Of a DNA stretch of 64,000 bases, positions 1-64,000 are shown piece by piece. A model generated the notes under the pieces. The model worked only from the letters and a program-made list of their open reading frames with translations. It was not told the DNA's origin and ran no database searches. The stretch is from Myxococcota bacterium (lineage in GTDB: Bacteria > Myxococcota_A > UBA9160 > SZUA-336), in the NCBI GenBank assembly GCA_965247115.1, contig CBDFGR010000003.1:451867-515866 (forward strand), given 5' to 3'. Within the stretch, counting starts at the first letter, position 1; the number at the start of each line of letters is the position of its first letter. The translations under genes and the position numbers were made by a program.

Positions 1-1325
1 TCGAGCTCGAGCGCTCGCCGGGCGTGGCGTCCGGCACGCTCGATCAGCTCCGGATCGAGGCTCCACAGCAGGCCGTACTCGAGGAAGTAGGTCATTCCGA
101 GCGCGGCATGGGCCTCCGCGTAGTCGGGATCGAGCTCAACCGCGCGCTGAAACAGCGCGCGGGCCCGCGCGTTCGCGTCGGGCGTGAAGTGCTGGATCTC
201 GAAGGAGCCCTGCAGGGAGGCATCGTAGGCGGTCAGATCCTCCGTCGGCTTGCGCCGCACACGTTCGAGCTCGGCTTCCAGGATCTCGACCCGGAGCGCG
301 CGCTGGATGGACTCTGCGATCTCGGACTGCACCGCAAAGATGTCGGCCAGGTCGCGGTCGTACTGCTCGTTCCAGAGCTGGAAGTCGCTGGTCGCGTCGA
401 TCAGCTGGGCCGCGATGCGCACGCGGTCCTCGGCCCTGCGCACACTCCCCTCGATCACGTAGCGCACTCCGAGCTCGCGGCTCACATCTCCAAGCCGCAC
501 GCTACGACCCTTGTAGCTGAAGGCGGAGCTGCGCGAGATCACGAAGAGACCCGGATTGCGCGCGAAGGCGGCCGTCAGCTCCTCCGTGATCCCGTCGCTG
601 AAGTAGTCCTGGGCGGGGTCGGCGCTCATGTTCGCAAAAGGCAGTACGACCAGTGAGGGGCGGTCCGGCAGCGGTGGCTCGACTGGAGGACCCAGTACCC
701 CTGCCCGGTCGAGCGCGTAGGCGAGGGGTCGCGGCCAGCTCGCCCAGAGCCCGAGCGCAAAGACCAGGAGGATGGCCGCCGCGCCGATCAGGGAGGAACG
801 CCGTCGCCGCTGGCTGGAGTCAGCGCGAGTCTGGTTCTCGCTCCGCCCGGGCGCAGTCGCGGCGCCGCTCACCGCGTAGGCGCTCACCGGGCGCCCCACG
901 TTCTTCAGCTCCCTCTCTCCCAGAGACTGGGTGTGGATACCCGGCTGGTTGCGGATCGACTGCTGCACCTCCTGCGTGACCACCACTCCGCCCGGTTCGG
1001 CCAGAGGGCGAACGCGCGCCGCGAGGTTTACACCATCTCCGCGCACTTCTCCGTTGGCGAACACGACGTCGCCGGAGTGCACACCGATCCGAACGCGAAG
1101 CTCGGAGTCATCCTGCAGCGCCTCCTGCACCGCGAGCGCACAGTTCACGGCAGCCAGCGCACTCTCGAAGGTGGATAGAGTCTCGTCGCCGGGCGCCTCG
1201 ATGCTGTCGCCCTCGTAGCGTTCGACAAGCGCACCGACGACCTGGCGGTGGCGCTCGCGCACGCGGACTCCGAGCGCCTCGTCCTCCGCCATGAGGGCCG
1301 TGTAGCCCACGATGTCAGTGAACAT
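1..1325 (-). CDS. Class III adenylate/guanylate cyclase (CHD domain at N-terminus, then a TolB-N-like region and a TPR-like C-terminal region). The 3' end runs off the window.
   Basis: The reverse complement of 1291-1325 reads MFTDIVGYTALM; 1021-1080 reads HSGDVVFANGEVRGDGVNLA (the GDxVNLAxR cyclase motif). Further downstream on the minus strand, the reverse complement of about 70 bases ending near 250 gives the TPR-like stretch RKPTEDLTAYDASLQGSFEIQHFT. The track lacks this ORF only because its stop lies beyond position 1. Confidence 0.7.
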   Translation of the reverse strand, partial: MFTDIVGYTALMAEDEALGVRVRERHRQVVGALVERYEGDSIEAPGDETLSTFESALAAVNCALAVQEALQDDSELRVRIGVHSGDVVFANGEVRGDGVNLAARVRPLAEPGGVVVTQEVQQSIRNQPGIHTQSLGERELKNVGRPVSAYAVSGAATAPGRSENQTRADSSQRRRRSSLIGAAAILLVFALGLWASWPRPLAYALDRAGVLGPPVEPPLPDRPSLVVLPFANMSADPAQDYFSDGITEELTAAFARNPGLFVISRSSAFSYKGRSVRLGDVSRELGVRYVIEGSVRRAEDRVRIAAQLIDATSDFQLWNEQYDRDLADIFAVQSEIAESIQRALRVEILEAELERVRRKPTEDLTAYDASLQGSFEIQHFTPDANARARALFQRAVELDPDYAEAHAALGMTYFLEYGLLWSLDPELIERAGRHARRALEL

Positions 1326-1448
1326 GACTGCGGCGAGTCTTCGCCTGTCCCTATCTCCGCTCACTCATGTTTCCTGGCTTGAGCTCGGCGGGAGGATCCA
1401 GACGAACTTCAACCGGCATGCTCGGGCCCTCCTGAAAGGTCCGATTCT

Positions 1449-3041
1449 ATGCGCGTTGCCCTGGGGCTGCTCGCCGGCAGAGCTGGCTCCTCGCGCAGCA
1501 GGGTTCCGAGAGCGGGCGGAGCTGGCCGCGCCAGACGTCGATGTCGCGGGGAAGGCGAGCTTATCGCCCCCGGACGCGCTTCACTTCCCTGCACAGTGCG
1601 TACGTTTGCAGTCGCTCTCTGCCTCGGCCTCATGGCGACGGGAGCCGCCGCCGCGATCGAGCTCGAGGACTGCCAGGTGTCCGGTCCGGGCGGGTTCGGC
1701 CGCCTGGCCGCCCGCTGCGGCACGCTGGAGGTCCCTCTGAACCCAGCCGAGCCGGAGGGTCAGAAGATCGGGCTCTTCGTCGCCGTGGTTCCGGCGCTCT
1801 CCAAGGTCCCCGAGCCGGACGCATTCACCGTGATCGCGGGCGGGCCCGGCCAGGCGTCGACCGAGTTCTACGTGGGTGTGGCCGGCAGCTTCGAGCGGAT
1901 CCGGCGCGAACGCGACATCGTCCTGGTCGACCAGCGCGGGACCGGTCAGTCCAACGCGCTCGAGTGTTCCTCGGAATCGGCAGGCCTGGACGCCTCGAGC
2001 CCTGAGCGAGTTCGCGAGGAGACGGCGCGCTGTCTGGAGCAGCTTCCAAGCGACCCGCGCTACTACACGAGCAGCGTGGCCGTGCGCGACCTGGAGCTGG
2101 TCCGAGCTGCGCTCGGCTACAACAGCTGGAACCTGTACGGGATCTCGTACGGCACGCGCGTCGCCCTTCACTACCTGCGCCGCTACCCGGAGACGACCCG
2201 CAGCGTGGTGCTCGACGGTGTGGTGCCCGCCGACACCGTCCTTGGACCGCACATCGCGCCCGACGCACAGGCCGCGCTCGACGCCATCTTCGCGCGCTGC
2301 GCTGCAGATCCCGGCTGCAGTGCGCGCTTCCCCGAGCTTCCAAGTGCCTTTCGGGAGCTGCTGGAAGAGCTGCGCGAACGGCCCGTGCCCCTGAACGTCG
2401 CGGACCCCCTGGACGACACGCCCATCGAGCTGCTGTTTGGCGTGGAGCAGCTCGGGCTGGCCGTCCGCCTGCTCAGCTACGCGTCCGAGACCGCATCGCT
2501 CCTCCCCATCCTGATCTGGGAGGGTCGGGCGGGGAACCTGGAACGACTGGCCCTGCAGGCACTCCTGGTGGCACGCAGCCTCGACGAGAGCATGAGTGGC
2601 GGGATGCACAACGCGATCGTCTGCACCGAGGACGCCCCTTTCTACAACGGCCGAACCGTCGACCGGGAAGCACTCGAGCGTAGCTACCTTGGCGCAGTGG
2701 CGTACGATCTGCTGATCGAGCTCTGTGCGCTCTGGCCGCGCGGAGTCATCGACGCGGGATTCAAGGAACCAGTGGTGTCGGAGCGGCCGGTGCTGCTGCT
2801 CTCCGGAGAGAACGATCCGATCACCCCGCCGGCGAGCGCCGAGCAGGCGGCCGCCACGCTTTCGAACAGCCTCCACATCGTAGGACCGGGGCAAGGGCAC
2901 GGGATGGCGCCGCGGGGCTGCCTCTCTCGACTCATCGCGGAGTTCGTCGAAGCAGGAAGTCCGACCGAGCTCGACCCGTCGTGCGCCGCCGTCCTACGGG
3001 CGACACCGTTCTTCGTACGCCGGACGGGACCGGAGCCCTGA
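1449..3041 (+). CDS. Secreted alpha/beta-hydrolase of the S33/TAP-like prolyl aminopeptidase family.
   Basis: GISYGTRVA nucleophile elbow (GxSxG) and a VLVDQRGTGQS-type motif. The signal-peptide-like segment VRTFAVALCLGLMATGAAAA suggests the true start lies near 1590-1600, inside the longer 1449 ORF. Confidence 0.65.
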   Translation: MRVALGLLAGRAGSSRSRVPRAGGAGRARRRCRGEGELIAPGRASLPCTVRTFAVALCLGLMATGAAAAIELEDCQVSGPGGFGRLAARCGTLEVPLNPAEPEGQKIGLFVAVVPALSKVPEPDAFTVIAGGPGQASTEFYVGVAGSFERIRRERDIVLVDQRGTGQSNALECSSESAGLDASSPERVREETARCLEQLPSDPRYYTSSVAVRDLELVRAALGYNSWNLYGISYGTRVALHYLRRYPETTRSVVLDGVVPADTVLGPHIAPDAQAALDAIFARCAADPGCSARFPELPSAFRELLEELRERPVPLNVADPLDDTPIELLFGVEQLGLAVRLLSYASETASLLPILIWEGRAGNLERLALQALLVARSLDESMSGGMHNAIVCTEDAPFYNGRTVDREALERSYLGAVAYDLLIELCALWPRGVIDAGFKEPVVSERPVLLLSGENDPITPPASAEQAAATLSNSLHIVGPGQGHGMAPRGCLSRLIAEFVEAGSPTELDPSCAAVLRATPFFVRRTGPEP

Positions 3042-3042
3042 G

Positions 3043-3777
3043 ATGATCGAGGTGCGCGAGCTCGGCAAGTCCTTCGGGACGGTCCAGGCCGTGGCCGACG
3101 TGAGCTTTCGAGCCGACGACGGTCGCATCACGGGACTGCTTGGGCCCAACGGCGCGGGCAAGTCGACGACGCTCCGCATCTTGTGCTCCGTGCTGAAGCC
3201 GGACCGGGGCTCCGCGCTCATCGACGGTCAGGATGTGGTCACGCACGCGCTCGAGGCCCGTCGCCTGCTCGGCGTGCTGCCCGACTCCTCCGGGCTCTAT
3301 CCGCGGCTCTCCGCACGCGAGAACATCCGCTACTACGGAGAGCTCCACGGGCTGCGTGGGCGGGCACTCGAACAGGAGGTGGCCGACCTGATCCGCCTGC
3401 TCGAGATCGAACCGTTCGCCGACCGCCGCGCCAAGGGCTTCTCGCACGGGGAGCGGCTCAAGGTGGCGCTGGCGAGAGCACTCATTCACGCGCCCCGAAA
3501 CGTGGTGCTGGATGAGCCGACCAACGGTCTGGACGTGATGGCCACCCGCTCTCTTCGGACCCTGATCCGTCGGTTGCGCGACGAGGGCAAATGCGTGCTG
3601 TTCTCGAGCCACGTGATGCAAGAGGTCGCCGCGCTCTGCGACGAGATCGTGGTCATCGCGCACGGGCGGGTGGTCACCCACGGAAGCCCTGACCAGCTGC
3701 GCAGCCAGATGGGCACGGCCGATCTCGAGGATGCGTTCGTGAGGGCCATCGGCAGCGAAGAGGGGCTGGCCCGCTGA
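3043..3777 (+). CDS. ABC transporter ATP-binding protein (NatA-like).
   Basis: Walker A GPNGAGKST, signature FSHGERLKVALARAL, Walker B VVLDEPTNGLD. It is translationally coupled to the permease downstream. Confidence 0.9.
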   Translation: MIEVRELGKSFGTVQAVADVSFRADDGRITGLLGPNGAGKSTTLRILCSVLKPDRGSALIDGQDVVTHALEARRLLGVLPDSSGLYPRLSARENIRYYGELHGLRGRALEQEVADLIRLLEIEPFADRRAKGFSHGERLKVALARALIHAPRNVVLDEPTNGLDVMATRSLRTLIRRLRDEGKCVLFSSHVMQEVAALCDEIVVIAHGRVVTHGSPDQLRSQMGTADLEDAFVRAIGSEEGLAR

Positions 3778-4946
3778 TGGGCTCCATCCTCGCGGTGTTC
3801 CGCAAGGAGGTCGTCGACAACTTCCGCGATCGCCGCACCTTGCTGACGGCCCTGCTGCTGGGTCCGCTGCTGGGACCGGCGCTCTTCGCGTTCCTGATCA
3901 CGGCCGTGCTGCGGCAGAACGTGGCAGAGCTCGACCTTGCGCTCGAGCTGCCCGTCGTCGGGGCCGAGCGGGCACCGAACCTGATTCAGTTCCTGCGCGA
4001 GCAGAACGTGGAGATTCTGGGTCCACTCGCCGACCCCGAGGCCGCGGTCAGTGCCGGCGAACACGACGTGGTGCTCGTGATCCCGGCGAACTTCGCGGCC
4101 GCGTTCCGCGCCGGCACTCCCGCGCCGCTGCGGCTGGTAATGGACCGCTCGAACCAGAGCGCGGCCAGGGACGTCGCCCGCGCGCGCGCCCTGCTGGGTG
4201 GCTACAGCCGGCAGCTGGCACTCCTGAAGCTTCAGCTGCGCGGTGTGAGCCCGCTGGCCCTGTCCCCGCTGGTCGTCGAGGAGGCCGACGTCTCTACTCC
4301 ATCGGGGCGTTCCGCTGTGCTGTTAGGGATGGTGCCCTACTTCGTGCTCTTCTCGATCCTGATGGGTTGCTTCAACATCGCCATCGACACCACGGCGGGC
4401 GAACGGGAGCGCGGCTCGCTGGAGGCCCTTCTCACGCTGCCCGTGGGCCGTTCGGAGCTGGCCCTCGGCAAGCTCGCGGCCAGCTGCCTGTACTCGATCC
4501 TGTCGCTCCTGCTCGCAATCCTGGCCTTCGGGATCAGCATCTCCTTCATCCCGCTCGAGGACGTGGGTATGACGGCGAACTTCGGCCCGGTGGTGATGCT
4601 GAGAGTGCTCGGCGTCGCCCTCCCGTTCGTGCTGCTGGCCGCGAGCCTGCTCACGCTGATCGCCTCCTTCACGCGCAGCTTCAAGGAGGCCCAGTCCTAT
4701 CTCTCGCTCGTGCTCCTGGTCCCGATGATTCCATTCATCGCGTCCACACTCGCCCCGATCCAGCCGAGCCTCACCTTGATGGGATTTCCAGTCCTGAGTC
4801 AGCACCTGCTGATCACGGAGCTGATGAAGGACGACCCGGTAGCGCTGTCGGCGATCCTCGCCTCGATCGCGGGCACGCTCGCCGCGGGCGGAATCGTGGC
4901 CTGGGCGACGACGCGCCTCTACCGGCGCGAAGGTCTGCTCGGATAG
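3777..4946 (+). CDS. ABC-2 type permease (NatB-like).
   Basis: Start overlaps the ATPase stop (ATGA). There is one N-terminal TM helix, then a periplasmic region and multiple C-terminal TM helices typical of the ABC-2/NatB family. Confidence 0.8.
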   Translation: MGSILAVFRKEVVDNFRDRRTLLTALLLGPLLGPALFAFLITAVLRQNVAELDLALELPVVGAERAPNLIQFLREQNVEILGPLADPEAAVSAGEHDVVLVIPANFAAAFRAGTPAPLRLVMDRSNQSAARDVARARALLGGYSRQLALLKLQLRGVSPLALSPLVVEEADVSTPSGRSAVLLGMVPYFVLFSILMGCFNIAIDTTAGERERGSLEALLTLPVGRSELALGKLAASCLYSILSLLLAILAFGISISFIPLEDVGMTANFGPVVMLRVLGVALPFVLLAASLLTLIASFTRSFKEAQSYLSLVLLVPMIPFIASTLAPIQPSLTLMGFPVLSQHLLITELMKDDPVALSAILASIAGTLAAGGIVAWATTRLYRREGLLG

Positions 4947-5168
4947 GCTCCGAGCTCGCAGGTCTCTAGCGGCATGGTCCACGCTCGCGCGGCCGCACCA
5001 GCGGGGCGCAAATCCGCGTCCTGTAAGGCGATATCCCGCCGGCTGAGCTCTCGCCGTGCTTGAATTCCAGGGCACTCCGAGGCGAAAATAAAGCTTGATC
5101 TCCGGTGACACCCGGGAGCAGACTGCTTCGGGAACTTCTCCCACTGGAAGGGGAATGGAGGGATCACC
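4947..5168 (+). promoter_or_regulatory. Long 5' leader of the TonB-dependent receptor gene; possible riboswitch-like element (see findings).
   Basis: A 222-nt non-coding gap containing CCGGTGACACCCGGG...CTGCTTCGGGAACT...CCCACTGGAAGGGGAA, followed by GGAGGG and the ATG. Confidence 0.2.
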
Positions 5169-7643
5169 ATGCTAGTAAATCTACTGAGAACACTTGCGAA
5201 CATTTTCGCGGTGCTCGCGTTGAGTTTCGGCACAGGCTCCTGGGCCCTGGCCGACGACGAGCCGATGGAAGGGGAGGCTGCCGAGGTCGCGCCTGCAGAG
5301 GAGGCGGCGGCTCCGGAGCCCGCGCCGCGGTACGCCGGCGGCATCGAGGAGATCACGGTCACCGCCACCAAGCGCGAGGCGAACATCCAGGACGTGCCGA
5401 TTGCGATCAGCGCGTTCACCGGTGATGACCTGCAACGCCGCGGTATCCAGGAGCTCGAGGCCCTGCAACAGGTGGCTCCCAGCCTCATCGCCTACACGAG
5501 CAACAGCGAGTCGAACGGCGGCACCCTGCGGATTCGAGGGATGGGGACGACCGGAAACAATGCGGGCCTGGAGGCGGCCGTCGGGACCTTCATCGACGGC
5601 GTCTATCGCAGCCGCTCGGGCCAGGCCTTCTCGGAGCTGCTCGACATCGAGCGCGTGGAGATCTTGCGCGGACCCCAGGGAACGCTGTTCGGGAAGAACA
5701 CGTCCGCCGGAGCCGTGCACATCCTCACCGCGAAGCCCGAGTTCGACTTCAACGGACGCGCGTCGTACACGATCGGAGACTACAACTACGACAAGGGCAC
5801 GCTCGGCGTGACCGGACCCCTGATCGAGGAGACGCTGGCCTACCGCCTTGCGGCGATGTTCTCCCAGCGCGAGGGCTACTACAACGACATCGCATCGAGC
5901 GACAAGTTCTCGGACCGCGATCGCTGGTCGATCAAGGGACAGCTGCTGTGGACGCCCACCGACACGATGGACGTGCGCCTCATCTATGACTACACGGATC
6001 GCGACGAGAGCTGCTGCCCGGCCATCTTCAAGGACCATGGGCCGACCACGCCAGTTGTGGAACTACTTGGCGGGTACACGGGGCCGAGTGACCCCTCGAG
6101 CCTCGACGTCGGCGTGAACGGAGACCCCTTCGAGAAGGTGACAGATCAGGGCCTCTCTCTGGAGCTCAACTGGGATCTCGGGCCCGACATGACGCTGACG
6201 TCGGTAACGGCGTGGCGCGACTACCGGGTGAATCGGGGCCAGGACGTCGACTTCACGAGCGCGGATATCCTGTCGCTCCGCGACGAGAACGAGAAGTGGA
6301 AGAACTTCAGCACGGAGCTCCGACTCGTCGGCACGACCGGCCCGGTGGACTGGCTGGTCGGTGCCTACACGTACCAGGAGCGCTTCGATACCAGGCTGGC
6401 GACCCCGTTCGGATCAGTGGGTCCCAGCTATGTGGGGATTCTCCTCGAAGGGGCGAGCGCGGTGGAATCGTCCGTCGCTGAGGTAGCGGGGTTCCTGTTC
6501 CCTGGCGACTCCGGCGGCGCGCAGCGCTACGACCAGGATACCGAGGGGTTTTCGTTCTTCACCCACAATACCTGGCACATTACGGACCGGCTCTCCTTCA
6601 CCGCCGGCGGACGCTACTCGAAGGAGAAGAAGAAAGGAAAGTCCAGCGTCCAGAACGGCGATCTCGGGCTCGAGCCCCTGCCCCTCCCAGGGGGCCTCTC
6701 CAGCAACGAGTCGTGGTGCAATGGACTCGTGACGGTTGACGCTGTCGGTGGTCCGCTCCCGCTGCGGATCATCCCGGGCCTCGAGGCCCTCTGCGACAAT
6801 GCCGGTCACTTCGATAACACGACCGAGCGCGAGGTATCGGGCACCTTCAAGCTCGCATACCAGCTCACCGACGACGTCAGCACCTACGGGTCCTACTCCC
6901 GCGGCTACAAGGCCGGAGGCTTCAATCTCGACCCGAACGCCAATCAGCTGGTCACGAATCTCGCGACCGGGGCCACGCGCTATCAGGACGAGTCGAATTT
7001 CAAGCCCGAGTTCGCTGACGCCTACGAGGTCGGCCTGAAGGCGCAGCTGTTCGACAACAGGCTGACCGTGAACTCGGCCGTGTTCTACACACAGTTCGAG
7101 GACTTCCAGCTCAATACGTTCAAGGGGCTGTTCTTCACGGTCTCCAACCTGCCAGAGGTCACCTCCCGCGGGGTCGAGGTGGAGACGTTCTTCGAACTCG
7201 CACCAGGGGTCAGCGGCAGCCTTGGAGGGACCTACGCCATCACGCGCTACTCCAACGATGTAGGCGGGAATCCACCTCAGCTCTCAGGCCAGCGCATCAC
7301 CCACTCGCCGCGCTTCCAGGGCAGCGGATCGCTGCTGGTGGAGCAGCCCATACCGGGCACCTCGTTCATGGGCTTCCTGAGTACCTCGGTCTCCTTCCAG
7401 AGCGAGCACAACACGGGCTCCGATCTCGACCTGCAGAAGGACGAGCACGCCTCCTGGTTCGTGAACGCACAGGTAGGCGCACGCACGGACGACGAGCGCT
7501 ACGAGGTGGTCTTCTGGGTCACGAACCTGACCGACAAGTCCCGGAACTCGGTCGTGTTCGACTCGGTGTTCCAGGGCGGGAGCTACCACACGTTCGTAAC
7601 GCAGCCGCGCATGATGGGCGTGACGCTGACCACGCACTTCTAG
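5169..7643 (+). CDS. TonB-dependent outer-membrane receptor.
   Basis: Signal peptide; plug-domain start EEITVTATKRE; ~820 aa; C-terminal beta-barrel ending ...GVTLTTHF with a terminal aromatic residue. SD GGAGGG lies upstream. Confidence 0.9.
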   Translation: MLVNLLRTLANIFAVLALSFGTGSWALADDEPMEGEAAEVAPAEEAAAPEPAPRYAGGIEEITVTATKREANIQDVPIAISAFTGDDLQRRGIQELEALQQVAPSLIAYTSNSESNGGTLRIRGMGTTGNNAGLEAAVGTFIDGVYRSRSGQAFSELLDIERVEILRGPQGTLFGKNTSAGAVHILTAKPEFDFNGRASYTIGDYNYDKGTLGVTGPLIEETLAYRLAAMFSQREGYYNDIASSDKFSDRDRWSIKGQLLWTPTDTMDVRLIYDYTDRDESCCPAIFKDHGPTTPVVELLGGYTGPSDPSSLDVGVNGDPFEKVTDQGLSLELNWDLGPDMTLTSVTAWRDYRVNRGQDVDFTSADILSLRDENEKWKNFSTELRLVGTTGPVDWLVGAYTYQERFDTRLATPFGSVGPSYVGILLEGASAVESSVAEVAGFLFPGDSGGAQRYDQDTEGFSFFTHNTWHITDRLSFTAGGRYSKEKKKGKSSVQNGDLGLEPLPLPGGLSSNESWCNGLVTVDAVGGPLPLRIIPGLEALCDNAGHFDNTTEREVSGTFKLAYQLTDDVSTYGSYSRGYKAGGFNLDPNANQLVTNLATGATRYQDESNFKPEFADAYEVGLKAQLFDNRLTVNSAVFYTQFEDFQLNTFKGLFFTVSNLPEVTSRGVEVETFFELAPGVSGSLGGTYAITRYSNDVGGNPPQLSGQRITHSPRFQGSGSLLVEQPIPGTSFMGFLSTSVSFQSEHNTGSDLDLQKDEHASWFVNAQVGARTDDERYEVVFWVTNLTDKSRNSVVFDSVFQGGSYHTFVTQPRMMGVTLTTHF

Positions 7644-7660
7644 GCCAAGCTCTCCATGTT

Positions 7661-7688
7661 CCCCCGGGCGGGCCCACCCGCCCGGGGG
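7661..7688. terminator. GC-rich hairpin between convergent genes.
   Basis: CCCCCGGGCGGG-CCCA-CCCGCCCGGGGG perfect inverted repeat immediately after the TBDR stop. Confidence 0.4.
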
Positions 7689-7701
7689 ATCCGGCGTTCG
7701 C

Positions 7702-8205
7702 TCACTCCTCGGCGGCCTGGGACGGGATGCACTTGAGCACCTCCCACGAGCAGCGGCTGTCGGCGTTCACGCCGCTGTGACGGCGCCCGACGGCCCTGAA
7801 GTCGGCGACGACGCCGTTCTGTATCTCGAAGCTGAGGCGGCAGACCCCGTTGGCAGTGTCGGGCCGCTGGCGACCACTCGAGGTGGGGCGGCCCTGCGGA
7901 GCTGCATAGGGCACCGACAAGCCAGGTAGGCGATCACCGGCTGGGAGGCTGACCGAGGGCGGCCTCGGCATCCGGTCGACCCCGGCCAGGGCCGGGTCGA
8001 GCTGTTCCCCACGGGGCCGCGGCAAGGCCGCGTTGTAGACCCAGAGCTGGTGATTCTCGCTCCCCAGGGGAATCAAGCTCAGGGGTGGCCCCAGGCAATT
8101 GACGACGCTTCGCGCAGCGATCCCCACCACGCGGCTGCGAACCTCGTCCGCGCTGAGAGTGACACAGGCGATCAAGGAGGCGGCTAGGACAGCAGTCCGG
8201 AGCAT
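7702..8205 (-). CDS. Hypothetical secreted/lipoprotein with four Cys.
   Basis: Start chosen at MLRTAVLAASLIACVTLSA (signal peptide with lipobox-like LIAC). No recognisable domain. Confidence 0.4.
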   Translation of the reverse strand: MLRTAVLAASLIACVTLSADEVRSRVVGIAARSVVNCLGPPLSLIPLGSENHQLWVYNAALPRPRGEQLDPALAGVDRMPRPPSVSLPAGDRLPGLSVPYAAPQGRPTSSGRQRPDTANGVCRLSFEIQNGVVADFRAVGRRHSGVNADSRCSWEVLKCIPSQAAEE

Positions 8206-8286
8206 CGACACGGCTCGTCCTCTCGCCCACCAGACCACAGGCGCGGTATGGCGTCAACACTTTGGTCCGGGGAGTAAGCTGGCCGC

Positions 8287-9099
8287 GTGGGACTGGCGAG
8301 CCTTCCCTGGTACGACATGGCGGAGATCCGTTGGGCGCAGGACGTGCTCTGGGGCGCCATTGCTCGAGACCTGCGCGGGAGCGGCTGGCGGGAAGTCCCG
8401 GCAACTCTCGAACGCAGCCAGGCCTACACCGCGCAGTGGGTAGACACGGAGCTGCTGCTGAGCCAGGCCTGCGGCTACGACGTGCTGTACGGATTCGGGG
8501 ACGTGCTCAGGCTGGTCGCAACACCTCGCTTCGCGGCTCCCGGCTGCGACGGTCCGAACTACTCGAGCTACATCGTCGCGCGCGATCGCTCTCCCTACGA
8601 GAAGCTGGAAGACCTCCGAGGGGCACGGGCCGCGATCAACGCGCCAACCTCGCACTCCGGGGCCAACGCTCTGCGCCACCGAGTGGCCCCGCTGCAGCAG
8701 GAGGGGCGCTTCTTCGCCAGCGTTCGTACGAGCGGGAGCCACGAGCAGAGCCTTCGGCTCATCCGGGAGAACGCGGCCGACGTGACAGCCATCGACTGCG
8801 TCACGCATGCACTGCTCGCGAAACACAGACCCACCGCCATCGCCGGCATCCGGGTGCTCGAGAGCACAGCGCTCGTGCCTGCTCCTCCGTTCGTCACGGC
8901 TGCCGGGACGCCGGCTGGAGCTGTCGACGAGCTGCGCGAGGTGCTCCGTACTGCTCTGGGAGCTGCGGAGACCGAGGTCGCGCGCGATGCGTTGCTGCTC
9001 GAGGGCGTAGAGGAGCTTCCACTCCGCGCGTATCAGCCCATCGCAGCAATGAGGCAGGCGGCTGACGACCTGGGCTACACCGAGATTCCTTCCGCGTAG
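8287..9099 (+). CDS. PhnD/SsuA-like substrate-binding domain protein (COG3221 type) without a signal peptide.
   Basis: SLPWYDMAE...LLLSQACGYD pattern typical of cytoplasmic PhnD-like proteins. Coding-like composition, in contrast to the overlapping antisense ORFs. Confidence 0.5.
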   Translation: MGLASLPWYDMAEIRWAQDVLWGAIARDLRGSGWREVPATLERSQAYTAQWVDTELLLSQACGYDVLYGFGDVLRLVATPRFAAPGCDGPNYSSYIVARDRSPYEKLEDLRGARAAINAPTSHSGANALRHRVAPLQQEGRFFASVRTSGSHEQSLRLIRENAADVTAIDCVTHALLAKHRPTAIAGIRVLESTALVPAPPFVTAAGTPAGAVDELREVLRTALGAAETEVARDALLLEGVEELPLRAYQPIAAMRQAADDLGYTEIPSA

Positions 9100-9228
9100 C
9101 GCAAGGGGTGGATCCAATTCAATCCGCATCCTCGGGGCCTGCGCCCGAGGGTACGCAAAATGCCTACTCGTCTGTTCCTCGCTCTGATAGGGTCGGCTCC
9201 TTTCCCCCAACCGTCGAGGAGACCTCCA

Positions 9229-9921
9229 ATGCCCTTGATCCAACTTCTCCGCGTGTCCGTACACCCGCGCGGAGTTCAGAGCTACGAGAGACTCGTGCGC
9301 TACATCGCCGGGCGGGCGCGCGAGGATGCAGACACGTTCGGGTGGAGCACCCGCCAGGTCAACGGCGTCGAGGGTCAGCAGTACGTGTTCATCGCGCCGG
9401 CCGAGGGTTACGCCGAGCTCGCCGCCCGCGAGCCCATCGACGCCATGGTGCGGCGGCTGCTCGGTGAGGGCGACGGCAACGCCATCCTCGACGCACTCGC
9501 CGAGGGCATCGAGTCACAGAGCTTCAGCGTGTTGAGCCCCCGCGAGGACCTGAGCAATGCCCCACCACCCCTGGCTGCCCCTCCCCAGCTCGTCCACCAC
9601 ACGCTGGTCCACGTGCGCCCTGGCGGACAGGCCGCCTTCGAGGCGACGGTGGGCAAGGTCCTCGAGGCAGCGGCCAAGATCGGCGACAAGCGCCTGTTCC
9701 TGACGTCTCAGACGGTCATCGGGGACCTTGGCCAGTACAACATCGCCCAGCCCGTCGCGGATCCGGCCCAGCTGGACTCCCAGCTCACACCGCAGCAGCT
9801 GCTCGCCGAGGCCTTTGGCGAGCAGGAGGCCGGCGACATCATGGCAGCCGGACGGGAGCGCATGGAGAGCGTGGTCACCGCGCTGAGCGTCCTGCGTCCG
9901 GATCTCTCGGGTCAGGCCTGA
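9229..9921 (+). CDS. Hypothetical protein.
   Basis: ATG at 9229 preceded by GGAGAC; the upstream part of the 9160 ORF has junk composition. Confidence 0.4.
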   Translation: MPLIQLLRVSVHPRGVQSYERLVRYIAGRAREDADTFGWSTRQVNGVEGQQYVFIAPAEGYAELAAREPIDAMVRRLLGEGDGNAILDALAEGIESQSFSVLSPREDLSNAPPPLAAPPQLVHHTLVHVRPGGQAAFEATVGKVLEAAAKIGDKRLFLTSQTVIGDLGQYNIAQPVADPAQLDSQLTPQQLLAEAFGEQEAGDIMAAGRERMESVVTALSVLRPDLSGQA

Positions 9922-10021
9922 GCCGCTAGCGAGCCAAGCGGAGCGGCCGGTCGGGAGCGCCCCGGCCGGCCGCTTTCTGGTACAGACGTCCCGCAGCCCC
10001 GCCGAAGAGCGAGCTGTTGCC

Positions 10022-10594
10022 ATGCGCGTCGCGTGCCTGCTCCACATCGTGCTCTTTGCGTTCCTGGGCTGCGTGTCGAACGTCGCCTGGATCGCATTCG
10101 TCGAGGGGCGAACGCAGGAGTTCGCTGTCTCCGTCCTGACCCCGCTGGTGCGGATGGCGGTAGCGTTCTCGATGTTCGGATTTGCTGCTGGGGTGGTCGC
10201 CGCGCTCCTCCACGCGCCCCACTACGAGTACCGCTACGCCGGCCGGGCGGCGCCGCTCTTCTGGGGTCTGCTCTGGGCACTGTGCTGCGCAATCCCCGGA
10301 GCTCTGGCCGGGACGGCCGTGGCCTGGTTCGAACTCGGCTTCTTCACGCTCCTGCCGAGCCTGACCACGGGCCTCGCGGCGGGTGCCGGAGTCGGAACCG
10401 TCGTGTCGATCGTCAGCTGGATCAGCCTCACGCGAGGAGCCAAGCAAAGAAGACAGCTCCGCCGCCGACGGGCAACACCGACCCCGGCGCCGATCCGATC
10501 CGATAGTCGCGGAAGCGGACGCTGGAGAACGCCAGAGCAGAGCTCAGAGGCCGAGCCGGCCAAAGCACTGTCCGGAGAAGAAGAGCTCTGGTAG
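10022..10594 (+). CDS. Integral membrane protein (about 4 TM helices) with a charged C-terminal tail.
   Basis: Hydrophobic segments LLHIVLFAFLGCV, AVAFSMFGFAAGVVAALL, LFWGLLWALCCAIPGALAG and LAAGAGVGTVVSIVSWISL. Confidence 0.5.
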   Translation: MRVACLLHIVLFAFLGCVSNVAWIAFVEGRTQEFAVSVLTPLVRMAVAFSMFGFAAGVVAALLHAPHYEYRYAGRAAPLFWGLLWALCCAIPGALAGTAVAWFELGFFTLLPSLTTGLAAGAGVGTVVSIVSWISLTRGAKQRRQLRRRRATPTPAPIRSDSRGSGRWRTPEQSSEAEPAKALSGEEELW

Positions 10595-10647
10595 TCGGAC
10601 GTGGTCGAGGCTGGCAGGCGAGCAGCTCGGAGGGTGACGTCTAGAGC

Positions 10648-10674
10648 GGACGCATACCGCGCGACTATGCGTCC
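10648..10674. terminator. Hairpin between convergent genes.
   Basis: GGACGCATA-ccgcgcgac-TATGCGTCC inverted repeat overlapping the stop of the minus-strand gene. Confidence 0.3.
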
Positions 10675-11579
10675 GGCGCTGGGCTGCTCAGGATCAGCAG
10701 CCCCCGCCCGTAGTGGAAGATGAGCTCGAAGGCGTGGCCACCCTTCAGCCGCACACCCTCGCGCGCAGCACCGACCTCGAGATGGATCCCGTCATCGCCC
10801 AGGTTCGAGATCACGTTCTCGACAAGCGCGTGGAGCAGCTCGCCCAGGCCGTGCGCCAGCCACTCCTGCTCCGGGTCCTCCTCCGGCACGCCGACGAGGG
10901 CCATCGCGATCGCCTCTGCAGAGCTGCGATCCGTTGCCAGCGCGAGATCCAGCCCGGCCACGCCTCCAACCGAGAGCGTGGCCGCGTGTGCGAACTCGCT
11001 GGTTCCCTCCCAGGGCTGATCCGACCCGGTCTTGGCGGGTGCGTTCAGCGCGCGCAGCGACAGCTTTGGCAGCAGCTCGAGCGTGCGCTCTGCAATGGCG
11101 ACTCCGCGTAACGCCTCGGGCAGGACCCGGTTCTCCGGCGCGTAGCCGCTCTGCTCGGCCTCGAAGCGGTCGAGTAGACCCTTCAGACGATCGCGATCCA
11201 GCGCGCCGAGCTCCACCAGCGCCTCCCCCACGCGAAGCTGGGCGGCTTCCTGGCGCTGCAGCAGCTCGGAGACCTGTCCGGAGGTCAGCAGCTCGAGCTC
11301 GATGGCGAGCTCGCCGAAGAGGCGATCCGTCCTTCGCTGGGCCAGGTTGATGCGTTCGGCCTGGGCCTCCGTCAGGTAGCCGGACCAACTCGCCCACTCG
11401 CCGAGCTTGCGGTTCCGCTCGCTCTGCAGATCGAGGGCTTCGAGGAGCGCGGCCTCGCTGATCTCGCCCGAGCTCACGAGGAATTGACCGAAGAACTGGA
11501 CTGACATCCCACGGGGCGAATCGACGGCGGCCTGGTGGATCTTTACGAGCGCGCCCTCGCGTGCCCTTTGCGGTACCAT
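10665..11579 (-). CDS. Protein with two GspE-N/MshEN-like repeats and a C-terminal CheX/CheC-like domain.
   Basis: Duplicated motif FGQFLVSSGEISEAALLEALDLQ and FGELAIELELLTSGQVSELLQRQ (LGExLVxxGxI(S/T)xxQLxxALxxQ type); C-terminal LAHGLGELLHALVENVISNL resembles the CheX GELxNMxxG core. Start at M7 or M31 of the track ORF. Confidence 0.45.
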   Translation of the reverse strand: MVPQRAREGALVKIHQAAVDSPRGMSVQFFGQFLVSSGEISEAALLEALDLQSERNRKLGEWASWSGYLTEAQAERINLAQRRTDRLFGELAIELELLTSGQVSELLQRQEAAQLRVGEALVELGALDRDRLKGLLDRFEAEQSGYAPENRVLPEALRGVAIAERTLELLPKLSLRALNAPAKTGSDQPWEGTSEFAHAATLSVGGVAGLDLALATDRSSAEAIAMALVGVPEEDPEQEWLAHGLGELLHALVENVISNLGDDGIHLEVGAAREGVRLKGGHAFELIFHYGRGLLILSSPAPDA

Positions 11580-11655
11580 TCCGCCGCCCCCTCCCATGCG
11601 TCCCCTTGGGCGGGGTGCACCTAAGTCACTGATATTCCTAGCGGGAGACCAGTCG

Positions 11656-11949
11656 ATGCCCCAGGTCGTGATCGCCAGCCGGTTGGGAGACGGCCACGTC
11701 GTCTACCTGGGCCGACACGGACGCTGGGTCGAGATCATCGAAGAGGGTCGGATCACCGAGAGCGAGTCCGAAGGCGAGGAGGCCATGGAGAGCGCGAGGC
11801 TAGCGGAGAGCCGCCAGGAGGTGGTGGACCCCTACCTGATCGAGGTGGTGGTAGGGGATGCGCGAGTCCGACCCGTGGAGACGCGAGAGCGAATCCGAGC
11901 CGCGGGACCCACGGTCCGTAAGGACCTCGGCAGGCAGGCGGAGGGCTGA
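11656..11949 (+). CDS. DUF2849 small protein associated with sulfite reductase.
   Basis: MPQVVIASRLGDGHVVYLG...EGEEA matches the DUF2849 pattern; it lies directly upstream of the sulfite reductase gene. ATG at 11656 after GGGAGA. Confidence 0.6.
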   Translation: MPQVVIASRLGDGHVVYLGRHGRWVEIIEEGRITESESEGEEAMESARLAESRQEVVDPYLIEVVVGDARVRPVETRERIRAAGPTVRKDLGRQAEG

Positions 11950-11958
11950 GGCCGGAGC

Positions 11959-13614
11959 ATGTACCAGTACGACGAATTCGACCAGCAGCTGGTCGACGAG
12001 CGCGTCGAGCAGTTCCGGCGCCAGGTCAAGCGACGCCTGGACGGCGAGCTCAGCGAAGAGCAGTTCAAGCCGCTGCGCCTCCTGAACGGGCTCTACCTGC
12101 AGCTGCACGCCTACATGCTGCGCATCGCCATCCCCTACGGAGCCCTGTCCTCGACGCAGCTCCGGAAGCTGGCCTTCATCGCACGCCGCTACGACCGGGG
12201 CTACGGCCACTTCACCACGCGCCAGAACCTGCAGTTCCACTGGCCGAAGCTCGAGGAGACACCAGACATCCTGGCCGAGCTGGCACAGGTCCAGATGCAC
12301 GGCATCCAGACCAGTGGCAACTCGTTCCGCAACGTCACGACCGACGAGTATGCGGGAGCCGCCGCGGACGAGCTCGAGGACCCGCGCATCTACTGCGAGA
12401 TCATCCGGCAGTGGTCGACACTGCACCCGGAGTTCTCGTTTCTCCCGCGCAAGTTCAAGATCGCGGTGACCGCGTCCCCGAGAGATCGGGCCGCGGTGCG
12501 CGTGCACGACATCGGGCTGCGCCTGCACCAGAACGACGAGGGGGAGGCCGGCTTCGAGGTCATGGTCGGCGGGGGGCTGGGCCGCACCCCCTTCGTGGGG
12601 AAGACGATTCGGCCGTTTCTGCCGAAGCAGCAGCTGCTCTCCTATCTGGAGGCAATCCTGCGCGTCTACAACCAGCGGGGTCGACGCGACAACCTGTTCA
12701 AGGCGCGCATCAAGATCCTGGTCCAGCAGACGGGCATCGAGAAGTTCACCGAGCTCGTCGAGGAGGAGTGGAAGCAGATCCGGGACGGCGCGCTCGAGCT
12801 GCCCCCCGAGGAGATCGCGAGCATCGCGGAGCACTTCGCACCCCCGTGCTACGAGGAGCTCGCTACCGAGGACCCGGCGTTCGAGGCGAGGCGCGCTGAG
12901 AACTCCGCGTTCCGGAGCTGGGTGGAGACGAACGTGTTCCCCCACAGGCAGGCGGGCTACGCGATCGCGAACGTGTCTCTCAAGCCCGTGGGCGGAACGC
13001 CCGGCGACATGAGCGCGGAGCAGATGGACGCCGTGGCCAAGCTGGCAGACCGCTACAGCTTTGGCGAGATCCGCGTGAGCCACCGACAGAACCTGGTGCT
13101 CGCGCACGTGAAGCAGTCGGACCTGTTCGGACTCTGGGAGCAGCTCGCAGCGCTCGAGCTGGCCACTCCGAACATCGGGCTCACGTCTGACATCATCAGC
13201 TGCCCCGGACTCGATTATTGCGGGCTCGCAACGGCTCGCTCGATCCCGATCGCCCAGCAGATCAGCGAGCGCTTCAAAGATCTGGACCGACTGCACCAGA
13301 TCGGCGAAGTCGAGATCAAGATCTCAGGCTGCATCAACGCCTGCGGCCACCACCACGTGGGTCACATCGGGATCCTCGGCCTCGACAAGGCTGGCGAGGA
13401 GTTCTACCAGGTGACGCTCGGCGGCTCGGCTTCCGAAGCCGCGGCGCTGGGCAAGGTCGTGGGTCCGGGCTTCTCGAGCAGCGAGATCGTCGACGCCGTG
13501 GAGACGATCCTCGATACCTACGTCGACATCCGCGAGGGGAGTGAGCGCTTCATCGACACCTTCCGGCGCGTCGGCTTCGAGCCCTTCAAGGACCGGCTGT
13601 ACGCCGACGCGTAG
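11959..13614 (+). CDS. cysI: Nitrite/sulfite reductase-family hemoprotein (assimilatory sulfite reductase type).
   Basis: 551 aa; conserved N-terminal LNGLYLQ...HFTTRQNLQFHW and siroheme/4Fe-4S Cys cluster region CPGLDYCGLA...SGCINACGHHH. Flanked by DUF2849 and DUF934. Confidence 0.8.
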   Translation: MYQYDEFDQQLVDERVEQFRRQVKRRLDGELSEEQFKPLRLLNGLYLQLHAYMLRIAIPYGALSSTQLRKLAFIARRYDRGYGHFTTRQNLQFHWPKLEETPDILAELAQVQMHGIQTSGNSFRNVTTDEYAGAAADELEDPRIYCEIIRQWSTLHPEFSFLPRKFKIAVTASPRDRAAVRVHDIGLRLHQNDEGEAGFEVMVGGGLGRTPFVGKTIRPFLPKQQLLSYLEAILRVYNQRGRRDNLFKARIKILVQQTGIEKFTELVEEEWKQIRDGALELPPEEIASIAEHFAPPCYEELATEDPAFEARRAENSAFRSWVETNVFPHRQAGYAIANVSLKPVGGTPGDMSAEQMDAVAKLADRYSFGEIRVSHRQNLVLAHVKQSDLFGLWEQLAALELATPNIGLTSDIISCPGLDYCGLATARSIPIAQQISERFKDLDRLHQIGEVEIKISGCINACGHHHVGHIGILGLDKAGEEFYQVTLGGSASEAAALGKVVGPGFSSSEIVDAVETILDTYVDIREGSERFIDTFRRVGFEPFKDRLYADA

Positions 13615-13616
13615 GC

Positions 13617-14117
13617 ATGGCACTGCTCGTGGATGGAAAGCTGGTGGACGACCCCTGGCTCGTCCCGGGAGACGAGGACGATCTCCCTGCGGGCAAGCCC
13701 ATCGTCGTGAGCCTGAGCCGCTGGCAGGCCGAGCGCGACACTCTTGTCGGGCGCGAGGCGGGTCTGGGGATTCGGCTGCGGAGTGACGAGTCGCCGGCGC
13801 AGATCGCCGACGCTGTCGAACACTTCGAGCTGATCGAGCTCGAGTTCCCCGCCTTCAAGGATGGGCGCGCGTACTCGTATGCGCGCCTGCTCCGAGAGCG
13901 CTTCGGCTACCATGGAGAGCTGCGCGCGGTGGGAGACGTGCTGCTCGAGCAGCTCCTCTTCATGCACCGCTGCGGCTTCAACGCCTTCGAGATCGATAGC
14001 CAGAACGCTCTCGACGACTGGGTGACGGCGACCTCCGAGATCAGCGTCTGGTACCAGCCGACCGCTGACGGTCAGGCGACAGCGCTTCAGCTGCGCCGCT
14101 CGCGAAGGGGCGTCTAG
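13617..14117 (+). CDS. DUF934 protein (sulfite-reductase-associated).
   Basis: 166 aa; immediately downstream of cysI; FPAFKDGRAYSYARLLRERFGY pattern typical of DUF934. Confidence 0.65.
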   Translation: MALLVDGKLVDDPWLVPGDEDDLPAGKPIVVSLSRWQAERDTLVGREAGLGIRLRSDESPAQIADAVEHFELIELEFPAFKDGRAYSYARLLRERFGYHGELRAVGDVLLEQLLFMHRCGFNAFEIDSQNALDDWVTATSEISVWYQPTADGQATALQLRRSRRGV

Positions 14118-15073
14118 CCGGGCGCGTCGCAGGCGATCGCGATCTGATCGCGGCCGTGGCGCTTCGCAAAGTAGAGGCCCTCGTCCGCCAGCTGGATCAC
14201 GCCCTGCCAGCGCCACTGGGGCTCCTCGGGCGAAGCGCTGGCAACGCCGCAGCTCACGGTCACGATGCCGTGCGGCGACTCCTCGTGGGGAAGCTCGAGG
14301 CTGCGTACCCCCTCGCAGATTCGCTCGCCGGCCCGAGCGGCCTCGACCCTGATGGTCTCGGGAAGCAGTACCAGCAGCTCCTCGCCACCAAAGCGGAACA
14401 CCTGGTCCGCGCCGCGCAGTACGTCTACCAGCCGTCCCGCGATCTTCTTTAGCACGCGGTCGCCCGCGAGATGGCCGTAGTGATCGTTGTAGAGCTTGAA
14501 CAGGTCCACGTCGCAGAGGGCCAGCGAGTAGGGCACGTTTTCGCGTTGCAGCTGTTCATGCACCCTGGTCAAGCTCTCTTCCATCCAGCGGCGGTTCCCG
14601 ATGCCGAGCAGCCCATCGAGTCTGGCCAGCTTGTCGAGACGCTTGTTCGCGGTGGTCAGATGCACAGTGCGTTCTTCGACCAGCTCCTGCATCAGGCGTC
14701 GGCTCAGCAGATCGCTCTGCGCCACTACGCCGAGCAGCCGGCCGTCACCGTCCACGACGGGGAGATGACGAATCGACACGCTCTGCGCGAGCGAGGCGGC
14801 GTCTTCCAGGTTGTCGGTCGAGCGGATGGTCGTGACGGGAGACGACATCACCTCCTCGGCCAGCCTCCGGTCCTCCTCGCCCGCCAGCGCCCTGGTTGCG
14901 ATCGCGACCGCGTCCCGCTCCGTGATCATGCCGATCGGAACCTGACCCTCGCAGACCGGAACACAGGACACGCGGTTCTTGTGCATCTTCTCCAGGACCT
15001 CGGCGAGGGTGTCCTCTGGCTCCGCACAGAGGACGTCCTTGGTCATGATGCTTTCGATGTTCCCGTAGCCCAT
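14114..15073 (-). CDS. Diguanylate cyclase: CBS-pair domain plus GGDEF domain.
   Basis: Two CBS motifs (VLCAEPEDTLAEVLEKM..., PVTTIRSTDNLEDAASL...) followed by a GGDEF domain with active site RFGGEEL and DVDLFKLYNDHYGHLAGD. Confidence 0.9.
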   Translation of the reverse strand: MGYGNIESIMTKDVLCAEPEDTLAEVLEKMHKNRVSCVPVCEGQVPIGMITERDAVAIATRALAGEEDRRLAEEVMSSPVTTIRSTDNLEDAASLAQSVSIRHLPVVDGDGRLLGVVAQSDLLSRRLMQELVEERTVHLTTANKRLDKLARLDGLLGIGNRRWMEESLTRVHEQLQRENVPYSLALCDVDLFKLYNDHYGHLAGDRVLKKIAGRLVDVLRGADQVFRFGGEELLVLLPETIRVEAARAGERICEGVRSLELPHEESPHGIVTVSCGVASASPEEPQWRWQGVIQLADEGLYFAKRHGRDQIAIACDAPG

Positions 15074-15256
15074 GGCTTCCCAAGGAAGCCCTTCGGCCTG
15101 CGATCGAGAGAAGCTGACCCCTTTTGCGGGCCTGGCGAGCTCAGAGCGCTGCGATGCGCGGAGGTGCCTCGACGGAGTAGAGTGACAGGATCGTGGGACA
15201 GGGCGCTCGACTGGAGCCGCTGTCTCCAGTCGAATAGGGAGCGGCGACCGTCACCC

Positions 15257-15661
15257 ATGCAGCTCGCCTACAAGACTCTGTGTTGGATCGTGGGCAGCCT
15301 GATGGTGCTGCTCGGGCTCTGGTTCGTCGGTCTGTTCGTCGTCTCGATCGCGCCCGGCTCGAGCTCACCGCTGCCCTTTCCAATCGGTCCGCAGGGCTAC
15401 TACTTCGTGGCCTTCTCCGGCTCTTGCCTGGTGGCGTGGGGATTCTGCCTGTTCGGCGCGGCCCGAGGCCACGGCGACCGGGCGATTGGCTCGGCCACGG
15501 CCATCGGCCTGTCGCTCGCTGCGATCAACCGGATCGTCGTCTGGCTGTTCGGGGACTTCTGGTGGGTGGGCGGCATGCCTCGACTGGAGGCGATCGGCCT
15601 GTTGACCCTCGCCCTCGTCTTCGTCTGGCTGCGACCTCCAGCCGGCAGGGGAGACCCATGA
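15257..15661 (+). CDS. Small integral membrane protein (4 TM helices).
   Basis: Coding-like frame (C-terminal part of the 14471 ORF) MQLAYKTLCWIVGSLMVLLGLWFVGLFVV...; the stop overlaps the next start (ATGA). Confidence 0.5.
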   Translation: MQLAYKTLCWIVGSLMVLLGLWFVGLFVVSIAPGSSSPLPFPIGPQGYYFVAFSGSCLVAWGFCLFGAARGHGDRAIGSATAIGLSLAAINRIVVWLFGDFWWVGGMPRLEAIGLLTLALVFVWLRPPAGRGDP

Positions 15662-16260
15662 TAGGACGCAGCCTCGCAACGCTCGTGATCGGTGGCATTC
15701 TCGGGCTGACTCTGGCGCTCCCCTACACAACGATGGGTCGACGAGGGAGCGAGGCGGTAGTTCGGCGGGACGTACCGGGAGCTGTGGGGACGGTCGGTGA
15801 GCGCCTGCCCCAGCTCTCGTTGCAGGACCTCGAGGGGAACCCCGTTTCGCTCCGAGACTTTCGTGGCGAGCGCGTGGTGCTGACTTTCGAGCGCAGCCTC
15901 GACTGGTCCCCCTTCAGCAAGGCGCGCCTCATCGAGCTACGCCAGCAGATCGACAGTGCGGAGGACCTCGTACTGCTCTACGTGATGGCCGACAACCAGC
16001 TCAACCAGAAGACGCGCTTCTTCATCGACGGAAACCGCCTGACGGACCGTGTGACCTTTCTACAGGACCCGTTCAGCGCATCCATCGACCGACTGGGCTT
16101 GCGCCGCCCGACTCCTCGTGCGCTGGAGACCGGAGTCCCCCACCCCTCGACCTACGTGCTGGACCGCGGCGGCATCGTCCGCTTCGTCGATGTCCGCGAG
16201 GACTACCAGATCTGGCTCGACTCCTCGCTCGTACTGGAGGCTGTCGCAGAGATCCCCTAG
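15658..16260 (+). CDS. Membrane-anchored thioredoxin-fold (AhpC/TSA-like) protein with no Cys at all.
   Basis: N-terminal TM helix, then ...NPVSLRDFRGERVVLTFERSLDWSPFSKARL aligning to the peroxiredoxin FYPLDFTFVCPTEL region with Ser at the peroxidatic Cys position. The protein contains zero Cys. Confidence 0.5.
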   Translation: MIGRSLATLVIGGILGLTLALPYTTMGRRGSEAVVRRDVPGAVGTVGERLPQLSLQDLEGNPVSLRDFRGERVVLTFERSLDWSPFSKARLIELRQQIDSAEDLVLLYVMADNQLNQKTRFFIDGNRLTDRVTFLQDPFSASIDRLGLRRPTPRALETGVPHPSTYVLDRGGIVRFVDVREDYQIWLDSSLVLEAVAEIP

Positions 16261-19200
16261 CGGCGGCAGAGCCACTTCCTGCCCCTCTGCCAGGATACCT
16301 TGTGGCGCTCCACCTTCTTGTGAACCACGTGCTTGTGGACCTTCAGCAGATGCGCTCGGAGGTGAGGAGCGTGCCGGTGGAAGATCCGCCTCACGTGCAC
16401 ACGAACGTGCGGGGGCAGGCGCTTGACGACGCGCCTCAGGTGAGCCCTGACGTGGCGGAGCTTCCGGTGCTGAGAGTGCTTTGGCTTGTCGCACACGGCC
16501 CTCGCCGCTCCAGGAACGCTGAGCTCCGGATTCTCCCGTAGCAGCGCACACAGCTGGTCACGCGAGCAGCCTGTCCCCTCCTTCTGAGTCTCGCTCAAAG
16601 GGGTGTCGGCGCACAGATCCGCCCCGTCGGCAATCCCGTCGCCGTCGTCATCGTCGTCGCAGGGGTCTCCGGCCCCGTCTCCGTCGAAGTCTCGCTGATC
16701 TGGATTGGGGACCAGGGGACACGTGTCCGCCACGTCGTCGGTCCCATCGCCGTCGTCGTCCGGATCACAGGCATCGCCCAGCTTGTCGCCATCGGTATCC
16801 GTCTGGTCGGCGTTCGGGTCGTCGGGGCAGTTGTCCCCTGCGTCAACGACGCTGTCACCATCCGAGTCGTCGCAGACGTCTCCGAGGCTGTCGCCGTCCA
16901 CGTTGGCCTGATCCGGGTTCGCCAGGTCTCGACAGTTGTCCACAGCGTCGACCACTCCGTCGGCGTCGCTGTCGTCACACACATCGCCCAGCTTGTCGCC
17001 ATCGAAGTCGGCCTGATCCGGGTTCGGCGTGTTCGGGCAGTTGTCGACCTGAGCGTCGAACAGGTCGTAGACCCCGTCTCCATCTGCATCGGCGCCCGCG
17101 ATCATCGAGATCGCGGAGAAGTGGGTGACCTCTGCCATGCAGGTCGCGAGGACCCCTGCTTCGTCCTCCACGAGCTCGCACATCGATCCAGGGACGGCCT
17201 CGAAGCTGCTCCCGTCCTCTCCGATCGGCTGATAGAGGGCCAGGCTCGCCCTCTGGCTCGGGTGGAGAGCCGTGACGTCCGCCACGATGGTCACCTTGAC
17301 CGGGGCGTCGAAGATCAGACCGTCGGGCTGCAGGTCGTAGACCGCGACTTGCAGCCCGAGCGCGAGGGTCGGACTCAACATCAGGTCAACAACACCGCCG
17401 GCAGCGCCGGAGCTTACGGAGATCGTCGCGCCGGCCACGAGATCGCCTGCCTCCACGTCGAGCAGGAAGCCGTCCGCCGTTACCTGACCCACGGCGCCGG
17501 GTGGAATCTCCGCCGCACCCTGTCCGTTCGGATCGCAGGTATCCAGGTCGTCGCCGGGGCATGGGTCACAGACATCGCCGACGAGATCCCCATCGAGGTC
17601 CGACTGCGCGGGATTCACCACGTCGACGCAGTTGTCACCGGCATCTGGAACGCCGTCACCATCTGCATCCGCCTCTCCCTCACACGCGTCACCGACCCCG
17701 TTGCTGTCCGCGTCCTCCTGTCCAGGATTCGGATCGTCGGGGCAGTTGTCCTCGACCGGGGCGAAGAGGTCGAAAACGCCGTCGCCGTCCGTATCTGCGG
17801 GAGCCAGCAGCGCGAACCGCGAGAAGCCGCTCACGCTTGCCTCGCAGACGAGGCCGGCCTCGTCCTCGAAGCAGAAGCCGTCCAGGGGCACGAAGGCGTT
17901 GGCCCCAACATCGAACTGGTAGAGACCGAGAGCCTGCTCCTGGGCGAAGCTCAGACCAAGAGAGAAGATGTCCGGGAAGACCGTGAGAGACGCTGCGTTT
18001 GTAAACTGAAGCCCGTCCGGCTGGAGATCGTAGCTCGCGATCAGCAGGCCGAGTCCAGGAACCGGGTTCGGCAAGTCCGACAGGTCTACAACTCCGCCCG
18101 CAACGCCCCTCGTGATCGAGATCGTGGCATCCGCGACGAGGTCGCCGGCGCCTACCCGCAGGGACACATCACCCGGCAGCGAAACTGTGCCGCCCACGTT
18201 CGCGTCGATCTCGCGGGCAGAGCCCGCGGTGCAAGCATCGGCCGCATCGCTCGGGCAAGCGTCGCAGACGTCGCCCGCGGAGTCCCCATCGACGTCGGAC
18301 TGGAGCGCATTCGAGTCGACCGGGCAGTTGTCCACGCCGTCCGGAATGCCATCGCCGTCACCGTCCGGCAGCTCACAGGCGTCGCCGACCCCGTCCCCGT
18401 CCGCATCCAGCTGCGCCGCGTTCGGAGTGTTGCTGCAGTTGTCGAGGGCGTTCGAGACGCCATCTTGGTCGTCGTCACAGGCGTCGCCGAGCCCGTCGCC
18501 ATTGGTGTCTGTCTGGGAAGCGTTGGCGTCGAGGGGGCAGTTGTCGAACGCGTCCTCGATGCCGTCGCTATCTGTATCCGGAGTGCAGGCGTCACCGATG
18601 GAATCGAAGTCCGTGTCCGCCTGGTTCGCGTTGCTGTCGAGCGGACAGTTGTCGACGAGATCATCCACAAGGTCCCCGTCGTCGTCCGCATCGCAGGCGT
18701 CCCCTTCGCCGTCTCCGTCCGTGTCGAGCTGCGTGGCGTTCGGCGTGGACGGGCAGTTGTCGTTGTCGGGAGCGCCATCGAGCACCCCATCGCCATCGTC
18801 GTCGCCGGGCAGCGCTCCGGGGAGAAAGTAGTCGAGCCCCTGGTGGGCAATCTGGAGGGAGGAGTCGATCTCGTCGCCATCACTGTTCAGATCTTCGCCC
18901 TGTTGGCCCTCGTTCACGTTGAAGACGAGAGCGCTGGCTGAGAGCTTGGACGCGGCTTCGAAGCCACTTCCGAGCGGTGCAGAGGCCACCATCAGATTCT
19001 CCAGATCGAAGGTGGCCGCATCGATCACGTGGACGACGTTGTCGCTCCTGTCGCCATCGAGGCCATCGAAGCCGTCGAGACCGTTCAGGCTCCCGTCGAG
19101 CAGAAGGTCGGTCGGTCCCTGGTGCTCCTCATTGACGAGGAAGCTGACGAGACCCCCTTTGAAGCGGAGCTCGGAAGCCGCGATGCCCATGTTCTCGAGC

Positions 19201-20666
19201 GCTCCCGTCCCGCGCTCGTAGATGTGAAGGACGGACTCGCCGAGCGTCTGGTCGAGATCCTGCGAGTGCCCGTAACGCGTTCCGAGGCCGTTCAGATTGG
19301 CACTCTGCGCGATCTCGGGAACCGCTACGGCCGCGCGGTCGCCTTCGACCTGATAGATCGGGCCGTCATCGAGCGCGACGCCCAGGGACATGAGCTGCAT
19401 CCCGGCGGCGGTGGAATCCCAGACGTGCAGGACATTGTCGTCGGTATCCAGATCCCCGTTGTGGTTCGTGCCCGCGGGGCCCTCGTCAGATTCGAGAACC
19501 TCAAAGACCACGAGCCCTGTCGCCGAAACCGAGAAAGGCTGGCGGGCCAGATTCTGGTTGGAGTTCCGCCCCACGTTGGCGAGCATCCCGGTCGAGCTAT
19601 CGAACACTTGAAGAACGTTGTCGAGCTGGTCCCCGTCGCCGTTCAGATCCGCGTTCGCCTTGGCGGGGGACTCCGAGGCCAGAAAAGCCACAACCTCTCC
19701 GCCCACGTCGTACTGAATTCCCTCCATACCAAGGTTTGTAGTCAGACCTGTCCGCGCATCGAAGACGTGGAGGATGTTGTCGAGTAGTCCGCTCGGCACT
19801 TCGAAAGCCACGACACCGAGCTCCGACAACGACAAGGCAGGCAGCGACGTACCGCTCCGCGTCCTCGTCGCGGCAATCCCGACGTTCATCCGCTGGTCCA
19901 GGGGCATGGAGAGGTCGTACACCTGCGGCACCAGATCGTCCGTGTCCCCGTCAGGGTTCAGGAACGTGTCGTCGTTCGCCTCCGATCTCAAGGTCACCAG
20001 GAAGTTCCCAGCCGCGCGCATCTCGCTGGCGTCGACGCCGGCATTGGTAACGATGTTTCTTGTGGGATCCGCGGGATCAGGACCGTAGACGTGAAGGACG
20101 TTGTCTACGGTATCCCCGTCCCCATTCAGATCGAGCCCCCCCTGGCCGGACTCCGAGACCGAGAAGACGACTCGGTCGTTCGCGAGCTGATACCTGTGGA
20201 GGGCGAGGCGGAGGTTTGTCGTGCGTCGAGTTGCGGGATGGAAGACGTGAAGGACTCGATCATCGGTATCCCCATCCCCGTTGAGGTCATTCCCTACACC
20301 GACGGGACCCTGGTCCATTTCGTAAACGGCAAACGCGGCGACGGTCGGTCCAACCAGGTAGCTGTCGATCAGGGTACTGTTGACCGGGGGCACCGACACC
20401 AGCGCCCTCGGCGAAATACGCAAGTTCAGCTTGGTGTCGCGCAGAAACGCGTACGCAACGTTGTCTGCGGAGTCACCGTCGCCGTTCAGGTCCGTGGAGG
20501 GGAAGTCGTCTTCACTGACGAGAAACACGACCAGATCGTCCGTGATCTTGAAGTCGGTGCTCTCCAGGCCGAGGCTCACTCCGACGGCAGACCGCGCTTC
20601 TGGAACAAAGCACAGCCAGAGCGCAAGCGCGCAGAGGGTGACTCGCCCGGAAACAAGAGAGCGCAC
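16257..20666 (-). CDS. Giant secreted Ca-binding repeat protein with N-terminal FG-GAP-like 'DLNGDGD' repeats, multiple TSP3 repeats and a basic His/Arg-rich C-terminal tail.
   Basis: Signal peptide MRSLVSGRVTLCALALWLCFVPEARSA. More than 8 DLNGDGD(T/S)xDNVLHV units. More than 20 TSP3-like units such as DTDGDGEGDACDADDDGDLVDDLVDNCPLDSNANQ. Two duplicated ~150-aa modules (GDLVADATISITRG.../GDLVAGATISVSSG...). Tail HSQHRKLRHVRAHLRRVVKRLPPHVRVHVRRIFHRHAPHLRAHLLKVHKHVVHKKVERHK. Confidence 0.8.
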   Translation of the reverse strand: MRSLVSGRVTLCALALWLCFVPEARSAVGVSLGLESTDFKITDDLVVFLVSEDDFPSTDLNGDGDSADNVAYAFLRDTKLNLRISPRALVSVPPVNSTLIDSYLVGPTVAAFAVYEMDQGPVGVGNDLNGDGDTDDRVLHVFHPATRRTTNLRLALHRYQLANDRVVFSVSESGQGGLDLNGDGDTVDNVLHVYGPDPADPTRNIVTNAGVDASEMRAAGNFLVTLRSEANDDTFLNPDGDTDDLVPQVYDLSMPLDQRMNVGIAATRTRSGTSLPALSLSELGVVAFEVPSGLLDNILHVFDARTGLTTNLGMEGIQYDVGGEVVAFLASESPAKANADLNGDGDQLDNVLQVFDSSTGMLANVGRNSNQNLARQPFSVSATGLVVFEVLESDEGPAGTNHNGDLDTDDNVLHVWDSTAAGMQLMSLGVALDDGPIYQVEGDRAAVAVPEIAQSANLNGLGTRYGHSQDLDQTLGESVLHIYERGTGALENMGIAASELRFKGGLVSFLVNEEHQGPTDLLLDGSLNGLDGFDGLDGDRSDNVVHVIDAATFDLENLMVASAPLGSGFEAASKLSASALVFNVNEGQQGEDLNSDGDEIDSSLQIAHQGLDYFLPGALPGDDDGDGVLDGAPDNDNCPSTPNATQLDTDGDGEGDACDADDDGDLVDDLVDNCPLDSNANQADTDFDSIGDACTPDTDSDGIEDAFDNCPLDANASQTDTNGDGLGDACDDDQDGVSNALDNCSNTPNAAQLDADGDGVGDACELPDGDGDGIPDGVDNCPVDSNALQSDVDGDSAGDVCDACPSDAADACTAGSAREIDANVGGTVSLPGDVSLRVGAGDLVADATISITRGVAGGVVDLSDLPNPVPGLGLLIASYDLQPDGLQFTNAASLTVFPDIFSLGLSFAQEQALGLYQFDVGANAFVPLDGFCFEDEAGLVCEASVSGFSRFALLAPADTDGDGVFDLFAPVEDNCPDDPNPGQEDADSNGVGDACEGEADADGDGVPDAGDNCVDVVNPAQSDLDGDLVGDVCDPCPGDDLDTCDPNGQGAAEIPPGAVGQVTADGFLLDVEAGDLVAGATISVSSGAAGGVVDLMLSPTLALGLQVAVYDLQPDGLIFDAPVKVTIVADVTALHPSQRASLALYQPIGEDGSSFEAVPGSMCELVEDEAGVLATCMAEVTHFSAISMIAGADADGDGVYDLFDAQVDNCPNTPNPDQADFDGDKLGDVCDDSDADGVVDAVDNCRDLANPDQANVDGDSLGDVCDDSDGDSVVDAGDNCPDDPNADQTDTDGDKLGDACDPDDDGDGTDDVADTCPLVPNPDQRDFDGDGAGDPCDDDDDGDGIADGADLCADTPLSETQKEGTGCSRDQLCALLRENPELSVPGAARAVCDKPKHSQHRKLRHVRAHLRRVVKRLPPHVRVHVRRIFHRHAPHLRAHLLKVHKHVVHKKVERHKVSWQRGRKWLCRR

Positions 20667-21000
20667 GCGGAGATCTTATCAGATAATCCCGCGCTCTTCG
20701 GCCCTACTGAAACCTACGCCGAATTGTGACGATGTTGTCTTGCGGCCAACGTGCACAAGACGGTGCATCTTCTCGATGTCTCGCGCCATCCATGCGCCTT
20801 CGATGACGTAGCGTTCGGGTGGACACCGAGTCGCGGCAGCTGCGGCAACAAACGCGCAACTGCGACCACGCCAACCGATGCCGGGGCAGCGGTTCTTGTT
20901 GACATGTGCGCCACGCCCTCAATTCGTAAAAGGGCAAGCGGATCCGGTCGATAGAGGAACTGGCTGCGTCTATGGCTCCATGGGGTGAGCGGAAGGCCGG

Positions 21001-23028
21001 ATGATTCTGCCAGTCGGCCAGAGCGAGGTTCTGCGTGTGCCCTGGATCACCGGGTGGGTGATCCTTGCGTGCCTCGCGGTGTTCCTGGTCGATGACAGCG
21101 AGCTCGCCGTGCCCGCGTCGCCCGTACCGGAGCAGCTGGCGGAGGCAACGGAGTACTGGCGCGAGCACGCGTACCTCGAAGTCGAGCCGGAGATCCTGCT
21201 CGAGGTCGGGCGCGGCAAGTCCGCCGAAGAGCGGCGCGAGCTCGTACAGGAGCTGCGCTACGAGTCGTACCAGCGCTGGCCAAATGACGAGGAGATGCGG
21301 CGCGCGCAGCAAGAGGTGCTGGACTTCCTGGCCTCCCAGGCGCTGGGAAGGCTGGAGCAAGCGCCGAGCGCCCCGAGCATCTTCACGCGCTGGGGTCTGG
21401 TTCCGGCGGAGCCAAAGGCGCTGGCCTTTCTCACGCACCCGTTCCTGCACGCGACCTGGCTGCAGCTGCTGGCCAACCTGCTGATCCTGTTTCTGGCGGG
21501 CGCCGCGCTCGAGGAGCGCTGGGGACCGCTGCTCGCCCTGCTCTTGCCGATCTGCGCGGCTGCCTCTGGCGCTGTCGCGCTGCTGGTCTCGCTGGGGTCG
21601 ACGCTCCCGCTCTTCGGCGCGGCCGGCATGTCCGCCGGCCTCGTGGGCGCAGCGCTCACCCGCTATCGCCTGCAGAAGATCCGCTGCTACTACCTGCTCG
21701 GGGTCGATCGCAAGGGACCGATCCACGGCAGCTTCAGGCTGCCTGCGGTCGCGCTGCTGCTACCGCTCTGGCTGGTAGGCGCTGCCGGGCAGGCCTGGCT
21801 GCCAGGACTCAAGCTTGGCGCACTCTACGCGGCTCAACTGACCGGATTCGTCGTGGGAGCGGGGACGGCATTCCTGGTCGCGCGCCTGGACCTCGAGGAG
21901 CGGCTCGGCTTTCTGTGGCTTCGGGCATGGTGGGATCGGCAGCGGCTCGAGCGGGCGAGCCGACGCAAGGCAAAGCAAGAGGCGACTCGCGAGGGCGCGT
22001 CCGAGGTCGCGGCGCAGGAGCCAGAGACAACGTCCGAGCTGGATCAGCTGAAGGCCAGCGCCGAGGGCAACCCTGGAGATCCGGAGGTCGGGCGTACCTT
22101 CTGGGAGGCTGCACGCTCCGCAGGGCAGGCCGACCTGGCGGCTCCCCAGATGCTGCGCCTGGTGCACCACCACGTGAATCGTGGAGAGGACCAGGAGGCG
22201 GCGCGTACCTGGATCGAGGTCACGACGGAAGTGCCGCGAGCCCTCGCCTACCCGACGCTGCTCGTCAGGCTCTGCCCGGCGCTGATCGAGCTGGGAGAGC
22301 GGGACCAGGCCCAACGAGCACTCCGCCAGGCCATCGATCCGCGCAACCGGGGCCTGACCCTCCCGAACGTGATGCGCGCCCTCCGCTATGCCAAGGAGCT
22401 CGACCCGGCGCTCTGCGTGGCTGCGGCGAAGAGAGCCCTCGAGATGCCCGACGTGCCGGCCGACCAGCGCGCCTCCCTCAGGGAGCTGATCGACGCCGGG
22501 CAGTTGGCGCCGCCGGCGGCACCCGGCCCACCGACCCCGGCGATCGGGGTGGAAAGCCAGGCCCCGCCAGCCGCCGCGGACTCTTCGGCAGGCGGACCGC
22601 GTTTCAGCGGCGTGAAGATCGTGGAGGGGACGCCTGCGCGTCTGAGCCGCGCCGGACTCTTCATAGAGGTTGCGGCGGGTCGGATGATCGAGCTCAAGTA
22701 CGCCAGGGTCGAAGCTCTCGCGGCGGCCATGGTCGTGCGCAGTCTCGGGCAGAGCCCGGAGGTGGTGATCGACCTGGCACTGAACTGGAGCCACGTGGGA
22801 GACGAGGCGCTGCGCATCGTTCGCCTGCGCAGCGACGGCTTCGACCCCCGCACCCTGATCTCTGACGAGGAGAGCCTGGAGGATGCCTACCGGGGCCTGC
22901 TCGACAAGCTCCTCACCCTGACGCGGGCGATCCCCCTGCCCGACGAGGAGTCCGCGCGCGGCCGACCGATGCGCGTGTTCTCGGACCTGGAGACCTATCA
23001 GCGCGAGGTGCTCGAAGTCGCAGGCTGA
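21001..23028 (+). CDS. Rhomboid-family intramembrane protease-like protein with a ~350-aa C-terminal soluble extension.
   Basis: Multi-TM core with GAAGMSAGLVGA (rhomboid GxSG-like) and later helices, then a hydrophilic Ala/Leu-rich extension. Confidence 0.5.
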   Translation: MILPVGQSEVLRVPWITGWVILACLAVFLVDDSELAVPASPVPEQLAEATEYWREHAYLEVEPEILLEVGRGKSAEERRELVQELRYESYQRWPNDEEMRRAQQEVLDFLASQALGRLEQAPSAPSIFTRWGLVPAEPKALAFLTHPFLHATWLQLLANLLILFLAGAALEERWGPLLALLLPICAAASGAVALLVSLGSTLPLFGAAGMSAGLVGAALTRYRLQKIRCYYLLGVDRKGPIHGSFRLPAVALLLPLWLVGAAGQAWLPGLKLGALYAAQLTGFVVGAGTAFLVARLDLEERLGFLWLRAWWDRQRLERASRRKAKQEATREGASEVAAQEPETTSELDQLKASAEGNPGDPEVGRTFWEAARSAGQADLAAPQMLRLVHHHVNRGEDQEAARTWIEVTTEVPRALAYPTLLVRLCPALIELGERDQAQRALRQAIDPRNRGLTLPNVMRALRYAKELDPALCVAAAKRALEMPDVPADQRASLRELIDAGQLAPPAAPGPPTPAIGVESQAPPAAADSSAGGPRFSGVKIVEGTPARLSRAGLFIEVAAGRMIELKYARVEALAAAMVVRSLGQSPEVVIDLALNWSHVGDEALRIVRLRSDGFDPRTLISDEESLEDAYRGLLDKLLTLTRAIPLPDEESARGRPMRVFSDLETYQREVLEVAG

Positions 23029-24131
23029 GCCGCGCCCGGCTCAGCACCGAACACTCGCCTGAATTGTCGGATCACCGGGAGCTGGTCGAGCCACGCGGAG
23101 GTGTCCACGCGGAACGCGTCGATCTCGCTCGGGACGCCGGCGAAGCCGGGCGGGACCTGGCTGTGCAGCGTCGGCGAGTGCGCGTCCTCGTCGACGAAGT
23201 GGTACTCGTAGCCCGGGATGAGTAGCTCGTCGGCCACGACGGCGTCGATCGTGCGGACTCCGTAGCTCATGATCTGCGTCGTCGTGGCCTGGCAGGACGC
23301 GATCCACACCTGTCGCGGCCCGGCGATGAACAGATACTGCGCCCGCCGGTTGCGGGATACGATCCGGTATCGCTCGAGTCGCCCGCCGTAGAGGCTGCTC
23401 GTGCTCTTGCCCCGCTCGACCACGCCGCGGGCGAAGTCGGGCTCGAAGCCGCGTGTGAAGCGTAGCGACGTGGGGTCGTTCTTGCGGGTGAATCTCGCGA
23501 TTGCTTGCCCGCGGTTCACCAGGTTGCGCGGGTTGGCCGCGGCACGACGGCGCGGCGCCGTGAAGTCGCGGTAGGGCTCGATCCGGTCATTCGGACCGCG
23601 CCGCAGCACGAGCCCGACGGCAGCGTCGTCGTACCGGATGCGCCGCGCTCTGCGGCTCAGCGTCTCGAGGGCGGTCTGGATCTCGAGCGGGAGGTCTGTG
23701 GTGCCCTCGTCCGATCCCACGCGCGCTTCTCCGTTCTCGACGACGGTCTTCACGTCCCCCTTGCCGATCCAGTTCTCCTCGTCGGAACGGACGTAGTGGG
23801 AGGCAGAGCGCCAGGTCAGCGACAGATCCTTGTAGAAGATGCGCGGGTAGATCCGTGCTTCGCCGTCGAGCCTGACGTAGCCCACGTAGAAGCGGATATC
23901 CTCGTTTTGACGCGGGTTGGTCAGGTAGTAGGTGGCGTCGAACAGCTCGAGCTTGTGCTTCGGCGTGTAGCCGCGCTTAAGCAGCACCTGCGGTCGGCTG
24001 CGCGCTGAGCCGGCCGCGACGAGCCGCGCGCCGCTCGCGACGGCGTGCTCGAACTCGCGGGCCACCCGCGCGGAGCTTCCGTTCCAGGGTGCAACGCTCG
24101 GGACGACGCGGCTCAGGATGCGATCGCTCAT
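22998..24131 (-). CDS. Hypothetical protein (no recognisable domain).
   Basis: 377-aa ORF with protein-like composition (mixed K/E/Y/F/I content unlike the antisense artefacts). Confidence 0.4.
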   Translation of the reverse strand: MSDRILSRVVPSVAPWNGSSARVAREFEHAVASGARLVAAGSARSRPQVLLKRGYTPKHKLELFDATYYLTNPRQNEDIRFYVGYVRLDGEARIYPRIFYKDLSLTWRSASHYVRSDEENWIGKGDVKTVVENGEARVGSDEGTTDLPLEIQTALETLSRRARRIRYDDAAVGLVLRRGPNDRIEPYRDFTAPRRRAAANPRNLVNRGQAIARFTRKNDPTSLRFTRGFEPDFARGVVERGKSTSSLYGGRLERYRIVSRNRRAQYLFIAGPRQVWIASCQATTTQIMSYGVRTIDAVVADELLIPGYEYHFVDEDAHSPTLHSQVPPGFAGVPSEIDAFRVDTSAWLDQLPVIRQFRRVFGAEPGAAQPATSSTSR

Positions 24132-24211
24132 GGATCTTCCGTCCGGCCCCCGGCTCGACCGGTTCGCAGGATTAGTGAGAGACTCGAGCGCAAGTGCAAG
24201 AGGAGCGAGAG

Positions 24212-24819
24212 ATGCCAGAGTACTGCAAGACCGCCACGGACGGCCGGATCCTCACGGTCACGCTGAATCGGCCCCAGGTGTTGAATGCGCTGCACGCGCC
24301 GGCACACGTCGAGCTGACGATCCCAAACCGATCATTGCGGCCGTGAACGGCATCGCCATGGGCGGCGGCTTCGAGATTGCCCTCGCCTGCGACCTGATTG
24401 TCGCCGCGGAGAGCGCGGTGTTCGCGCTGCCCGAGCCGCGCGTGGGGCTGGCCGCGCTCGCGGGTGGGCTGCAGCGCCTGCCGCGTCAGATTCCGCTGAA
24501 GCAGGCGATGGGCATGATCCTGACGGGTCGACGAGTGGGGGCCGCGGAGGCCCTCCAGCTCGGCATCGCCACCGACGTGGTACCCGACGATCAGCTGATG
24601 AAGACCGCGCGAAGCTGGGCTTTACAGATCCTGGAGTGCGCCCCGCGCTCGGTGCGCGCGAGCAAGCAAGCTGTGATGCAGGGGCTCGACAAGGCCTCGC
24701 TGCAGCAAGCCATGGAGGCCACGTTCGAGCAGGTCGACCTGATGCGCGAGCATGCCGACTACGTCGAGGGACCCAAGGCCTTCGCCGAGAAGCGCGCGCC
24801 GAACTGGACCGGCTGGTAA
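24212..24819 (+). pseudogene. Enoyl-CoA hydratase/isomerase-family gene disrupted by an internal deletion and frameshift.
   Basis: A good SD (AGGAGCGAGAG) and ATG at 24212 give a crotonase N-terminus MPEYCKTATDGRILTVTLNRPQVLNALHAPAHVEL. The frame then hits a stop after TIPNRSLRP. The remainder of the crotonase fold (DDPKPIIAAVNGIAMGGGFEIALACDLIVAAE...KRAPNWTGW) continues in the -1 frame from ~24315. The ~65 residues that normally separate these segments are absent. Confidence 0.6.
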
Positions 24820-24823
24820 GCGC

Positions 24824-25633
24824 TCAGTTCCCGTGGAAGTCGGGCTCGCGGCGCTCCGCCGTCGCGCGCACTCCCTCGCGGAAGTCGTTCGTCTTGCGCA
24901 GCCAGTCCTGCTCGACGAGCTCGTGATCGGTGGCGATCCGGATCCTGTCGGCAAGACCCAGACGCAGCGTGCGGCGAATGGAGCGAACGGCAAGCGGCGC
25001 CGAGCCAGCGATCTCCTCGGCGAGCTCCGTTGCCCTGGGCCGCAGCTCGTCCATCGGTACCAGGTGGTCGCACAGACCGAGCTGGTAGGCTTCCTCACCC
25101 TTTACCCGCCGACCGGTGAGCAGCATGTTGGCGGCGGCTTGCTTGCCGATCAGCTCGGGCAAGGTCACCGTCAAGCCGAAGCCATGGTGAAAGCCGAGAC
25201 GCGCGAAGTTCGAGCTGAAGCGCGCCTCGGGACAGGCCACGCGAAAGTCCGGCACCAGCGCAAGCCCGAAGCCCCCGCCGATCGCGGCACCCTGGATGGC
25301 GGCCACGACAGGCGTCTCGGTCTCGAACAGGCGTACAGCCTCCTGGTACAGGTGACCGCTGCCCTGGCGCCCCGGACCGGGCTCCGCAGCGTCGGCGTTC
25401 GCTCCCCCCGAGTCTCCGCCGCCGAGCTGGGCCCCCGCGCAGAAGGAGCGGCCCTTGGAGGCCAGCACGATCGCGCGGCAGCTCTCCTCGGCGTCGAGCG
25501 CGCGGAAGGCATCGACCAGTGAGCGAATCAGGTTCACGTCGAAGTAGTTGTGTGGCGGCCGCTGGATCTCGACCGTGGCCACGTGGCCCTTCAGGTCGAC
25601 GGCGACGTCGGCGAACTTTCCGAAGTTGCTCAT
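24824..25633 (-). CDS. Enoyl-CoA hydratase/isomerase-family protein (intact).
   Basis: ATVEIQRPPHNYFDVNLIRSL..., oxyanion-hole region FCAGAQLGG...VVAAIQGAAIGGGFGLALVPDFRV; 269 aa. Confidence 0.85.
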   Translation of the reverse strand: MSNFGKFADVAVDLKGHVATVEIQRPPHNYFDVNLIRSLVDAFRALDAEESCRAIVLASKGRSFCAGAQLGGGDSGGANADAAEPGPGRQGSGHLYQEAVRLFETETPVVAAIQGAAIGGGFGLALVPDFRVACPEARFSSNFARLGFHHGFGLTVTLPELIGKQAAANMLLTGRRVKGEEAYQLGLCDHLVPMDELRPRATELAEEIAGSAPLAVRSIRRTLRLGLADRIRIATDHELVEQDWLRKTNDFREGVRATAERREPDFHGN

Positions 25634-25729
25634 CTCTGCTCCCCTCGTGACTCGGCCACCCTAGGGCCGGCGCGGCGTCTTTACAAGCTCGACGACTCGC
25701 GGCGACAATCCCCCCTGGGAGGCGTACCC

Positions 25730-26218
25730 ATGAGACTCGAAGGCTCGTGCCACTGCGGAGGCGTTCGCTTCCGCCTGAGCTCGGAACATCCCTATCCCTT
25801 CATGCTCTGCTACTGCTCGATCTGTCGCAAAACGGCGGGCGGCGGCGGCTACGCGATCAACCTGAGCGGCGACTTCGGCACGCTGGAGGTGGAGGGACGC
25901 GAGCAGCTCCGGATATACCACGCGCTGATTCCCGATCCCGACGGCACGAAGCTCCGCGAGAGTCCCGCGGAGCGCAGCTTCTGCGGGACGTGCGGGAGTG
26001 CGCTCTGGCTCTGGGATCCGCGCTGGCCGGAGCTGGTCCACCCCCTTGCGTCGGCGATCGACACGGAGCTGCCACGACCGCCCGAGCGAACCCACCTGAT
26101 GCTCGAATCGAAGCCGTCCTGGGCCGAGCTGCACACCACCCCGAAGGACAAGCAGTTCCGCAGCTATCCCGAGGAGTCGATCGCCGAGTGGCACGAGCGC
26201 CTGGGTCTTTTGCGCTAG
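25730..26218 (+). CDS. GFA-family protein (glutathione-dependent formaldehyde-activating / CENP-V-like Zn-binding domain).
   Basis: MRLEGSCHCGGVRF...CYCSICRK...CGTCGSALW Cys pattern of the GFA domain; SD GGGAGG upstream of the ATG at 25730. Confidence 0.8.
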   Translation: MRLEGSCHCGGVRFRLSSEHPYPFMLCYCSICRKTAGGGGYAINLSGDFGTLEVEGREQLRIYHALIPDPDGTKLRESPAERSFCGTCGSALWLWDPRWPELVHPLASAIDTELPRPPERTHLMLESKPSWAELHTTPKDKQFRSYPEESIAEWHERLGLLR

Positions 26219-26229
26219 ACGAGTACCGC

Positions 26230-26988
26230 TCAGGCTCGTGGAACGTGGTCCCGCTCGAGCGACTCTGCGAGCTCGCGAGTCTCGTCCAAGAGCGAGCCGG
26301 GCACGAGCTCGTACCGCTCCCCGAACTCGTCGAGGATCGCGCGTTCGACGCGCTCGGGGTCCAGAGCTCCGAGCTCGTCCTCCAGGCTGCCAACGCTGGC
26401 CGGCTCCCAGTCCAGAGCGAGCGCATCGTAGACGGGCACGAGTACCTCGCGGATCGCTTTGCTGTGCCCGACGACGACCACGCCACCCACGTGTGTCGCC
26501 CCGCGGATCACGCGCTGGCCGACACCCATGAGCTTGCGCGCTCCCCGCGCGTTCACGCTGTGCGCGCCCGGACAGTACTCGCCGGGAACCTCACCCACCC
26601 GAGCGTCGACGCCGAGGTTCCGAAACGCGGCGACCATGATGTCCGCCAGCTCCGCGAAGTACCGCTCGACGTGCTCGCGCACCCTGGGATCGGGGATCGC
26701 CCACGCGAAGGACAGCGTCCTCTCGTGAAAGACGGCGGCACGCCCTCCAGCAAGCCGCTGGATGGCGGCGAAGCCCTGCAAGCGAGCTTCCCGTACGGCC
26801 CGCGCGTAGCCGGGGGCGATCGCATCGCGGCGCCCGAACGCCACGATGGCATCGGGCCGGTAGAGTCTCAGGCTCTCGGGCTCCGCGCGGAGCGCGACCT
26901 GCTGAAGCGTCGCCCGCGACACGGCTGCGTCGAAGGCGGCGCGCCCGGGATGGGCATCGCGCAGCAGCCGGATGCGACGTCGCTGCAT
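26230..26988 (-). CDS. Biotin/lipoate A/B protein ligase-family protein (LplA/LipB-like).
   Basis: Overall BPL_LplA_LipB-like pattern (AVFHERTLSFAWAIPD..., ...GVGQRVIRGATHVGGVVVV...); 252 aa. Confidence 0.6.
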   Translation of the reverse strand: MQRRRIRLLRDAHPGRAAFDAAVSRATLQQVALRAEPESLRLYRPDAIVAFGRRDAIAPGYARAVREARLQGFAAIQRLAGGRAAVFHERTLSFAWAIPDPRVREHVERYFAELADIMVAAFRNLGVDARVGEVPGEYCPGAHSVNARGARKLMGVGQRVIRGATHVGGVVVVGHSKAIREVLVPVYDALALDWEPASVGSLEDELGALDPERVERAILDEFGERYELVPGSLLDETRELAESLERDHVPRA

Positions 26989-27043
26989 CGTGGCAGTATA
27001 CGCAGGTTGCCCTGCCGGCCCGCTTGCTGAAAGAATCCACGCG

Positions 27044-27625
27044 ATGCTGCAAAGGGTGGTGATCCATTACGACTTTGCGTCGAGTCTCTGCTACGTGGCG
27101 CACCGCGTGATGGAGAGAATGGGCCCGGTGCTGGTGGAGCTGGGGCTCGAGCTGCGCTGGAGACCGCTCGACCTGACCATGCTGAGCCACTGGCGGCGCG
27201 GTGACGAGATGAGCGACCTCGCCCGCTCGAACACCGCGCGCGTCGCCCGCGAGCTCGACGTACCGCTGCGGATCCCGGGCCGCTGGATGGACTCCCGGGC
27301 CGCAATGGCCGTCGCGCTGCGACTCGGCGGGAGCGAACGGGAGCCCACCTGGCGAGAGCGCGTGTGGAGCGCCGTGTACGAGGAGGGTCTGGACCTCGAC
27401 GAGGAACGGACCGCCGAGCGCCTCGCGCAGGAGCTCGATCTCGACCTCGACTCGCTGCTCGACGCGCGGGCACTCGAGGCCGTCGAGGTCGAGACGTTGC
27501 TGGCAACCGAGGCGAACGTGAGTGGCGTGCCCACCTTCATGCTTGGGGAGTGGCCCCTCGGCGGCATCCAGGACGAGCAGACGATGCGCTCTGTCTTCCG
27601 CCGCTACGCGGCAACGCGGGGGTGA
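27044..27625 (+). CDS. DsbA-like thioredoxin-fold protein (FrnE/HCCA-isomerase-like) with SxxC in place of CxxC.
   Basis: VVIHYDFASSLCYVAHRV at the DsbA-family motif position (compare IDxWxDxxCPWCYIG); C-terminal GVPTFMLGEW typical of the family. Confidence 0.6.
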   Translation: MLQRVVIHYDFASSLCYVAHRVMERMGPVLVELGLELRWRPLDLTMLSHWRRGDEMSDLARSNTARVARELDVPLRIPGRWMDSRAAMAVALRLGGSEREPTWRERVWSAVYEEGLDLDEERTAERLAQELDLDLDSLLDARALEAVEVETLLATEANVSGVPTFMLGEWPLGGIQDEQTMRSVFRRYAATRG

Positions 27626-27677
27626 AGCCGATCACGATTCGGATCCCGCGGGGCTTCTTGCGCCTGCCGCTGCACTT

Positions 27678-29306
27678 CTAGAACTCGCTCAAGGAGTGCG
27701 CCCGTCCGTCGAGCTGTTCGGGGGTCTCGAGAGCGAGCCAGCGAGCGAGCGTGGGCGCGATGTCGACCGTGGCCACGCGGCCAGAGCGCTCTGCCGTCTT
27801 CACGCCCTGACCCCAGAAGACCAGCGGGACTCTGCGGTCGTATGCGTAGACGCTGCCGTGCCCCGTGCCCGTGTCGGAGGGCGAGATCAGGCAGGTGCGT
27901 TCCAGCTGGATCAAGAGGTCGCCGCTGCGGCCAGGGACGAAGGAGTTCCGGTAGAGCCTTGCCTGCGCCCCGCTCTCGCTCCGGATCTCGTCTGCTCGCC
28001 AGGCGCGCGCGACCGCCGGGACTCGCTCCAGGTAGGCTTCCGCCACGTCCAGCACGTTCTCGACCGGGATGCCCGCTCGCCTGGAAAGCAGGCGGCGGAC
28101 GCCGATGCGCGAGCCCGCGATGGTCACCCACTGCCTCGGCCACGAGAAGACGCCGCCCAGCTCTTTGTGAAGCTCAAAGAAGAGCCCGAGCACCAGCATC
28201 CGCAGTCCCGCCCGACCATCCTCCTCGGGACATGCGAGCCCTCCCTGCCCTGCCAGCCATTCGGGCAGGGGAAGAACGCCGTGGTCGGAGGTGAGCACGA
28301 CCAGCAGGCTTCCCGCTCCCAGCTCAGCGTTCAGGAAGTCGAGAAAGCGGTCGAGCTCGCGATCGAGACGCACCAGTGTGTCGCGCGACTCGTGGCTGTA
28401 GGGACCGTAGAGATGGCCGACCCGATCCGTGGCGGACAGCGAGATCGCGAGCAGGTCCGGACCCTCTCCCCGACCGAGCCGCGTTCTCGTGACGAGCTCT
28501 CTGGCGAAGCGCAACGTGACCTGATCGAGATAAGGGGTGGCGTAGAGATTCTCTGCAAACCGCTCGGGGTCTCCGTGCAAGAGCGGATGGCCGCTGGTGC
28601 GACCGTACTCCGGAGACTCGCCGGGAAAGTCGTCCGTCCTCCCGGCGGGCACGCCGCTCGCCACGTCGTGTGTCCACGTCCGGGGCAGGCCGGTGGTGAG
28701 CGCAGCGTTGAAGGCCGTCACCCAGGCCGGGCGCTCGTCCACGTAGTAGCGGCTCGTGGTGAAGCCAACAGCGTCGCTGCGGTTCAGCCAGTAGGCGGCA
28801 TCCGCGCTCTGTCCACCGAGCATGATGGCGGCTCGGTCCTTGCCAGAAACGCTGAAGACACGCGTCTCGGGCCGCGCACGCTTCATCCAGTCTCCGAGCG
28901 ACGTCGAGCGCAGGTGTCGCGGAGAACGGCCGTGCTCCGCGCCGAACACGAGCGCATCCTCGCGCGGATCCTCGACGCAATAGGTCGGCCTTCCACCCTC
29001 ACCATCAAGGAAGCGGTTGCCAGGAATTCCACTCCCCGATGGGTGTCGGCCGGTGACCATGCTGGCGTGTCCCGGACAGGTCTCGGTAGTCGCGTGGTCG
29101 AGCCACGCGTTCGTGTAGCGCAGCCCTTCCCTCGCGATCCGACCGAGCCCTCCTGGCAGGCCCTCGTCGACCCGGTCTGCGCGCAGCTGGTCGATCGACA
29201 GCAGCAGCACGAGGCGCGGCAGCTCCGCTGCCGAAGCCGGGCCCGCGCTGCCGCTCGCCACGAGGAGAAGCGTCGCGAGAGCGCCGCTGAAGCGTACGCG
29301 ACTCAC
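27678..29306 (-). CDS. Secreted alkaline-phosphatase-superfamily protein (type I phosphodiesterase / nucleotide pyrophosphatase-like).
   Basis: GTG start at 29306 gives the signal peptide MSRVRFSGALATLLLVASGSAGPASA. Metal-site motifs LLLSIDQLRADR, TETCPGHASMVTG and VLTSDHG. The upstream 120 codons of the track ORF are Arg/Ser-rich junk. Confidence 0.7.
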   Translation of the reverse strand: MSRVRFSGALATLLLVASGSAGPASAAELPRLVLLLSIDQLRADRVDEGLPGGLGRIAREGLRYTNAWLDHATTETCPGHASMVTGRHPSGSGIPGNRFLDGEGGRPTYCVEDPREDALVFGAEHGRSPRHLRSTSLGDWMKRARPETRVFSVSGKDRAAIMLGGQSADAAYWLNRSDAVGFTTSRYYVDERPAWVTAFNAALTTGLPRTWTHDVASGVPAGRTDDFPGESPEYGRTSGHPLLHGDPERFAENLYATPYLDQVTLRFARELVTRTRLGRGEGPDLLAISLSATDRVGHLYGPYSHESRDTLVRLDRELDRFLDFLNAELGAGSLLVVLTSDHGVLPLPEWLAGQGGLACPEEDGRAGLRMLVLGLFFELHKELGGVFSWPRQWVTIAGSRIGVRRLLSRRAGIPVENVLDVAEAYLERVPAVARAWRADEIRSESGAQARLYRNSFVPGRSGDLLIQLERTCLISPSDTGTGHGSVYAYDRRVPLVFWGQGVKTAERSGRVATVDIAPTLARWLALETPEQLDGRAHSLSEF

Positions 29307-29328
29307 GCCAACCCGGGCGGAGCGGGGC

Positions 29329-30186
29329 TCAGCCGCGCTCCGCCACCAGGGTCTGCAGCCGCGCCCACTCGTCGAGGTAGCGCGCGAGGTGGGACCGGTC
29401 GGCCTGCCGACTCTCCGTGTGCAGAAGCTCGCGGAGGCGCTCCTGCTCCAGGGCGTACTCGTCGCTTGTGAAGTGGCCACCGAAGTGCGCGAGCCGCAGC
29501 CACAGCAGATAGGTCGTGAGCGCGTCGAACTCGTTGTACTGCACGATCTTCGCGAGCTCGCCGTCGAGCCACAAGCGCGCGACCTGGCTTCCGTCCACCT
29601 CCATCTTGCCCGGGATTCCGGACTGGGTCGCGAGCTCGTGCAACGACGGCGTTCCCCTGCCAAAGCCAGCGAGAATTCGCTTCAGGTCCACGTTCCAATC
29701 GCTGCTGCGAGCGAAGTAGTCAACGCCCTCCCAGGGCCGCTCTGGCCGCTCGCAGAAAGCCGCCGAGCGCAAGCCAAGAATCGTGCCGCGCTGCAAAAGC
29801 AGCTTGAGGTCCGAGTCGATCGAGTTGAAACCTACCAGCTGCGGTCGGCGCTGACCGACGGCGTCGAGAAAGGTGCTGACGATGTGGGCTTCCGTGCACT
29901 CGTCGTCGGAGGACGGATCGCGGGGCAGGGACAGCAGGTACAGGGTCACCCCTGTGTCGGTGACGCGCCTCTCGACCGCCGCGATCGAGACCACACGACT
30001 GACGGCCAGCTTGAGAAAGGGCGTGGGATCCTCCGGCGTCGCTCCGCCCCGTTGCCACATGAGCTTCATGATCTCTTCGGGATCGGTCACGGAGTCCGGC
30101 ACATCGTAGAGCAGACGCCCCGCCAGGGGGTCCGGGATCCACTCAGCGTCGAAGGCCCACACTCGCTCGGCGACGTACTTGATCAT
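29329..30186 (-). CDS. Predicted 3'-5' exonuclease (COG3298, PolB-exonuclease-like).
   Basis: N-terminal VWAFDAEW (Exo I DxE-like) and overall match to the COG3298 family; 285 aa. Confidence 0.5.
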   Translation of the reverse strand: MIKYVAERVWAFDAEWIPDPLAGRLLYDVPDSVTDPEEIMKLMWQRGGATPEDPTPFLKLAVSRVVSIAAVERRVTDTGVTLYLLSLPRDPSSDDECTEAHIVSTFLDAVGQRRPQLVGFNSIDSDLKLLLQRGTILGLRSAAFCERPERPWEGVDYFARSSDWNVDLKRILAGFGRGTPSLHELATQSGIPGKMEVDGSQVARLWLDGELAKIVQYNEFDALTTYLLWLRLAHFGGHFTSDEYALEQERLRELLHTESRQADRSHLARYLDEWARLQTLVAERG

Positions 30187-30270
30187 GCTCGGCCGTCGGG
30201 AACGATAGTACCAACCGTCAGGGGCCGCGTCGGGTGCAACTCGCCAGCATTGAGTCGCTTCTCCAGCCCG

Positions 30271-30675
30271 CTAGGGACTGGCAGCGACGGAGACCGCGAG
30301 CCCTAGACGACCCGCGGCACTCATTGCGCTCAGGCCATCTTCCCAGCGCGTGTCCGCGTCGGCGCGCAGCGTGATGGCAGACGCGTGCGAGTCTGCGAGC
30401 GCCTCTTCCAGGCCTCGGAGTCCGCCGGCGATGCGCCGATCATCCAGCCAGACCTCGGGCTCCCCGGCAGACCTGGGGCGCAGCGTGACATTCAGCGCCG
30501 CCGCGTCGGCGCTTCCCAGTGCGTTCGCACTGCTCTTCGGGAGCTCGATCGGCGGCAGCGTGGTCTCCTGTGCGTGCGACACCAGCCAGACGATCGCCAC
30601 CATGAGCGCGGCCATGGTGAGGAGCATGATGTCGGGAGCTCCCTCCAGACCCGTACCGGGATTCCAGCGGCGCAT
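30271..30675 (-). CDS. ExbD/TolR-family biopolymer transport protein.
   Basis: Single N-terminal TM (IMLLTMAALMVAIVWL) and a periplasmic domain with LNVTLRP...EVWLDDRRI...AITLRADADTRWEDGLSAMSAAGRLG matching the ExbD/TolR pattern. The start overlaps the ExbB stop. Confidence 0.75.
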   Translation of the reverse strand: MRRWNPGTGLEGAPDIMLLTMAALMVAIVWLVSHAQETTLPPIELPKSSANALGSADAAALNVTLRPRSAGEPEVWLDDRRIAGGLRGLEEALADSHASAITLRADADTRWEDGLSAMSAAGRLGLAVSVAASP

Positions 30676-31499
30676 CAAACGCGCACCTCGCGGACGGGGA
30701 GTGCGCTGTCGAGTCGCCGCCACAGAACGTCGCGGATCCTGGCGTGCCACTCGTCGGGCACAGCTCGGACGAGCTCGAGTCGCAGTGCTTCGGGCTGACG
30801 CGCCCGTAGCGCCAGCACCAGCGCCTCGAGCCCCGCAGCATCGTCACCGAGCGCATTTCCCTCCAGCTCGAAGCTCACTCCTCCCGCGCTCCGCTGGACC
30901 TGCACGCGGGACCACGCGGGGTTGAGCGTGGCGATCACGAGCGTGGCGATCTGCAGGCCCAGACCCAGGAGCGTGGAGGTCATGGCCGCTCCCAGACCCG
31001 CCAGCAGGACGGGAAGGCGCGAGAGAAAGTCGCCTCCCCCGAGCGCATCAAAGGCAAAGCTCAGACCCCAGACGGTTCCGCAGAGCCCGAGCGCGGCGAA
31101 AAGCGGCGCGAGCTGACCCAGCTCTGGTCGTACCGGAGAGGCCGGCGGCCCGTGACCGTGGCGGGTCCGCAGGGCCCGGGCGGCAAGCCAGCCCACCCGC
31201 AAGGCAACCAGGAGCATGGGGACCCAGACCGGCCCCAGTCTGCCGTTCAGAGCGTCGACCAGGTGAACACCCCCCCGGGCCAGCTCGGTCGCCGAGCCAA
31301 GCGCAGGTGCCTCGGGCCCCACGCGCAGCGCGAGCACGCCGAGACCCCCGAGCACCGCGCCCAGAGCCGCAGAGCGCAGCAGGGGTGCCAGCCACGGGCG
31401 GGCCAGCGACAGGGCATCGGCGCTCAACGCGAGCCCCCGCGGACTCGAAAGACCTCCCCGGCGAGTCCCTTTCCCGGCGCGGGGATGAGACCACTCCAC
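30675..31499 (-). CDS. MotA/TolQ/ExbB-family proton channel protein.
   Basis: ALGLCGTVWGLSFAF and AMTSTLLGLGLQIATLVIATL correspond to the conserved GLLGTVxGM and ALxTTxxGL helices. The exact start is uncertain because the 5' end overlaps the upstream small ORF. Confidence 0.75.
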   Translation of the reverse strand: MEWSHPRAGKGTRRGGLSSPRGLALSADALSLARPWLAPLLRSAALGAVLGGLGVLALRVGPEAPALGSATELARGGVHLVDALNGRLGPVWVPMLLVALRVGWLAARALRTRHGHGPPASPVRPELGQLAPLFAALGLCGTVWGLSFAFDALGGGDFLSRLPVLLAGLGAAMTSTLLGLGLQIATLVIATLNPAWSRVQVQRSAGGVSFELEGNALGDDAAGLEALVLALRARQPEALRLELVRAVPDEWHARIRDVLWRRLDSALPVREVRV

Positions 31500-31804
31500 T
31501 CCAGCTCGTTCGCGAGCAGCAGCGCGCCCAGGCGGTCCCGCTCGAGCCCGTGCGGGAGTGTCGTCGTGTGCAGGCGAGCGGGGAGCAACGGGCTCGACGA
31601 GCAGGCCACAATGCCGTGCTCGGCCTGCACCAGCTCGAGCAGCGCGTTTGCGGGCGGCTCCTGCGTGAACCAGTCATGGACTGATTCGACCACGATCGCA
31701 CGCTGCCAGCCGCGCTTGCCGTTACATGATACGGTGTCAGCAGTCGCGGTCGACGCCGAGAGCGTCAGCAGCCCTGCCAGGCCAAGTACTCCGATTCGGA
31801 TCAT
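31424..31804 (-). CDS. Small secreted protein.
   Basis: MIRIGVLGLAGLLTLSASTATA signal peptide; 126 aa; two Cys. Confidence 0.35.
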   Translation of the reverse strand: MIRIGVLGLAGLLTLSASTATADTVSCNGKRGWQRAIVVESVHDWFTQEPPANALLELVQAEHGIVACSSSPLLPARLHTTTLPHGLERDRLGALLLANELEWSGLIPAPGKGLAGEVFRVRGGSR

Positions 31805-31830
31805 GCGCCTCTCCTCTTGGTTCGTTGGGT

Positions 31831-32790
31831 TCAGCGGCAGTCGCCCCACTCCACGCAGTCATCGAAGCCATCGAGCGGGTCGGCGGACGCGGTGGTGCCG
31901 GAGAACGCCTCCTCTTCGATGTCTTCCAGGACGCGCCGCGTGGAGTCCTCGATGTCGAGGTCCGGGAGCTCGAGCCCCCGGATCGCTCCGAGCCGCGCAA
32001 AGTGAAGCCTCAGCATCTGGTTCTGGGCAGCCACCTGGAGCAGCAGGCCCTGGTGATCGAGGGCCCCGCGCAGCGCGCGCGCCTGGTCGATCAGCGAACG
32101 GACCACAAAGGTGCGTTCGCGCACCAGCTCGACGGTCAGCCGGATGCCTTCGGAGGCTTTCGCCCGTCGCAGGTTGCGGTTCAGCACCCGCGACGTCGCC
32201 CAGAGGGCCCGGAACCGCGGGTCGTCGCGTGTGAGCGTGCCCCACTCCTCGAGCACGGCCAGGGCGATGCCTGTTCCCTGCTGCAGCGACCGGAAGGCGG
32301 CCTCCGCCTGTACTTCGTTCCCGCTCTGCTCGAGTCGACCCGAGTGTTCCAGCGCCAGGGCCAGCTTCTCCAGATTCTCGAGGATCGCGCTGCCGTGGAC
32401 GTCGAAGGAGCGGATCGCGTCGAGGTCGGCAGCGTGCCGCTCCGCAAGCGCCTCGAGGTAGCGAGACTTCACCTCGATGCGATGCTCCTCCATCACTCGG
32501 GCGGCCGGCGAGTCGGGCTCCCGTTGCTCGGGCTGGAGCTCGCGCCGCTCACGCTCGATGGTGTCGAGCTCCTCCTCGATGCCGGAGATACGGGACTCGG
32601 TGAGGGCCCGTCGCGCCTCGATCTCGGTGGACGAGCTCTGCAGCTCCTCGTAGTGGTCGCTGATCGCCCGGTTCAAGCTGTCGATCTGGTCCAGCGTCTC
32701 CTCGTCAAAGGGCACCGCGGGGGCACCCGTCGCAAGAGAGGGGGTCGTGAGCAGCAGCGCGACGAAGCAGCTGAGCGTCTTGTGGAGCAT
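31831..32790 (-). CDS. Secreted coiled-coil protein.
   Basis: ATG at 32790 preceded by AGGAGG; signal peptide MLHKTLSCFVALLLTTPSLATGA; long heptad-like E/R/L-rich region; C-terminal DDCVEWGDCR. Confidence 0.5.
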   Translation of the reverse strand: MLHKTLSCFVALLLTTPSLATGAPAVPFDEETLDQIDSLNRAISDHYEELQSSSTEIEARRALTESRISGIEEELDTIERERRELQPEQREPDSPAARVMEEHRIEVKSRYLEALAERHAADLDAIRSFDVHGSAILENLEKLALALEHSGRLEQSGNEVQAEAAFRSLQQGTGIALAVLEEWGTLTRDDPRFRALWATSRVLNRNLRRAKASEGIRLTVELVRERTFVVRSLIDQARALRGALDHQGLLLQVAAQNQMLRLHFARLGAIRGLELPDLDIEDSTRRVLEDIEEEAFSGTTASADPLDGFDDCVEWGDCR

Positions 32791-32847
32791 GGTTCCTCCT
32801 GATGTCCGCCGAGAGAAGTTCGGATCAAGCACCGTCCCCACGTTCGG

Positions 32848-33390
32848 TCAAGGAAGCCCGCGAGCGCGGTACTCCCGCTCGTAGCGCAGCACGCGCGCGA
32901 TATAGGAACGAGTGCTCGTCGGCACCGACGCAAGTCCGCGCCCTGCGCGTTCGGGTCCCGCGTGGTAGGCGGCCAGCGCGAGCCTCACGTTTTGGAAGCT
33001 CTCGAGCTGGTCCGCGAGGTAGCGCGCGGCGCCGTCGAGGTTCTGGGCGGGGTCGAACGGATCGCGCACCGCGAGCGCGTCCGCCGTCTTGGGCATCAGC
33101 TGGCCCAGCCCCTGCGCCCCGGCGACCGATACGGCCTTCGGATCGAAGCCACTCTCCGTGCGCACCAGCGCCGCCAGTAGCGAGCTCGAAAGACCGTGGC
33201 GTCGGGCGGCCGTGCGGATCTCCAGAGCAAAGGGCACGTGCACGGTGGGCGCGACGACGGGTAGCCACTGGCCCCGAGCGATGCGCTGCAGACGCGCCAG
33301 CGCCGCGCGGTCAGACGCGTGCGCCGGCGCTGACAGGCCCAGGACCAGGAGGATCCCGACAGCGAAGAGGCGGAGAGGGATGAGCCTCAT
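32848..33390 (-). CDS. Lytic transglycosylase (SLT-domain) protein, secreted.
   Basis: Signal peptide; SLT catalytic region ALVRTESGFDPKAVSVAGAQGLGQLMP (ES-GF and GLMQLMP-like motifs); AAYHAGPERA. Confidence 0.85.
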   Translation of the reverse strand: MRLIPLRLFAVGILLVLGLSAPAHASDRAALARLQRIARGQWLPVVAPTVHVPFALEIRTAARRHGLSSSLLAALVRTESGFDPKAVSVAGAQGLGQLMPKTADALAVRDPFDPAQNLDGAARYLADQLESFQNVRLALAAYHAGPERAGRGLASVPTSTRSYIARVLRYEREYRARGLP

Positions 33391-34172
33391 GTGCGCTCCG
33401 CCGCGGAGAGATCGATCCGCAGCCCGAGCTCGCGCTCACTGCCGTCGCGTAGCGCGACCGTGAGGACCTCGCACTGAAGTCTGCCGCCGCGCAGCTCGTA
33501 GGCCACGTCGACGCGCAGCAGCGAGTCCGAGCTCACGCCGAGCTCGCGCAGACGCCGATCGAGGGCGCCGAGCAGCGCCGCGTCCAGGCTTGCCGGTGGC
33601 AGCAGCACGACTCGAGAGACGCGCGCACCATAGCGCTCCCGGCCGAGCGCGAGAGCGCTCTGCAGGTGACGGGTGACGTCCCGCGGCCAGCGGCTGAGCT
33701 CTTCCCGGAGACCTTCGGCCCCGAGCAGGCCGCTGCGCGGGTCCACCTCGGCGAGCGCTCGACGCGCCCGCGGGTCGTACACGTAGAACGCGCCCCCCAC
33801 CTCGAGGACAGCCTCCCGGTAGGCGGCGAAGCCGATCCGGATGTAGGTGGCCCGCAGTCGGGGGAAGGCCCCCGCGCGCAGCAGGGCGTCCCCACGCGCG
33901 AGGGCCTCGGGATCAGGGCGCAGCGCGGCAGGTTCGCTCTCCGCCCCGATCTCTGGCTTTGCGAGCTCGGCCCTGGGCGCAGGCGTCTCCCGCACCGGTG
34001 GCGCGAGCTCAGGCTCGCTCGGCTCCGCAAGCTCGATGCGCGCGATCTCGATCGCGCGCACAGCAGCAGTAGCGACGCTGGGCTTGCTGCGCTGCGCGCC
34101 GCCAGCGCGGAAGAGCAAGATCACGCTGAGCGCGACCGCTATCGTGACCGCCCACTCGAGCGTGCGCCTCAC
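33387..34172 (-). CDS. TonB-like envelope-spanning protein: N-terminal TM anchor, Pro/Glu-rich linker and a ~170-aa C-terminal domain unlike canonical TonB.
   Basis: GTG start at 34172 (MRRTLEWAVTIAVALSVILLF TM); linker ELAEPSEPELAPPVRETPAPRAELAKPEIGAESEPAALRPDPE. The upstream 150 codons of the track ORF are Arg-rich junk. Confidence 0.45.
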   Translation of the reverse strand: MRRTLEWAVTIAVALSVILLFRAGGAQRSKPSVATAAVRAIEIARIELAEPSEPELAPPVRETPAPRAELAKPEIGAESEPAALRPDPEALARGDALLRAGAFPRLRATYIRIGFAAYREAVLEVGGAFYVYDPRARRALAEVDPRSGLLGAEGLREELSRWPRDVTRHLQSALALGRERYGARVSRVVLLPPASLDAALLGALDRRLRELGVSSDSLLRVDVAYELRGGRLQCEVLTVALRDGSERELGLRIDLSAAERT

Positions 34173-34579
34173 GGGCTCGGCCCACGTGCGAGGTCCATGA
34201 CACGATCGAGTCGCGAACGGATCTCCTCTGCCTGAAGCCGGCTCAGCTCGCGCGCCGACGTCGGCTCGGGGTGCAACGCCGAAGCTCCTCCCTCGGGCAG
34301 GAGCGACCCAACCGAGTCTTCCGACGGACCGAGATCCGGCTCGAACTCCCGGCGAGCGGATACGTCCGGCAGGCCGGCATGGGTCGCGTCGAGCGTCGAG
34401 GACTCGAGCTGGCTCGGGCGCGCCGCGAGCTCCGCGGTCTCGGTAAGGGCATCCAGCGCGTCCGCCACGCCCTCGCTCACGCGGGCGGCCGGCTCGCGCC
34501 AGCTGCCTGTGTCGAGCGCCAGGTCGACCCCCCAGATGACGAGGGCCGCGCTCCCCAGCGTCGCGAGCAGGCGGATCAT
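34169..34579 (-). CDS. Small membrane-anchored protein.
   Basis: MIRLLATLGSAALVIWGVDLAL N-terminal TM followed by an acidic soluble part. It is 4-nt coupled to the upstream and downstream genes. Confidence 0.4.
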   Translation of the reverse strand: MIRLLATLGSAALVIWGVDLALDTGSWREPAARVSEGVADALDALTETAELAARPSQLESSTLDATHAGLPDVSARREFEPDLGPSEDSVGSLLPEGGASALHPEPTSARELSRLQAEEIRSRLDRVMDLARGPSP

Positions 34580-35088
34580 CCGCCGACCTCGAGCGGCGGG
34601 AGCAGCCGCCGCAGATCACGCGGGATCCGTGCAGACCCCGTCATCTGACCGCAGAGACGATCCCGAATGGCCAGATGGACGAAGAGCTCACCGGCCGCCT
34701 TCTCGCTGCGACTCGCCTCGCGCTCCCAGGCTCCCACAGCCTGGATGTAGAGCTCTCGATCCCCCGCCCGGAGCGCGCTGCGCGCCGCAAGGCGCTGGCA
34801 GGCGCGGCGCAGGTCGCGCTCCACCCTGGGGTCCGCCACGTCGCCCGCGAGCAGACACATACGGGCCGCCCCGGCGTAGTCAGGGCCGCCGGTCCGCTCC
34901 GGGTCGAGCAGATGAAGCGCCGCCTCGGCCAGCTCGCCGGGGCGCGACGGGTCGGCGTCCTCCGGGGAGAGGGCCTTCGCGGGATCGGAGGGCATGCTGT
35001 AGAGCCCCGGGGCGGGACGGACCGAGGCACAGCCTGCGAGCAGCAGTATGGACAGGGCGAGAGAGTGCAATTTCGGGGCTTCGGTCAC
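34576..35088 (-). CDS. Lipoprotein, first gene of the envelope operon.
   Basis: MTEAPKLHSLALSILLLAGCAS signal with lipobox LLAGC; 170 aa. Confidence 0.5.
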   Translation of the reverse strand: MTEAPKLHSLALSILLLAGCASVRPAPGLYSMPSDPAKALSPEDADPSRPGELAEAALHLLDPERTGGPDYAGAARMCLLAGDVADPRVERDLRRACQRLAARSALRAGDRELYIQAVGAWEREASRSEKAAGELFVHLAIRDRLCGQMTGSARIPRDLRRLLPPLEVGG

Positions 35089-35329
35089 TGGCTTCCTCCT
35101 GCCGGTCGGGGCTCTCTACCAGCCTCACCCTGGCGCTCTGGCGTTTCGACGCCGCCCGCCACCGGCGCGGGATGCTCGAGTGAGCCCGCGTTTCGGGACT
35201 GTCTGAAACACGCAGCTCACGCCGCGACGAGACCATGCTGCAACGGTTAACAGCTCCAGCGCTTCGGTCGGGGCCGAATACCCGCTACAGGCCGAGCGCC
35301 TAACTGTGTGAGACTTGGAGGACCCGCCC

Positions 35330-36760
35330 ATGCCAGACGCAGAGAGGCAGCCTGACCTTCGAGATCAGCTTGCCGGAGCCGCCCAGGGAATCGCAGCGAA
35401 GCTGGTCGGAGATCCACAGCGGAGAGCCGAGAGCCTCGGCGAGATCTTCCTCGCCTGCGAGCAGACCGTCCGCGAGCACCCGGACGAGTGCCGCGAGGCG
35501 CTTGCAGTCGGCACCCTCGAGAGCTTTCTCTTGCCCTGCGTCCGGGCCAGCTTGCGCCGTGGCGAACCGTCGCCGCCGCGCGGCGGCTGGCTCGGGACCT
35601 TCATGAGCGTCGACGGGCGCCCCATCGAGCCCGACGAGGCAGAGGATCCCGGTAGCCTGGACCGGGGCGCACTGGAGCTGAGTGAGCGGGCACTCCACCG
35701 CGCCATTTCAACCGCGGCAGCGGAGGGCAACGAGACGTTGCTGCGCAACCTGCGCTGGTATCAGGAGCGGCTCGCCCACAAATCGTACGACGCCATCGCT
35801 CGAGAACAGGGGCGGATCCCGGCGACGGTGCGAACAGGCGTGGCACGCGCCAGAAAGTTCGTGCTGCGCGCCGTCCACGAGCTCAGGAGCGCTCAGCCCG
35901 CACCGCTCTCCGGAGAAGCTCCGGCGGAGCTCGAGCCGCTGCGACAGCTCTGGGTAGACCAGGAGCTCGACGCGCTGGCCCGGGAGATGGAGCGGACCCG
36001 AGCCACGCACTCCGACGACGCCCACTGGCTCAACCTGGCTGCACTGCTGGCAGGGGAGCGGGGCACGAAGGAGCAGGCGGAGGGGCTCTTCGAGAAGGCG
36101 CTCGTGTTCGCTGATGCTCCGAGTGTGCGCGGACGGATCCTGAACAACCTGGGCAATCACGTCGAGGACCTCGGCGATGCCGACTCGGCGGTCGCGTACT
36201 GGTTGCGCGCCACGCAGCTGGTCCCGCACGCTCCTGCACCCCTCGTAAACCTGCTCGCGGCCGCGTCCGGGCGGAAGGACTACCCGGCTGCTCAGCACTA
36301 CATCACCCAGCTCGGCGATCTCTTGAGCTCGGGTCACCTGCGGTCCGAGGAGAGGTCCTACCTGTGTCGCCGCCTGGCCGAGCATCCGAAGCTCGCCTGG
36401 CTGCGCGATACGGACGCGTGGCGCGTCGGTCCCGCCCGCTGGATCCGAGCCGCGCGCGCAGCTCGGTCCTTGACGGTCGCGGCCGCGGCAGCGGCAACTG
36501 CCGCGCTGGCCCTGCTCGTCCTGCTGACCCCGCAGCCCGCGGCGGCCTCAAGCCCGTCCGAGGCGGTGCTGCAAACCGTCGCTGCGGCGACGCTCGGCGA
36601 CAGCATGAGCTTCCAGCGCGGCCGGGGCGGCGACTCGATGGGCAAGCCACCGAAGAAGCTCCGCCCGGACGACGTGCACCTGCGGCACATGTTCCTCGCC
36701 GGCGACTCGATGGGTCGGAGCGGCTCGGGCAGAGGAGGCTCGCGACCGCGCGGCTCCTGA
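35330..36760 (+). CDS. Regulatory protein with a sigma-70 region-4-like HTH, a TPR-like middle region, one TM helix and C-terminal 'GDSM' repeats.
   Basis: ATG at 35330 after GGAGGAC. LLRNLRWYQERLAHKSYDAIAREQGRIPATVRTGVARARKFV resembles ECF sigma region 4. TM LTVAAAAAATAALALLVLL, then three GDSM motifs. Confidence 0.4.
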   Translation: MPDAERQPDLRDQLAGAAQGIAAKLVGDPQRRAESLGEIFLACEQTVREHPDECREALAVGTLESFLLPCVRASLRRGEPSPPRGGWLGTFMSVDGRPIEPDEAEDPGSLDRGALELSERALHRAISTAAAEGNETLLRNLRWYQERLAHKSYDAIAREQGRIPATVRTGVARARKFVLRAVHELRSAQPAPLSGEAPAELEPLRQLWVDQELDALAREMERTRATHSDDAHWLNLAALLAGERGTKEQAEGLFEKALVFADAPSVRGRILNNLGNHVEDLGDADSAVAYWLRATQLVPHAPAPLVNLLAAASGRKDYPAAQHYITQLGDLLSSGHLRSEERSYLCRRLAEHPKLAWLRDTDAWRVGPARWIRAARAARSLTVAAAAAATAALALLVLLTPQPAAASSPSEAVLQTVAAATLGDSMSFQRGRGGDSMGKPPKKLRPDDVHLRHMFLAGDSMGRSGSGRGGSRPRGS

Positions 36761-36795
36761 GAGCGCGCGCCCGCGCGCCAGTCTAGACTCCCCGG

Positions 36796-37623
36796 ATGAG
36801 TTCCGGGGGGGAGAGCGCGGCCCTGGCTGGGTGGCGAGCCAGGCTCCACGAGATCATCTTCGAAGCGGACACTCGCGCAGGCAAGGCCTTCGACGTGGGA
36901 CTGCTGCTCACGATTACAGCCAGCCTCGTCGCGGTCAGCCTCGAGACGGTGTCGCCTTACGGGACCGAGCACGGGCGCACGCTGCGACTCCTGGAATGGG
37001 GCTTCACGCTCGTATTCAGCGCCGAGTACGCCTTGCGGCTCTTCTGTGTGCAGCGCCCGCTCGCCTACGCGCGCAGCTTCTACGGGATCGTGGACCTGCT
37101 GGCCATCTTCCCGACGTACCTGAGCGTGCTGTTCCCCGGTGCGCAGTCCTTCCTGATCGTTCGCGCGCTGCGCCTGCTGCGCGTGTTCCGGATCTTCAAG
37201 CTGGCCCGCTTCGTGGGCGAGATGGAAGTGCTGCGGACCGCCCTGCGCCAGAGCCGGCGCAAGATCACCGTGTTCGTGATCACGCTGCTCACGATTGTCG
37301 CCATCATGGGCGCCCTGATGTACCTGATCGAGGGTGACGAGTCCGGATTCACGAGCATCCCGCGCGGGATGTACTGGGCGATCGTGACCATGACCACCGT
37401 CGGATACGGGGATATCTCGCCCCAGACGCCGCTGGGACAGGTCGTAGCCTCTGTCTTGATGGTGATGGGCTACGGGCTTCTTGCCATTCCCACGGGGATC
37501 TTCTCCGCCGAGCTGATCGAGCTGACGCGGAAGCCGGTCAGCACACAGGTCTGTCCCAGCTGCTCGGCGGAAGGCCACGACGCCGATGCCGTCTACTGCA
37601 AATTCTGTGGCGTGGGTCTCTAG
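36796..37623 (+). CDS. Voltage-gated-type K+ channel (6TM, S4 sensor) with a C-terminal zinc-ribbon.
   Basis: S4 RALRLLRVFRIFKLARF with regularly spaced Arg; selectivity filter TTVGYGD; C-terminal CPSC...CKFCG. Confidence 0.85.
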   Translation: MSSGGESAALAGWRARLHEIIFEADTRAGKAFDVGLLLTITASLVAVSLETVSPYGTEHGRTLRLLEWGFTLVFSAEYALRLFCVQRPLAYARSFYGIVDLLAIFPTYLSVLFPGAQSFLIVRALRLLRVFRIFKLARFVGEMEVLRTALRQSRRKITVFVITLLTIVAIMGALMYLIEGDESGFTSIPRGMYWAIVTMTTVGYGDISPQTPLGQVVASVLMVMGYGLLAIPTGIFSAELIELTRKPVSTQVCPSCSAEGHDADAVYCKFCGVGL

Positions 37624-37754
37624 GGGCGCCGCGCCGAAGGTCGCCTGCGGGCCCGGCGTTTGTTGTTCGAGCTTGCATAGCACTGTGATATGGTCGGACC
37701 ACGGGACGCGAGGGCTCCGCGCTCGGAGGGACCGGCGCGGGAACTTCAAAGCTC

Positions 37755-38084
37755 GTGTTTGAGGAACGTAGTTTGGCCAAGAAGCTATACGTAGGGAATA
37801 TTTCGTTCACGACGACCGAGGTCGAGCTTCGAGAGGTGTTCGAGAAGCACGGAGCCCTGGAGTCGGTCAACGTGATCACGGACCGGGAGACGGGCCGGTC
37901 GCGTGGATTCGCATTCGTCGAGTTCGCAGAGGAGAGCGGCGCGCAAGCCGCTCAGCAAGCTCTGGACGGCACGGAGCTGAGCGGGCGGAGTCTGCGTGTG
38001 AATGAGGCTCACGACCGTGGGCGTGGCGGTGGCGGTGGCGGCGGCGGTGGTGGCCGCGGCGGCTACGGGCGAGATCGCTACTGA
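37755..38084 (+). CDS. RRM-domain RNA-binding protein with a Gly-rich tail.
   Basis: RNP-2 KLYVGNI, RNP-1 RGFAFVEF, then GGGGGGGGGGRGGYGRDRY. A TTG at 37773 may be the real start. Confidence 0.85.
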   Translation: MFEERSLAKKLYVGNISFTTTEVELREVFEKHGALESVNVITDRETGRSRGFAFVEFAEESGAQAAQQALDGTELSGRSLRVNEAHDRGRGGGGGGGGGGRGGYGRDRY

Positions 38085-38493
38085 CACGAACCCCTCGCGC
38101 GCCCTCTGCGCGCTGAGGTGCTCCCGGGGCTGGATCCGAGCTCCTCGGACGTGGGCTGCGCTCGCGGTGAGTACGCTCGGGCTCGCGCTCGTCTCCGCCA
38201 CGTGCGCGCCATATCAGAACGTGGGAATCGACAGCCGACCGGCTGCGGCCGAGGTCTTCGTCGACGGCTTCCGGATCGGTCAGACGCCGGTCCGAATTCC
38301 GATCGGAACCCTGAGCGACCACAAGGTCTACCTGAAGAAGGAGGGCTACCGCCCCGAGCTCGTCATCCTGACGCTGCGTGAGCCGCCCGACCGCCTCAAC
38401 TTCCTGACCCCGCCCGACATCTTTGTCACGCTCGTCCCCCTGGACGACAGGTCCATCGGCAGCGACCTCCAGATCGAGCCGGAGGAGGACTAA
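38002..38493 (+). CDS. PEGA-domain lipoprotein.
   Basis: Lipobox LALVSATC; PEGA core EVFVDGFRIGQTPVRIPIGTLSDHKVYLKKEGYRPE. The start is uncertain; the ORF overlaps the 3' end of the RRM gene in another frame. Confidence 0.5.
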   Translation: MRLTTVGVAVAVAAAVVAAAATGEIATDTNPSRALCALRCSRGWIRAPRTWAALAVSTLGLALVSATCAPYQNVGIDSRPAAAEVFVDGFRIGQTPVRIPIGTLSDHKVYLKKEGYRPELVILTLREPPDRLNFLTPPDIFVTLVPLDDRSIGSDLQIEPEED

Positions 38494-40060
38494 GAGAGGC
38501 CGAGGCGGGGGCGGGCCGAGTAGCCGAGCTCGGCCTCGAGAACCATTCCTACACGACAGAGTGTTGATTCGTCGTAGAGGCGTCCGTGGAGCGTCAGCGC
38601 CGCGGGCGTGCCATCCACACGAAAGCCGACGGGGAGGGTCAAAGACGGGTGGCCGGTCGCGTTCGTGATCGGCGAGAAGCCGGCTCCCATCCCCGGCGCC
38701 ACAAGGATCTCGGTCTGCTCGAAGAGATCGCGCATCGCCCCCATGGCGTTCCTGCGCAGCCGCTGCAGCTGCACGTACTCGACTGCCGACGTGTAGTGGG
38801 CTGTGCGAAAGCTGTTCGGCCACGAGCGCGCCTCCTGCTGGCGCAGCTCGTCGTCGCGGTTCGTGAGTGTGAGCTCCTGAAAGGCGGCCGCCGCCTCGAC
38901 GAAGAGCAGCGTCAGCACCACCTCGTACGACAACTCCGGCGCGGTGATCTCCACGAGCTCGAGTCCGCTGCGTTCGAGAGCAGAGAGCGCTTCCCGTTCA
39001 CTCGCTCCCGCCTTGGGTTCCGCGAACCACTCGGGAACGTATCCCACGCGGCCCCCGGCCACGGCGGCATCCGCGTCGAAGCCGAAGCAGACATCGACGG
39101 CATCGGGATCGCCCTCGTGGCTGCCGTGGATGGCGTCAAGCACGACGGCGGTGTCCTCCACACTCCTGCAGATGGGCCCGAGCTTGTCGAGCGACCAGCA
39201 CAGGGTCATGGAGCCGGTGCGCGGAACGCGTCCGAACGTGGGCCGCAGCCCGACCGCCCCGCACGTCATCGACGGGCTGGCGATCGAGCCCAGCGTCTCG
39301 CTGCCAATGGCAAAGCCGACGAGACCGGCCGCCACGGCGGCTGCCGACCCGGCGCTCGAGCCGCCAGAGCCCTGCTCGAGCTTCCAGGGGTTCCGCGTCT
39401 TGCCGCCGAACCAGACGTCGCCCATCGCCAGCTCGCCGAGGCTGAGCTTTGCGACGAGAACCGCTCCAGCGTTGGTCAGGCGACGGACGACCTCGGCATC
39501 CTCGTCGGGAACGCGGTCGCGAAACGGCGCCGCTCCGAAGGTCGTGGCGATCCCCGCGGTGTCCAGCAGGTCTTTCGCTCCCCACGGAACGCCGTGGAGC
39601 GGCCCCCGGTACCGGCCAGCAGCGATCTCCGCGTCCGCACGCTCCGCCGCCCCAAGCGCGCTGTCTTCGGTCAGGGTGACCACACACTCGAGCTGGGCGT
39701 CCGCTTTGGCGAGCCTGGTCAGGTAGAGCCGCGTCAGCTCCACGCTGCTGAGCTCTCGACGCTCGAGCCAGCGCGAGAGCTGCGAGAGCGGAGCAAAGGC
39801 GATGTCCTCTCCTGCCGTCGGAACCCGCGCGGACGACGGGGAGGAGCGAACGAGGGGACGCAACTCGCGCTCGAAGCTCATGCCGGGCAGTACGGGGGTA
39901 AAGCCGGTCGCCGGTCCGAGGCCGTTTGGAAGCTCGACCTGGCGCCGCTTCGCGTAGGCCCGGAGCGGGAGCTCGATCGAAGCGAGCACGAGCTCGCGCT
40001 CGTCTTCGGTGAACTCGAGCCCGAGCAGCTCCTCTGCGGCGGCCAGTGATGAAGTCGTGA
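38490..40060 (-). CDS. Amidase-signature (AS) family amidase.
   Basis: GGSSAGSAAAVAAG amidase signature, with catalytic K in WGAKD and the Ser-cisSer-Lys region. GTG start ~40060 (VSSLTTSSLAAAEELL). The upstream 170 codons of the track ORF are Arg-rich junk. Confidence 0.85.
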
Positions 40061-40141
40061 GTGAGCTCACCAGCAGATTGTAACCCGCTCCGAGTGGGGC
40101 ACAGTTTGCGCGCCTCTGGACGGCTGCTCTAGGGTTGCGCC

Positions 40142-40909
40142 ATGAAGCTCGCCACCTGGAACGTGAACTCCGTGCGCGCCAGGCACGACCGCCTGCTCGC
40201 CTTTCTCGAGCGGCACGATCCGGACGTCGTCTGCCTGCAGGAGACGAAGGTCGTCGACGGTTCGTTCCCCAGCGACGAGATCCGACGTGTCGGTTACGAG
40301 TCGACGTTGCTGGGCCAGAAGACGTACAACGGCGTCGCGATCCTCTCGCGTCGGCCGCCCGAAGACGTGAAGCGAGGCTTCGAGGACGGGAGCGACGATT
40401 CACAGGCGCGCATGATCGCCGCGAGCATCGAGGGCATCCGCTGCGTGTGCGTGTACGTCCCGAACGGCAGGAGCGTGGGGAGCGAGAGCTACGAGTACAA
40501 GCTCGACTGGCTGGCGCGCCTGCGCGATTTCCTCGAGAAGGACTCGAGCCCGGAGCATCCGCTCGCATTGCTCGGCGACTTCAACGTCGCTCCTGCCGAT
40601 CTCGACGTCCACGATCCCGCGGTCTGGCGAGGAGAGATCCTGTGCAGTGACGCCGAACGGGAGGCATTCGCCGAGCTCGGGTCCTGGGGCCTCACCGACA
40701 GCTTCCGAGCCCTCCATCCGGACGAGCAGAAATTCACCTGGTGGGACTACCGTCGGCTCGCGTTCCCCAAAGCCCGCGGCCTGCGAATCGACCACATCCT
40801 GCTCACGCCACCGCTAACAGAACGGCTGCAGGAGGTCGTAGTGGACCGAGACGAACGCAAGGGCAAGGGACCATCCGACCACGCCCCCGTGCTCGCGATC
40901 CTGGACTGA
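40142..40909 (+). CDS. xthA: Exodeoxyribonuclease III.
   Basis: MKLATWNVNSVRAR...CLQETK...LLGDFNVAP...DHAPVLAILD: full ExoIII/APE1 motif set; 255 aa. Confidence 0.95.
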   Translation: MKLATWNVNSVRARHDRLLAFLERHDPDVVCLQETKVVDGSFPSDEIRRVGYESTLLGQKTYNGVAILSRRPPEDVKRGFEDGSDDSQARMIAASIEGIRCVCVYVPNGRSVGSESYEYKLDWLARLRDFLEKDSSPEHPLALLGDFNVAPADLDVHDPAVWRGEILCSDAEREAFAELGSWGLTDSFRALHPDEQKFTWWDYRRLAFPKARGLRIDHILLTPPLTERLQEVVVDRDERKGKGPSDHAPVLAILD

Positions 40910-40910
40910 C

Positions 40911-42164
40911 TCACTCCGTGTCGGGCAGGAGTGGTGCGGGCTTGCCGAAAAGCCAGCCCTGCCCGAACTCGATCCCGAGTTTACCGAGCGTGCGCAGCTC
41001 CTCGAGCCTGGAGAGCCCCTCGCCGATGATCCTTGCGCTCGTATCCTCGGCGATCGCCTGGAAAGCGCGCACCATGTTCTGCCGGGCAGGATCCTCGTCG
41101 ATACCCTGGACGAACGCGCGGTCGATCTTGATGAACTCCGGCGCGAGCTCTAGCACGGCCTCCAACGAGGCGTACCCCGCCCCCGTATCATCCAGCGCGA
41201 ACGTGAAGCCAAGCTTCCCGTACGCATCACGCGCCTCGCGAAAGATCTCGTAGTTCTCGATCGACTCCTGCTCCGAGATCTCGAACACCACGTCGCTCGG
41301 GCTCAGCCCACAGTGGTCGAGCGTGGCGGTGAGCGCATCGGGCTGAAAACTCGGGTCATGGATCGCAGTCGGACGGATGTTGATGAACAGCTTCACCTGC
41401 TCGGGGAAGTCGATCGCTCCCTCGATCGCCTTTTGCCTGCACAGGCAGTCGAGCTCGAATGTCAGGTTCTCGCGCTCGGCGAGGCCAAAGAGCGCCAGCG
41501 GCGAGGACAGCCCGCTGCCTGCCGGACCGCGCGCGAGCGCCTCGTACCCGAACACCGTGAAATCGTTGGCGTACACGATCGGCTCGTAGACCGACCGCAG
41601 CCGGCCCGACACGATGATGTCCAGGAGCTCGCGCCGATTGTCGCGAATGCAGAGGCTGGCGTTCAGCTCAGCGTCGCGCCGCGCCGCGCGGAGCGCGTCC
41701 CGCAGCTGCGTGGCGCCGGAGACGAGCGGGTTGCGCAGCACGAACGCCAACCCGACGGACAGCGCCGGGGTCTCGCGCAGGTACGGATAGACGACCCGCT
41801 GACCGGTGCGCTCGATGCGCTCCCTGATCACCTTGGCGAGCTGGGGAAGCCCTTCGCGGTAGAATGGTGCGTCGCCAGGATCGCGCGCCAGGCAGAGGAT
41901 GACCTCGCTGCGGCCCACCTCGCCGGAGGCGAGTAGCTCACCGCCGCCGAAGTCCTCCTCGCAGACGGACTTCACGATGCCAGCCAGAGTGCAGAGGGCC
42001 CGGCTGTGGGCCTCGTGACCATAGCGGCGCTCGATCTGATCGAGCGGGCTGGCGTCGATGGTGATGACTCCCAGCGCGCCCGCAGCCGAGAAACGCTTCT
42101 CGATCTCGGCGCTCACGTCCCCCAGAGGGAGGATGAATTCCAGAATGGCGGGAGTGTCCGGCAT
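40911..42164 (-). CDS. c-di-GMP phosphodiesterase: EAL domain with a degenerate N-terminal GGDEF-like domain.
   Basis: FGYEALARGP (EAL), the conserved Q/N/E/D motifs, and DDTGAGYASL (DDFGTGYSSL). Confidence 0.85.
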   Translation of the reverse strand: MPDTPAILEFILPLGDVSAEIEKRFSAAGALGVITIDASPLDQIERRYGHEAHSRALCTLAGIVKSVCEEDFGGGELLASGEVGRSEVILCLARDPGDAPFYREGLPQLAKVIRERIERTGQRVVYPYLRETPALSVGLAFVLRNPLVSGATQLRDALRAARRDAELNASLCIRDNRRELLDIIVSGRLRSVYEPIVYANDFTVFGYEALARGPAGSGLSSPLALFGLAERENLTFELDCLCRQKAIEGAIDFPEQVKLFINIRPTAIHDPSFQPDALTATLDHCGLSPSDVVFEISEQESIENYEIFREARDAYGKLGFTFALDDTGAGYASLEAVLELAPEFIKIDRAFVQGIDEDPARQNMVRAFQAIAEDTSARIIGEGLSRLEELRTLGKLGIEFGQGWLFGKPAPLLPDTE

Positions 42165-42233
42165 GGTCCCCAGGCATCTCGAGGTAGTGGATCACCCTCG
42201 GCATCGGCAGCTGCGGGGACATCGTTGAGGACG

Positions 42234-42611
42234 TCAGGAGACCTTGTCCGCCTTCTCGTCGTGAGCTCCATTCACGCGGAGCCACGTCCCATGGCGCAGC
42301 GACAGGTCGAGCTCCGCGGCACACAGGTTGCGCGGGAAGCGTGCGCCGCCAATCCGCGCCCCGTGCAGGCTCGCTCCATCGAGTTCCGCATAGATCAGGT
42401 CGACGCCGCGCAGGTCGGCGTTGCGCAGGTCGGCGTTGCGCAGGTAGGCGCCCCGGAGGTTCGCGTGAGAGAGATCCGCGCCGCGCAAGTCGAGACCCCG
42501 AAGGCTGGCGTTCTCGAGCTGCGGGGCGTCTTCTGCGGCACGTTCGTTAAACTCGTCGAGCTTGCTCTCGACGAGCAGATGGCGTAGCCCGGAGCTCCGA
42601 TCGAGCGTCAT
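42234..42611 (-). CDS. Pentapeptide-repeat protein.
   Basis: Consecutive A(D/N)L(R/S)G pentapeptides: ASLRGLDLRGADLSHANLRGAYLRNADLRNADLRGVDL. Confidence 0.8.
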   Translation of the reverse strand: MTLDRSSGLRHLLVESKLDEFNERAAEDAPQLENASLRGLDLRGADLSHANLRGAYLRNADLRNADLRGVDLIYAELDGASLHGARIGGARFPRNLCAAELDLSLRHGTWLRVNGAHDEKADKVS

Positions 42612-42681
42612 ACAGCTCTCCTTCTCGGCCCCTATCGGGGCTGGTGGCTCGGAGCTTGAGACGATCGGGTCGCTGCCCGTG

Positions 42682-45600
42682 CTACTTCGTGCGCAGGCCA
42701 GGCGGCCCGTCGCACACGCCTGCAGCTGTGAGCACGCTCAGGGCCTGCCTCTCGTAGCGCCCCAGCCCGCGCTCGCGAAACATCGCGGCAGACTCAGCGG
42801 CGTCCCGGTCTCGCGCCTCGGCCTCACCGCGTAGGGCCGCCAGCTTCGCGCGGCCGAGCAGCGCCTTGGCTTGTACGAAACGCGCGCCGAGGTTCCTGGC
42901 CGAGCGCAGCGCCTCGTTCAAACAACGCTCTGCATTCCCCCACCCAGACGGACCTCCTGCCAGCGCAACGGCGCCCAAGCTCAAAAGGCCCCTGGCCTCG
43001 CGCAGGCGGCCGCCGCCGCGGGCACTGCTTCCCTCGGCAACCCGCCTCGCGCGCTCGAGCTCGCCGGCTGCGAGCAGCGCTTCCACGATCAGGTCGACGT
43101 TCGTGGGCAGCTCGCCGTTTCGGAGGCTCTCCTCGATCCTCTCGAGCTCCGCGGCCTCCGCCATGCGCTCGCCACTCTCGGCGCGCACGGCGATCCTGAC
43201 GGCTCGCATCGATCGGGCGGCCGCCACGTTCTCGATCTGATCCGCGATGCCCAGGTCGAGCTCCGACCAGCGCCCGGCCTCGGAGCTGTTGTCTTGCGCG
43301 AACTCCAGGAAGGAGAGCAACGCGGCGCTCCCGGTCTGGAGAGTGCGGTTGTTGTGACGACGCGCCAGCTCGTAGGTCTCGCGCAGGCGGGGCTCCACCG
43401 TCAGGAACTCATCCGCCTCGAAGAGGACCCGGTCCCGAAAGAAGAGCGCGCCCAGGTAGGCGTCCGAGCTGCCTTCCTTCCCGTACAGTTTCTCCACCTC
43501 GAGCAGGGCCGCTTCGCTCTCGCGGCGAGCGTCCTCGAAACGTCCGTCGCGTGCGAGTGCCCAGCCGAGACTGCGGGAGATACGGGCCGCCGACGCCTCG
43601 TGTCCAGCCCGACGCGCGACGTCCAGGCCCTGCTCGACCAGAGCCAGTCCCTCGTCGAAGTCTCCATCGCGACTATCGATCACGAGCAGGCCGCGGTTCG
43701 CCAGCAGGTTCGCAAGCTCCTCACGGTCAGCGAGCCGCTCCGCGAGCTCTATGCCACGGCGAGCAGCCCGGAGCTGCTCTTCTCGTTCTCGCCCGTAGAC
43801 GAGGCCCACACGCGCGACACCCGCACTGGCGTGGAGCACCGAACGCAGCAGCGACTCGTCCTCGTCGGGCGATTCGCCGAGGTTGGCCTCGGCCAACCCC
43901 CAGGCCTCCCGATACAGGCGAGCCGCATCCCCGTACGACGGCAATGCCCCTGCCTCTGCGCCGGCCTGGAGGAGCAGGCGCGTACCCTTGCCCCGATCGT
44001 CGCTGCGGGCAAAGTGGTGCGCCAGCAGCGGCAATCTCACCCTCGCTTCTCCGTCCGCCGCCTCGAGCAGCTCGCCTACGCGCCGGTGCAGCGTGCGCCG
44101 CTCGCGCAGCAGCAACGCGCCGTACGCAACCTCCTGCGTCAGGCTCTCACCGAAGCGGAACTCGTCCTTGTCCACGCCGAGCTTCCGGTGGACGATCCCG
44201 AGTCGCTCGAGCTCCTCGAGCTCCCGATCCACGTCGATGTTCTCTCCGCTCGCGAGGGCGGAGAGCTGCGGCCTGCGGAACTGGCGTCCGAACACCGAGG
44301 CGATCTGCGCTACGCGCTTGGCCGAGGGGCTCAGGCGGTCGAGCCGTGCCTCGAGCAGCTCGTGCACGGTGTCGGGGATGCGGATCTCTTCGACCGGACG
44401 GGTGAGCTCGACCCGACCCGAGCTACTCACCAGCGTCCCATCCTCGACCAGGGTCTTCGTCAGCTCCTCGAGGAACAGCGGGTTTCCCTCGCCCTTGGCG
44501 AGCACACGCTCCTCCAGCTCGATCGGGAGCGGACCACCCGCGCGGGCACGCACGATCTCCGCGCCCTCCTCCCGAGACAGGGGGGAGAGGTGCAGCTGGG
44601 TCAGCGCCGCTGCGGACTTCCAGGCCGGCACGTATTGCGGCCTGTGGGTCACGAGCAGCATCGAGCGACCCTGCTCGAACTTCGAGAGGGAGAGCTCCAG
44701 CATCTCGCGCGAGGCGTCGTCGATCCAGTGCAGATCCTCGACGATCATCAGCACAGGCGTACGCATGGCTGCGCGCGTGACGAGCCCCACCACCGCGGCG
44801 AACGAGCGCAGCTTGTACTCCTCGGCGCCCACCTCCACGTCGGGTAGGGAGAGCATGGCGTGGAGACCTGGGGCGACGTCCTCCTCGTAGGTGCCGAGAC
44901 CTGCCAGTCCCTTTTCGATCTTGCGGCGAGTTTCCTCTGCCTCTTCTCCCGGCACGATGCCGAAGTAGCGCTGAATCATGCTGACCCACGGGGAGTACGG
45001 CGTGCCCTGAGTCAGCGAAGAGCAACGCGCCTCGAAGAGGGACACCTCGTCTTGCTGAAGCTGCTGCTTGAACTCGTAGATCACGCGCGACTTGCCGGAG
45101 CCCGCTGGGCCGACGACGGCGACAACCTGGCCAAGGCGGCCGCGCGAGCTCTGGTAGCACGAGTCCAGCTGAGCCAGCTGCTCGGCTCGGCCGACGAGAG
45201 GCGTCAGCCCCTCGGAGCGCGCGATGGACATGGGTGTGAGGACCTCGGACAGGCCGAGTACCTCGTGCGCCTGAATCGGGTCGCGCTTGCCCTTGACGTC
45301 GAACGGGCCGAGCGGACGGGTATGGAAGGCGTCGCGCACGACGCGGTGTGTGGCATCACTGACCAGGATCGAGCCCGGAGCAGCCAGCGTCTGGAGCCTA
45401 GCCGCCAGGTTCGTCGTGTCGCCGATCGCGGTGTAGTCCATCTTCAGGTCGTTGCCGACGGTACCCGCCACGACCATCCCGGTATGAATCCCGATCCGTG
45501 CCCTGAGCTCGATGCCTCCCGCCCGCGGCTCGAGCAGAGAGAGCGCGCGCTGGATCGCGACCGCCGCGCGAACTGCGCGCTCGGAATCGTTCTCGTATGA

Positions 45601-46089
45601 GATGGGTGCGCCGAAGAGCGCCATCAGCCCGTCGCCCGAGAGCTGGTTCACGACGCCCTCGAGGCGATAGACCTCCTCGAAGACGAGCTCCAGGTATGAC
45701 TCCAGCAGCTCCCTGTACTCCTCCGGGTCAAGCTCCTCGGCAATCGCCGTAGAGCCCACGAGATCGCAGAACAGTACGGTTGCCCGCTTGCGCTCGCCCG
45801 CCACCGAGCCTGCCTGACGGATCTTCTCCGCCGCCGCCTGCGGGATGTGCCTGGCGAGCCGTAAGAAGCGCTCGCCTTCCGCGTCCGTCTCGCGCTGCGC
45901 AGGGCTCTCGACCGCTCCGGCAGCGGGATGCGGGAGGGAAACCGAGGTGCCGCAATCGGGGCAGAAGCGGTACTCCGGCTCCAGCGGCGCGCCACACCGG
46001 CCGCAGCCGCTCGACGCCCGGGCCCCACAGACGTGGCAGAAGCTCTTTCCCTCGATCAGATCCGTCTGGCAGCTGGAGCACCGCATCAC
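42682..46089 (-). CDS. Multidomain signalling protein: double zinc-ribbon, class III adenylate cyclase (CHD), STAND/AAA NTPase and TPR repeats.
   Basis: CSSCQTDL...CHVCG...CGRCGAP...CPDCG; cyclase FCDLVGSTAIAE...RIGIHTGMVVAGTVG...GDTTNLAARL; Walker A GPAGSGKS; long TPR-like C-terminus; 1135 aa. Confidence 0.85.
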   Translation of the reverse strand: MMRCSSCQTDLIEGKSFCHVCGARASSGCGRCGAPLEPEYRFCPDCGTSVSLPHPAAGAVESPAQRETDAEGERFLRLARHIPQAAAEKIRQAGSVAGERKRATVLFCDLVGSTAIAEELDPEEYRELLESYLELVFEEVYRLEGVVNQLSGDGLMALFGAPISYENDSERAVRAAVAIQRALSLLEPRAGGIELRARIGIHTGMVVAGTVGNDLKMDYTAIGDTTNLAARLQTLAAPGSILVSDATHRVVRDAFHTRPLGPFDVKGKRDPIQAHEVLGLSEVLTPMSIARSEGLTPLVGRAEQLAQLDSCYQSSRGRLGQVVAVVGPAGSGKSRVIYEFKQQLQQDEVSLFEARCSSLTQGTPYSPWVSMIQRYFGIVPGEEAEETRRKIEKGLAGLGTYEEDVAPGLHAMLSLPDVEVGAEEYKLRSFAAVVGLVTRAAMRTPVLMIVEDLHWIDDASREMLELSLSKFEQGRSMLLVTHRPQYVPAWKSAAALTQLHLSPLSREEGAEIVRARAGGPLPIELEERVLAKGEGNPLFLEELTKTLVEDGTLVSSSGRVELTRPVEEIRIPDTVHELLEARLDRLSPSAKRVAQIASVFGRQFRRPQLSALASGENIDVDRELEELERLGIVHRKLGVDKDEFRFGESLTQEVAYGALLLRERRTLHRRVGELLEAADGEARVRLPLLAHHFARSDDRGKGTRLLLQAGAEAGALPSYGDAARLYREAWGLAEANLGESPDEDESLLRSVLHASAGVARVGLVYGREREEQLRAARRGIELAERLADREELANLLANRGLLVIDSRDGDFDEGLALVEQGLDVARRAGHEASAARISRSLGWALARDGRFEDARRESEAALLEVEKLYGKEGSSDAYLGALFFRDRVLFEADEFLTVEPRLRETYELARRHNNRTLQTGSAALLSFLEFAQDNSSEAGRWSELDLGIADQIENVAAARSMRAVRIAVRAESGERMAEAAELERIEESLRNGELPTNVDLIVEALLAAGELERARRVAEGSSARGGGRLREARGLLSLGAVALAGGPSGWGNAERCLNEALRSARNLGARFVQAKALLGRAKLAALRGEAEARDRDAAESAAMFRERGLGRYERQALSVLTAAGVCDGPPGLRTK

Positions 46090-46200
46090 CTCCAGACCTT
46101 GGTGCCGGAGTGGCCGGACGTCAACCGAGGTCGCTCTCGCCCACTCCCATCACCTGGCTGTACGCCAGGGCGGAGCGACCTCGAGCAGCGAGGCCTCTCC

Positions 46201-46215
46201 TGGCACGCCGATGCG
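46201..46215 (+). promoter_or_regulatory. Candidate sigma-54 (-24/-12) promoter upstream of the lipoprotein gene.
   Basis: TGGCACGccgaTGCg matches TGGCACG-N4-TTGCW at the GG/GC positions; ~105 nt upstream of the ATG at 46334. Confidence 0.25.
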
Positions 46216-46333
46216 CAGGGGAAAGCCGCAAAAGCTCGCACCGTCAGGTCCGCGGCACCGGCCGGCACGAAGCGGAAGCCACTCGGGTCGTGGAGCAGGA
46301 GGATGCGATAGGCTAGCCGGCTGGAGGCCATGC

Positions 46334-46786
46334 ATGAGAATCTTCGCGATCGCGTGTACCGCACTGTTCACGCTCAGCGCCTGCGGTCCCGTGGAGCAGG
46401 TGTCCGGCGGACGGCTCTTCGGAGAGAAAGTCAGAGCGCCGGTTTCTGACTGGAGCTTCACCGACGAGATCCTGACCATCGCAGTGGAGACCCGCCCGAG
46501 CTTCCCCCACTCCATCACCACCTGGTGCTTCACGTACGGAGGAGACCTCTACGTTCCCGCGGGCGACCCTGCCACGAAGAAGTGGCCGGAGCTCGTGCGC
46601 CAGAACCCCTCCGTTCGCCTCGCTATTGACGGAAAGATCTATGCCGGCCGGCTCGTGCAGCAGACGGATCGAGTGGAGCTCCGCAAGCTGCTCGAGCCCC
46701 TCGCAGCCAAGTACCACCTCGGCGACCTGTCGTCCGACCCTTCCCGGGACTTCGCTCTCTACCGCTTCGACTACCAGCCGAGCTAG
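46334..46786 (+). CDS. Lipoprotein (hypothetical).
   Basis: SD GGAGG, then ATG; MRIFAIACTALFTLSACG lipobox; 150 aa. The 5' part of the 45845 track ORF is antisense junk. Confidence 0.5.
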   Translation: MRIFAIACTALFTLSACGPVEQVSGGRLFGEKVRAPVSDWSFTDEILTIAVETRPSFPHSITTWCFTYGGDLYVPAGDPATKKWPELVRQNPSVRLAIDGKIYAGRLVQQTDRVELRKLLEPLAAKYHLGDLSSDPSRDFALYRFDYQPS

Positions 46787-46916
46787 ACGCTAACTGCGCG
46801 TTTTTGTTTCTCTATCCAAGGCCGCGAATCTCAGCGGACCGCGGGGCGTCTAACGCACGTGTCGGGTCCTGCTCGTGGAGACACGGGCGGTTGCACCGGA
46901 CGCTCACCGCAAGCCG

Positions 46917-47858
46917 ATGAGACGTACACACCTCTCCATTCTCAGAGGGCTCAGTGCCGGAGTCGTCGCCGGAGCGTTGGCCGCATGCGGCACGTTCAGC
47001 AACCCCGAGTCCGAGCCCATTCAGGTCAACAGCCAGCGCCTGGTCGACCACAGAACCAGCCTGGCCGGAAAGGTGGCGTCTATCTCGGGCTATCTCGTGG
47101 CCGCTGACACGATCGCGGATCGGATCTGCCTCAGGGTACTCGTCGACGAGACGCTGCGCGCGGCGCCCATGCTGCTGATCGAGCGCAGGAGACGGGAGGC
47201 CGATGTCGGTCAGACATGGTCGCTCGCAGAGGCCTACACTGGTGAGCGTCACCGTGAGCTGCGCGTAGAGATGGAAACGGACAGCAACGCGGAGCTGGCA
47301 ATCGCTTCCGCGGATCCGCTCGTACGGCAGGGCATCCAGATCGATCTGCGCACGGAGCTGTTGCGTGCGGATGCAGCCAGTCTCGGAGCCGGGGCGCCTC
47401 GCCCGAACCGAGCAGTGGTCATTCAGGCCTGCAAGCTCCCACCCACAGATGGAAATGAACGCGCCATCCAGCACGCACTCGAGTGGCTGGCGCCTCTCAA
47501 GAAGCCAGAGCGCGTCGAGAACGCGCCCGACATAGCTTCGCTCAGGCGCGAGCTGCAGCTGTTCTACGTGGAGCGTTCAGGAACGTACGACTGGACGCCG
47601 CTCGCCGGCGAAGAGGTGGTGGTGACGGGCACCCTGGTCGACGGAGAAACCGCTTCCGAAGACGAGATCCTGGCCGGTATCGACCTGGTCCCCTCGCTGG
47701 TCGGCATCCACGACCCGCAGCGTGGGCGCTGGCTAGTGATCGACCTGAATTTTGACGACAGCATCGCGAAAGAGCTGACCGTTGGTGTGTTCCGCTCGCA
47801 CCTTCCCAGGCTCTTCAAGGGCACAACCAAGGCTGCGTTGAAGACGCTGACTCCATGA
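46917..47858 (+). CDS. Lipoprotein (hypothetical).
   Basis: MRRTHLSILRGLSAGVVAGALAACG signal/lipobox; 313 aa. Confidence 0.5.
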   Translation: MRRTHLSILRGLSAGVVAGALAACGTFSNPESEPIQVNSQRLVDHRTSLAGKVASISGYLVAADTIADRICLRVLVDETLRAAPMLLIERRRREADVGQTWSLAEAYTGERHRELRVEMETDSNAELAIASADPLVRQGIQIDLRTELLRADAASLGAGAPRPNRAVVIQACKLPPTDGNERAIQHALEWLAPLKKPERVENAPDIASLRRELQLFYVERSGTYDWTPLAGEEVVVTGTLVDGETASEDEILAGIDLVPSLVGIHDPQRGRWLVIDLNFDDSIAKELTVGVFRSHLPRLFKGTTKAALKTLTP

Positions 47859-48187
47859 GCAGGGGCGTCGAGCTCTACTCGGGGGCGTGGGTGCCGGGAA
47901 AGCGTCCGGCGACTCAGCTCGGACCGCTCGAGGCCGACGTGTTCGTCTCGGACGAGCCCATCGCTTCGCGGGAGCAGAGGATGGAGCGAGCGGAAGCGCG
48001 CGTCTTCGAGGACCTCCGCGAGCGTGCCGCGGAGCTCGACGCCAACGCCGTCACGTCCATCGAGCTCTCGGTGGACCTCTTCGCGAGCGAGGCAGGACGG
48101 AGGGGTACGTGGCTACGAGCCACCGGGACGGCGGCGAGGCTCGACCCCTGCGGGCGCCGCAGGCAGCTCGTCGCGGAGAGGAGCTAG
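47855..48187 (+). CDS. YbjQ/DUF74-like small protein.
   Basis: EARVFEDLRERAAELDANAVTSIELSVDLF...GTWLRATGTAARL resembles the DUF74 core; start overlaps the upstream stop. Confidence 0.4.
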   Translation: MSRGVELYSGAWVPGKRPATQLGPLEADVFVSDEPIASREQRMERAEARVFEDLRERAAELDANAVTSIELSVDLFASEAGRRGTWLRATGTAARLDPCGRRRQLVAERS

Positions 48188-49479
48188 CCGGGCTGCTGCA
48201 GTAGAAACAGGCTCAGTGCGGGCCAGTACGTGAATACGAGCACGAGCCCCAGCAGCAGTACGAAGAACGGGATGGTCGCTCGGTACACCTCGACGACGGG
48301 TCGCTCGAAGCGATAGCTCGAGATGAACAGGTTCATCCCCACCGGCGGAGTGATGTAGCCGATCTGCATGTTCGCGAGGAACACGATGCCCAGGTGGACC
48401 GGGTGAATGCCGTATCCGATCGCAATCGGGAGAATGATGGGAACGATGATCACGATCGCGGAGAAGATGTCGAGCATCATGCCGAGGGCGAGCAGAAAGC
48501 AGTTCAGCAGGATGAGAAACGTCCACTTGTCTGTGACCTGGCCGCGGATCAGCTCGAAGAGTCGCAGCGGGACCTCAGTGTCGATCATGTAGCTGGTCGA
48601 CGCGAGGGAGACCGAAAGGATGATCAGAATGCCGCCCACCAGAACCATGGACTCCCGCGTCACCTCGAGCAGCTTCTGCAACGAGATCTCGCGCCGAATC
48701 AGGACCTCAACGACCAGCGTGTATAGCGCGGTGACCGCGGCCGCCTCGGACAGAGCGAGGTAGCCGCCGTAGATCCCACCGAGAACGACGAACGGCAACG
48801 GCAGCTCCCAGCCGGAATCGCGCAAGGCCTCGCGCGTCTCGCGCCAGGTGTGCGAGGCGCTCGGTAGCGCGTCTCGAGGCACCTTGCCCTGGAACACGCT
48901 CCAGAGCGAGAGCACCAGCAGCATGGCGAGGCCCGGCAGGAGGCCGGCCCGGAAGAGATCGTCGATCCGCACGGGCTGGCCGAGGCTGAGCTGCTGCGCG
49001 ACGACACCGTAGAGGATCAGCGGAAGGGCCGGCGCGAAGAGCAGGCCTAGGCTTCCTGAGGTGGTGATGAGGCCGAGGCTGAAGCGTTCCGCATAGCCCG
49101 CCTGCCTGAGCGCCGGGTACAGGACGCCCCCGAGCGCCACGATCGTCACTCCCGACGCCCCTGTAAACGCCGTGAAGAGAGCGCAGGTAACCAGCGACAC
49201 CACGGCGAGCCCGCCCCGGAGCCAGCCGAGCAGGGAGTTCGTCAACCGAACCAGGCGCCGCGGTGCACCGCTCTCGCCGAGGATGTAGCCCGCGAAGGTG
49301 AAGAGTGGAATCGCCAAAAGAACCGGGACATCCGTGATGCTGTAGAGATTGATCGCGACGACCGCGAGATCGATGCCCTCGCGCCAGAACCCGATCAGCG
49401 CGCCGGCAGCAATGATCGCGTAGAGCGGCGCCCCCAGAAGCGCGAGGACCAGCAGCGCCGCGGTGACGAGAAGCGTCAA
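48184..49479 (-). CDS. dctM: TRAP transporter large permease.
   Basis: 431 aa, 12+ TM, conserved DctM N-terminus MTLLVTAALLVLALLGAPLYAIIAAGALIGF and GASGVTIVALGGVLYPAL. Confidence 0.9.
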   Translation of the reverse strand: MTLLVTAALLVLALLGAPLYAIIAAGALIGFWREGIDLAVVAINLYSITDVPVLLAIPLFTFAGYILGESGAPRRLVRLTNSLLGWLRGGLAVVSLVTCALFTAFTGASGVTIVALGGVLYPALRQAGYAERFSLGLITTSGSLGLLFAPALPLILYGVVAQQLSLGQPVRIDDLFRAGLLPGLAMLLVLSLWSVFQGKVPRDALPSASHTWRETREALRDSGWELPLPFVVLGGIYGGYLALSEAAAVTALYTLVVEVLIRREISLQKLLEVTRESMVLVGGILIILSVSLASTSYMIDTEVPLRLFELIRGQVTDKWTFLILLNCFLLALGMMLDIFSAIVIIVPIILPIAIGYGIHPVHLGIVFLANMQIGYITPPVGMNLFISSYRFERPVVEVYRATIPFFVLLLGLVLVFTYWPALSLFLLQQPG

Positions 49480-49988
49480 GAGGGCGACTGCGGGGAGACC
49501 AGCGCGCGGATGTAGAGCGCCGACGAGATCAGCGCGCGTAGCGCGATCACAAAGAAGGCCAGCGGAAGGATCAGCTCGAACGGCCAGGCGGGGAAGCGAG
49601 CGAACGCGCTGACCTGCGCCTCGTAATCCAGCGCTACGAAGCGGACCGAGTGGTAGGCAACCACTGCGGCCACCGCGGCGGCGAACAGGTTCGTACAGGC
49701 TCGCGCCAGCAACAGGCGCACCGGAGATAGCGCCCCGGACAACACGTCTACGCTGATGTGACGGTCGTCGCGGCTCGCCGCCATGGCACCGAGCAGCCCG
49801 ACCCAGAGCACGAGGACTCGGAGCAGCGGGTCACCCCACGCTATGCCCGAGTCAAAGAAGTTGCGCAGGACGATCTGGACCGACGCCAGCAGGACCAGAA
49901 CTCCCACGAACGCGACCAGCACGGCGTCTTCGAGGCGCCGCAGCGCTCGGAGGAAGAGCCCGAGTCGCCCCGCTCCGCCAGCGGCCAT
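49476..49988 (-). CDS. dctQ: TRAP transporter small permease.
   Basis: 170 aa, 4 TM. The start is the ATG overlapping the dctP stop; the upstream 124 codons of the track ORF are junk. Confidence 0.7.
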   Translation of the reverse strand: MAAGGAGRLGLFLRALRRLEDAVLVAFVGVLVLLASVQIVLRNFFDSGIAWGDPLLRVLVLWVGLLGAMAASRDDRHISVDVLSGALSPVRLLLARACTNLFAAAVAAVVAYHSVRFVALDYEAQVSAFARFPAWPFELILPLAFFVIALRALISSALYIRALVSPQSPS

Positions 49989-51007
49989 CACTCGCTCGGG
50001 GACGGCGAACGGTTGCGATAGGTTTCGAGATGTCCCTGAAGCTCCTCGATCATCTCGTCGGAGTAGTAGGCCTCGGCGCGTACCCTGGCCAGCGCTGCAT
50101 CCGCCACGTCTTGCCAGCGCTTCAGCTCGTCGGGAGAGCCGGCGACGAACTCGATCCCCTGGCTTCTGAGGGCACGCTTCGCGCCCTCGTCGCTCGTACG
50201 ATTCCGCTCGTCCAGGCGCATGCCGGAGCGCTGCGTCACTTCCTGGAGGATGGCCTGGTCGGCTTCGCTGAGCTTCGCGAAGGCCCTGCCATCGACGGCG
50301 AGCACGCCAGACAGGTACATCAATGGAACATCGGTCAGGTAGCGCACCCGGGTGTGCCATTGGAAGGCAATGCAGGCGCCTGGCGAGGCCGCCACCGTGT
50401 CGATGAGTCCCGTCTGCAGGCCCGTGTACACATCCGCAAGGGGAAGCGGGACTGGAGAGACTCCCGCGAGGTCGAGCGCGATCTGGCTGAGCCGATCATC
50501 CTCGAGCACCCAGACCCGCGCTCCGGGCAGATCGTCGAGGGTCTGGACCGGCTTGTTGGAGAGCAGATACGCGAAGCCTCCCTCGCTGATGGCGAGGGCT
50601 ACCATGCCCGCACTCCGCAGCCCCGCCTGGATCCGGTGATCCATGCGGGCGCGGACGTAGTCGACCTCTTCGTAGGAGTGGAAGAGGAATGGCAGCCCGT
50701 AGATCTCCGTGTCGCGATACAGGTCGGTCAAGCTGCTGCTGGTAAAGGCACCGCCGTGCAGCTGCCCGATGCGGATCTTCCTCAGCACCGCCTTCTCCGT
50801 CCCCATCACGCCACCGGGGTAGAACTTGAGCTTGACCCGACCCTCCGTCCGCTGCTCGATCTCGCTGGCCGCGCCGCGCATCTCCTTCATCCACGTGCTG
50901 CCCTCCGGGACGACGGTCGCGATCTTTAGGGTTGCAGCGCGACTCTCTCCGGAGAAGCCCAGCAGCGCGCCAAGCAGCGCCAGGGTCAGCGGTGTCCGAA
51001 GCCCCAT
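49988..51007 (-). CDS. dctP: TRAP transporter substrate-binding protein (DctP/TatP type).
   Basis: Signal peptide, then LKIATVVPEGSTWMKEM...KLKFYPGGVMG, typical of DctP-family SBPs; 339 aa. Confidence 0.85.
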   Translation of the reverse strand: MGLRTPLTLALLGALLGFSGESRAATLKIATVVPEGSTWMKEMRGAASEIEQRTEGRVKLKFYPGGVMGTEKAVLRKIRIGQLHGGAFTSSSLTDLYRDTEIYGLPFLFHSYEEVDYVRARMDHRIQAGLRSAGMVALAISEGGFAYLLSNKPVQTLDDLPGARVWVLEDDRLSQIALDLAGVSPVPLPLADVYTGLQTGLIDTVAASPGACIAFQWHTRVRYLTDVPLMYLSGVLAVDGRAFAKLSEADQAILQEVTQRSGMRLDERNRTSDEGAKRALRSQGIEFVAGSPDELKRWQDVADAALARVRAEAYYSDEMIEELQGHLETYRNRSPSPSE

Positions 51008-51016
51008 CGTGATTCC

Positions 51017-51871
51017 TTAGAAGTAGTCGTCGGCGTCCTGGAGGAGCTCGCGCGCCTGCTCCTGAGCGATGGTATTGCTCAGCGTCAGATCTCTTGCCAC
51101 GGGATCGGCGGCGAGCACCTGGTTCAGGAGAGCGTCGTGCAGCTCCCGGTCGAATACGAGCATGGCGTACTTCTGCGCAAAGAGCACCTTGGCCATCAGG
51201 TTCCGATCCCGCGACAGCTCGATCGCCCGCTCGAAGTGCCGCCGCCCTACCTCGGGCTCGCCTCCCAGCGCGGAAGGGAGGAGGGTCGCCAGCACCCCGA
51301 GGTAGAGATAGGCGCTTCCGTTCTCGTAGCCAGGCTCGAGCTCCACAACCCGCTGCAGCGACGCCTCGATCTTCGGAACCTCGGCCACCGCGGCCCAGTC
51401 GTCCGAATTCGCCTGGACCCAGCCTGCCCAGGAGACGGCGAAGCCGTAGAGCGCGGGGACATCGGAGCGGCGCAGCTCCGCCAGCCCGGGCTCGAACTCG
51501 CGGAAGGGTAGGTCGATGCGTGCGCACAGGTCCGAGCGACGCACACACAGCGCGCGGCGCCCATATCCCCTGCTTCGATCGGCCAGGCGCAGCGCGCGGG
51601 TCTCGTCGTCGACGAAGGCGGAGGCGTAGGCACCGTAGAGACTGGCGCCGGCAAGTAGCAGGTCCTGGTTGTCCGGCTCAGCATCGATCAGGCCGTCGAT
51701 CAACAGGAGGTACGCCGGGGCGCCGTCTCGAACCGTAGCAACGTCGGTCTGATTCAGAATCGCGCGGGAGACGCTGTCCGCCAGACCAGAGGTGGCCGAG
51801 CTCGCGAGGGCCGCACAGCCCGTCAGCGCGACGAGGGGAAGCAACTTGGCGACACGAGCAATCGCGCTCAA
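51017..51871 (-). CDS. TatT-family TPR lipoprotein (T-component of TPR-protein-associated TRAP transporters).
   Basis: TTG start at 51871 gives MSAIARVAKLLPLVALTGCAALA (lipobox LTGC). Helical TPR-like body ending ...ELLQDADDYF. It lies immediately upstream of dctPQM. The upstream 250 codons of the track ORF are junk. Confidence 0.55.
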   Translation of the reverse strand: MSAIARVAKLLPLVALTGCAALASSATSGLADSVSRAILNQTDVATVRDGAPAYLLLIDGLIDAEPDNQDLLLAGASLYGAYASAFVDDETRALRLADRSRGYGRRALCVRRSDLCARIDLPFREFEPGLAELRRSDVPALYGFAVSWAGWVQANSDDWAAVAEVPKIEASLQRVVELEPGYENGSAYLYLGVLATLLPSALGGEPEVGRRHFERAIELSRDRNLMAKVLFAQKYAMLVFDRELHDALLNQVLAADPVARDLTLSNTIAQEQARELLQDADDYF

Positions 51872-51975
51872 GCGCGCTGCGGAGGAGGCGCTGCTCTGGA
51901 GATCGACGCTTCCATGCTCCGCGCGCACCTTATCATCTCGATCGATCCCCCCGAGTACCGGACACCCGCGCGGCA

Positions 51976-52386
51976 CTACTCGGTCGGCAGCTCGCCCGCC
52001 CGCCAGCTTCTCATGTGACCCTGGAGGTCGCCGAGCTCGCGGAAGCCCGCAGTCTTCAGGCTCTCTTCCGCGATCCCGGCGCGCCGACCGGACTCGCAGT
52101 ACGTGATCACGCCGCGGTCCCGAAACTCCGCGATCTCCTCCGTGCGCCTCGGGAGCTCGTCGAAGGGAATGTTCACGGCCCCTGGCAGGTGGCCGGACGC
52201 GTACTCGCCCGGACTGCGCACGTCGAGCAGCAAAGGCCCCTCTCGCGAGCCGTCCTCCTCGATGAGGGCGAGCACTTCCTCCTGCGTATATTCGCGTACC
52301 GCTTCGTTCGCTGGGCTGCAGCAGAGGAGCACACCAACGAGCAGCGTCACTCCGAGACTCGGCACCTTCCCCCCCGCCTCCGTCAC
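51976..52386 (-). CDS. Secreted rhodanese-domain sulfurtransferase.
   Basis: Signal peptide; LLLDVRSPGEYASGHLPGAVNIP; active-site loop YCESGRRA. Confidence 0.8.
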   Translation of the reverse strand: MTEAGGKVPSLGVTLLVGVLLCCSPANEAVREYTQEEVLALIEEDGSREGPLLLDVRSPGEYASGHLPGAVNIPFDELPRRTEEIAEFRDRGVITYCESGRRAGIAEESLKTAGFRELGDLQGHMRSWRAGELPTE

Positions 52387-52640
52387 TGCTCAGTGGCAGC
52401 GGCAGTCTGGCCGCGCTCGTCGACCCAGCCGCGCGTCTCCATACACCGGTGAAGCGCGGCCTGGGTTGCCCTTTGCGCGCTTCGCTCCATTCCGCTGCGC
52501 GCCGCTTCGGAATCGCCGATTCCATTGGCGTAGCGGATGCATATTCTCCGATCTCGGTTGAGCTCCTCGGGAGTCGCACCCGCCCTCGTCCAGCTCGTGC
52601 TGACGCATGCGCCGAACGCGAGTGTGACAATGATCGCCAT
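52383..52640 (-). CDS. Small lipoprotein (85 aa).
   Basis: MAIIVTLAFGACVSTS lipobox. It is 4-nt coupled to the rhodanese gene. The rest of the 313-aa track ORF is junk. Confidence 0.4.
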   Translation of the reverse strand: MAIIVTLAFGACVSTSWTRAGATPEELNRDRRICIRYANGIGDSEAARSGMERSAQRATQAALHRCMETRGWVDERGQTAAATEQ

Positions 52641-52751
52641 GAGAGCTCCGCGGCGGGCCGATGAGCACTGCACCAGGCGCCACCGTATCGCCAGCAGGAG
52701 GGAGATGCCAGGCGCTGTAACCGACCCGGTCCCGATCTCGTAGGACTCTCG

Positions 52752-53696
52752 ATGGCTCACTTGCGCGGTGGAACCCGAACCGCCCTGATCTCGGGCGCCC
52801 TTGCGCTCGTGCTTTGCTCGGCTGCGAGCGCAGAGCCGCACCGCAACGGCTTTGATCTCGCGTCGTCCAGCGTTCCCGTATACGAGATCTTGAACGGCGG
52901 TCCGCCCCGCGACGGGATCCCGGCGCTCACTCTTCCCCCGCTGGTCTCGGCCGCAGAGGCGCCCTGGCGGGATGAAGATCGAGTCATCGGCGTCACACTC
53001 GACGGCGAGAGTCGGGCCTACCCCATCGCCATGCTCGACTGGCACGAGCTGGTGAACGATCGCCTGGGGAGCCGCCACATCCTGGTCTCGTACTGCCCCT
53101 TGTGCGGGACCGGAATGGTCTTCGATCGGGAGATTGGCGGTCGGATTCGGATCTTCGGCGTGTCCGGGTTGCTCTACCAGTCGGACGTGCTCCTCTACGA
53201 CCGCCGCAGCGAGAGCCTCTGGTCTCAGATCGCTTCCGAGGCGATCACGGGACCGGAGCGCGGAAAGCGACTCGAGCTCCTGCGCTCCGCGCAGATTCCC
53301 TGGGGCGAGTGGCGAGAGCGACACCCCGACACGACGGCGCTGTCAGACGCCATTGGATACCGTCGCGACTACCGCAAGACGCCGTACGCCGGCTACTCGA
53401 CCTCCTCGCGACTGTTATTCCCCGCTCCGGTCGACCCCCGCTACCCCCCGAAGACCCCGACACTGGGCCTGCGCACCGCGGATGGGTCTGCGCGCGCGTA
53501 TCCGGCTCCCGAGCTCGCCGCCAGCGGGAGCAGAGTCGTGGAGAGCTTCGAGGGTCGGCGCATCGAGGTCTCGTACGACCAGGTCAGTCGAGCGTTCGAG
53601 GTGGACGCACCTCCCGAGATTGAAGTGATCGAAGGGTACTGGTTCGCCTGGACCGCGTTTCACCCGGAGTCAACGGTCTACAGGGCAAGCAGATAG
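52752..53696 (+). CDS. DUF3179-family secreted protein.
   Basis: Signal peptide; GVSGLLYQSDVLLYDRRSESLWSQ matches the DUF3179 hallmark; 314 aa. Confidence 0.7.
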   Translation: MAHLRGGTRTALISGALALVLCSAASAEPHRNGFDLASSSVPVYEILNGGPPRDGIPALTLPPLVSAAEAPWRDEDRVIGVTLDGESRAYPIAMLDWHELVNDRLGSRHILVSYCPLCGTGMVFDREIGGRIRIFGVSGLLYQSDVLLYDRRSESLWSQIASEAITGPERGKRLELLRSAQIPWGEWRERHPDTTALSDAIGYRRDYRKTPYAGYSTSSRLLFPAPVDPRYPPKTPTLGLRTADGSARAYPAPELAASGSRVVESFEGRRIEVSYDQVSRAFEVDAPPEIEVIEGYWFAWTAFHPESTVYRASR

Positions 53697-53740
53697 CCGG
53701 ATCCGCGTCCCGTGCGGCGGATCTCGGCCGGAGGAAAACG

Positions 53741-54526
53741 ATGACGGATCGTTCCTGGAAGAAGAAGCTGAGCTGGGGGTTGGCGCTGGCGGGGCTCGTT
53801 CTTCTCGGCGCCTGGGGAGTGGGCGCGCGGACCGGGCTTCTGAGAGCACCGGAGACCCTCAATCCGTGCGCTGCAGGGACGATCAACCCCTGCGTGGCAA
53901 AGACCCTCAATCCTTGCGCCGCGAAGACGCTCAATCCCTGCGCCGCCAAGACCCTCAACCCTTGCGCGGCCAAGACCCTGAACCCGTGTGCCGCAAAAAC
54001 GCTGAACCCCTGTATGGCGAAGACTCTGAATCCCTGCGCGATGAAGGCGGCGAATCCGTGCAACCCCTGCGGCGGTGCGATGGTCGACGCAGCCCGCTTC
54101 AAGCAGCCTGCCGGAATGACACTCGCTCGGGGGTCGAAGGCGCATCTGGTCGCCCGGGGCGAGGAGCTGTGGAACGATCGCACGCTCGGCAAGTCCGGCC
54201 TGGCCTGCGCAAACTGCCACGTCAACAACTACCTGCAGATGCAGTCGAGCTTCGCCGAACCGTACCCGCACTACGTCGCCATGGCGGCCCAGCAAGGAGG
54301 GGTCGACGAGGTCAGCGCCGCGGAGATGGTGCAGTTCTGCATGCTGGTGCCCATGGCAACGGACCCGCTACCGTGGAACTCCGAGGAGCTCGCCTCCCTG
54401 GCCGCGTGGGTGGAGAACATCCAGCCGGGCTACGTACCGCTGGCAGAGACGATGACCAACCCGTGCAATCCGTGCGGCGCCGGCAAGAACCCGTGCAGCC
54501 CCCGGAGCAATCCCTGTAGCCGCTGA
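53741..54526 (+). CDS. Mono-heme c-type cytochrome with an N-terminal tandem Cys-heptad ('KTLNPCA') repeat array and an NPC-rich C-terminal tail.
   Basis: Signal/TM LSWGLALAGLVLLGAWGV. Repeats: NPCAAGTI NPCVAKTL NPCAAKTL NPCAAKTL NPCAAKTL NPCAAKTL NPCMAKTL NPCAMKAA NPCNPCGGA. Single CxxCH (ACANCH). C-terminal NPCNPCGAGKNPCSPRSNPCSR. Confidence 0.7.
   Translation: MTDRSWKKKLSWGLALAGLVLLGAWGVGARTGLLRAPETLNPCAAGTINPCVAKTLNPCAAKTLNPCAAKTLNPCAAKTLNPCAAKTLNPCMAKTLNPCAMKAANPCNPCGGAMVDAARFKQPAGMTLARGSKAHLVARGEELWNDRTLGKSGLACANCHVNNYLQMQSSFAEPYPHYVAMAAQQGGVDEVSAAEMVQFCMLVPMATDPLPWNSEELASLAAWVENIQPGYVPLAETMTNPCNPCGAGKNPCSPRSNPCSR
53855..54075 (+). repeat. Imperfect 21-bp tandem repeat array (~10 units) inside the cytochrome gene, encoding the 7-aa Cys repeats.
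   Basis: Units such as accctcaatccttgcgccgcgaag / acgctcaatccctgcgccgccaag / accctgaacccgtgtgccgcaaaa differ mainly at synonymous third positions. Confidence 0.8.
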
Positions 54527-54564
54527 GCAGCGCCAGGAACCCGACGCCGCGGCCGCCGTGTATA

Positions 54565-55851
54565 GTGGGCGGCTGCGGGGTCGAGGCGTTCTTGTTCTAC
54601 GGCTGGGTCATCGTTGCGGTCACTTTCCTGACGCAGTTCGTGGCAGTCGGGACCACCTTCTACTCGTTCGGCGTGCTGCAGAAGCCGTTCGCGGAGGACC
54701 TCGGCGGCTCGCGTATGGCCGTGGGCGCCGCGATGCCTCTCATGATGATCGTCGTCGGGCTGGCGGGTCCCTTCATCGGGCGCGCCATCGACAGAGGCTC
54801 GATCCGTGCCGTGATGCTACTCGGTGTCGGGGCGCTCTCCGCGGGCTTTCTCACACTTTCCCGCGTAGAAGAGCTCTGGCAGTTCTACCTGGTGTTCGGG
54901 CTGGTGATCTCGCTGGGGATGGCCCTGGTGGGCGGCATCGCGAACACGGCACTCGTGGCTACCTGGTTCGTATGGCGCCGTGGCACCGCGCTCGGGATCT
55001 CGCAGATCGGGACCACGATCTCGGGAATGGTCACGGCTTACGCCGCGAGCTGGCTCGTAGCCGAGCTGGGCTGGCGTGGTACCGCCGTGGTCTATGGCGT
55101 CGCTCCGCTCGCCCTGCTGCTGCCTGTGGTCTGGTTTCTGGTGGTGGCTCGTCCGGAAGACCGCCAGCTGCGACCGGACGGGGGTGCGCATCGCCATGGA
55201 GAGCACGAGCCGCCCAGCCCGACCGCATGGACGTTCGGACGGGTACTGCGTGAGCGGACCATCTGGCTCATCGCGCTCGTCGTCGGCCTCAGCTTCGCCG
55301 GGACCACAGCCGTCATTCTGCAGATTTACCCACACGTCACCGACCTCGGCTACAGCGCCTCCCAGGCCGCGGCCGTCCTCTCCGTGATGGCCGGCACGGG
55401 GGCGCTCGGAAAAATCCTGTTCGGGTGGCTGGCGGACCGCTACGACAGGCGCGGCTGCATGTGGGGCGCGATTCTGTTCCAGGTTCTCGGGCTGGTCGGG
55501 ATCATAAACGCCGGAACGCACGTGTCTCTGCTCGGCTCGGGAGCCCTGTTCGGACTCGGATTCGGAGGCGTCCTCCCGCTCTGGGGCGTCCTGCTCGGCG
55601 CAGCCTACGGTCGTGCGGAGTTCGGACGCATCCTCGGACTCATGTCGCCCATGATGATCCCGTTTGAGACGCTCGGCATTCCCTTCGCGGGCTGGGTGTT
55701 CGACAGGACCGGCAGCTACAACGGCGCCTTCCTGACCTTCCTCGGCCTGTACGCCATCGCGGCCGTTGCGCTGGTCTTCCTTCGTCTACCGGCCCGCGCC
55801 ACCCTGGAGGCTCGCGAGCGGCTGCCGGATCTCCTCGAGCACGTAGACTGA
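54565..55851 (+). CDS. MFS transporter.
   Basis: 12 predicted TM segments in two 6-helix halves with a central cytoplasmic loop (RPEDRQLRPDGGAHRHGEHEPPS); 428 aa. Confidence 0.85.
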   Translation: MGGCGVEAFLFYGWVIVAVTFLTQFVAVGTTFYSFGVLQKPFAEDLGGSRMAVGAAMPLMMIVVGLAGPFIGRAIDRGSIRAVMLLGVGALSAGFLTLSRVEELWQFYLVFGLVISLGMALVGGIANTALVATWFVWRRGTALGISQIGTTISGMVTAYAASWLVAELGWRGTAVVYGVAPLALLLPVVWFLVVARPEDRQLRPDGGAHRHGEHEPPSPTAWTFGRVLRERTIWLIALVVGLSFAGTTAVILQIYPHVTDLGYSASQAAAVLSVMAGTGALGKILFGWLADRYDRRGCMWGAILFQVLGLVGIINAGTHVSLLGSGALFGLGFGGVLPLWGVLLGAAYGRAEFGRILGLMSPMMIPFETLGIPFAGWVFDRTGSYNGAFLTFLGLYAIAAVALVFLRLPARATLEARERLPDLLEHVD

Positions 55852-57057
55852 CACATCGGTGCGTCGGCCTGCTTCCCGGATCAGGGCCAACGCCTCCTGA
55901 TCGCTCAGGCTCGCAGACAGACTCTCAAACACGCCGCGGTAGTGGTAGTCGGGGTCGACTCGAACCCTGGCGACGAGCTCGCGTGCGGTGTCAGCACGGG
56001 CGACCTCGTACTCGAGCCGGACCGACTCCCCTGGCAGCACGCGGGTGTCGAAGATCTCCACCAACCGCGCCAGGTCGACCTCTCTACCGATCGTACCCAC
56101 GACACGGGTCTCCTCGAGCTCTTGCCCGTCGCCAGCGACCTGCACCACCTCCAGGAAGACCCGCGGGGTGACGTAGGTCGGGAAGGCGTGACCCACGTCA
56201 CGGTTCGCGAGCACGAGTGTCGCGCGCAGCACGGCAGCATCCGGGGCGCTGGGGAAGAACTCGACCTCCACCGCCTGTCTCACCATCTCGGGATCGTGGA
56301 TGCCCTGCCACAGGTGTGCGCGATCTGGCATGTGGCAGTCCTGACACTGACGACCGGCCAGGGCCTGGGGACTCCGCTCCCACTCGCGAAACGTGTTCTC
56401 GAGCGGCTTGCCATTCACTCCCGGATCATCGAAGAACTGGTGGCATTCCGCACAGAAGCGACTCTCGAGGTACTCGTCGCGGATCTCGAAGCCCCCGTGC
56501 GGCAGGGGATCGGCCTGCGGACCTGCGTCGGCGCGCCGGGGCGGTCCGAAGGTGCGGTGCCCTCGCCGGTGGCAGCCTGCGCAGACGAGGCCTTGCGAGC
56601 GAAGCTCCGCATCGAAGCTGGGATTGGGGCGAAGCGACGCGTCGAAGGGCTGCTGCTCGCCTAGCGGAGCATGGCAGGAGAGACAGTTCCGTACCTGAAA
56701 CGGCGGGGCGAGGCTGCCCTCGATGAGTTGCCCGGCCAGACCTGGCGAGTAGGCAGCAGCGTGAAGCGAGCCCCGCCATTCCGCGAACTGCTCGGGATGA
56801 CACGCGCCGCACGTCGCGGGATCGAGCGAGGCCTCGACTGCGGAGAAGCTCGCGGGTGGCGGTCCTTGCGCGGCGGCGGGAATGCTCCAGTGCGCGGCCA
56901 GAAAGGGCCCGAGCGTGCCAAGACGCTGCGTCGTGTCGTCCGCGGCGACGGGCTCCGGTGGCGCGAGCTCACCGTTCCCGCAGCTTGCCAGGACGAGGAC
57001 CGGAGCCAGCAGACAGCAGCGCCGGAGCAAACCTCGCCTTGCGGAAACAGCGGGCAC
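55786..57057 (-). CDS. Pentaheme c-type cytochrome lipoprotein.
   Basis: GTG start ~57057 (VPAVSARRGLLRRCCLLAPVLVLASCG, lipobox LASCG). Five CxxCH motifs: CGACH, CLSCH, CAGCH, CAECH, CQDCH. The N-terminal 430 codons of the 861-aa track ORF are antisense of hemN and junk. Confidence 0.75.
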   Translation of the reverse strand: MPAVSARRGLLRRCCLLAPVLVLASCGNGELAPPEPVAADDTTQRLGTLGPFLAAHWSIPAAAQGPPPASFSAVEASLDPATCGACHPEQFAEWRGSLHAAAYSPGLAGQLIEGSLAPPFQVRNCLSCHAPLGEQQPFDASLRPNPSFDAELRSQGLVCAGCHRRGHRTFGPPRRADAGPQADPLPHGGFEIRDEYLESRFCAECHQFFDDPGVNGKPLENTFREWERSPQALAGRQCQDCHMPDRAHLWQGIHDPEMVRQAVEVEFFPSAPDAAVLRATLVLANRDVGHAFPTYVTPRVFLEVVQVAGDGQELEETRVVGTIGREVDLARLVEIFDTRVLPGESVRLEYEVARADTARELVARVRVDPDYHYRGVFESLSASLSDQEALALIREAGRRTDVSVYVLEEIRQPLASLQGGAGR

Positions 57058-57186
57058 TTCAGCAGCCAATACGCGACGCCATTCGCACAGGTTACGGCGT
57101 CTGTCGCCGGAAGATCGAGCGTAGCCCTGCCTGGCGGCTCCGCTCGACAAATCGCAGACTGCAGCACTCGGGCCACGGGGGCGGAC

Positions 57187-58590
57187 GTGACAGGGACAGC
57201 AACGGATGACTTTGCGATCCCGGATCTGGAGAGCGTCCGACGCCTGATCCCGAAGTACGAGCGACCGGGCCCGCGCTACACCAGCTATCCAACTGCGCCG
57301 GTGTGGAGCGAGGAGTTCGGAGAGGACGAGCTCCGCGACGCGCTCGCGAGGGCCACGGACCGACCGCTCTCGCTCTACATCCACATCCCGTTCTGCGAGC
57401 GTCTCTGCACCTTCTGCGCGTGCAACCGCACGATCACGCGCGACCACTCCGTAGCCGGCCCCTACCTCGATTCGCTCGAAGACGAGGCCCGAAAGGTCGC
57501 GGAGACCATCGGTGGAGAGCGCCCCTGCGTCCAGCTCGCGGTCGGGGGGGGCACACCGACCTATCTCTCGGAGCTCGAGCTCGCGCGCATGTGCGAGATC
57601 GCAGACGCTCACTTCCCACCGCGCCCCGGTGCGGAGCGCAGCATCGAGGTCGATCCCCGCGTGACCCGGCGCGAGCAGCTCGAGGTGCTGGCGGAGCACG
57701 GCTTCAATCGCATCAGCCTCGGAGTTCAGGACATGTCGCCGAAGGTGCAGAAGGCCATCAACCGGGTCCAGCCGCGCGCCATGACCGAGGAGCTCACGGA
57801 GAGCGCGCGCGCACTGGGTTTTGGCTCCGTCAACTTCGATCTGATCTACGGTCTGCCCTTCCAGACCACCGACTCCTTCGACGACACGCTCACTCAGGTG
57901 ATCGAGCTGCGGCCCGACCGCATCGCCCTGTACAGCTACGCACACGTGACCTGGATCTCGAAGCAGCAGAGGGGCTTCGAGAACAAGGACCTGCCGTCGG
58001 CCGAGCAAAAGCTCGCGATCTTCCTGCTGGCGAACGAACGCCTGGCGGAAGCGGGCTACCTGTTCTTCGGGCTCGACCACTTCGCGCTGCCGGACGACGA
58101 GCTCTCGAGCGCCGCGCGCGGCGGCGACCTGCGCCGCAACTTCATGGGCTACACGACGAAGGCCAGCGTGGATCTGATCGGTCTCGGCGCCAGCGGCATC
58201 TCGGAGCTGTCCGACGCCTACGCGCAGTCGCTGCGTACGCCCGCGGAGTGGAGCGAACGCATCCGCGCGGGCAGGCTGGCCACGATGCGGGGCTGGTCGC
58301 TGTCCGAGGACGACCTGCGACGCAAGTGGCTCATTCAACGGCTCATGTGCCAGGGCGAGATCAGCCCGCACGCGTACGAGGACAGCTTTGGGGAGCCGCT
58401 GTCTGCACGCATCCCCTCGCTGGAAGAACGGCTGGCGCCGCTCGTCGCGGATGGCCTGCTCTCGACCCGGGGAGACGAGTACGAGCTCACGCCGCGCGGT
58501 CGCGTGTTCCTGCGACCCGTGGCCATGACCTTCGACGCGTATCTCAGCGAGCAGGACTCCTCGCGTCCAAGATTCTCCAGCACGCTGTGA
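57187..58590 (+). CDS. hemN: Oxygen-independent coproporphyrinogen III oxidase (radical SAM).
   Basis: GTG start 57187 (VTGTATDDFAIPDLESVRRLIPKYERPGPRYTSYPTA, canonical HemN N-terminus). Radical SAM YIHIPFCERLCTFCACN; GGGTPTYL. The upstream 170 codons of the track ORF are antisense of the cytochrome gene. Confidence 0.9.
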   Translation: MTGTATDDFAIPDLESVRRLIPKYERPGPRYTSYPTAPVWSEEFGEDELRDALARATDRPLSLYIHIPFCERLCTFCACNRTITRDHSVAGPYLDSLEDEARKVAETIGGERPCVQLAVGGGTPTYLSELELARMCEIADAHFPPRPGAERSIEVDPRVTRREQLEVLAEHGFNRISLGVQDMSPKVQKAINRVQPRAMTEELTESARALGFGSVNFDLIYGLPFQTTDSFDDTLTQVIELRPDRIALYSYAHVTWISKQQRGFENKDLPSAEQKLAIFLLANERLAEAGYLFFGLDHFALPDDELSSAARGGDLRRNFMGYTTKASVDLIGLGASGISELSDAYAQSLRTPAEWSERIRAGRLATMRGWSLSEDDLRRKWLIQRLMCQGEISPHAYEDSFGEPLSARIPSLEERLAPLVADGLLSTRGDEYELTPRGRVFLRPVAMTFDAYLSEQDSSRPRFSSTL

Positions 58591-59024
58591 CTCTGCTGTG
58601 GCTGAAAGCGCTGCACCTGATCGCGGTGGTGGCCTGGTTCGCGGGGCTCTTCTACATGTTCCGCCTTTTTGTCTACCACGCGGAGAACACGGAAAAGCCG
58701 GAGGTCACCGACGTGCTCAAGACGATGGCCTGGCGCCTGTATCGCGTGATCACCACACCCGCGCTGATCGCGAGCTTCGTGTTCGGGCTCGGAATGGTCG
58801 CGCTCCAACCGGGCTACCTGAGCCTTGGCTGGTTCCAGGCGAAGCTCGGGCTCGTGCTGGGTCTCGCCGGCTACCACGGCTACGTCGGCAGGGTGCGGCG
58901 CCGCTTTGCCGCCGACGACGTGTACCTGACTTCGCGCCAGTGCAGGATTCGCAACGAGATCCCGACGCTGTTCCTGATCGCAATCGTGCTGCTGGCGGTC
59001 CTGAGACCCCTCGCCGGCGCGTAG
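58587..59024 (+). CDS. hemJ: Protoporphyrinogen IX oxidase HemJ (PF03653/UPF0093).
   Basis: GTG overlapping the hemN stop (GTGA); LLWLKALHLIAVVAWFAGLFYMFRLFVYHAE matches the HemJ N-terminus; 145 aa, 4 TM. Confidence 0.8.
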   Translation: MTLLWLKALHLIAVVAWFAGLFYMFRLFVYHAENTEKPEVTDVLKTMAWRLYRVITTPALIASFVFGLGMVALQPGYLSLGWFQAKLGLVLGLAGYHGYVGRVRRRFAADDVYLTSRQCRIRNEIPTLFLIAIVLLAVLRPLAGA

Positions 59025-59113
59025 CTTGCCTTGGCGCCCGGACGCCTGGCCTTCGGGTGCCGTCATGCGCCACACTCGGGACAGACAACGGATCGAGCCG
59101 AGAGGTGACAGCC

Positions 59114-60370
59114 ATGAAGTTCGGGATCTTCTACGAGCACCAGCTCCCGCGCCCCTGGAGCGAGGGAGCCGAGCTCCAGCTGTTTCAGGAAGCTCTGGAC
59201 CAGGTCGAGCTCGCCGATCGCATTGGCATCGACTACGCCTGGGAGGTGGAGCACCACTTCCTGGAGGAGTACTCGCACTCTTCGGCACCCGAGGTATTCC
59301 TCGCCGCCTGCTCGCAGCGGACGCAGCGAATCCGCCTCGCGCACGGGATCGTGCTCATGCCCTCGGGCTACAACCATCCCGCTCGCGTCGCGGAACGCGT
59401 CGCGACGCTGGATCTGGTCTCGAACGGCCGAGTCGAGTTCGGCACGGGCGAGTCTGCGTCGCTCGCAGAGCTCGGCGGCTTCCGCGTCGCCGTCGAGAGC
59501 AAGCGCGAGGAGTGGCAGGAGTCGGTGGAGCAGGCGGCGAACATGCTCGCCATCGATCCCTACCCCGGCTTCGAGGGCAAATACTTCAGCATGCCCTGCC
59601 GCAACGTCGTGCCGAAACCGGTGCAGCGCCCCCACCCGCCGCTGTGGGTGGCATGCTCCAACCGGGAGACGATTCACGTCGCTGCAAAGCTCGGGATGGG
59701 TGCGCTCACATTCGCGTTTATCGACCCGGAAGAGGCCAAGAAGTGGGTGGACGACTACTACACCATCCTGAAGACCGAGTGCGTTCCGATCGGTCACGCG
59801 ATCAACCCGAACATCGCGATGGTCACGGGCTTCTCCTGTCATCACGACGAGGAAGAAGCGAGGCGCAGGGGCATGGACGGCTTCCGCTTCTTCGGGTACG
59901 CGCTCGGCCATCACTACATCTACGGCGAGCACACGCCCGGCCGGACGAATATCTGGGAGCGCTTCGAAGCCGCGCGAGACAATATGCCCCAGGAGGGAGC
60001 GAACCGCGGGATCGGTACGCCGGAGCAGCTCCGCGAGCACTTGCGGGGCTTTCAAGAGGCCGGTGTCGACCAGGTCTGCTTCATCCAGCAGGGCGGGCGG
60101 AACAAGCACGCGCACATCTGCGAGTCACTGGAGCTGTTCGGCAAGGAGGTCATGCCGGAGTTCCACGAGCACGAAGAGGAACGCGAACGCCGCAAGCGGG
60201 ACGAGCTCGCACCCTTCCTCGAGCAAGCCCTGGCTCGCAAGCAATATCTGAAGCCGCTCGCGGACGACGAGATTCCGAAGGTGGTCGCCTTGGGGCGCGA
60301 GATCGTTCAAGAGCTTCCGAAGAGACAGGGCGCGCTCAGCGTTCCCCTTCACGATCCCGCCGAGGGCTAG
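59114..60370 (+). CDS. LLM-class (luciferase-like) flavin-dependent oxidoreductase.
   Basis: ATG 59114 after GAGG; MKFGIFYEHQLPRPWSEG...IDYAWEVEHHF, typical LLM TIM-barrel N-terminus; 418 aa. Confidence 0.85.
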   Translation: MKFGIFYEHQLPRPWSEGAELQLFQEALDQVELADRIGIDYAWEVEHHFLEEYSHSSAPEVFLAACSQRTQRIRLAHGIVLMPSGYNHPARVAERVATLDLVSNGRVEFGTGESASLAELGGFRVAVESKREEWQESVEQAANMLAIDPYPGFEGKYFSMPCRNVVPKPVQRPHPPLWVACSNRETIHVAAKLGMGALTFAFIDPEEAKKWVDDYYTILKTECVPIGHAINPNIAMVTGFSCHHDEEEARRRGMDGFRFFGYALGHHYIYGEHTPGRTNIWERFEAARDNMPQEGANRGIGTPEQLREHLRGFQEAGVDQVCFIQQGGRNKHAHICESLELFGKEVMPEFHEHEEERERRKRDELAPFLEQALARKQYLKPLADDEIPKVVALGREIVQELPKRQGALSVPLHDPAEG

Positions 60371-61371
60371 CCCTCGGCGGACGCGGCGAGCCTCGCGAGC
60401 TGATCGAGGCTAGCGCGCTCACCGATCACGACGAGGTGATCGCCGGCTGCGACCGGCCTGTCGTCGGTGGGAACGAGCTCGATGTCTTCTTCGCCGCGCT
60501 TGAGAGCGACGACGCGCATGCGCGCGCTGGCCTGCTCCAGATCTCCCACGTGTTGCCCCACGAGGCTGGAACGTTCCTCGACACGGATCTCCTCCAGATC
60601 CACCTCCGCGTGGGAGAGGGGCCGAGAGATCTCCAGGAAGTCGACGACCGCGGGCCGCAGGATCGAGCTGGCGAGGCGCAGGCCGCCCAGCTGATAGGCA
60701 GAAATCACGTGGTCCGCGCCAGCCAGCCGGAGCCTGCGCAGCGCGCTCTCGCTCTCGCCGCGTGCGTGGATGCGGATCTCCGGGTGGTGCTCGCGCGCTG
60801 ACAGGGTGATGAAGACGTTGTCCGGATCCGAGCCCGTGGCAACAACGATGGCGTTCGCGCGCACGATGCCCGCGTGCACGATCACGTCATCCGAGACCGC
60901 CGACCCGATCAAGTACGGAACCCCGAGCCGCGCCAGCTCGTCGTCTTTGCTCCTGTCCTGCTCGATGATCACCTGGGACCTCCCCGCGCTCCGAAGCTCC
61001 TCGACGACGATGCGCCCCAGGCGCCCGTAGCCGCAGATGATCACGTGCCCACTCAGCTGATCGATGTTCTTCTGCATAGCGTTCCTCGAGAAGAGATCGC
61101 GGAAGCGTCCCTCCAGCAATAGTGCGGCCGTCTGGCCGAGGAGATAGAAGACGAGACCGACGCCGCCTGCGATCAGGATTACGGTGAAGAGGCGACCCCC
61201 TCCGCTGAGCGGTCGGACCTCGCCGTAACCCACGGTGGAGATGGTGATGACCGTCATGTAGAGGGCCTCAGACCACGACATTCCCTCGACCAGGACGTAG
61301 CCCGCCGTGCCCGCGGCGGTGATCGCTGCCAGCCCGGCAAAGGGCGCGAACAGCCGCCGATACACGTTCAT
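60367..61371 (-). CDS. K+ channel (2TM pore) fused to RCK/TrkA-N and TrkA-C domains.
   Basis: Selectivity filter TVGYGE; Rossmann GHVIICGYGRLGRIV (GxGxxG) of TrkA-N; C-terminal TrkA-C-like ...RVVALKRGEEDIELVPTDDRPVAAGDHLVVIG. Confidence 0.85.
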   Translation of the reverse strand: MNVYRRLFAPFAGLAAITAAGTAGYVLVEGMSWSEALYMTVITISTVGYGEVRPLSGGGRLFTVILIAGGVGLVFYLLGQTAALLLEGRFRDLFSRNAMQKNIDQLSGHVIICGYGRLGRIVVEELRSAGRSQVIIEQDRSKDDELARLGVPYLIGSAVSDDVIVHAGIVRANAIVVATGSDPDNVFITLSAREHHPEIRIHARGESESALRRLRLAGADHVISAYQLGGLRLASSILRPAVVDFLEISRPLSHAEVDLEEIRVEERSSLVGQHVGDLEQASARMRVVALKRGEEDIELVPTDDRPVAAGDHLVVIGERASLDQLARLAASAEG

Positions 61372-62516
61372 CGGTTCCCGACCAGGAGCTGGGCCCGTAC
61401 GACACCGAGAAGCGCTTCACGGGTCACCGCGCCCACCAGTCGATCGTCGGAGACCACCGGCAGCTGGTTCACGCCGAGCTCGACCATGCGCGAGAGTGCC
61501 ACGTGGCCGCTGTCCTCGGGTGAGACCACGGCGAGCTGGTCGGCTCCAAGCATGACCCGCAGAACCGGAGTCGTGGCCCGCTCGGTCGGCGGCGTCTGCG
61601 CGAGCTCCCGCAGCGTGACGAGGCCCCGCAGCCGACCAGCTGCGTCGACCACGAAGAACGTGCGTCGGCCCTGTCGAAGCACCATGCCCTCGAGCACCTC
61701 GGCCACGCTCTCGTCCCCCGAAAGCAGCGCCTCGGTGACCGGAACCAGCGTCTCGCGCACCCAGACCCGGGCCAGCGCACGCTGCATCGCCTCCTGTCCC
61801 ACCGTGGCACGCGATGCACTCAGCAGGAACCAGCCGATCAGTACGAACCAGATGCCCCCGACGAGCTGGCCTCCCAGGACGGCGCTCAGCGCTCCCACTC
61901 CCATCAGGGTCCAGGCGAAGATCGCCCCACATGCGCCCGCGACGCGGGTCGCCCGCGTGAAGTCGCCCGAGATCGACCACAGGATGCCGCGCAGCACCCT
62001 GCCACCGTCCAGAGGGAAGCCGGGAACCACGTTGAAGGCCGCGAGCAACAGGTTGATGCGCCCGAGCCAGCCGAGCCCGCGACGGACGAGGCCCCCCTCC
62101 GCCCCAACCCCGGTTGCGAGGCCGAGGAAGAAGAGGCCGAGCAGCACGCTCACCAGCGGTCCCGCCACGGCCACGACGATCTCTTCCCGAGGCCGCTTGG
62201 CCTCCGAGCTCAGCTCCGCCACCCCACCGAACAGGAACAGGGTGATCGAGCGCACCCGAATGCCGAGACGCTGCGCCGTCAGGCTGTGGCCGAGCTCGTG
62301 AAGCAGGATGGATGCGAAGAACACCAGGCTCACGAGCGCCGCCGCGAACCAGGCATCGATCCCCAGCACGCCCTCACCCGCAGCGAACTGCTGGGCGAGC
62401 GAGAACGTGACGAGCGCAAAGATCAGCAGCCAGCTGTAATCGACCAAAAGCTCGATTCCGGCCACCGTTCCGAGCTGCCAGCCCGTGCGCCGAACCGTGC
62501 CGCCACCCTGCGCCAT
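61368..62516 (-). CDS. Site-2 protease family (peptidase M50) with a C-terminal CBS pair.
   Basis: HELGH zinc motif in TM; second motif FNVVPGFPLDGGRVL (LDG); two CBS-like segments at the C-terminus. It is 4-nt coupled to the channel gene. Confidence 0.85.
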   Translation of the reverse strand: MAQGGGTVRRTGWQLGTVAGIELLVDYSWLLIFALVTFSLAQQFAAGEGVLGIDAWFAAALVSLVFFASILLHELGHSLTAQRLGIRVRSITLFLFGGVAELSSEAKRPREEIVVAVAGPLVSVLLGLFFLGLATGVGAEGGLVRRGLGWLGRINLLLAAFNVVPGFPLDGGRVLRGILWSISGDFTRATRVAGACGAIFAWTLMGVGALSAVLGGQLVGGIWFVLIGWFLLSASRATVGQEAMQRALARVWVRETLVPVTEALLSGDESVAEVLEGMVLRQGRRTFFVVDAAGRLRGLVTLRELAQTPPTERATTPVLRVMLGADQLAVVSPEDSGHVALSRMVELGVNQLPVVSDDRLVGAVTREALLGVVRAQLLVGNR

Positions 62517-62664
62517 GCCGACTCTTTAGCCACCCGGACCCCTTGTGCAAGCGGGGCGCGCTCGACGCGGGGGCAGCTGCTTGCCGAGCCGGAGGCCAGG
62601 GAGCGATACGCTGTAGTCATTATCACCCGGTTCGCGTAGGCTGGTCGCGGGGTTTGGAGGAACC

Positions 62665-62949
62665 GTGATCCAGTCAGCCGCGATCCTGCTGCTCGCCTCC
62701 CTGGCGGGCTCGCCTGCGGGAGAGATCGTTTGCGAGAGCCGGCGCGTGCCCGTGCTGTTCGCTGAGGGCGGGGCGCGAAAGCACTACGTCATGGAGGTCG
62801 AGACGCGCTGCTACCATCCGCCGCTCGGCCACCTGCAGCAGCTCAAGCTCGCGTGCGACCTCTTCCACAGCGCCTACGGAGCGGAAGAGGGCCAGGCCCG
62901 CTGCCAGGATCTGATCTCACGCTCCGGGCCACCCGAACTGGAGCGCTGA
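62665..62949 (+). CDS. Small secreted Cys-containing protein (hypothetical).
   Basis: GGAGG then 5 nt then GTG; signal peptide MIQSAAILLLASLAGSPAGE; four Cys; 94 aa. Confidence 0.45.
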   Translation: MIQSAAILLLASLAGSPAGEIVCESRRVPVLFAEGGARKHYVMEVETRCYHPPLGHLQQLKLACDLFHSAYGAEEGQARCQDLISRSGPPELER

Positions 62950-62992
62950 GCGACCGGCTATAGCGGGCTGCCGCTGCGCTACTTTTAGGCCC

Positions 62993-63901
62993 GTGGAAGA
63001 GCGTGACCTGTACAACGACCTCGGAGTGTCCCGGGATGCGTCCGAGGACGAGATCCGACGAACGTACCGCAAGCTCGCGCGGCGCTATCACCCCGACGTG
63101 AATCCGAACGACCCCAAGGCCGAGGAGCGCTTCAAGCAGATCGCGTTCGCGAACGAGGTTCTCTCCGACAAGGAGAAGCGCGGCCGCTACGACGAGTTCG
63201 GGATGCAGGGGCTCGGGGAGGGCTTCGACCCGGAGCATGCGCGCGAGTACATGCGCTGGTCCAGGGGCGCACGGCGCAGCCCGGACCACGACGCCTTCAG
63301 CTCCACGATGGATCTCGACGACCTGCTCTCCGGGCTGTTCGGCCGACGGCGCGGGCCGACTCCGGGTCGAGACGCGCACGCCCAGATTGCGGTCGACTTT
63401 CTCGACGCAGTGAACGGTACGGAGGTCCCACTTCAGCTCGAGGGCAAGACCCTGCGGGTGCGCATCCCACCCGGCTCCGACGACGAGACCCGTCTCCGGC
63501 TGGCCGGCAAGGGACTGCCGTCGCCCGACGGGGGCGGGCCCGGTGACCTGTACCTGACGCTCGAGGTCCGCCCCGATTCGAACTTCACGCGCTTCGGACC
63601 CGATCTCTCTCTTGAGGTTCCGGTCACCCTGCCCGAGCTGATGCTAGGCGCCGCGATCCAGGTTCCCACCCCCGACGGTCTCGTGACCCTGAAGGTCCCG
63701 GCGCACTCCGCGAGCGGCCAGAAGCTGCGCCTGGCCGGCAAGGGGGTCGCGCGGCGCGAGGGCGGGCGCGGCGACCTCTTCGTGACCTTGGTCGCGGTGC
63801 TTCCCGACGCCGACCAGCCCGAGTACGACGAGCTGGCGGAGCAGCTGCGTGCCCTGTACGGGGACCGAGACGTTCGCGCGCAGCTCAGGAGCAAGACGTG
63901 A
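62993..63901 (+). CDS. cbpA: J-domain protein of the CbpA type (DnaJ without Zn-finger).
   Basis: J-domain DLYNDLGV...YRKLARRYHPDVN (HPD), no CxxCxGxG repeats, DnaJ C-terminal domains (GDLYLTLEV...; GDLFVTLVAVLP). Confidence 0.8.
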   Translation: MEERDLYNDLGVSRDASEDEIRRTYRKLARRYHPDVNPNDPKAEERFKQIAFANEVLSDKEKRGRYDEFGMQGLGEGFDPEHAREYMRWSRGARRSPDHDAFSSTMDLDDLLSGLFGRRRGPTPGRDAHAQIAVDFLDAVNGTEVPLQLEGKTLRVRIPPGSDDETRLRLAGKGLPSPDGGGPGDLYLTLEVRPDSNFTRFGPDLSLEVPVTLPELMLGAAIQVPTPDGLVTLKVPAHSASGQKLRLAGKGVARREGGRGDLFVTLVAVLPDADQPEYDELAEQLRALYGDRDVRAQLRSKT

Positions 63902-64000
63902 GCTACTACACGCGCAAGCAGCTGCTGGAGTTTCTCGACACCGACGACGGCTTCATCACGTCGCTCCAGCAGGAGGAGATCATCGTCGTGGACTCGCCCG
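63898..64000 (+). CDS. cbpM: CbpM-like MerR-family chaperone modulator; the 3' end runs off the window.
   Basis: GTG overlapping the cbpA stop; VSYYTRKQLLEFLDTDDGFITSLQQEEIIVVDSP resembles the CbpM N-terminus. Confidence 0.45.
   Translation, partial: MSYYTRKQLLEFLDTDDGFITSLQQEEIIVVDSP

Follow-up and report, generated by a model that had tools for sequence, protein, structure and literature searches.

A duplicated ~145-aa module in a 1469-aa protein encoded by a Myxococcota-like bacterium, which the first-pass annotation had left unexplained, is predicted to be a ZU5/GAIN-B ("MAIN"-type) β-sandwich of the autoproteolytic type with a conserved H-F-S site, and recognizing it as such alters the reading of the entire protein. 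With moderate confidence, we read the protein, from an uncultured host, as an extremely acidic adhesin of the surface or matrix that is exported by Sec, binds Ca2+, and would run from a signal peptide through a binding head and a self-cleaving module to an anchor, the last position being taken by a basic His/Arg-rich tail. Modules of this kind have been reported from microbes before (PMC3482391; bioRxiv 10.64898/2026.05.12.724683).

Gene and domain organization

The gene lies on the minus strand of the window, by which we mean the whole 64,000-nucleotide stretch of DNA analyzed, and its extent is as first annotated. Its GC3 is 0.7-0.93 along the entire frame, tail included, while the plus-strand translation of the same interval is riddled with stops, and orthologs were found at 93% (P0001), 60% (P0002), and 45% (P0003) identity. 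The 60% identical ortholog is assigned to a Myxococcota bacterium, which agrees with the Myxococcota-like host proposed for this DNA. The gene 3' of the coding sequence, here and in all orthologous loci, is a convergent AhpC/TSA gene, and no secretion-system genes are adjacent to the coding sequence. The product can still be described as a mosaic protein of the Ca-binding type whose N-terminus is signal-like; P0002 keeps the hydrophobic core of that N-terminus and the residues WLCFVPEAxSAVGV. From the N-terminus, the protein comprises the signal-like segment, a ~10-bladed propeller, arrays of TSP3 repeats interleaved with the modules, a Cys linker, and the 77-aa His/Arg tail, the order of the C-terminal half being five TSP3 repeats, module A, two repeats, module B, five repeats, linker, and tail. 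The features, with the evidence for each, are as follows:

16257..20666, minus strand: whole coding sequence, 1469 aa plus stop, from a GTG start at 20666 to a TAG stop at 16257-16259 (GC3 and orthologs P0001, P0002, and P0003)
20586..20666, minus strand: signal-peptide-like N-terminus, residues 1-27, MRSLVSGR-VTLCALALWLCFV-PEARSA (direct reading of the sequence)
18831..20585, minus strand: ~10-bladed β-propeller, residues 28-612 (internal repeats, homolog consensus, AF2, Foldseek)
18228..18830, minus strand: TSP3 array 1, residues 613-813, five repeats with a Cys-rich junction (Pfam PF02412, DNC positions, self-BLAST)
17796..18227, minus strand: predicted ZU5/GAIN-B ("MAIN"-type) module A, residues 814-957 (HMM envelope, AF2, Foldseek)
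17526..17795, minus strand: TSP3 array 2, residues 958-1047, two repeats (Pfam PF02412, DNC positions, self-BLAST)
17091..17525, minus strand: predicted ZU5/GAIN-B ("MAIN"-type) module B, residues 1048-1192 (HMM envelope, family motif statistics)
16641..17090, minus strand: TSP3 array 3, residues 1193-1342, five repeats (Pfam PF02412, DNC positions, self-BLAST)
16491..16640, minus strand: Cys-containing linker, residues 1343-1392, DGIADGADLCADTPL...GCSRDQLC...AVC (hhalign, alignment)
16260..16490, minus strand: His/Arg-rich basic tail, residues 1393-1469, 77 aa (charge, hydrophobic moment, conservation, dN/dS)

The N-terminal region had been described as eight or more FG-GAP-like units, and about ten units of ~55 aa were counted, four with a strict DLNGDGD (residues 59, 127, 179, and 340) and six degenerate. 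The unit consensus, drawn from 33 homologs, is ~vAFxVsE..G.DLNGDGDxxDxVLHVyD..tG..tNLG, with a DxNxDGD Ca-type loop in each of the ten units. Residues 28-612 were modeled by AF2 as a β-propeller of 37 strands (pLDDT 85, pTM 0.85), for which Foldseek returned sortilin Vps10p as the best match (E 3e-10, TMq 0.44-0.51), followed by TolB and tricorn. The propeller fold proposed at first was thus recovered, but membership in the FG-GAP family was not, as residues 27-625 match no Pfam family at E<=10, whether FG-GAP, FG-GAP_2/3, VCBS, or PD40, and integrin is absent from the best 50 Foldseek matches. A seven-bladed integrin-alpha-type propeller was also considered and rejected on the basis of the ~10 units, the 37 strands, and the ten-bladed architecture of the best match.

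For the TSP3 region, the Pfam TSP_3 model (PF02412; cutoff 25 bits) gives 212.8 bits (E 3e-64) over 12 matched stretches, and the motif count is also 12, made up of 10 DNC repeats and 2 variant ones in a 5+2+5 arrangement. This replaces the earlier figure of more than 20 repeats, which was presumably reached by counting each Asp-rich half-motif separately. The repeats contain the Asp-rich DxDxDGxGDxCDNCP motif with its paired cysteines (11 Cys in array 1, 5 in array 2, and 10 in array 3), and the DNA of array 3 has a tandem period of 105 nt. Judging from other members of the family, these repeats would bind Ca2+ and fold in a Ca-dependent manner. An identity as MtsC was rejected, as the match to the equivalog model NF047638 (318.9 bits) is below the curated cutoff of 350 and its best stretch, profile positions 81-265 of 428, is confined to the TSP3 region. 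The first 32 residues of the Cys linker are homologous to the start of a C-terminal domain that other family members have (hhalign probability 95.8%, columns 1-32 only).

The duplicated module and its H-F-S site

Self-comparison and HMM envelopes confirmed the duplication, with 41-52% identity between residues 814-957 and 1048-1192. The structure model is of module A, which AF2 predicts to be all-beta (pLDDT 88, pTM 0.81), and module B is tied to the same fold by its identity to A. When the model was searched against the PDB with Foldseek, the top 13 matches were all ZU5 domains (ankyrin 3f59, 3kbu, and 4d8o; UNC5b 3g5b), with E-values of 3e-5 to 9e-4, TMq of 0.61-0.64, and a match probability of 1.0, and GAIN domains ranked after them (CD97 9mqr, BAI2 8oek, and BAI3 4dlo; E 1e-3 to 6e-2, TMq 0.49-0.53). 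An exhaustive profile search (E<=1e-3) placed at least 1039 cluster representatives in the module family, which has members in Myxococcota and Planctomycetota at the least. Pfam ZU5 was matched weakly by 9 of 26 relatives, all sub-threshold (best E 1.4e-4; P0125, E 1.1e-3 with 19.6 bits, the cutoff being 21), the window's own modules match neither ZU5 (PF00791) nor GPS at E<=10, and no PDB sequence matches the family profiles.

The site is intact in module B as H1182-F1183-S1184 (codons 17115-17123) and degenerate in module A as G947-F948-S949 (codons 17820-17828), which lies between the last two strands of the model (124-133 and 136-142). Since the His has been lost, module A is probably inactive and would no longer cut. 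Module A of P0001 is also His-less (NGFS), and P0002 and P0003 have HFT at this position. Across 148 aligned copies, the first position is H in 135, the second F in 142, and the third S, T, or C in every copy, the variants being HFS (118), HFT (10), HLS (6), GFS (6), and SFS (5). The retention of H-F-[S/T] in 128 of the 148 and of the nucleophile in all of them is hard to explain without catalysis. Past the module, the relatives end in IPTL-CTERM (P0159 and P0165), other TM-plus-basic signals, dockerin-like repeats, or other domains, a sorting made with crude regular expressions under which 111 of 146 C-termini are classed as "other".

The His/Arg-rich tail

The sequence of the tail is exactly as first quoted and is built from three ~15-aa units (HVRAHLRRVVKRLPP, HVRVHVRRIFHRHAP, and HLRAHLLKVHKHVVH) followed by KKVERHKVSWQRGRKWLCRR. 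It contains 17 His in 77 residues; the last 64 aa carry 11 of these and a net charge of +20, the remainder of the mature chain having -231, and the helical hydrophobic moment of the first two units is 0.58-0.74. Every one of the 13 proteins of the >=90% identity cluster that extend to the C-terminus, each from a separate assembly, has the tail in frame, as does the 60% identical Myxococcota ortholog, and conservation of the tail exceeds that of the protein on average. At the codon level, dN/dS is 0.29 (0.18 for the last 45 codons), and purifying selection thus acts on the tail.

Neither of the two explanations raised against the tail, a known sorting signal or a frameshift, applies, as it matches no such signal and its frame is maintained in the 13 assemblies and the ortholog. 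When NCBIfam/TIGRFAM sorting models (MYXO-CTERM, PEP-CTERM, IPTL-CTERM, GlyGly-CTERM, T9SS CTD, and LPXTG) were searched, the whole protein gave only MtsC-like and Omp28-like TSP3 matches, and the C-terminal 124 aa matched no NCBIfam sorting-domain family at E<=0.1 in a search that did detect IPTL-CTERM in P0159 and P0165. A transmembrane helix followed by a basic cluster is not present either, with no 18-residue window of the tail having a positive mean Eisenberg hydrophobicity (maximum -0.01). The tail has no match in NCBIfam, Pfam, or the PDB, and no homologs of it were found beyond a narrow clade. The 45% identical ortholog, at locus L003, lacks the last ~33 tail codons in an assembly that has 4x coverage and is frameshifted, and the readable part of its tail (KRLRHIRVLERLIQRLPPRIRTRVQRIF) contains a single His. 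P0269, a distant Myxococcota relative that shares the ZU5-TSP3-ZU5-TSP3-Cys linker layout, terminates in a His/Lys/Arg tail of another sequence (+17, with 13 His among its final 60 aa); as that tail differs and is yet His-rich, His content appears to be more conserved than sequence. Because the tail occupies the position of the relatives' anchors, our best guess is that it serves as an electrostatic surface anchor; anchoring, one of the functions first suggested for it besides polyanion or metal binding, is favored indirectly by this position.

Proposed mechanism and alternatives

For the adhesin proposed here, the ~10-bladed propeller with its DxNxDGD loops would be the head, and the twelve TSP3 repeats would be Ca-stiffened spacers. 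Module B would cut its own chain at F1183|S1184, in the turn leading into the last strand, through a His-assisted attack by the Ser side chain and an N-to-O acyl shift. The last strand would stay inserted in the sandwich, and the ~1156-aa head would consequently be held non-covalently on a 286-aa stub composed of five TSP3 repeats, the Cys linker, and the tail, from which force or denaturation could then release it. We infer that the protein resides at the cell surface, where the tail may hold the stub on anionic polymers (LPS, exopolysaccharide, or eDNA) by charge, with binding possibly tuned by pH or metal via the 17 histidines. A charge-based anchor has to contend with the net acidity of the predicted stub, in which the TSP3 array contributes -52 and the linker and tail together about +24.

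Cleavage would not occur if the modules were ZU5-type scaffolds with no catalytic role, like those of ankyrin, UNC5, and ZO-1, acting in protein binding or as spacers within a chain that stays single. The nearest solved structures, the ankyrin and UNC5b ZU5 domains, are indeed non-cleaving, protein-binding domains, which speaks for such scaffolds and against the adhesin, as do the replacement of HFS by GFS in module A and the lack of a significant match between the window's modules and the sequence models of cleaving ZU5 or GPS domains. [quoted passage not shown] It is very unlikely, in our estimation, that the protein is instead polymorphic-toxin-like, with ZU5 as the peptidase that releases a cationic, amphipathic tail, this being membrane-active cargo for other cells. 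The role of ZU5 as a releasing autopeptidase in polymorphic toxins (PMC3482391) and the hydrophobic moment of the first two tail units are consistent with this, but an immunity gene is missing, the convergent AhpC/TSA gene occupying the next position at every orthologous locus, the tail shows conservation instead of polymorphism, the cut site and the tail lie five TSP3 repeats apart, and no toxin domain is found among the Pfam and NCBIfam matches.

Other explanations concern the tail alone. It is doubtful that its main role is to bind metal (Zn, Ni, Cu) or to sense pH, with HxxxH pairs on short helices and a charge switch near pH 6. The abundance of His, the repeated H-x-x-x-H spacing (HVRAH, HVRVH, and HLRAH), and the His-rich tail of P0269, which is independent of this one, would suit such a role, but the tail matches no metal-binding family, its Arg and Lys are as prominent as its His and would repel cations, and only one His is found in the readable L003 tail. 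The extreme charge asymmetry between the tail and the rest of the protein, together with the fact that the few proteins bearing the tail always have long TSP3 arrays as well, raises the idea that it acts on its own acidic arrays, either in cis as a charge latch or folding aid or in trans as a cross-linker into a Ca-dependent matrix. This idea is purely inferential, and Ca2+ loading would neutralize much of the TSP3 charge; we regard it as quite unlikely. Finally, wrong-frame GC-rich DNA easily yields His/Arg-rich strings, and spurious ORFs in the window hold comparable stretches, so that the tail might be a functionless read-through or out-of-frame relic, which would fit its restriction to a narrow clade and its truncation in L003. 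This explanation is already disfavored and, to our minds, highly improbable, given the dN/dS values between lineages whose proteins are 60% identical, the conservation of the tail above the protein average, its intactness in 13 independent assemblies, its in-frame GC3 of 0.8-0.93, and the finding that the canonical C-terminal domain is not encoded in either of the remaining frames.

Implications

The duplicated module now yields a specific prediction, namely self-cleavage at F1183|S1184, for which the probably inactive sister copy in the same chain provides a natural internal control. The MAIN design would be carried beyond wall-anchored Gram-positive proteins to the TSP3-rich ones of Myxococcota and Planctomycetota, which are diderms, and would take in both a sub-family of no fewer than 1039 sequence clusters missed by current Pfam models and chains with tandem modules. 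A bolder interpretation, which we put forward as speculation and think improbable as a whole, is that the tail is an undescribed, non-covalent, pH- or metal-switchable diderm surface anchor that replaces sortase, SLH, or CTERM anchoring behind a self-cleaving ZU5/MAIN module, that the TSP3-linked module family of at least 1039 clusters, which Pfam misses, stands for a large, uncharacterized group of Gram-negative surface proteins that can be released by force, and that the pairing of an active with a degenerate module permits two-stage or regulated shedding.

Comparison with known systems

Among known TSP3 proteins, MtsC (NCBIfam NF047638, a MYXO-CTERM protein) shares the long Ca-type TSP3 arrays and the character of a myxobacterial-type secreted protein, whereas MYXO-CTERM is missing here and both head and tail differ. 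The head is comparable to sortilin/Vps10p and to TolB/tricorn, the best fold matches for residues 28-612, in being a single large propeller of ~10 blades. Unlike in sortilin, the 10CC module is missing, sequence identity is only 8-9% at a TMq of about 0.44-0.51, and every blade carries the DxNxDGD loop, which we take to be absent from sortilin blades.

The modules resemble the GAIN/GPS domains of adhesion GPCRs and polycystin-1 in their predicted self-cleavage at H-hydrophobic-S/T in a β-turn, with the last strand holding the fragments together. GAIN structures are among the fold matches, but at lower TM-scores than ZU5, and the helical GAIN-A subdomain and the 7TM partner are missing here. 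The local pattern C....V(S/T)HF(S/T)xFAVLA presumably echoes the GPS consensus C.C.HLT.FAVLM and is treated as a lead only. Closer likeness is found with the ZU5 domains of animals (PIDD1, UNC5CL, and the FIIND of NLRP1/CARD8, with non-cleaving versions in ankyrin, UNC5B, and ZO-1) and with the bacterial ZU5 autopeptidases of polymorphic toxins, ZU5 being the source of the best structural matches and of the weak Pfam matches of the relatives. PIDD has an HFS site and two ZU5 copies in one protein, and both an HFS site and two module copies are found here. UPA, death domain, RHS, SpvB, and a toxin-immunity pair are all missing, and the modules here fall below Pfam detection and would lie outside the cell rather than in the cytoplasm. 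Zhang et al. (2012, PMC3482391) brought ZU5, GPS, and Nup98 together as one group of autopeptidases and recorded ZU5 in "large bacterial cell surface proteins" that also carry adhesion modules.

A parallel also exists with proteins that carry GAIN-like MAIN (Microbial Autoproteolysis INducing) domains, for which a plan of SP - adhesion/enzyme - MAIN - anchor has been described, with the fragments remaining associated after the cut within HFS (Brogan & Rudner, 2026 preprint, bioRxiv 10.64898/2026.05.12.724683). Both templates used there for structure-based annotation, 3g5b and 4dlo, were also returned by our fold search with module A. As in MAIN proteins such as B. subtilis YfkN, fold and motif point to a β-sandwich of the ZU5/Nup98-C/GAIN-B class with H-F-S placed where the chain turns into its last strand, set in a large secreted chain that is ordered signal peptide, adhesion domains, module, and C-terminal region. 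The differences are that the emphasis for MAIN is on Bacillota and the host here is a diderm, Myxococcota-like bacterium, and that each chain here has two modules, interleaved with TSP3 arrays, of which one is degenerate (GFS). A signal-like N-terminus and ectodomains are present, but sortase, SLH, and cell-wall anchors are missing, and the modules are followed by the basic His/Arg tail rather than a recognized anchor; its position makes this tail a candidate for a new electrostatic or pH-sensitive mode of attachment.

Organization of the adhesin

The adhesin finding is genuine. Its ORF (16257-20666) lies on the minus strand with a GTG start and a TAG stop, encoding 1469 aa at a GC3 of 0.7-0.93 over the entire frame, last 90 codons included; a plus-strand reading of the same interval contains many stops and was rejected. 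The first-pass annotation holds as a general description of this protein, but was wrong on the strand and on the number of TSP3 repeats. Rather than the more than 20 repeats claimed, Pfam TSP_3, the only family that Pfam finds in the adhesin, is present in 12 stretches (10 'DNC' and 2 variant repeats, in the order 5+2+5), and the higher count probably came from taking each Asp-rich half-motif separately. Internal repeats were mapped by fragment-against-whole BLAST, as whole-versus-whole BLAST gave the identity match only.

Features of the adhesin (residues; all encoded on the minus strand)
1-27, signal-like segment: two Arg, hydrophobic core VTLCALALWLCFV, then PEARSA; kept in the 60% identical ortholog P0002
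28-612, N-terminal repeat region
613-813, TSP3 x5
814-957, module A
958-1047, TSP3 x2
1048-1192, module B
1193-1342, TSP3 x5
1343-1392, Cys-containing linker
1393-1469, basic tail

Net charge is +20 over the last 64 residues, which include 11 His, and -231 over the remainder of the mature adhesin. Long antisense and out-of-frame ORFs, the largest of 606 aa, overlie the gene (e.g., window 17121-18941, plus strand); none of them has a family match, and ORFs of this kind are what a GC content of 65% usually produces.

The N-terminal region comprises ten ~55-aa units, four with a strict DLNGDGD and six with a degenerate form, and the unit consensus from 33 homologs is vAFxVxE..QG.DLNGDGDxxDxVLHVxD..TG..TNLG. 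The AF2 model from the 33-homolog alignment (pLDDT 85, pTM 0.85) has 37 strands, and its best PDB fold matches are to sortilin, whose Vps10p propeller has ten blades (E 3e-10, TMq 0.44-0.51); the tricorn, TolB, and S9-peptidase propellers come after it. Because FG-GAP, VCBS, and PD40 gave no Pfam match at E<=10, the region is a predicted beta-propeller outside the FG-GAP family; the blades originally described as FG-GAP-like are thus retained as propeller blades with Ca-type DxNxDGD loops, but not as members of that family. No propeller or module paralogs were found elsewhere in the 64-kb window.

The duplicated module has a predicted ZU5/GAIN-B fold

Modules A and B are 41-52% identical, and the duplication is old, since both copies are also found in P0002, in the 45% identical ortholog P0003 (locus L003), and in the distant Myxococcota relative P0269. 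Three sequence features, an N-terminal 'L.V.aGDL..DaTISv', a central 'YDLqPDGL.F..Pv.vTi', and a C-terminal 'C....V(T/S)HF(S/T).f.vlA', pointed to an autoproteolytic domain of the ZU5/GPS type. Modelled by AF2 from an 8-sequence alignment, module A is all-beta (pLDDT 88, pTM 0.81), with G-F-S placed between the last two strands. In a Foldseek search of the PDB with this model, the first 13 hits were ZU5 domains (E 3e-5 to 9e-4, TMq 0.61-0.64, probability 1.0), including ankyrin (3f59, 3kbu, 4d8o, 3ud2) and UNC5b (3g5b), and the GAIN domains of CD97 (9mqr), BAI2 (8oek), and BAI3 (4dlo) ranked next. At the level of sequence, the window's own module, propeller, and tail, each searched alone, had no match in Pfam or NCBIfam, and two module profiles, built from 5 and 26 sequences, gave 0 hits against PDB sequences. 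Pfam ZU5 was weakly matched by 9 of 26 module relatives (best E 1.4e-4), far above any other family, and by the module copy of the relative P0125 (E 1.1e-3).

A word-indexed protein search with the module gave 4 hits and was swamped by TSP3 words. When 1.84 billion cluster representatives were searched exhaustively with HMMER, 1039 proteins matched at E<=1e-3, of which 240 reached <=1e-10 and 121 reached <=1e-30. The site is a near-invariant HF(S/T) in the family: among 148 aligned copies from the top hits, it reads HFS in 118, HFT in 10, HLS in 6, GFS in 6, SFS in 5, and otherwise in 3, so that His is present in 135/148, Phe in 142/148, and a Ser/Thr/Cys nucleophile in 148/148, with two conserved Cys upstream. 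Module B has H1182-F1183-S1184 at this position and module A has G947-F948-S949. The loss of His from module A is recent and lineage specific, as its counterparts in P0002 and P0003 keep HFT. The module, regarded at first pass as unexplained, is therefore accounted for by the Foldseek matches, the AF2 model, and the HF(S/T) site as a member of the published ZU5/GAIN-B-type class.

Named sources place the family in Myxococcota and Planctomycetota. Heads of its members include FGE-sulfatase, GLUG, DUF5122 propeller, FG-GAP_2, CARDB, MopE, and beta-helix, and the module is almost always followed by a TSP3-like turn, 'APLD(S/T)DxDG'. C-termini are diverse: P0159 and P0165 end in IPTL-CTERM sorting signals (TIGR04174, above cutoff), 14 others among 146 have a TM-plus-basic end by a crude test, dockerin-like repeats and a FIMAH domain occur, 15 have an unannotated 'NHGxFVSCV...' domain, and the remaining 111/146 are of many kinds or lie on incomplete contigs. 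The recurrent NHG...SCV domain, for which there is no Pfam or NCBIfam model, follows the module in many relatives (P0121, P0124, P0128, P0133, P0163, P0168, and P0183) and takes two forms, 'C..TP....GCS..Q.CPC....W.NHG.YVSCV....GLI......AAQS.CGKK' and 'C..SDL..T....C.TGV.N.....GC...D.I..C....NHG.FVSCV...'.

The His/Arg tail is conserved

The tail is real and under purifying selection. It is kept in P0001 (93% identity) and in P0002 (60%), whose lineage is labelled 'Myxococcota bacterium' (L004), and it is in frame in 13/13 of the C-terminus-reaching members of the >=90% cluster, which come from different assemblies. The last 45 residues are ~91% identical between the window and P0002, compared with 60% for the entire protein. 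Nei-Gojobori dN/dS for this pair is 0.29 in the tail and 0.18 in its last 45 codons (0.07-0.50 in other regions), at a tail dS of 0.37-0.41, somewhat below that of most of the gene (0.5-2.4). Spurious ORFs of the GC-rich window contain His/Arg strings like the tail as well, so composition alone proves nothing and it is conservation that carries the argument. An antisense ORF within the adhesin gene (17300-17983, plus strand) is itself His/Arg-rich, indicating that reading in a wrong frame can yield this composition by chance.

The tail is built from three ~15-aa units, HVRAHLRRVVKRLPP, HVRVHVRRIFHRHAP, and HLRAHLLKVHKHVVH, followed by KKVERHKVSWQRGRKWLCRR. Units 1 and 2 have a helical hydrophobic moment of 0.58-0.74, contributed by hydrophobic residues at unit positions 2, 6, 9, and 13, and the tail lacks a TM segment, as none of its 18-residue windows has a positive mean hydrophobicity. 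It had no match in Pfam, NCBIfam, or the PDB; all sorting-signal models were covered, by a search that found IPTL-CTERM in relatives. The only PDB sequence match, to ribosomal protein L4 in its basic C-terminal extension, was non-significant (E 1.2). Among 5.8 billion proteins, GTDB genomes, and JGI metagenomes, no tail relatives were found beyond those named here. The genome scan with the tail alignment recovered the P0002 lineage only, apart from a spurious TSP3 match in a Poseidoniales archaeon; the JGI metagenomes gave no hit, and the one hit of the word-indexed protein search with the tail was a deletion variant of the P0002 lineage. P0122 (163 aa, 2601-bp contig), a P0002-lineage variant, has an internal tail deletion (…KEPDVVHKKVQRLKVSWQKGRKWLSRR) and a scrambled TSP3-linker junction, and represents either misassembly or a naturally occurring deletion allele. 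Literature searches on His-rich basic tails and on MtsC, a TSP3-rich MYXO-CTERM protein, found nothing useful.

The 32 residues preceding the tail (DG..DGAD.C..TPL.......GCS..QLC) are homologous to the start of the relatives' C-terminal domain (hhalign probability 95.8%); hhalign aligns this Cys linker only, and the tail has no homology to the rest of that domain. A frameshift origin of the tail was rejected, as the other two frames lack the canonical 'W.NHG.YVSCV...AAQS.CG' domain of the relatives.

The partial protein P0269 (L006 1-1589, MEE9281143.1), from another Myxococcota MAG, shares the adhesin layout of ZU5-TSP3-ZU5-TSP3-Cys linker, with HLS at each of its two sites, and its neighbours LplA, DsbA, a phosphodiesterase, and PolB-exo match genes upstream of the adhesin at the orthologous loci L001 and L002. 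Its tail differs in sequence, with Glu-interspersed His/Lys/Arg (…KHRELHKKFVKNAVKRHLKKVKHHRKKAERHEDAERHH…) and, over the last 60 aa, a charge of +17 and 13 His; it resembles that of the adhesin in make-up only, and thus it is composition rather than sequence that recurs at this position. In P0003 the tail takes an Arg/Ile/Leu form, KRLRHIRVLERLIQRLPPRIRTRVQRIF, after which a 98-nt deletion removes its last third, and a frameshift within module B splits this ortholog in two (L003 5500-6700). This assembly has 4x coverage, and the frameshift and deletion may reflect assembly error or a decaying gene.

Genomic context

Neighbouring genes (window coordinates, strand)
21001-23028, plus: 675-aa rhomboid-family protein, divergent from the adhesin gene
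15280-16260, plus: AhpC/TSA, converging on the tail end of the adhesin gene
14114-15073, minus: CBS-CBS-GGDEF diguanylate cyclase, two genes downstream of the adhesin; position conserved in L001-L003

Gene order around the adhesin is the same in L001, L002, and L003, and is uninformative on function because the whole neighbourhood is likewise conserved. The rhomboid domain occupies residues 141-294 of the 675-aa protein, with weak rhombosortase-like and YbgF/TPR-like matches. A functional tie between it and the adhesin was judged unsupported, as synteny is limited to close relatives and the adhesin has no TM segment that could serve as a rhomboid substrate. The adhesin and AhpC/TSA genes end on a shared palindrome, CTAG (16257-16260), leaving a 4-nt overlap of the two stop codons and no space between the genes. 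Neither strand has a terminator-like hairpin at this junction, the tail region contains no terminator-like or promoter-like sites, and an overlap of merely 4 nt led us to reject an overlapping gene as the source of constraint on the tail. No secretion-system, immunity, or sortase-like genes adjoin the adhesin. Given the diguanylate cyclase, a link of c-di-GMP to surface-protein biology is conceivable.

Discussion

We propose a mechanism that, taken as a whole, we hold to be slightly better than an even bet. Following Sec export, module B would cut itself at F1183-S1184 by a His-assisted N-to-O acyl shift. After the cut, the last strand (SAISMIA) would remain in the module B sandwich, and therefore the 1156-aa head, consisting of the propeller, 7 TSP3 repeats, and module A, would hang non-covalently on a 286-aa stub, from which it could be released by force. 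By analogy with the module family, self-cleavage of module B with non-covalent retention of the head is fairly likely, and module A (GFS) probably acts as a spacer that no longer cuts. The position and composition of the tail suggest, more doubtfully, that it might tether the stub to anionic surface polymers, with His adding pH or metal sensitivity.

Several other readings compete with this one. The modules might be non-catalytic ZU5 scaffolds, the fold that ranked first in the Foldseek search, set against a nucleophile present in every aligned copy. The tail, for its part, might be a metal or pH module, for which its His content could be cited, or, with its basic charge opposed to the acidic remainder of the chain, might form a charge latch with the TSP3 repeats or a matrix cross-link. 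Cationic, toxin-like cargo is disfavoured because there is no immunity gene, and the dN/dS of the tail likewise speaks against a neutral relic.

The autocleavage proposed here has close counterparts in published systems. Zhang et al. 2012 (PMC3482391) brought ZU5, GPS, and the Nup98 autoprotease together as one group, and a preprint by Brogan and Rudner (May 2026; bioRxiv 10.64898/2026.05.12.724683) named microbial GAIN-B-like domains, such as that of B. subtilis YfkN, 'MAIN'. In MAIN, HFS is reported to be cut between F and S in vitro and in vivo, cleavage is lost in a Ser-to-Ala mutant and rescued by Thr, and the two fragments stay stably associated after cleavage; a near-universal order of signal peptide, adhesion or enzymatic domains, MAIN, and cell-surface anchor was also described (bioRxiv 10.64898/2026.05.12.724683). 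The structure-based annotation of MAIN as ECOD 'ZU5/Nup98-C/GAIN-B' used templates 3g5b and 4dlo (bioRxiv 10.64898/2026.05.12.724683), both of which were also returned by our fold search with module A. The adhesin module, as modelled, therefore belongs by fold and templates to this known structural and functional class. MAIN was presented as mainly Gram-positive; TSP_3 and one Myxococcus protein are listed in the tables of the preprint, and TSP3, Myxococcota, Planctomycetota, and tandem modules are absent from its main text (bioRxiv 10.64898/2026.05.12.724683). What the adhesin adds to this published class is a Pfam-invisible, TSP3-linked sub-family in diderm phyla, predicted active and degenerate module copies in tandem within one chain, and a conserved His/Arg tail that occupies the position of the anchor.

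Follow-up and report, generated by a model that had tools for sequence, protein, structure and literature searches.

A conserved Myxococcota gene cluster with ExbB/ExbD-family genes, a TonB-shaped protein and an SLT lytic transglycosylase

The window (the whole stretch of DNA that was analysed, 64,000 nucleotides of a Myxococcota bacterium contig) contains eight minus-strand genes that the initial annotation described as the parts of an energised envelope machine: a proton channel, a TonB-like protein, an SLT transglycosylase and coiled-coil/lipoprotein components. These genes raise the question of whether they form one machine and, if so, whether it is a variant of a named system. The parts list was confirmed and the function is one that we infer. 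At a probability of about 0.6, the region codes for a PMF-driven envelope machine of the Ton/Tol type that is tied to peptidoglycan cutting and whose family has not been described before. No paper describing this gene set was found in the literature that could be searched.

Locus layout and conservation

Open reading frames were located at or near the annotated coordinates for all eight genes. A conserved ninth gene on the plus strand, g0, had been missed. The features are as follows.

g0: 35315..36760, plus strand, 481 aa, divergent from g1
Palindrome: 35190..35209, no strand assigned, g0-g1 spacer
CGAAACGCC box: 35141..35149, minus strand, g0-g1 spacer
g1: 34576..35088, minus strand, lipoprotein, 170 aa
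g2: 34169..34579, minus strand, TM protein, 136 aa
g3: 33387..34172, minus strand, TonB/TolA-shaped protein, 261 aa
g4: 32848..33390, minus strand, SLT lytic transglycosylase, 180 aa
g5: 31831..32790, minus strand, coiled-coil protein, 319 aa
g6: 31424..31804, minus strand, small secreted protein, 126 aa
g7: 30675..31427, minus strand, ExbB/TolQ-like stator A subunit, 250 aa, TTG start
g8: 30271..30675, minus strand, ExbD/TolR-like stator B subunit, 134 aa

Overlaps of 4 nt were found at g1/g2, g2/g3, g3/g4 and g6/g7 and of 1 nt at g7/g8, the same pattern as in locus L001. g4 is separated from g5 by 57 nt, and g5 from g6 by 26 nt, and the described chaining by 1-4 nt overlaps therefore holds at five of seven junctions and fails at these two. 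The ExbB gene annotated at 30675..31499 is present and its start was revised. A start at 31499 is less likely, as it would overlap g6 by 76 nt and orthologues align only from around residue 25. The most likely start is the TTG at 31427, where start codon and g6 stop share the sequence TTGA in an overlap of the usual kind; the resulting 250-aa product is already on record at 100% identity.

The gene set is conserved in seven distinct loci of the Myxococcota clade (uncultured Myxococcota), usually with g0 and the spacer palindrome, and recurs as far as contigs reach in eight distinct distant loci of 43-72% GC (five near-complete; three fragmentary, on short contigs), a wider distribution than was first apparent. 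A full HMM search with the g3 family returned 283 cluster representatives at E≤1e-3 (162 at E≤1e-10), two clusters carrying the organism names Rokubacteria MAG and Syntrophaceae MAG. No cultured organism was identified as the source of any member. The distant order is lipoprotein, coiled-coil, small secreted, ExbB, ExbD, TM protein, TonB-like, SLT, with modules g5-g6-g7-g8 and g2-g3-g4 swapped; it was seen in every distant locus inspected, within locus length. Cross-lineage HMM matches back the homology of g0, g1, g3, g4, g6, g7 and g8. The set is shared by at least three bacterial phyla, its order permuted between lineages. Because it recurs in the clade and in distant loci, the arrangement is far beyond chance. 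From the sequence, we infer that the eight genes are co-transcribed as a conserved operon.

The exonuclease (DNA_pol_B_exo2; predicted 3'-5') and secreted phosphodiesterase (a PafA/PhoY-like phosphatase) that had been noted downstream are both real and do not belong to the operon. Of the related loci, only those of the two closest relatives have them with the cluster, and they are outside the machine; the initial annotation was right to say no more than that they follow.

Components of the proposed machine

Family matches were obtained with Pfam for three of the eight genes only (SLT, MotA_ExbB and ExbD). g7 matched MotA_ExbB with 33.6 bits (gathering cut-off 22.9), and its profile matched TolQ (E 2e-4), ExbB (E 5e-3) and MotA (E 0.16) in the PDB over the TM hairpin only. 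Thr118 (in GTVWG) is invariant and Thr152 near-invariant, and they align with TolQ Thr145 and Thr178. Hydropathy analysis gave four hydrophobic segments and a cytoplasmic loop of only ∼17 aa. A C-terminal cytoplasmic extension of ∼75 aa is specific to the clade, distant orthologues being 160-175 aa and without it. g8 matched ExbD with 26.7 bits (cut-off 25.4), a margin of only 1.3 bits, and has one TM helix with Asp15, invariant in 6 orthologues. The g8 HMM matched the distant ExbD genes with 28-41 bits (L017 only 9.8 bits); four of these have precomputed Pfam ExbD matches. A PDB sequence search with g8 gave no direct match. A review of Ton/Tol systems (PMC12905483) lists the two channel Thr residues and the Asp of the TM helix as essential. 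Judged on sequence, g7 belongs to the ExbB/TolQ family and g8 to the ExbD/TolR family, both as highly divergent members that keep these residues, in agreement with the annotated ExbB/ExbD proton channel.

The TonB-like label for g3 is a matter of architecture only, its layout being that of TonB and TolA.

TM helix: residues 8-26, nt 34095-34151
Pro/Glu-rich linker, as annotated: residues 27-85
Novel alpha/beta periplasmic domain: residues 86-258, nt 33399-33917

The AF2 model has a mean pLDDT of 82 (>90 for the C-terminal domain). Residues Y110, Y118, G126, S160, R164, P193, D197 and Y225 are conserved family-wide. The Pfam search, TonB_C included, gave no match, and no PDB relative of the C-terminal domain (TonB_C, TolA or other) was found by sequence or fold. 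The globular domain is of a fold without known relative, and the initial annotation was right to call this C-terminus unlike canonical TonB. The SHLS motor-docking motif was found in none of 73 g3 family members and the four-segment, loop-less stator A is atypical, so coupling of g3 to the motor carries no sequence signature. There is a precedent in proteins with a TM helix, a linker and a C-terminal domain other than that of TonB, encoded next to genes of the tolQR-like and TPR types, for which a force-transducing role has been proposed (PMC12204202).

The SLT call for g4 was upheld by Pfam (E 7e-25; 32848-33390). Its TESGF aligned with TESRF of solved SLT domains, the Glu of TES being the catalytic residue, and g4 is a secreted family-1 (SLT-domain) lytic transglycosylase. 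In all loci of sufficient reach, the g3-like gene is followed downstream by an SLT gene at a distance of 0 or 1 gene.

N-terminal hydrophobic segments were seen by hydropathy in g2-g6 and g8, as annotated. The lipoprotein assignment of g1 stands: the Cys of its lipobox, LLAGC, is invariant in 12 of 12 orthologues, distant ones included. Its body is helical and possibly TPR-like, and the motif G..R(I/V)P..(I/V)R.L is conserved at the C-terminus; PDB matches were TPR-like only and weak (E 0.025), and Pfam, NCBIfam and PADLOC searches gave none. In two distant clusters the g1 HMM matched the gene that comes first, with 19 bits in L020 and 23 bits in L022. In g2 the N-terminal element is a TM helix and the C-terminal one a conserved amphipathic helix (…EEIRSRLDRVMDLA), with a variable, disordered linker between the two. 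This architecture and its position are constant across all loci (124-226 aa), and distant clusters have two g2-like genes, one on each side of g3; the HMM link to the g2-like gene of L017 is weak (E 0.007, tiny database). g5 is secreted and all-helical/coiled-coil, two Cys at its C-terminal end (C312 and C318) are conserved, and its homology to the distant positional counterpart is weak (E 1e-4, tiny database). One source labels a g5 homologue 'TolA-binding protein'. g6 has two conserved Cys and is kept in all clade loci. It matched no family in Pfam, NCBIfam or PADLOC; its HMM matched the 148-aa L017 equivalent with 18 bits (E 5e-6 in a small called-protein set, 1.4e-4 when all ORFs were searched).

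In the proposed machine, the inner membrane would hold a stator of g7 and g8 in 5:2 stoichiometry. The flow of protons would move g3, and perhaps g2 too, both of them anchored within the stator or next to it. Across the periplasm, the domain of g3 would reach its partners, for which the candidates are the adjacently encoded SLT enzyme and/or g1 together with g5 and g6, on the side of the peptidoglycan and outer membrane. The transglycosylase may open a local peptidoglycan gap for assembly, or may itself be the regulated output; in the latter case the task of the machine would be to maintain the envelope by PMF-gated cleavage of peptidoglycan, and not to import nutrients.

The divergent gene g0

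g0 has the following features.

Sigma70-region-4/LuxR-like HTH: residues 157-183, nt 35783-35863
TPRs: residues ∼230-325
Single TM helix (hydropathy): residues 386-404
GDSM(G/S) motifs in a ∼75-aa periplasmic tail: nt 36596-36610, 36629-36643 and 36701-36715

The TPRs were matched by profile to PDB consensus-TPR proteins (E 1.9e-23). Of 6 orthologues, 5 gave a Sigma70_r4_2 match, each below threshold (best E 1e-3), and neither Sigma70_r2 nor any NCBIfam sigma model matched. Divergent g0 adjoins g1 in six other distinct clade loci (L001/L002, L003/L011, L004/L005/L008, L006, L007 and L010), and distant L017 has a co-directional homologue (51-53 bits).

The palindrome, GTTTC-N10-GAAAC, occurs once in the 64-kb window and once per locus in L001, L004, L006, L007, L010 and L011, always in the g0-g1 spacer, with invariant arms and free inner sequence. 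L009, where no g0 adjoins the cluster, was without it, and co-occurrence of the two was perfect; none was found in any distant locus. The palindrome is likely an operator. A second conserved box, CGAAACGCC, is ∼55-60 nt upstream of the g1 start, with GAAAC(G/A)CC in the corresponding position of L004, L006 and L011 and the variant TGAACGCC in L001; it may be a -35-like promoter element.

These data also bear on an unlikely alternative in which the cluster is a transcription-signalling device. By analogy with TonB-FecA-FecR-FecI surface signalling, the motor and g3 would act on the periplasmic tail of g0 and switch its cytoplasmic HTH, the rest being accessories. The domain combination of g0, its placement in seven clade loci and L017, and its co-occurrence with the palindrome all suit such a device. 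However, no g0 is beside the cluster in L009 or in distant loci other than L017 (L015, L020 and L021; upstream sequence of L022 is too short), the GDSMG motif was not found in the L017 homologue, and the SLT, lipoprotein and coiled-coil parts are left unexplained. The simpler reading is that g0 is a membrane-tethered regulator-like protein that, in the Myxococcota clade, probably binds the palindrome and controls the operon.

Comparison with known systems

The defining features of Zorya, Ton, Tol-Pal and Agl/Glt were lacking, in line with the earlier statement that the cluster matches no named system. Less probable again is a Zorya-type anti-phage defence, with an envelope MotA/ExbB-family motor sensing phage-caused envelope or cell-wall damage. 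It draws on weak ZorA2 matches of g7 in PADLOC (E 1.6e-4, 18.9 bits), on the exonuclease behind the operon and on L020, whose neighbours are Cas2, a reverse transcriptase and two proteins resembling the ZorA/ZorB pair, one of 510 aa with a weak MotA_ExbB match and the other an OmpA protein. No other component matched PADLOC models, however, and no nuclease or effector is conserved with the cluster. Stator B is ExbD-like rather than OmpA-like and stator A is without the long ZorA tail. The L022 surroundings are housekeeping (ftsH, folP, greA and purE), and searches of plasmids and phages gave no copies.

A divergent Ton system, in which g3 energises TonB-dependent transporters encoded elsewhere as an extra set, is lower still in our estimate. 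The Vibrio TonB2 cluster has accessory proteins including the TPR protein TtpD (PMC6957404), and here too a TPR protein is present and a coiled-coil gene precedes exbB, as TtpB, with sub-threshold DUF3450 matches. ExbB-ExbD adjoin a TM-linker-CTD protein, the small distant A subunits are ExbB2-like and g7 weakly matches TIGR02805 exbB2. Against this, g3 has neither TonB_C nor SHLS, TtpC is missing and the distant g5-like proteins gave no DUF3450 signal. The window does contain a TonB-dependent receptor (5169-7643), but it is ∼23-25 kb off, as annotated, and none is adjacent in any of ∼15 loci. Ton systems also have no place for a conserved SLT enzyme.

We give scant credence to a Tol-Pal variant serving outer-membrane stabilisation and constriction at division. 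The parallels are g7/g8 with TolQ/TolR, g3 with TolA, g1 with the lipoprotein and g5 with the CpoB coiled coil; TolQ gave the best PDB matches of g7, the 'TolA-binding protein' label agrees, and a functional link between Tol and the cleavage of peptidoglycan is established. TolB-like and YbgC genes are nevertheless missing, as are the OmpA/Pal domain from g1, TPRs from g5 and both TolA domain III and the SHLS motif from g3, and tol-pal gene order differs.

Equally scant is the case for a motility or export apparatus part (Agl-Glt/Nfs-like or Ton-dependent secretion) with the SLT as assembly enzyme only: TolQR-like motors serve gliding and spore-coat assembly in Myxococcota, large trans-envelope machines typically have small dedicated SLT enzymes and a flagellar-assembly LT domain is the best NCBIfam match of g4, but no outer-membrane beta-barrel, secretin, ATPase or Glt-type component is in or beside the cluster at any locus, the TonB_C domain carried by GltG and GltJ is missing from g3, and the cluster also occurs in the Rokubacteria and Syntrophaceae MAGs.

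Gene set and operon layout

The operon comprised eight genes on the minus strand, running from 35088 down to 30271: g1 (lipoprotein), g2 (TM helix, linker and helix), g3 (TonB-shaped protein), g4 (SLT lytic transglycosylase), g5 (secreted coiled-coil protein), g6 (small secreted Cys protein), g7 (ExbB-like) and g8 (ExbD-like). All eight reading frames listed in the initial annotation were found, and its observation was essentially right. The chaining by 1-4 nt overlaps that it described was confirmed at five of the seven junctions (4 nt at g1/g2, g2/g3, g3/g4 and g6/g7; 1 nt at g7/g8) but not at the other two, where gaps of 57 nt (g4-g5) and 26 nt (g5-g6) were measured. The overlap pattern was the same at L001, a 55-65% identical locus. 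The ExbB start had been put at GTG 31499, which would overlap g6 by 76 nt and fits poorly. Alignment to orthologues begins only near residue 25, a start at TTG 31427 produces a TTGA overlap of the usual type with the stop codon of g6, and a 100%-identical 250-aa product is recorded in public assemblies. g7 was therefore placed at 30675-31427.

Pfam recognised three of the eight genes (g4, g7 and g8). Nothing significant was obtained for g1, g2, g3, g5 or g6 in Pfam, NCBIfam or PADLOC. An Rfam search of 29-38 kb gave no match, and a scan for sigma-70 promoters and terminators was uninformative in this DNA, the GC content of the window being ∼69%. Two genes follow the operon on the same strand:

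29329-30186, minus strand: g9, DNA_pol_B_exo2 protein, a predicted 3'-5' exonuclease
27678-29330, minus strand: g10, secreted PafA/PhoY-like alkaline phosphatase, below equivalog cut-offs

Of the two, the exonuclease accompanied the cluster in no relatives but the closest pair (L006 and L007), and the phosphatase in L007 alone; neither is a member of the operon's gene set.

Motor pair, transducer-shaped protein and partners

g7 matched PF01618 (MotA_ExbB) with 33.6 bits (cut-off 22.9) over the C-terminal TM hairpin only, and precomputed PF01618 matches were carried by all but 1 of 77 close g7 homologues. A g7 profile of 29 sequences, searched against the PDB, retrieved only TolQ (E 2e-4), ExbB (E 5e-3) and MotA (E 0.16), in each case over a TM2-TM3-type hairpin. 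The pore threonine pair was present, with T118 (in GTVWG) invariant and T152 at least 90% conserved in the 29 sequences. This region aligned with the GTVWG and IAT of TolQ, placing T152 at the position of TolQ T178. The conserved pore pair is T148/T181 in ExbB and T145/T178 in TolQ, and a 2026 review of the Ton and Tol systems names as essential precisely the Thr pair and TM Asp that are kept in g7 and g8 (PMC12905483).

By hydropathy, g7 has four hydrophobic segments with a ∼17-aa basic loop ahead of the conserved hairpin; the same hydropathy analysis did not give the ExbB/TolQ layout of three TM helices with a large cytoplasmic TM1-TM2 domain. Distant g7 orthologues are 160-175 aa long and end after the last TM helix. 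A C-terminal cytoplasmic extension of ∼75 aa (residues ∼175-250, window 30675-30900) was found in the Myxococcota clade only, and its sequence looks like a possible beta-alpha-beta-alpha-beta arrangement. g8 passed PF02472 (ExbD) marginally, with 26.7 bits against a cut-off of 25.4. Its single TM helix carries an invariant Asp15, and an Asp occupies the equivalent place in the ExbD-like genes of the distant loci L014, L016, L017 and L019. Unmarked precomputed ExbD matches were present in the distant orthologues of L019, L020, L021 and L022, the g8 HMM reached four of the distant orthologues at 28-41 bits, and the g8 profile gave no relevant match among PDB sequences. g7 and g8 are very divergent members of the MotA/TolQ/ExbB and ExbD/TolR families, respectively.

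In g3, a TM helix (residues 8-26) is followed by a Pro/Glu-rich linker, which varies in length, and then by a conserved domain of ∼170 aa. An AlphaFold2 model from a 29-sequence alignment had a mean pLDDT of 82, with values >90 across the domain. Foldseek with this domain found no relative below E 0.17, and the g3 profile retrieved no PDB sequence at E≤10. TonB_C, TolA and all other Pfam families were unmatched by the window g3 and by 44 distant relatives, in agreement with the earlier judgement that the C-terminus is non-canonical. The SHLS motif (S-x3-H-x6-L-x3-S), which docks TonB and TolA on their motors, was sought in the TM helix and occurred in 0/73 g3-family and 0/4 g2 sequences. In all loci the N-terminal anchor, Pro-rich linker and globular periplasmic domain of g3 are encoded beside the motor genes. 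With neither a TonB_C or TolA relative nor an SHLS motif, 'TonB-like' therefore describes the layout of g3 and not its family membership. Internal duplication of the g3 domain was rejected (hhalign probability 0.8%).

g4 is a small secreted enzyme matching PF01464 (SLT) with E 7e-25 and 87 bits. Its catalytic Glu is kept, TESGF aligning with TESRF of a solved SLT domain (E-S motif), and the domain and this residue assign it to the family-1 lytic transglycosylases. Small secreted enzymes of this type typically accompany envelope-spanning assemblies. The g1 lipobox Cys was invariant in 12/12 orthologues, and the helical body of g1 gave weak TPR-like matches only. In g2, a disordered linker joins a TM helix to a C-terminal amphipathic helix that is conserved. 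The secreted g5 was modelled as long helices (pLDDT 71), for which a fold search returned generic helical bundles only. DUF3450 (PF11932) was detected below threshold in 6/30 g5 homologues (best 24.8 bits against 32.6; profile positions 3-91, the N-terminal third) and was unmatched by the window g5 and by four distant g5-like proteins. DUF3450 corresponds to TtpB of the Vibrio TonB2 system (PMC6957404). Membership of g5 in this family was rejected, the signal being sub-threshold, N-terminal only and missing from the four distant g5-like proteins; it was kept as a weak lead.

Conservation, proposed regulation and permuted gene order

Word-indexed searches for homologues of g3, g5 and g7 returned ∼70-80 proteins each, all unnamed or 'hypothetical' and all belonging to MAGs labelled Myxococcota or 'Deltaproteobacteria'. 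When one genome per GTDB species was scanned with patterns limited to the Myxococcota clade, six species, all uncultured, were identified. In clade loci with enough flanking sequence all eight genes were present in unchanged order. A divergent gene, g0 (window 35315-36760, plus strand; ∼430-480 aa across the clade), adjoined the cluster in every clade locus except L009. Its product has well-supported TPRs (consensus TPR structures matched at E 1.9e-23) and one TM helix, together with a short periplasmic tail that bears between one and three GDSM[GS] motifs. An HTH (sigma70-region-4/LuxR-like) was sub-threshold in 5/6 orthologues (13.9 bits, best E 1e-3). g0 was rejected as an ECF sigma factor: it has no Sigma70 region 2 and no NCBIfam sigma model match, and region 4_2 was sub-threshold. 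The last GDSM[GS] motif was invariant in six g0 orthologues and missing in the distant L017 homologue. The features in and beside g0 were:

36596-36715, plus strand: GDSM[GS] motifs of g0, residues 428-467, followed by a basic Gly/Arg-rich end
35190-35209: palindrome GTTTC-N10/12-GAAAC in the g0-g1 spacer, unique in the 64-kb window

The palindrome was found exactly once, always in the g0-g1 spacer, in all seven loci having g0 (elsewhere at L001:8657, L004:8950, L006:2589, L007:1248, L010:4556 and L011:6847), and was absent wherever g0 was not adjacent. Its arms are invariant and its spacer sequence is free, which suggests a protein operator; it is probably the operator of the g0 protein. Next to g0 comes a voltage-gated-type ion channel gene (36796-37623), followed by a small plus-strand gene (37755-38084) for an RRM-domain RNA-binding protein with a Gly/Arg-rich tail; the channel gene is kept beside g0 in L006 only.

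The g3 profile was then used in a full HMMER search of 1.84 billion cluster representatives, which gave 283 proteins at E≤1e-3 and 162 at E≤1e-10; at E≤1e-30 only 29 members, the close clade, remained. Distant members are 25-35% identical, lie on contigs of 43-72% GC and keep the layout, together with domain residues Y110, Y118, G126, S160, R164, P193, D197 and Y225 (window numbering). Two carried the source names Candidatus Rokubacteria MAG and Syntrophaceae MAG. A metagenome scan for the g3 family yielded two short loci only. All retrievable distant contexts (L012, L013, L014, L015/16, L017/18, L019, L020, L021 and L022/23) held the same set reordered. The window differs from this order in having its module [g2 g3 g4] shifted ahead of [g5 g6 g7 g8].

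Table. Gene order in the distant loci, with product lengths.
1: lipoprotein, 162-213 aa
2: coiled-coil protein, 300-319 aa
3: small secreted protein, 131-148 aa
4: small ExbB, 160-175 aa
5: ExbD, 124-148 aa
6: g2-like protein, 136-243 aa
7: g3-like protein, 269-334 aa
8: second small TM-linker-helix protein, 105-157 aa, absent in L017
9: SLT, 195-246 aa
10: further small protein, 151-183 aa, in L015/16, L020, L021 and L022/23

Table. Scores of HMMs built from the window clade and run on the distant counterparts.
g0: 51-53 bits, L017 only
g1: 19-23 bits
g2: weak, E 7e-3
g3: 79-121 bits
g4: 44-125 bits
g5: weak, E 1e-4
g6: 18 bits
g7: 12-22 bits
g8: 28-41 bits; 9.8 bits in L017

That the genes stay together across phyla although their order is rearranged argues strongly for one functional unit. 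The cluster forms a definable multi-phylum family, most parts of which are unannotated; being definable by HMMs, the family can be used to look for a cultured host. Searches of plasmids and phages found nothing similar to the cluster. In L022 it is surrounded by the housekeeping genes ftsH, folP, coaX, greA and purE. In L020, Cas2 and a reverse transcriptase lie upstream and a ZorA/ZorB-like pair just downstream (L020:9797-12126), made up of a 510-aa coiled-coil protein with a weak MotA_ExbB match and then an OmpA-domain protein. In L014 (2968-5302) the SLT gene is followed by a P-loop protein of >778 aa (GQTGTGKTT), which by eye resembles HerA/FtsK/TraD-type ATPases.

Comparison with known systems and proposed function

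By their defining features, the cluster is not Ton, Tol-Pal, a TonB2-type system or Zorya, and general domain models showed no recognisable Agl-Glt set; the initial annotation had likewise matched it to none of Tol-Pal, Agl-Glt and Ton-dependent export. In concept, the closest precedent is the proposal by Williams-Jones et al. (2025) of vWA-domain transducers, shaped like TolA or TonB, beside tolQR-like and TPR genes (PMC12204202). These share with the cluster a non-TonB C-terminal domain, a divergent 5:2 motor and a TPR gene. The g3 domain, by contrast, is not vWA and has no PDB match, the first vWA family retains the SHLS motif that g3 lacks, and the accessory genes of the cluster are an SLT, a lipoprotein and a coiled coil.

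The Vibrio TonB2-type system has six genes, TtpB-TtpC-ExbB2-ExbD2-TonB2-TtpD (PMC6957404). As in the cluster, a secreted coiled-coil gene stands upstream of small ExbB and ExbD genes and then of a TM-linker-CTD protein, a TPR protein is associated, and a few g5 homologues show the sub-threshold DUF3450 (TtpB family) signal. However, the cluster has no TtpC, its DUF3450 signal stays below cut-off and is missing from distant members, its transducer domain is not of the TonB_C type, its TPR protein has an HTH and a TM helix as well, and it includes SLT and lipoprotein genes.

In Tol-Pal (TolQ-TolR-TolA-TolB-Pal-CpoB), as in the cluster, a motor and a transducer are combined with periplasmic proteins, a lipoprotein and a coiled-coil protein; the nearest solved relatives of g7 are TolQ chains, and a link to peptidoglycan processing is plausible. 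The cluster differs in lacking TolB, an OmpA-type Pal, a TPR on the coiled-coil protein and TolA domain III, in its gene order, and in having a dedicated lytic transglycosylase inside the operon. TolB beta-propeller and OmpA-type Pal domains were absent by Pfam from all nine genes, and g1 has no OmpA domain.

With Ton (ExbB-ExbD-TonB) the cluster shares adjacent MotA/TolQ/ExbB- and ExbD-family genes with the Thr pair and TM Asp, and a neighbour, g3, with an N-terminal TM helix, Pro-rich linker and globular periplasmic domain. Unlike Ton, it has no TonB_C domain or fold, SHLS motif or nearby TonB-dependent transporter; its A subunit shows four hydrophobic segments with hardly any cytoplasmic domain; and the SLT, lipoprotein, coiled-coil and small secreted partners are obligatory. 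No TonB-dependent transporter adjoined the cluster in any locus, the nearest in the window being at 5169-7643.

In Agl-Glt, GltG and GltJ bear TonB_C, whereas g3 does not, and a domain search using general rather than dedicated Glt models saw neither a beta-barrel nor a recognisable Glt-type domain in the cluster. Zorya (ZorAB plus effectors) also sets a MotA/ExbB-family motor amid an unannotated multi-gene cluster with a cell-wall connection, but the cluster has no ZorA tail, OmpA-like ZorB or ZorC/D/E effectors and lies in a housekeeping context. Identity as a defence system was rejected, PADLOC matching only the g7 channel domain to ZorA2 (18.9 bits) and none of the other nine proteins.

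Ton, Tol, Mot, Agl, GldLM and Zorya are 5:2 ion-driven motors reused for very different jobs. Further systems with such motors are explicitly expected by the field (PMC12204202). A search of the literature available without subscription returned no description of a cluster in which ExbBD genes occur together with a lytic transglycosylase and a transducer of this type. The gene identities, conserved residues and conserved linkage are shown by the data, whereas the function is inferred. The energised envelope machine suggested by the initial annotation was supported: the cluster is most likely a PMF-driven envelope machine of the Ton/Tol kind, in a variant not described before. g7 and g8 would form a putative 5:2 proton-driven stator, the motion of which g3, and possibly g2, would carry across the periplasm. 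The SLT g4 would either clear peptidoglycan for the assembly or be the controlled output, g1, g5 and g6 may be periplasmic or outer-membrane-side partners, and g0 may act as a local regulator in Myxococcota. The weak points of this machine model are the lack of a docking motif and the atypical predicted topology of the stator.

A more specific reading was given roughly two chances in five, namely that the cluster is the Myxococcota version of a third family, as yet unnamed, of proton-driven machines in the envelope, alongside Ton and Tol and with members in three or more phyla. Its ExbBD-type stator, minimal and lacking a cytoplasmic domain, would drive a transducer whose periplasmic fold is new, and the direct client of the transducer would be the co-encoded lytic transglycosylase, giving PMF-gated peptidoglycan cutting. 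The constant partnership with this enzyme suggests that the proton gradient of the inner membrane is coupled energetically, and directly, to remodelling of the cell wall. For Tol-Pal, a link of this sort is known, but only indirectly. The cluster is compact and conserved, with 9-10 genes; five or six of its components lack a family assignment, and its transducer domain is without structural relative. Testable targets are Asp15 of g8, Thr118 and Thr152 of g7, the S160/R164/D197/Y225 patch of g3 and the g0 palindrome.

Other genes observed in the window were:

16257-20666, minus strand: 1469-aa protein with many thrombospondin type-3 (calcium-binding) repeats (Pfam TSP_3, E 3e-64)
42682-46089, minus strand: 1135-aa signalling protein with an N-terminal double zinc ribbon, adenylate/guanylate cyclase, AAA_16 ATPase and TPRs
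40911-42164: EAL-domain protein adjoining the 1135-aa cyclase/AAA_16 protein
55786-58371, minus strand: 861-aa protein with sub-threshold MtrC/MtrF-like and cytochrome c554-like multihaem matches

Follow-up and report, generated by a model that had tools for sequence, protein, structure and literature searches.

Cysteine is a rare ligand of c-type hemes, and the cases that have been studied (SoxAX, TsdA and MccSep) perform unusual sulfur chemistry. In the SoxA family the cysteine ligand forms S-thiosulfonate adducts, which in the proposed SoxAX mechanism are resolved by thiol-disulfide exchange with SoxY (PMC4423706). The His/Cys heme chemistry of the TsdA family both makes and breaks sulfur-sulfur bonds via an adduct on the ligand cysteine, and residues Arg109, Arg119 and Ser127 of TsdA bind thiosulfate and stabilise the S-thiosulfonate (PMC4423706). 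MccSep (ExtKL), the five-heme selenoprotein polysulfide reductase of Geobacter, reduces polysulfide and selenite and carries out S-S cleavage at a His/Cys heme with selenocysteine, and the definition of its family demands a conserved Sec/Cys (bioRxiv 10.1101/2025.11.18.688581). A one-heme His/Cys cytochrome c is also known from Myxococcus xanthus, in which TfcP (about -310 mV) aids pilus assembly (PMC8833165). Among exported cysteine-rich proteins, bufferins are Sec-exported periplasmic copper chelators under SigF/NrsF regulation (PMC11626156); their cysteines become thiooxazoles, and the oxazolins carry EGKCG repeats with up to 58 Cys (PMC11626156, PMC12452194).

Here we describe a gene in which a heme domain, a candidate for the Cys-ligated type, is joined to an array of regularly spaced thiols that in this family number in the dozens. 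It lies in a window of 64,000 nucleotides, the whole stretch of DNA that was analysed, from contig CBDFGR010000003.1 of a Myxococcota bacterium.

An exported one-heme cytochrome between two NPC-repeat tracts

The layout of the gene and its product is as follows.

53741-54526, forward strand: NPC-repeat cytochrome gene, 261 aa plus stop (ORF listing, homologues, PF21342)
53741-53827, forward strand: predicted Sec signal peptide, residues 1-29 (KKK, a hydrophobic helix, then VGA/RT; sequence inspection)
53852-54070, forward strand: N-terminal NPC tract, residues 38-110, 10 Cys (Tandem Repeats Finder, self-match, pLDDT below 50)
54071-54445, forward strand: globular domain, by homology a SoxA/TsdA-type cytochrome c domain, residues 111-235
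54206-54220, forward strand: CxxCH heme-attachment motif C156-A-N-C159-H160 (sequence inspection; invariant in the family)
54338-54340, forward strand: Cys200, candidate sixth (distal) heme ligand in the motif EMVQFCM (alignment to SoxA Cys114)
54458-54523, forward strand: C-terminal NPC tail NPCNPCGAGKNPCSPRSNPCSR, residues 240-261, 4 Cys (sequence; pLDDT about 50 or lower)

A GGAGGA Shine-Dalgarno sequence is located 7 nt 5' of the ATG, and the reading frame, in which we found no frameshift, is backed by homologues with E about 1e-165. An earlier note on this DNA had described an exported c-type cytochrome between Cys-repeat tracts, with a single CxxCH motif and a second Cys-rich tail at the end of the protein. 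This description was borne out: a signal peptide is predicted, PF21342 is matched, both tracts are present and the only CxxCH lies well within the mature protein. Cleavage is predicted at VGA/RT; residues 7-25 form a helix in the AlphaFold2 model, and clear AxA sites or lipoboxes were seen in homologues.

The period of the repeat had to be revised. Whereas the note had reported about ten heptads with a 21-bp DNA period, Tandem Repeats Finder returned a period of 24 with 7.8 copies, and the DNA self-match of the tract was 0.70 at lag 24 and 0.69 at lag 48 but 0.21 at lag 21, ruling out a 7-residue unit. The real unit is the octad KTLNPCAA, encoded by 24 bp: the N-terminal tract consists of nine consecutive 8-residue units (x-T-L-N-P-C-A-A, 53852-54067) followed by NPC, with Cys-Cys spacings of 8,8,8,8,8,8,8,8,3. 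The claim that the units differ mostly synonymously holds, since the four units that encode the peptide KTLNPCAA do so by four distinct DNA sequences (75-88% identical) and pairwise codon differences over all nine units comprise 124 synonymous and 74 non-synonymous changes. This synonymous drift supports selection on the peptide repeat, as the note had argued, and not on the DNA. The number of NPC triplets greatly exceeds chance. We counted 14 in the cytochrome ORF and none in the 80,118 residues of the remaining 350 ORFs of the window (six frames, 100 aa or longer), and shuffling of the cytochrome protein gave a mean of 0.12 NPC with a maximum of 3. AlphaFold2 assigned a pLDDT below 50 to the tails (about 50 or lower at the C-terminus) versus above 90 for the core, so that both tails are predicted to be disordered.

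Across the family 1653 of about 1790 tail cysteines are preceded by N-P. The repeat length is 3, 5, 6 or 8 residues and N-P-C is its only constant part; copy number and period differ even between close relatives while the core stays conserved, which we count in favour of the model proposed below. C-terminal tails with at least two NPC were present in 74 of 84 related loci. The tails contain 15% Cys, 8% Lys and almost no acidic residues, and no aromatic residue is among their twelve commonest residues. The Pfam Cornifin model (PF02389) matched residues 37-109, confined to the repeat tract, with 46 bits, because both are Pro/Cys/Lys octapeptide repeats. Cornifin is a mammalian family of cornified-envelope proteins whose Gln/Lys-rich ends serve cross-linking by transglutaminase, and we rejected membership in Cornifin/SPRR as a low-complexity false positive, although the hit is above threshold: this bacterial protein combines a signal peptide with a heme domain and does not have Gln-rich termini. 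Automated annotation will mislabel NPC-repeat proteins as "Cornifin". Neither Pfam nor NCBIfam holds a model for the NPC tails.

The heme domain and its candidate cysteine ligand

PF21342 matched residues 139-226 with 33.5 bits against a gathering score of 27, which counts in favour of our model, and the same domain was precomputed on nearly all of the top 120 homologues, each of which contains exactly one CxxCH. The best PDB sequence match was SoxA from Rhodovulum, with H160 aligned to His80 and Cys200 to Cys114; the top structural matches were TsdBA, TsdA and SoxA. Both the CxxCH motif and Cys200 are invariant in 85 of 85 family members from genomes, which represent several phyla, but the neighbouring Met201 is not. 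SoxA Cys114 is the heme ligand in the SoxAX structure, and Cys200 is thus a candidate for the distal ligand of a His/Cys heme. M181, M196, M205 and H177 share this invariance, and one of them could be the ligand instead, which counts against the model. Judged by these similarities the domain is of the SoxA/TsdA type, which links the protein to sulfur-sulfur bond chemistry, a connection that the earlier note had missed.

The comparison with the described enzymes also reveals marked differences. The NPC cytochrome shares with SoxAX the PF21342 domain, the CxxCH and a cysteine at the SoxA ligand position, and with the SoxAX/SoxYZ pair the idea of a flexible Cys-bearing arm offered to a Cys-ligated heme. 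Unlike SoxA, it has a single heme domain, with the greatest resemblance to the N-terminal heme-1 domain of that protein. The heme-1 domain is not known to be the catalytic one, and this likeness has to be counted against our model. The arms of the NPC cytochrome are moreover in cis and carry 14 or more Cys in NPC repeats, whereas SoxY ends in a single GGCGG. TsdA differs in being diheme and free of repeat tails. At the positions of its Arg109, Arg119 and Ser127 (-14, -4 and +4 from the cysteine) the NPC cytochrome has G186, the invariant M196 and the invariant P204, in a comparison made by counting offsets from the ligand cysteine and not by residue-by-residue alignment. An Arg at -4 is present in the catalytic domain of SoxA, too. 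By these offsets, active-site residues of TsdA and catalytic SoxA are not found in the NPC cytochrome, a further point against the model. TfcP resembles the NPC cytochrome as a one-heme c-type protein from Myxococcota with a distal cysteine (a candidate in the present case) and a C-terminal extension, and it provides a precedent for low-potential non-respiratory roles. Nevertheless, we rejected it as a relative because of its different fold class and context: TfcP has a mitochondrial-type cytochrome c fold and a charged-helix extension, is confined to Myxococcales pilus clusters and has no NPC repeats.

A widespread family and a free-standing repeat module

The earlier note had suggested a homology search for a family of such cytochromes, and this family exists. 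We retrieved 704 relatives of the NPC cytochrome from the protein database (best E about 3e-165) and, in species-representative genomes, 293 matches that span at least eight major lineages, among them Myxococcota, Gemmatimonadota, Entotheonella, Rokubacteria, Burkholderiales and Gammaproteobacteria. A query with the repeat only gave 624 database matches, and the NPC motif is a simple search handle for the family. Two cultured carriers, Motiliproteus sp. MSK22-1 and Denitromonas iodatirespirans IR-12, are available for genetics. A full-text search of the literature for NPC-repeat strings yielded nothing relevant, and the statement that no characterised cytochrome has such an architecture stands. 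The architecture defines an unnamed, widespread family of which no member is characterised.

Among core-family representatives at 50% identity, about 43% do not have xPC tails, indicating that the heme domain works without them; this counts against our model. Conversely, the NPC repeat occurs as stand-alone secreted peptides and as tails on TPR, LysM, small beta-barrel and bufferin domains. By its sequence distribution the repeat is therefore a free-standing module, which had been overlooked in the earlier note. Where a small beta domain is enclosed by NPC tails (P0154, P0202), it gave weak matches to PDZ_2, DUF5666 and CusF, all below threshold. In some tails Met and His are enriched (L070, L087), and one variant is purely Met-rich (P0379).

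The conserved partner is a five-heme lipoprotein

The genes around the cytochrome gene that are relevant here are listed below.

51976-52386, reverse strand: rhodanese-domain protein with an N-terminal hydrophobic segment, possible sulfurtransferase (Pfam PF00581, 66.8 bits)
52752-53696, forward strand: exported DUF3179 protein, 314 aa (Pfam PF11376, 257 bits)
53094-53105, forward strand: CPLC (CxxC) motif of the DUF3179 protein, residues 115-118
54565-55851, forward strand: MFS transporter, downstream (Pfam MFS_1, 165 bits)
55786-57071, reverse strand: five-heme c-type cytochrome lipoprotein, convergent to the NPC cytochrome gene (five CxxCH, lipobox LASC)

The most conserved partner of the NPC cytochrome, which the earlier note had missed, is the five-heme lipoprotein. 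Its gene, which probably starts with the TTG at 57071, lies within 6 kb in 41 of 88 related loci, many of them on incomplete contigs, and adjoins the cytochrome gene in 36, including most of the complete loci. Five CxxCH motifs are found in the window protein and in 35 of 36 relatives. The best PDB sequence match was MccSep (9wt8/9wt9, E = 8.5e-7), with which the protein is colinear, of similar length and equal in its number of CxxCH motifs, and its C-terminal domain carries a GHxxP loop as in MccSep. In the alignment, however, L-E takes the place of C239-C240 and V that of U325. The heme-ligating Cys239 and Sec/Cys325 of MccSep are thus missing, and the relatives have five invariant non-motif (distal) His instead, with no conserved non-motif Cys among 36 aligned sequences. 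On this comparison the protein is a distant MccSep homologue devoid of the catalytic Cys and Sec, and it falls outside the MccSep family because the conserved Sec/Cys is missing. Since the neighbour has neither Cys239 nor Sec/Cys325, the NPC cytochrome would have to provide the His/Cys heme and the nucleophilic thiols.

The association is one-sided. Members of the five-heme family also adjoin stand-alone NPC peptides and an NPC-beta-domain-NPC protein, but a reciprocal metagenome scan with the five-heme protein found a SoxA-like/NPC gene in only 19-20 of 80 loci. About 75% of the 80 sampled metagenome loci have the five-heme family without any NPC protein, and this counts against our model. 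These remaining loci share synteny, seemingly stem from one soil lineage and contain, as judged by eye, aminopeptidase-like and gamma-glutamyltransferase-like ORFs.

Two further neighbours had been put forward as possibly related. The upstream DUF3179 gene is indeed recurrent, being present within 6 kb in 31 of 88 related loci and adjoining in 16. The MFS transporter gene, in contrast, was found in 3 of 88 and is not a conserved partner. The rhodanese gene, present in L001 and L009 and in 3 of 88 loci overall, is a neighbour in the closest relatives only; MFS, rhodanese and TRAP-T were all set aside as partners, being kept in the nearest relatives only (2-3 of 88 loci). The literature names DUF3179 among selenoprotein families, with a UxxC/T motif (PMC9312934, PMC13188914), and our search found it only in selenoprotein lists and one table. 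The CPLC of cluster-associated DUF3179 proteins is conserved in 28 of 30 and 26 of 30, and matches, by form rather than by alignment, the UxxC/T of Sec-containing members. Next to the window gene we also observed HemN, which is consistent with heme synthesis and is not shared by the loci at large.

Families that recur in related clusters are the stand-alone NPC peptides, ECF sigma/NrsF pairs, a YeeE/YedE sulfur transporter, DUF302 and DUF6969, of which YeeE, DUF302 and DUF6969 are absent from the window; the literature search returned nothing on DUF6969. DUF302 and Sulf_transp co-occur in related clusters. A thiol and sulfur context is provided by the conserved CxxC of DUF3179 and by the rhodanese and, in related loci, by DsbD_TM plus thioredoxin, by AhpC/Redoxin, Sulf_transp and Aminotran_5 (the latter in L089), by MsrA and by an Oxidored_molyb and ferric-reductase-type pair, MsrPQ-like by look, plus DoxX. 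We count each of these in favour of the model.

A proposed heme-serviced thiol array

From these observations we tentatively propose, at a confidence well below that of a firm assignment, that the NPC cytochrome is part of a periplasmic array of thiols whose redox cycling is maintained by a His/Cys heme together with a multiheme wire. The protein would be a Sec-exported periplasmic one-heme cytochrome of the Cys-ligated SoxA/TsdA family whose core sits between disordered, basic NPC tails. The tails would act as a reversible thiol array that forms disulfides, persulfide/polysulfide (or Se-S) adducts or thiolate-metal complexes with a thiophilic cargo, which may be either sulfane sulfur or selenium or else copper-type metals. 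The heme-ligating Cys200 would swap sulfur-sulfur bonds with the tail cysteines, in parallel to SoxA with the SoxY carrier cysteine and to TsdA and MccSep with their substrates. Electrons would pass in or out via the adjacent five-heme lipoprotein, the MccSep homologue that has kept its heme wire and to which the NPC protein would supply catalytic thiols in trans, and the CxxC protein DUF3179 may help in thiol exchange. The net effect would be cytochrome-powered upkeep of the redox state of a Cys-rich periplasmic buffer or carrier. The observation in the earlier note was partly confirmed and its interpretation is partly supported: both metal binding and disulfide chemistry of the tails are live hypotheses.

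A more speculative generalisation, which we regard as rather doubtful, is that NPC polypeptides, free or attached to a His/Cys heme domain, are the substrate of an unrecognised cytochrome-powered periplasmic thiol redox system. A Cys-ligated heme, fed by the bis-His five-heme lipoprotein, would reduce or load the array. Cells would thereby possess a genetically encoded chelator or carrier, comparable to phytochelatin or SoxY, that can be recharged and serves copper-type metals or sulfur/selenium, independent of reductant import by DsbD.

Alternative explanations

The NPC cysteines might instead be arms that carry their cargo covalently, as the C-terminal cysteine of SoxY does, in a Sox-like pathway for sulfur or selenium. 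The heme domain would then oxidatively load thiosulfate, sulfide or polysulfide, or reductively unload it, the five-heme protein would act as a SoxX or TsdB, and the YeeE/YedE transporter would take up the products, which would then be assimilated or oxidised further. Such a pathway is suggested by the SoxA/TsdA domain with its conserved Cys and the MccSep-like partner, by Sulf_transp (12 loci) and DUF302 (14 loci) in beta/gammaproteobacterial and Rokubacterial clusters, by the rhodanese in the window and Aminotran_5, and by the selenoprotein family DUF3179 together with the SelB gene that adjoins the cytochrome gene in L003. Sulfitobacter sox clusters likewise contain DUF302 and YeeE/YedE (PMC11034169), and YeeE-like SoxT proteins import sulfur (PMC11582611). 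Nonetheless we consider this reading unlikely. The substrate-binding Arg residues of TsdA/SoxA are not conserved; SoxX, SoxYZ and SoxB were detected neither in the Pfam-annotated 17-kb syntenic locus (L001) nor among the recurrent neighbour families of 84 loci, and the window contains no YeeE, DUF302 or DUF6969. In addition, the occurrence of NPC tails on TPR, LysM, beta-barrel and bufferin domains speaks for a generic module and not a Sox-specific arm, and methionine, in which some tail variants are rich, as others are in His, is unable to carry sulfane sulfur.

The tails and the stand-alone NPC peptides could also form a passive periplasmic metal buffer, induced by envelope metal stress, that chelates Cu(I), Ag, Hg or Cd in the manner of metallothioneins or phytochelatins, with the heme altering the redox state of the metal or serving an unrelated role in electron transfer. 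The composition of the tails, rich in Cys and Lys and free of aromatics, with a regular Cys spacing in which NPCNPC equals CxxC, fits that of metallothionein-like proteins, and metal binding is putative. Like bufferins and oxazolins, of which some are repetitive too, the NPC proteins are periplasmic and Cys-rich, carry a signal peptide and occur near ECF sigma/NrsF and DoxX. ECF sigma factors with NrsF-like membrane proteins adjoin the cytochrome in L003, L014, L015, L040 and L041, ECF and zinc-finger anti-sigma pairs are located beside it in other loci, and both DUF6969 and an EfeO-like cupredoxin-type protein are recurrent in the clusters. In L092 an NPC tail is fused to the DUF2282 BufA1 precursor within a canonical bufferin operon (DUF6969 - BufA1(NPC) - MNIO - DUF2063 - DoxX). 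The variants with Met/His-enriched or purely Met-rich tails would suit a metal ligand as well. However, the residues between the cysteines of metallothioneins vary, whereas Asn-Pro strictly precedes almost every Cys of the NPC tails, which differ further in being periplasmic instead of cytoplasmic, lower in Cys at 15% and fused to a cytochrome. Classical copper, mercury and cadmium resistance genes were not found in 13 Pfam-annotated loci except for weak fragments in L003, and the tight linkage of the tails with both a low-potential Cys-ligated heme domain and a multiheme wire would be left unexplained. Free periplasmic thiols would oxidise unless actively reduced, which leads back to the heme-serviced array; a purely passive buffer appears less probable still.

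A third explanation, which we judge improbable, is that the protein is a RiPP-type precursor whose tail cysteines are not thiols but are enzymatically converted before export by DUF6969 or an unrecognised enzyme. There are known cases of MNIO enzymes that modify Sec-exported Cys-repeat proteins, the invariant N-P-C context resembles a recognition motif, and DUF6969 co-occurs with NPC cytochromes as well as with the NPC-tailed bufferin operon. In contrast to bufferins and oxazolins, however, the NPC cytochromes have a covalently bound heme domain and no adjoining MNIO/DUF2063 maturation genes, and the NPC motif is not in the described precursor families. MNIO/DUF692 and DUF2063 were absent from the annotated neighbourhood in the window and from the recurrent neighbour families of 84 loci and occurred in L092 only, while the window and its close relatives have kept long tails without DUF6969. 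No conserved radical-SAM enzyme or other maturase was found, and radical-SAM thioether maturation (sactipeptide or NxxC-type) was rejected for want of a conserved radical-SAM neighbour; a KamA-like gene was seen in L090 only.

That the tracts are flexible linkers or disulfide cross-linking segments, akin to cornifin/SPRR, which tether the cytochrome to the envelope or a polymer, is very improbable, since the predicted disorder of the tails, their position beside unrelated domains and a Cornifin match limited to a low-complexity repeat of a bacterial protein are outweighed by the purely synonymous drift of identical-peptide units and an N-P-C invariant across periods of 3 to 8 residues, which indicate selection on a specific chemical motif, and by stand-alone NPC peptides that have nothing to anchor.

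Implications

If the proposal of a heme-serviced thiol array is true, it would show how electron carriers of the respiratory type allow bacteria to maintain a large stock of working protein thiols despite the oxidising conditions of the periplasm. It would also provide a function for the orphan families DUF3179, DUF6969 and DUF302 as well as for a catalytically "stripped" branch of MccSep, and would link the envelope copper/oxidant stress regulons (ECF/NrsF) with heme chemistry of the sulfur type.

The NPC cytochrome and its repeat

The gene analyzed here has a ribosome-binding site (GGAGGA) just 5' of its start and was taken from the ORF listing:

53741..54526, plus strand: NPC cytochrome, 261 aa, named for its Asn-Pro-Cys (NPC) repeats

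The protein begins with a basic and then a hydrophobic stretch. Its N-terminal tract reads ETLNPCAA GTINPCVA (KTLNPCAA)x4 KTLNPCMA KTLNPCAM KAANPC NPC and is separated by about 125 non-repetitive residues with one CxxCH (C156/C159/H160) from a C-terminal tail, NPCNPCGAGKNPCSPRSNPCSR. The earlier note had described Cys heptads encoded by 21-bp repeats. This was a miscount, the unit being 8 residues or 24 bp: Tandem Repeats Finder gave period 24 with 7.8 copies, the repeat DNA matched itself at 0.70 for lag 24 versus 0.21 for lag 21, and the Cys-Cys spacing in the N-terminal tract is 8 eight times, then 3. Codon comparison upheld the view that mostly synonymous differences speak for selection on the peptide repeat. 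The four identical KTLNPCAA units are encoded by four distinct DNA versions (75-88% identical), and pairwise codon differences over all units numbered 124 synonymous versus 74 non-synonymous. NPC occurs 14 times in the ORF and on average 0.12 times in the shuffled protein; no other ORF of the window contains it (six frames, 100 aa or longer; 80,118 residues). A Pfam "Cornifin" match (46 bits, stronger than that to PF21342) was confined to the repeat and rejected as a compositional artefact.

A heme domain of the SoxA family

Residues 139-226 matched PF21342, the SoxA/TsdA cytochrome c domain, in Pfam (33.5 bits, threshold 27), and the only NCBIfam match, below threshold, was SoxA. The best PDB sequence match was the first heme domain of Rhodovulum SoxA with single-protein and profile queries alike (E = 2.1e-5 for a 34-sequence core profile). 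The alignment pairs H160 with His80 and Cys200 (EMVQFCM) with Cys114; in the SoxAX structure, His80 and Cys114 ligate heme 1 of SoxA axially. AlphaFold2, run with an 89-sequence alignment, gave pLDDT >90 for residues 111-232 and below ~50 for both tails. All of 85 family members, taken from genomes in several phyla, share C156, C159, H160, Y175, P176, H177, M181, M196, C200, P204 and M205; M201 varies. In TsdA, thiosulfate is held by Arg109, Arg119 and Ser127 (PMC4423706), at -14, -4 and +4 from the TsdA Cys. By offset counting the NPC cytochrome has G186, M196 and P204 there. Because of the SoxA alignment, the conserved Cys200 and these three residues, the heme domain is assigned to the Cys-ligated SoxA family but lacks the TsdA substrate pocket, its own Cys ligation being predicted.

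Family size and variation of the tails

A full-length query recovered 704 relatives. All of them come from metagenomes or MAGs, and they are either nameless or labelled "cytochrome c". The best 120 of these have one CxxCH each, EMVxFCM in 116 cases and, in nearly all, NPC tracts on both sides (0-23 copies on the N side, 0-15 on the C side). In their tails Asn-Pro precedes 1653 of ~1790 Cys, the composition is A 18%, P 16%, N 16%, C 15%, K 8% and G 8%, and acidic and aromatic residues are nearly nil. Copy number varies even among close relatives, for example P0002 (92% identical), P0004 (83%) and P0001 (75%). Periods of 8 (KTLNPCAA), 6 (NPCAAK), 5 and 3 (NPCNPC) occur in the family, as do CGPCAP or CSPC variants. 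Counted over 84 non-duplicate loci, at least two NPC are present in the C-terminal tail at 74 and in the N-terminal tail at 64; seven cytochromes are NPC-free.

A one-genome-per-species scan gave 293 matches in Myxococcota, Gemmatimonadota, Candidatus Entotheonella, Rokubacteria/Methylomirabilota, Burkholderiales, Gammaproteobacteria and Nitrospiraceae, including the isolate Denitromonas iodatirespirans IR-12. An exhaustive core-only query against 1.84 billion cluster representatives gave 252 at E <=1e-3; xPC tails are missing in ~43% of the CxxCH-bearing core representatives, and a few members have Met-rich or CGAC-type tails. In two Pseudomonadales MAGs (L076, L086) and the proteins P0279 and P0379, the NPC segments are replaced by CGPC(AP), KCGAC repeats or Met-rich MMKKDGMM-type segments. 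CGPC is the active-site motif of thioredoxin.

Gene neighbourhood

On Pfam-annotated contigs, the synteny of the window is TRAP-T/TatT, rhodanese, DUF3179, NPC cytochrome, MFS, five-heme cytochrome (convergent), HemN and HemJ. The HemN and HemJ-type genes were assigned by synteny with the nearest relative (L001), and their coordinates were estimated from its gene lengths:

49476..51910, minus strand: TRAP transporter genes (DctQ-like, DctP, TatT T-component)
51976..52386, minus strand: small rhodanese-domain protein with N-terminal hydrophobic segment and active-site loop CESGRRAG
52383..52640, minus strand: 85-aa ORF between the rhodanese and DUF3179 genes, without Pfam match; LAFGAC is a possible lipobox
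55786..57071, minus strand: five-heme lipoprotein cytochrome, lipobox LASC, probable TTG start at 57071
~57187..58590, plus strand: HemN (oxygen-independent coproporphyrinogen oxidase, radical SAM)
~58587..59024, plus strand: UPF0093/HemJ-type gene

The TRAP genes are syntenic in L001 only, and the rhodanese gene, two genes upstream of the NPC cytochrome, is kept only in the closest relatives; the Geobacter ext cluster also has a rhodanese-like protein, ExtH. HemN and HemJ-type genes directly beyond the five-heme gene place heme synthesis beside two cytochrome genes.

Only two neighbours persist across distant loci. The five-heme cytochrome (~400-440 aa) lies within 6 kb at 41 of 88 loci (36 adjacent) and DUF3179 at 31 (16 adjacent), both underestimates since many contigs are truncated. 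Of the two neighbours that the earlier note suggested may be functionally related, DUF3179 recurs and the MFS transporter does not: MFS, like rhodanese and TatT, was found at 2-3 of the 88 loci. Neighbour clustering revealed an extended cluster in beta-/gammaproteobacteria and Rokubacteria (e.g. L082, L077, L047, L068), ordered (small NPC peptide) - NPC cytochrome - DUF6969 - EfeO-like cupredoxin-type protein - DUF302 - Sulf_transp (YeeE/YedE) - DUF3179. The five-heme gene is close by in these clusters, as is an ECF sigma factor. The ECF gene beside the cytochrome is followed by an NrsF-like membrane protein in L003 (Pfam) and in L014, L015, L040 and L041 (sequence reading), elsewhere by an anti-sigma factor with an H-x3-C-x2-C motif. 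Of these recurrent neighbours the window carries only DUF3179 and the five-heme gene. At one NPC cluster alone (L090, 9105..10715), DUF6969 is directly followed by a 536-aa protein with CxxxCxxC (CFSFCTYC) that reads as KamA-type radical-SAM-like.

The DUF3179 protein of the window has a signal-like N-terminus and a CPLC motif, kept in 26-28 of 30 cluster-associated copies. As reviews list DUF3179 among selenoprotein families, with UxxC/T (PMC9312934, PMC13188914), the motif suggests a pair of residues active in redox chemistry or metal binding.

The five-heme partner, over-extended to 861 aa (55786..58371) in the mechanical ORF listing, matched best in the PDB to MccSep (9wt8/9wt9, E = 8.5e-7) and in NCBIfam, below threshold, to ExtKL, and is distantly related to the selenoprotein MccSep/ExtKL. 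In Geobacter, MccSep reduces polysulfide and selenite in the periplasm, with a His122/Cys239-ligated heme and Sec325 in its active site (bioRxiv 10.1101/2025.11.18.688581). In the window protein, C239-C240 is replaced by L-E and U325 by V. Across 36 relatives there are five CxxCH (in 35 of them), five invariant non-motif His and no conserved extra Cys; five conserved distal His stand in place of the heme-ligating Cys and Sec of MccSep. Judged by these residues, the partner looks like the MccSep heme wire minus its catalytic thiol and selenol. In the other direction the link is looser: when the five-heme profile was used to recover 80 metagenome loci, only 19-20 of them carried a SoxA-like/NPC gene. 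Loci L097-L174 have the five-heme gene without an NPC gene; many soil-metagenome copies share another synteny, probably reflecting one lineage, with recurrent neighbours that by eye resemble gamma-glutamyltransferase and aminopeptidase N.

The NPC repeat as a free-standing module

A repeat-only query found 624 proteins, most of them small (75-190 aa) with a signal peptide and little besides the repeat; in a few, NPC tracts flank a small beta domain, TPR, LysM or DUF2282 bufferin domain. Free NPC peptides occupy the same clusters as NPC cytochromes in Motiliproteus sp. MSK22-1, L090 and L091. The Motiliproteus order (L089, 6112..12854) is AhpC/Redoxin - NPC peptide - NPC cytochrome - five-heme - cupredoxin-like - Sulf_transp - Aminotran_5; the Redoxin is periplasmic, the transporter YeeE-like and the aminotransferase of cysteine-desulfurase type. 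This strain and D. iodatirespirans IR-12 (L056) are cultured isolates with both the NPC cytochrome and five-heme genes and are amenable to genetics. An NPC-beta-domain-NPC protein has as neighbours a member of this five-heme family (38% identity, E = 2e-85) and a pair of ECF and zf-HC2 genes. In a Methylohalobius crimeensis MAG (L092, 3620..7221), a canonical bufferin operon (BufA1 - MNIO - DUF2063 - DoxX) has a BufA1 precursor that ends in an NPC-repeat tail, with DUF6969 upstream. Both DUF6969 and the NPC module are thereby tied to an already described system of copper chelation.

Possible function

Two streams of evidence converge on extracytoplasmic thiol chemistry. One is sulfur (or selenium): the SoxA/TsdA domain, MccSep-like partner, YeeE/YedE, DUF302, rhodanese, Aminotran_5 and DUF3179. 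YeeE/YedE and DUF302 both occur within sox clusters of Sulfitobacter (PMC11034169), and YeeE-like SoxT proteins import sulfur (PMC11582611). The other is metal or envelope stress: ECF/NrsF, the regulator pair of copper-chelating bufferins (PMC11626156), the NPC-tailed bufferin, DUF6969 common to both contexts, the cupredoxin-like protein, DoxX, an MsrPQ-like pair (by Pfam domains) and Met/His-rich tail variants.

We tentatively prefer, because it draws on more of the observations than the others, a reading in which the NPC tracts would act as a reversible thiol array, Cys200 as candidate heme ligand would swap S-S bonds with it, such exchange being established SoxA-family chemistry, and the five-heme protein would give or take electrons; taken together, these steps are possible rather than probable. 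A Sox-like carrier pathway is a rather unlikely alternative, and passive, metallothionein-like buffering by the tails is a little less likely again. RiPP-type modification of the tails seems improbable, and a purely structural role of the tracts very improbable indeed.

Pfam and NCBIfam held no model of the NPC repeat or the tail-plus-heme architecture, nor did the literature searched in full text describe either, in agreement with the earlier note, which knew of no characterised cytochrome built this way. Within a known family, the heme domain forms a new branch, and the NPC tails, free NPC peptides and gene cluster are uncharacterised; the NPC system may, though this is less likely than not, be a periplasmic thiol redox system of a new type.
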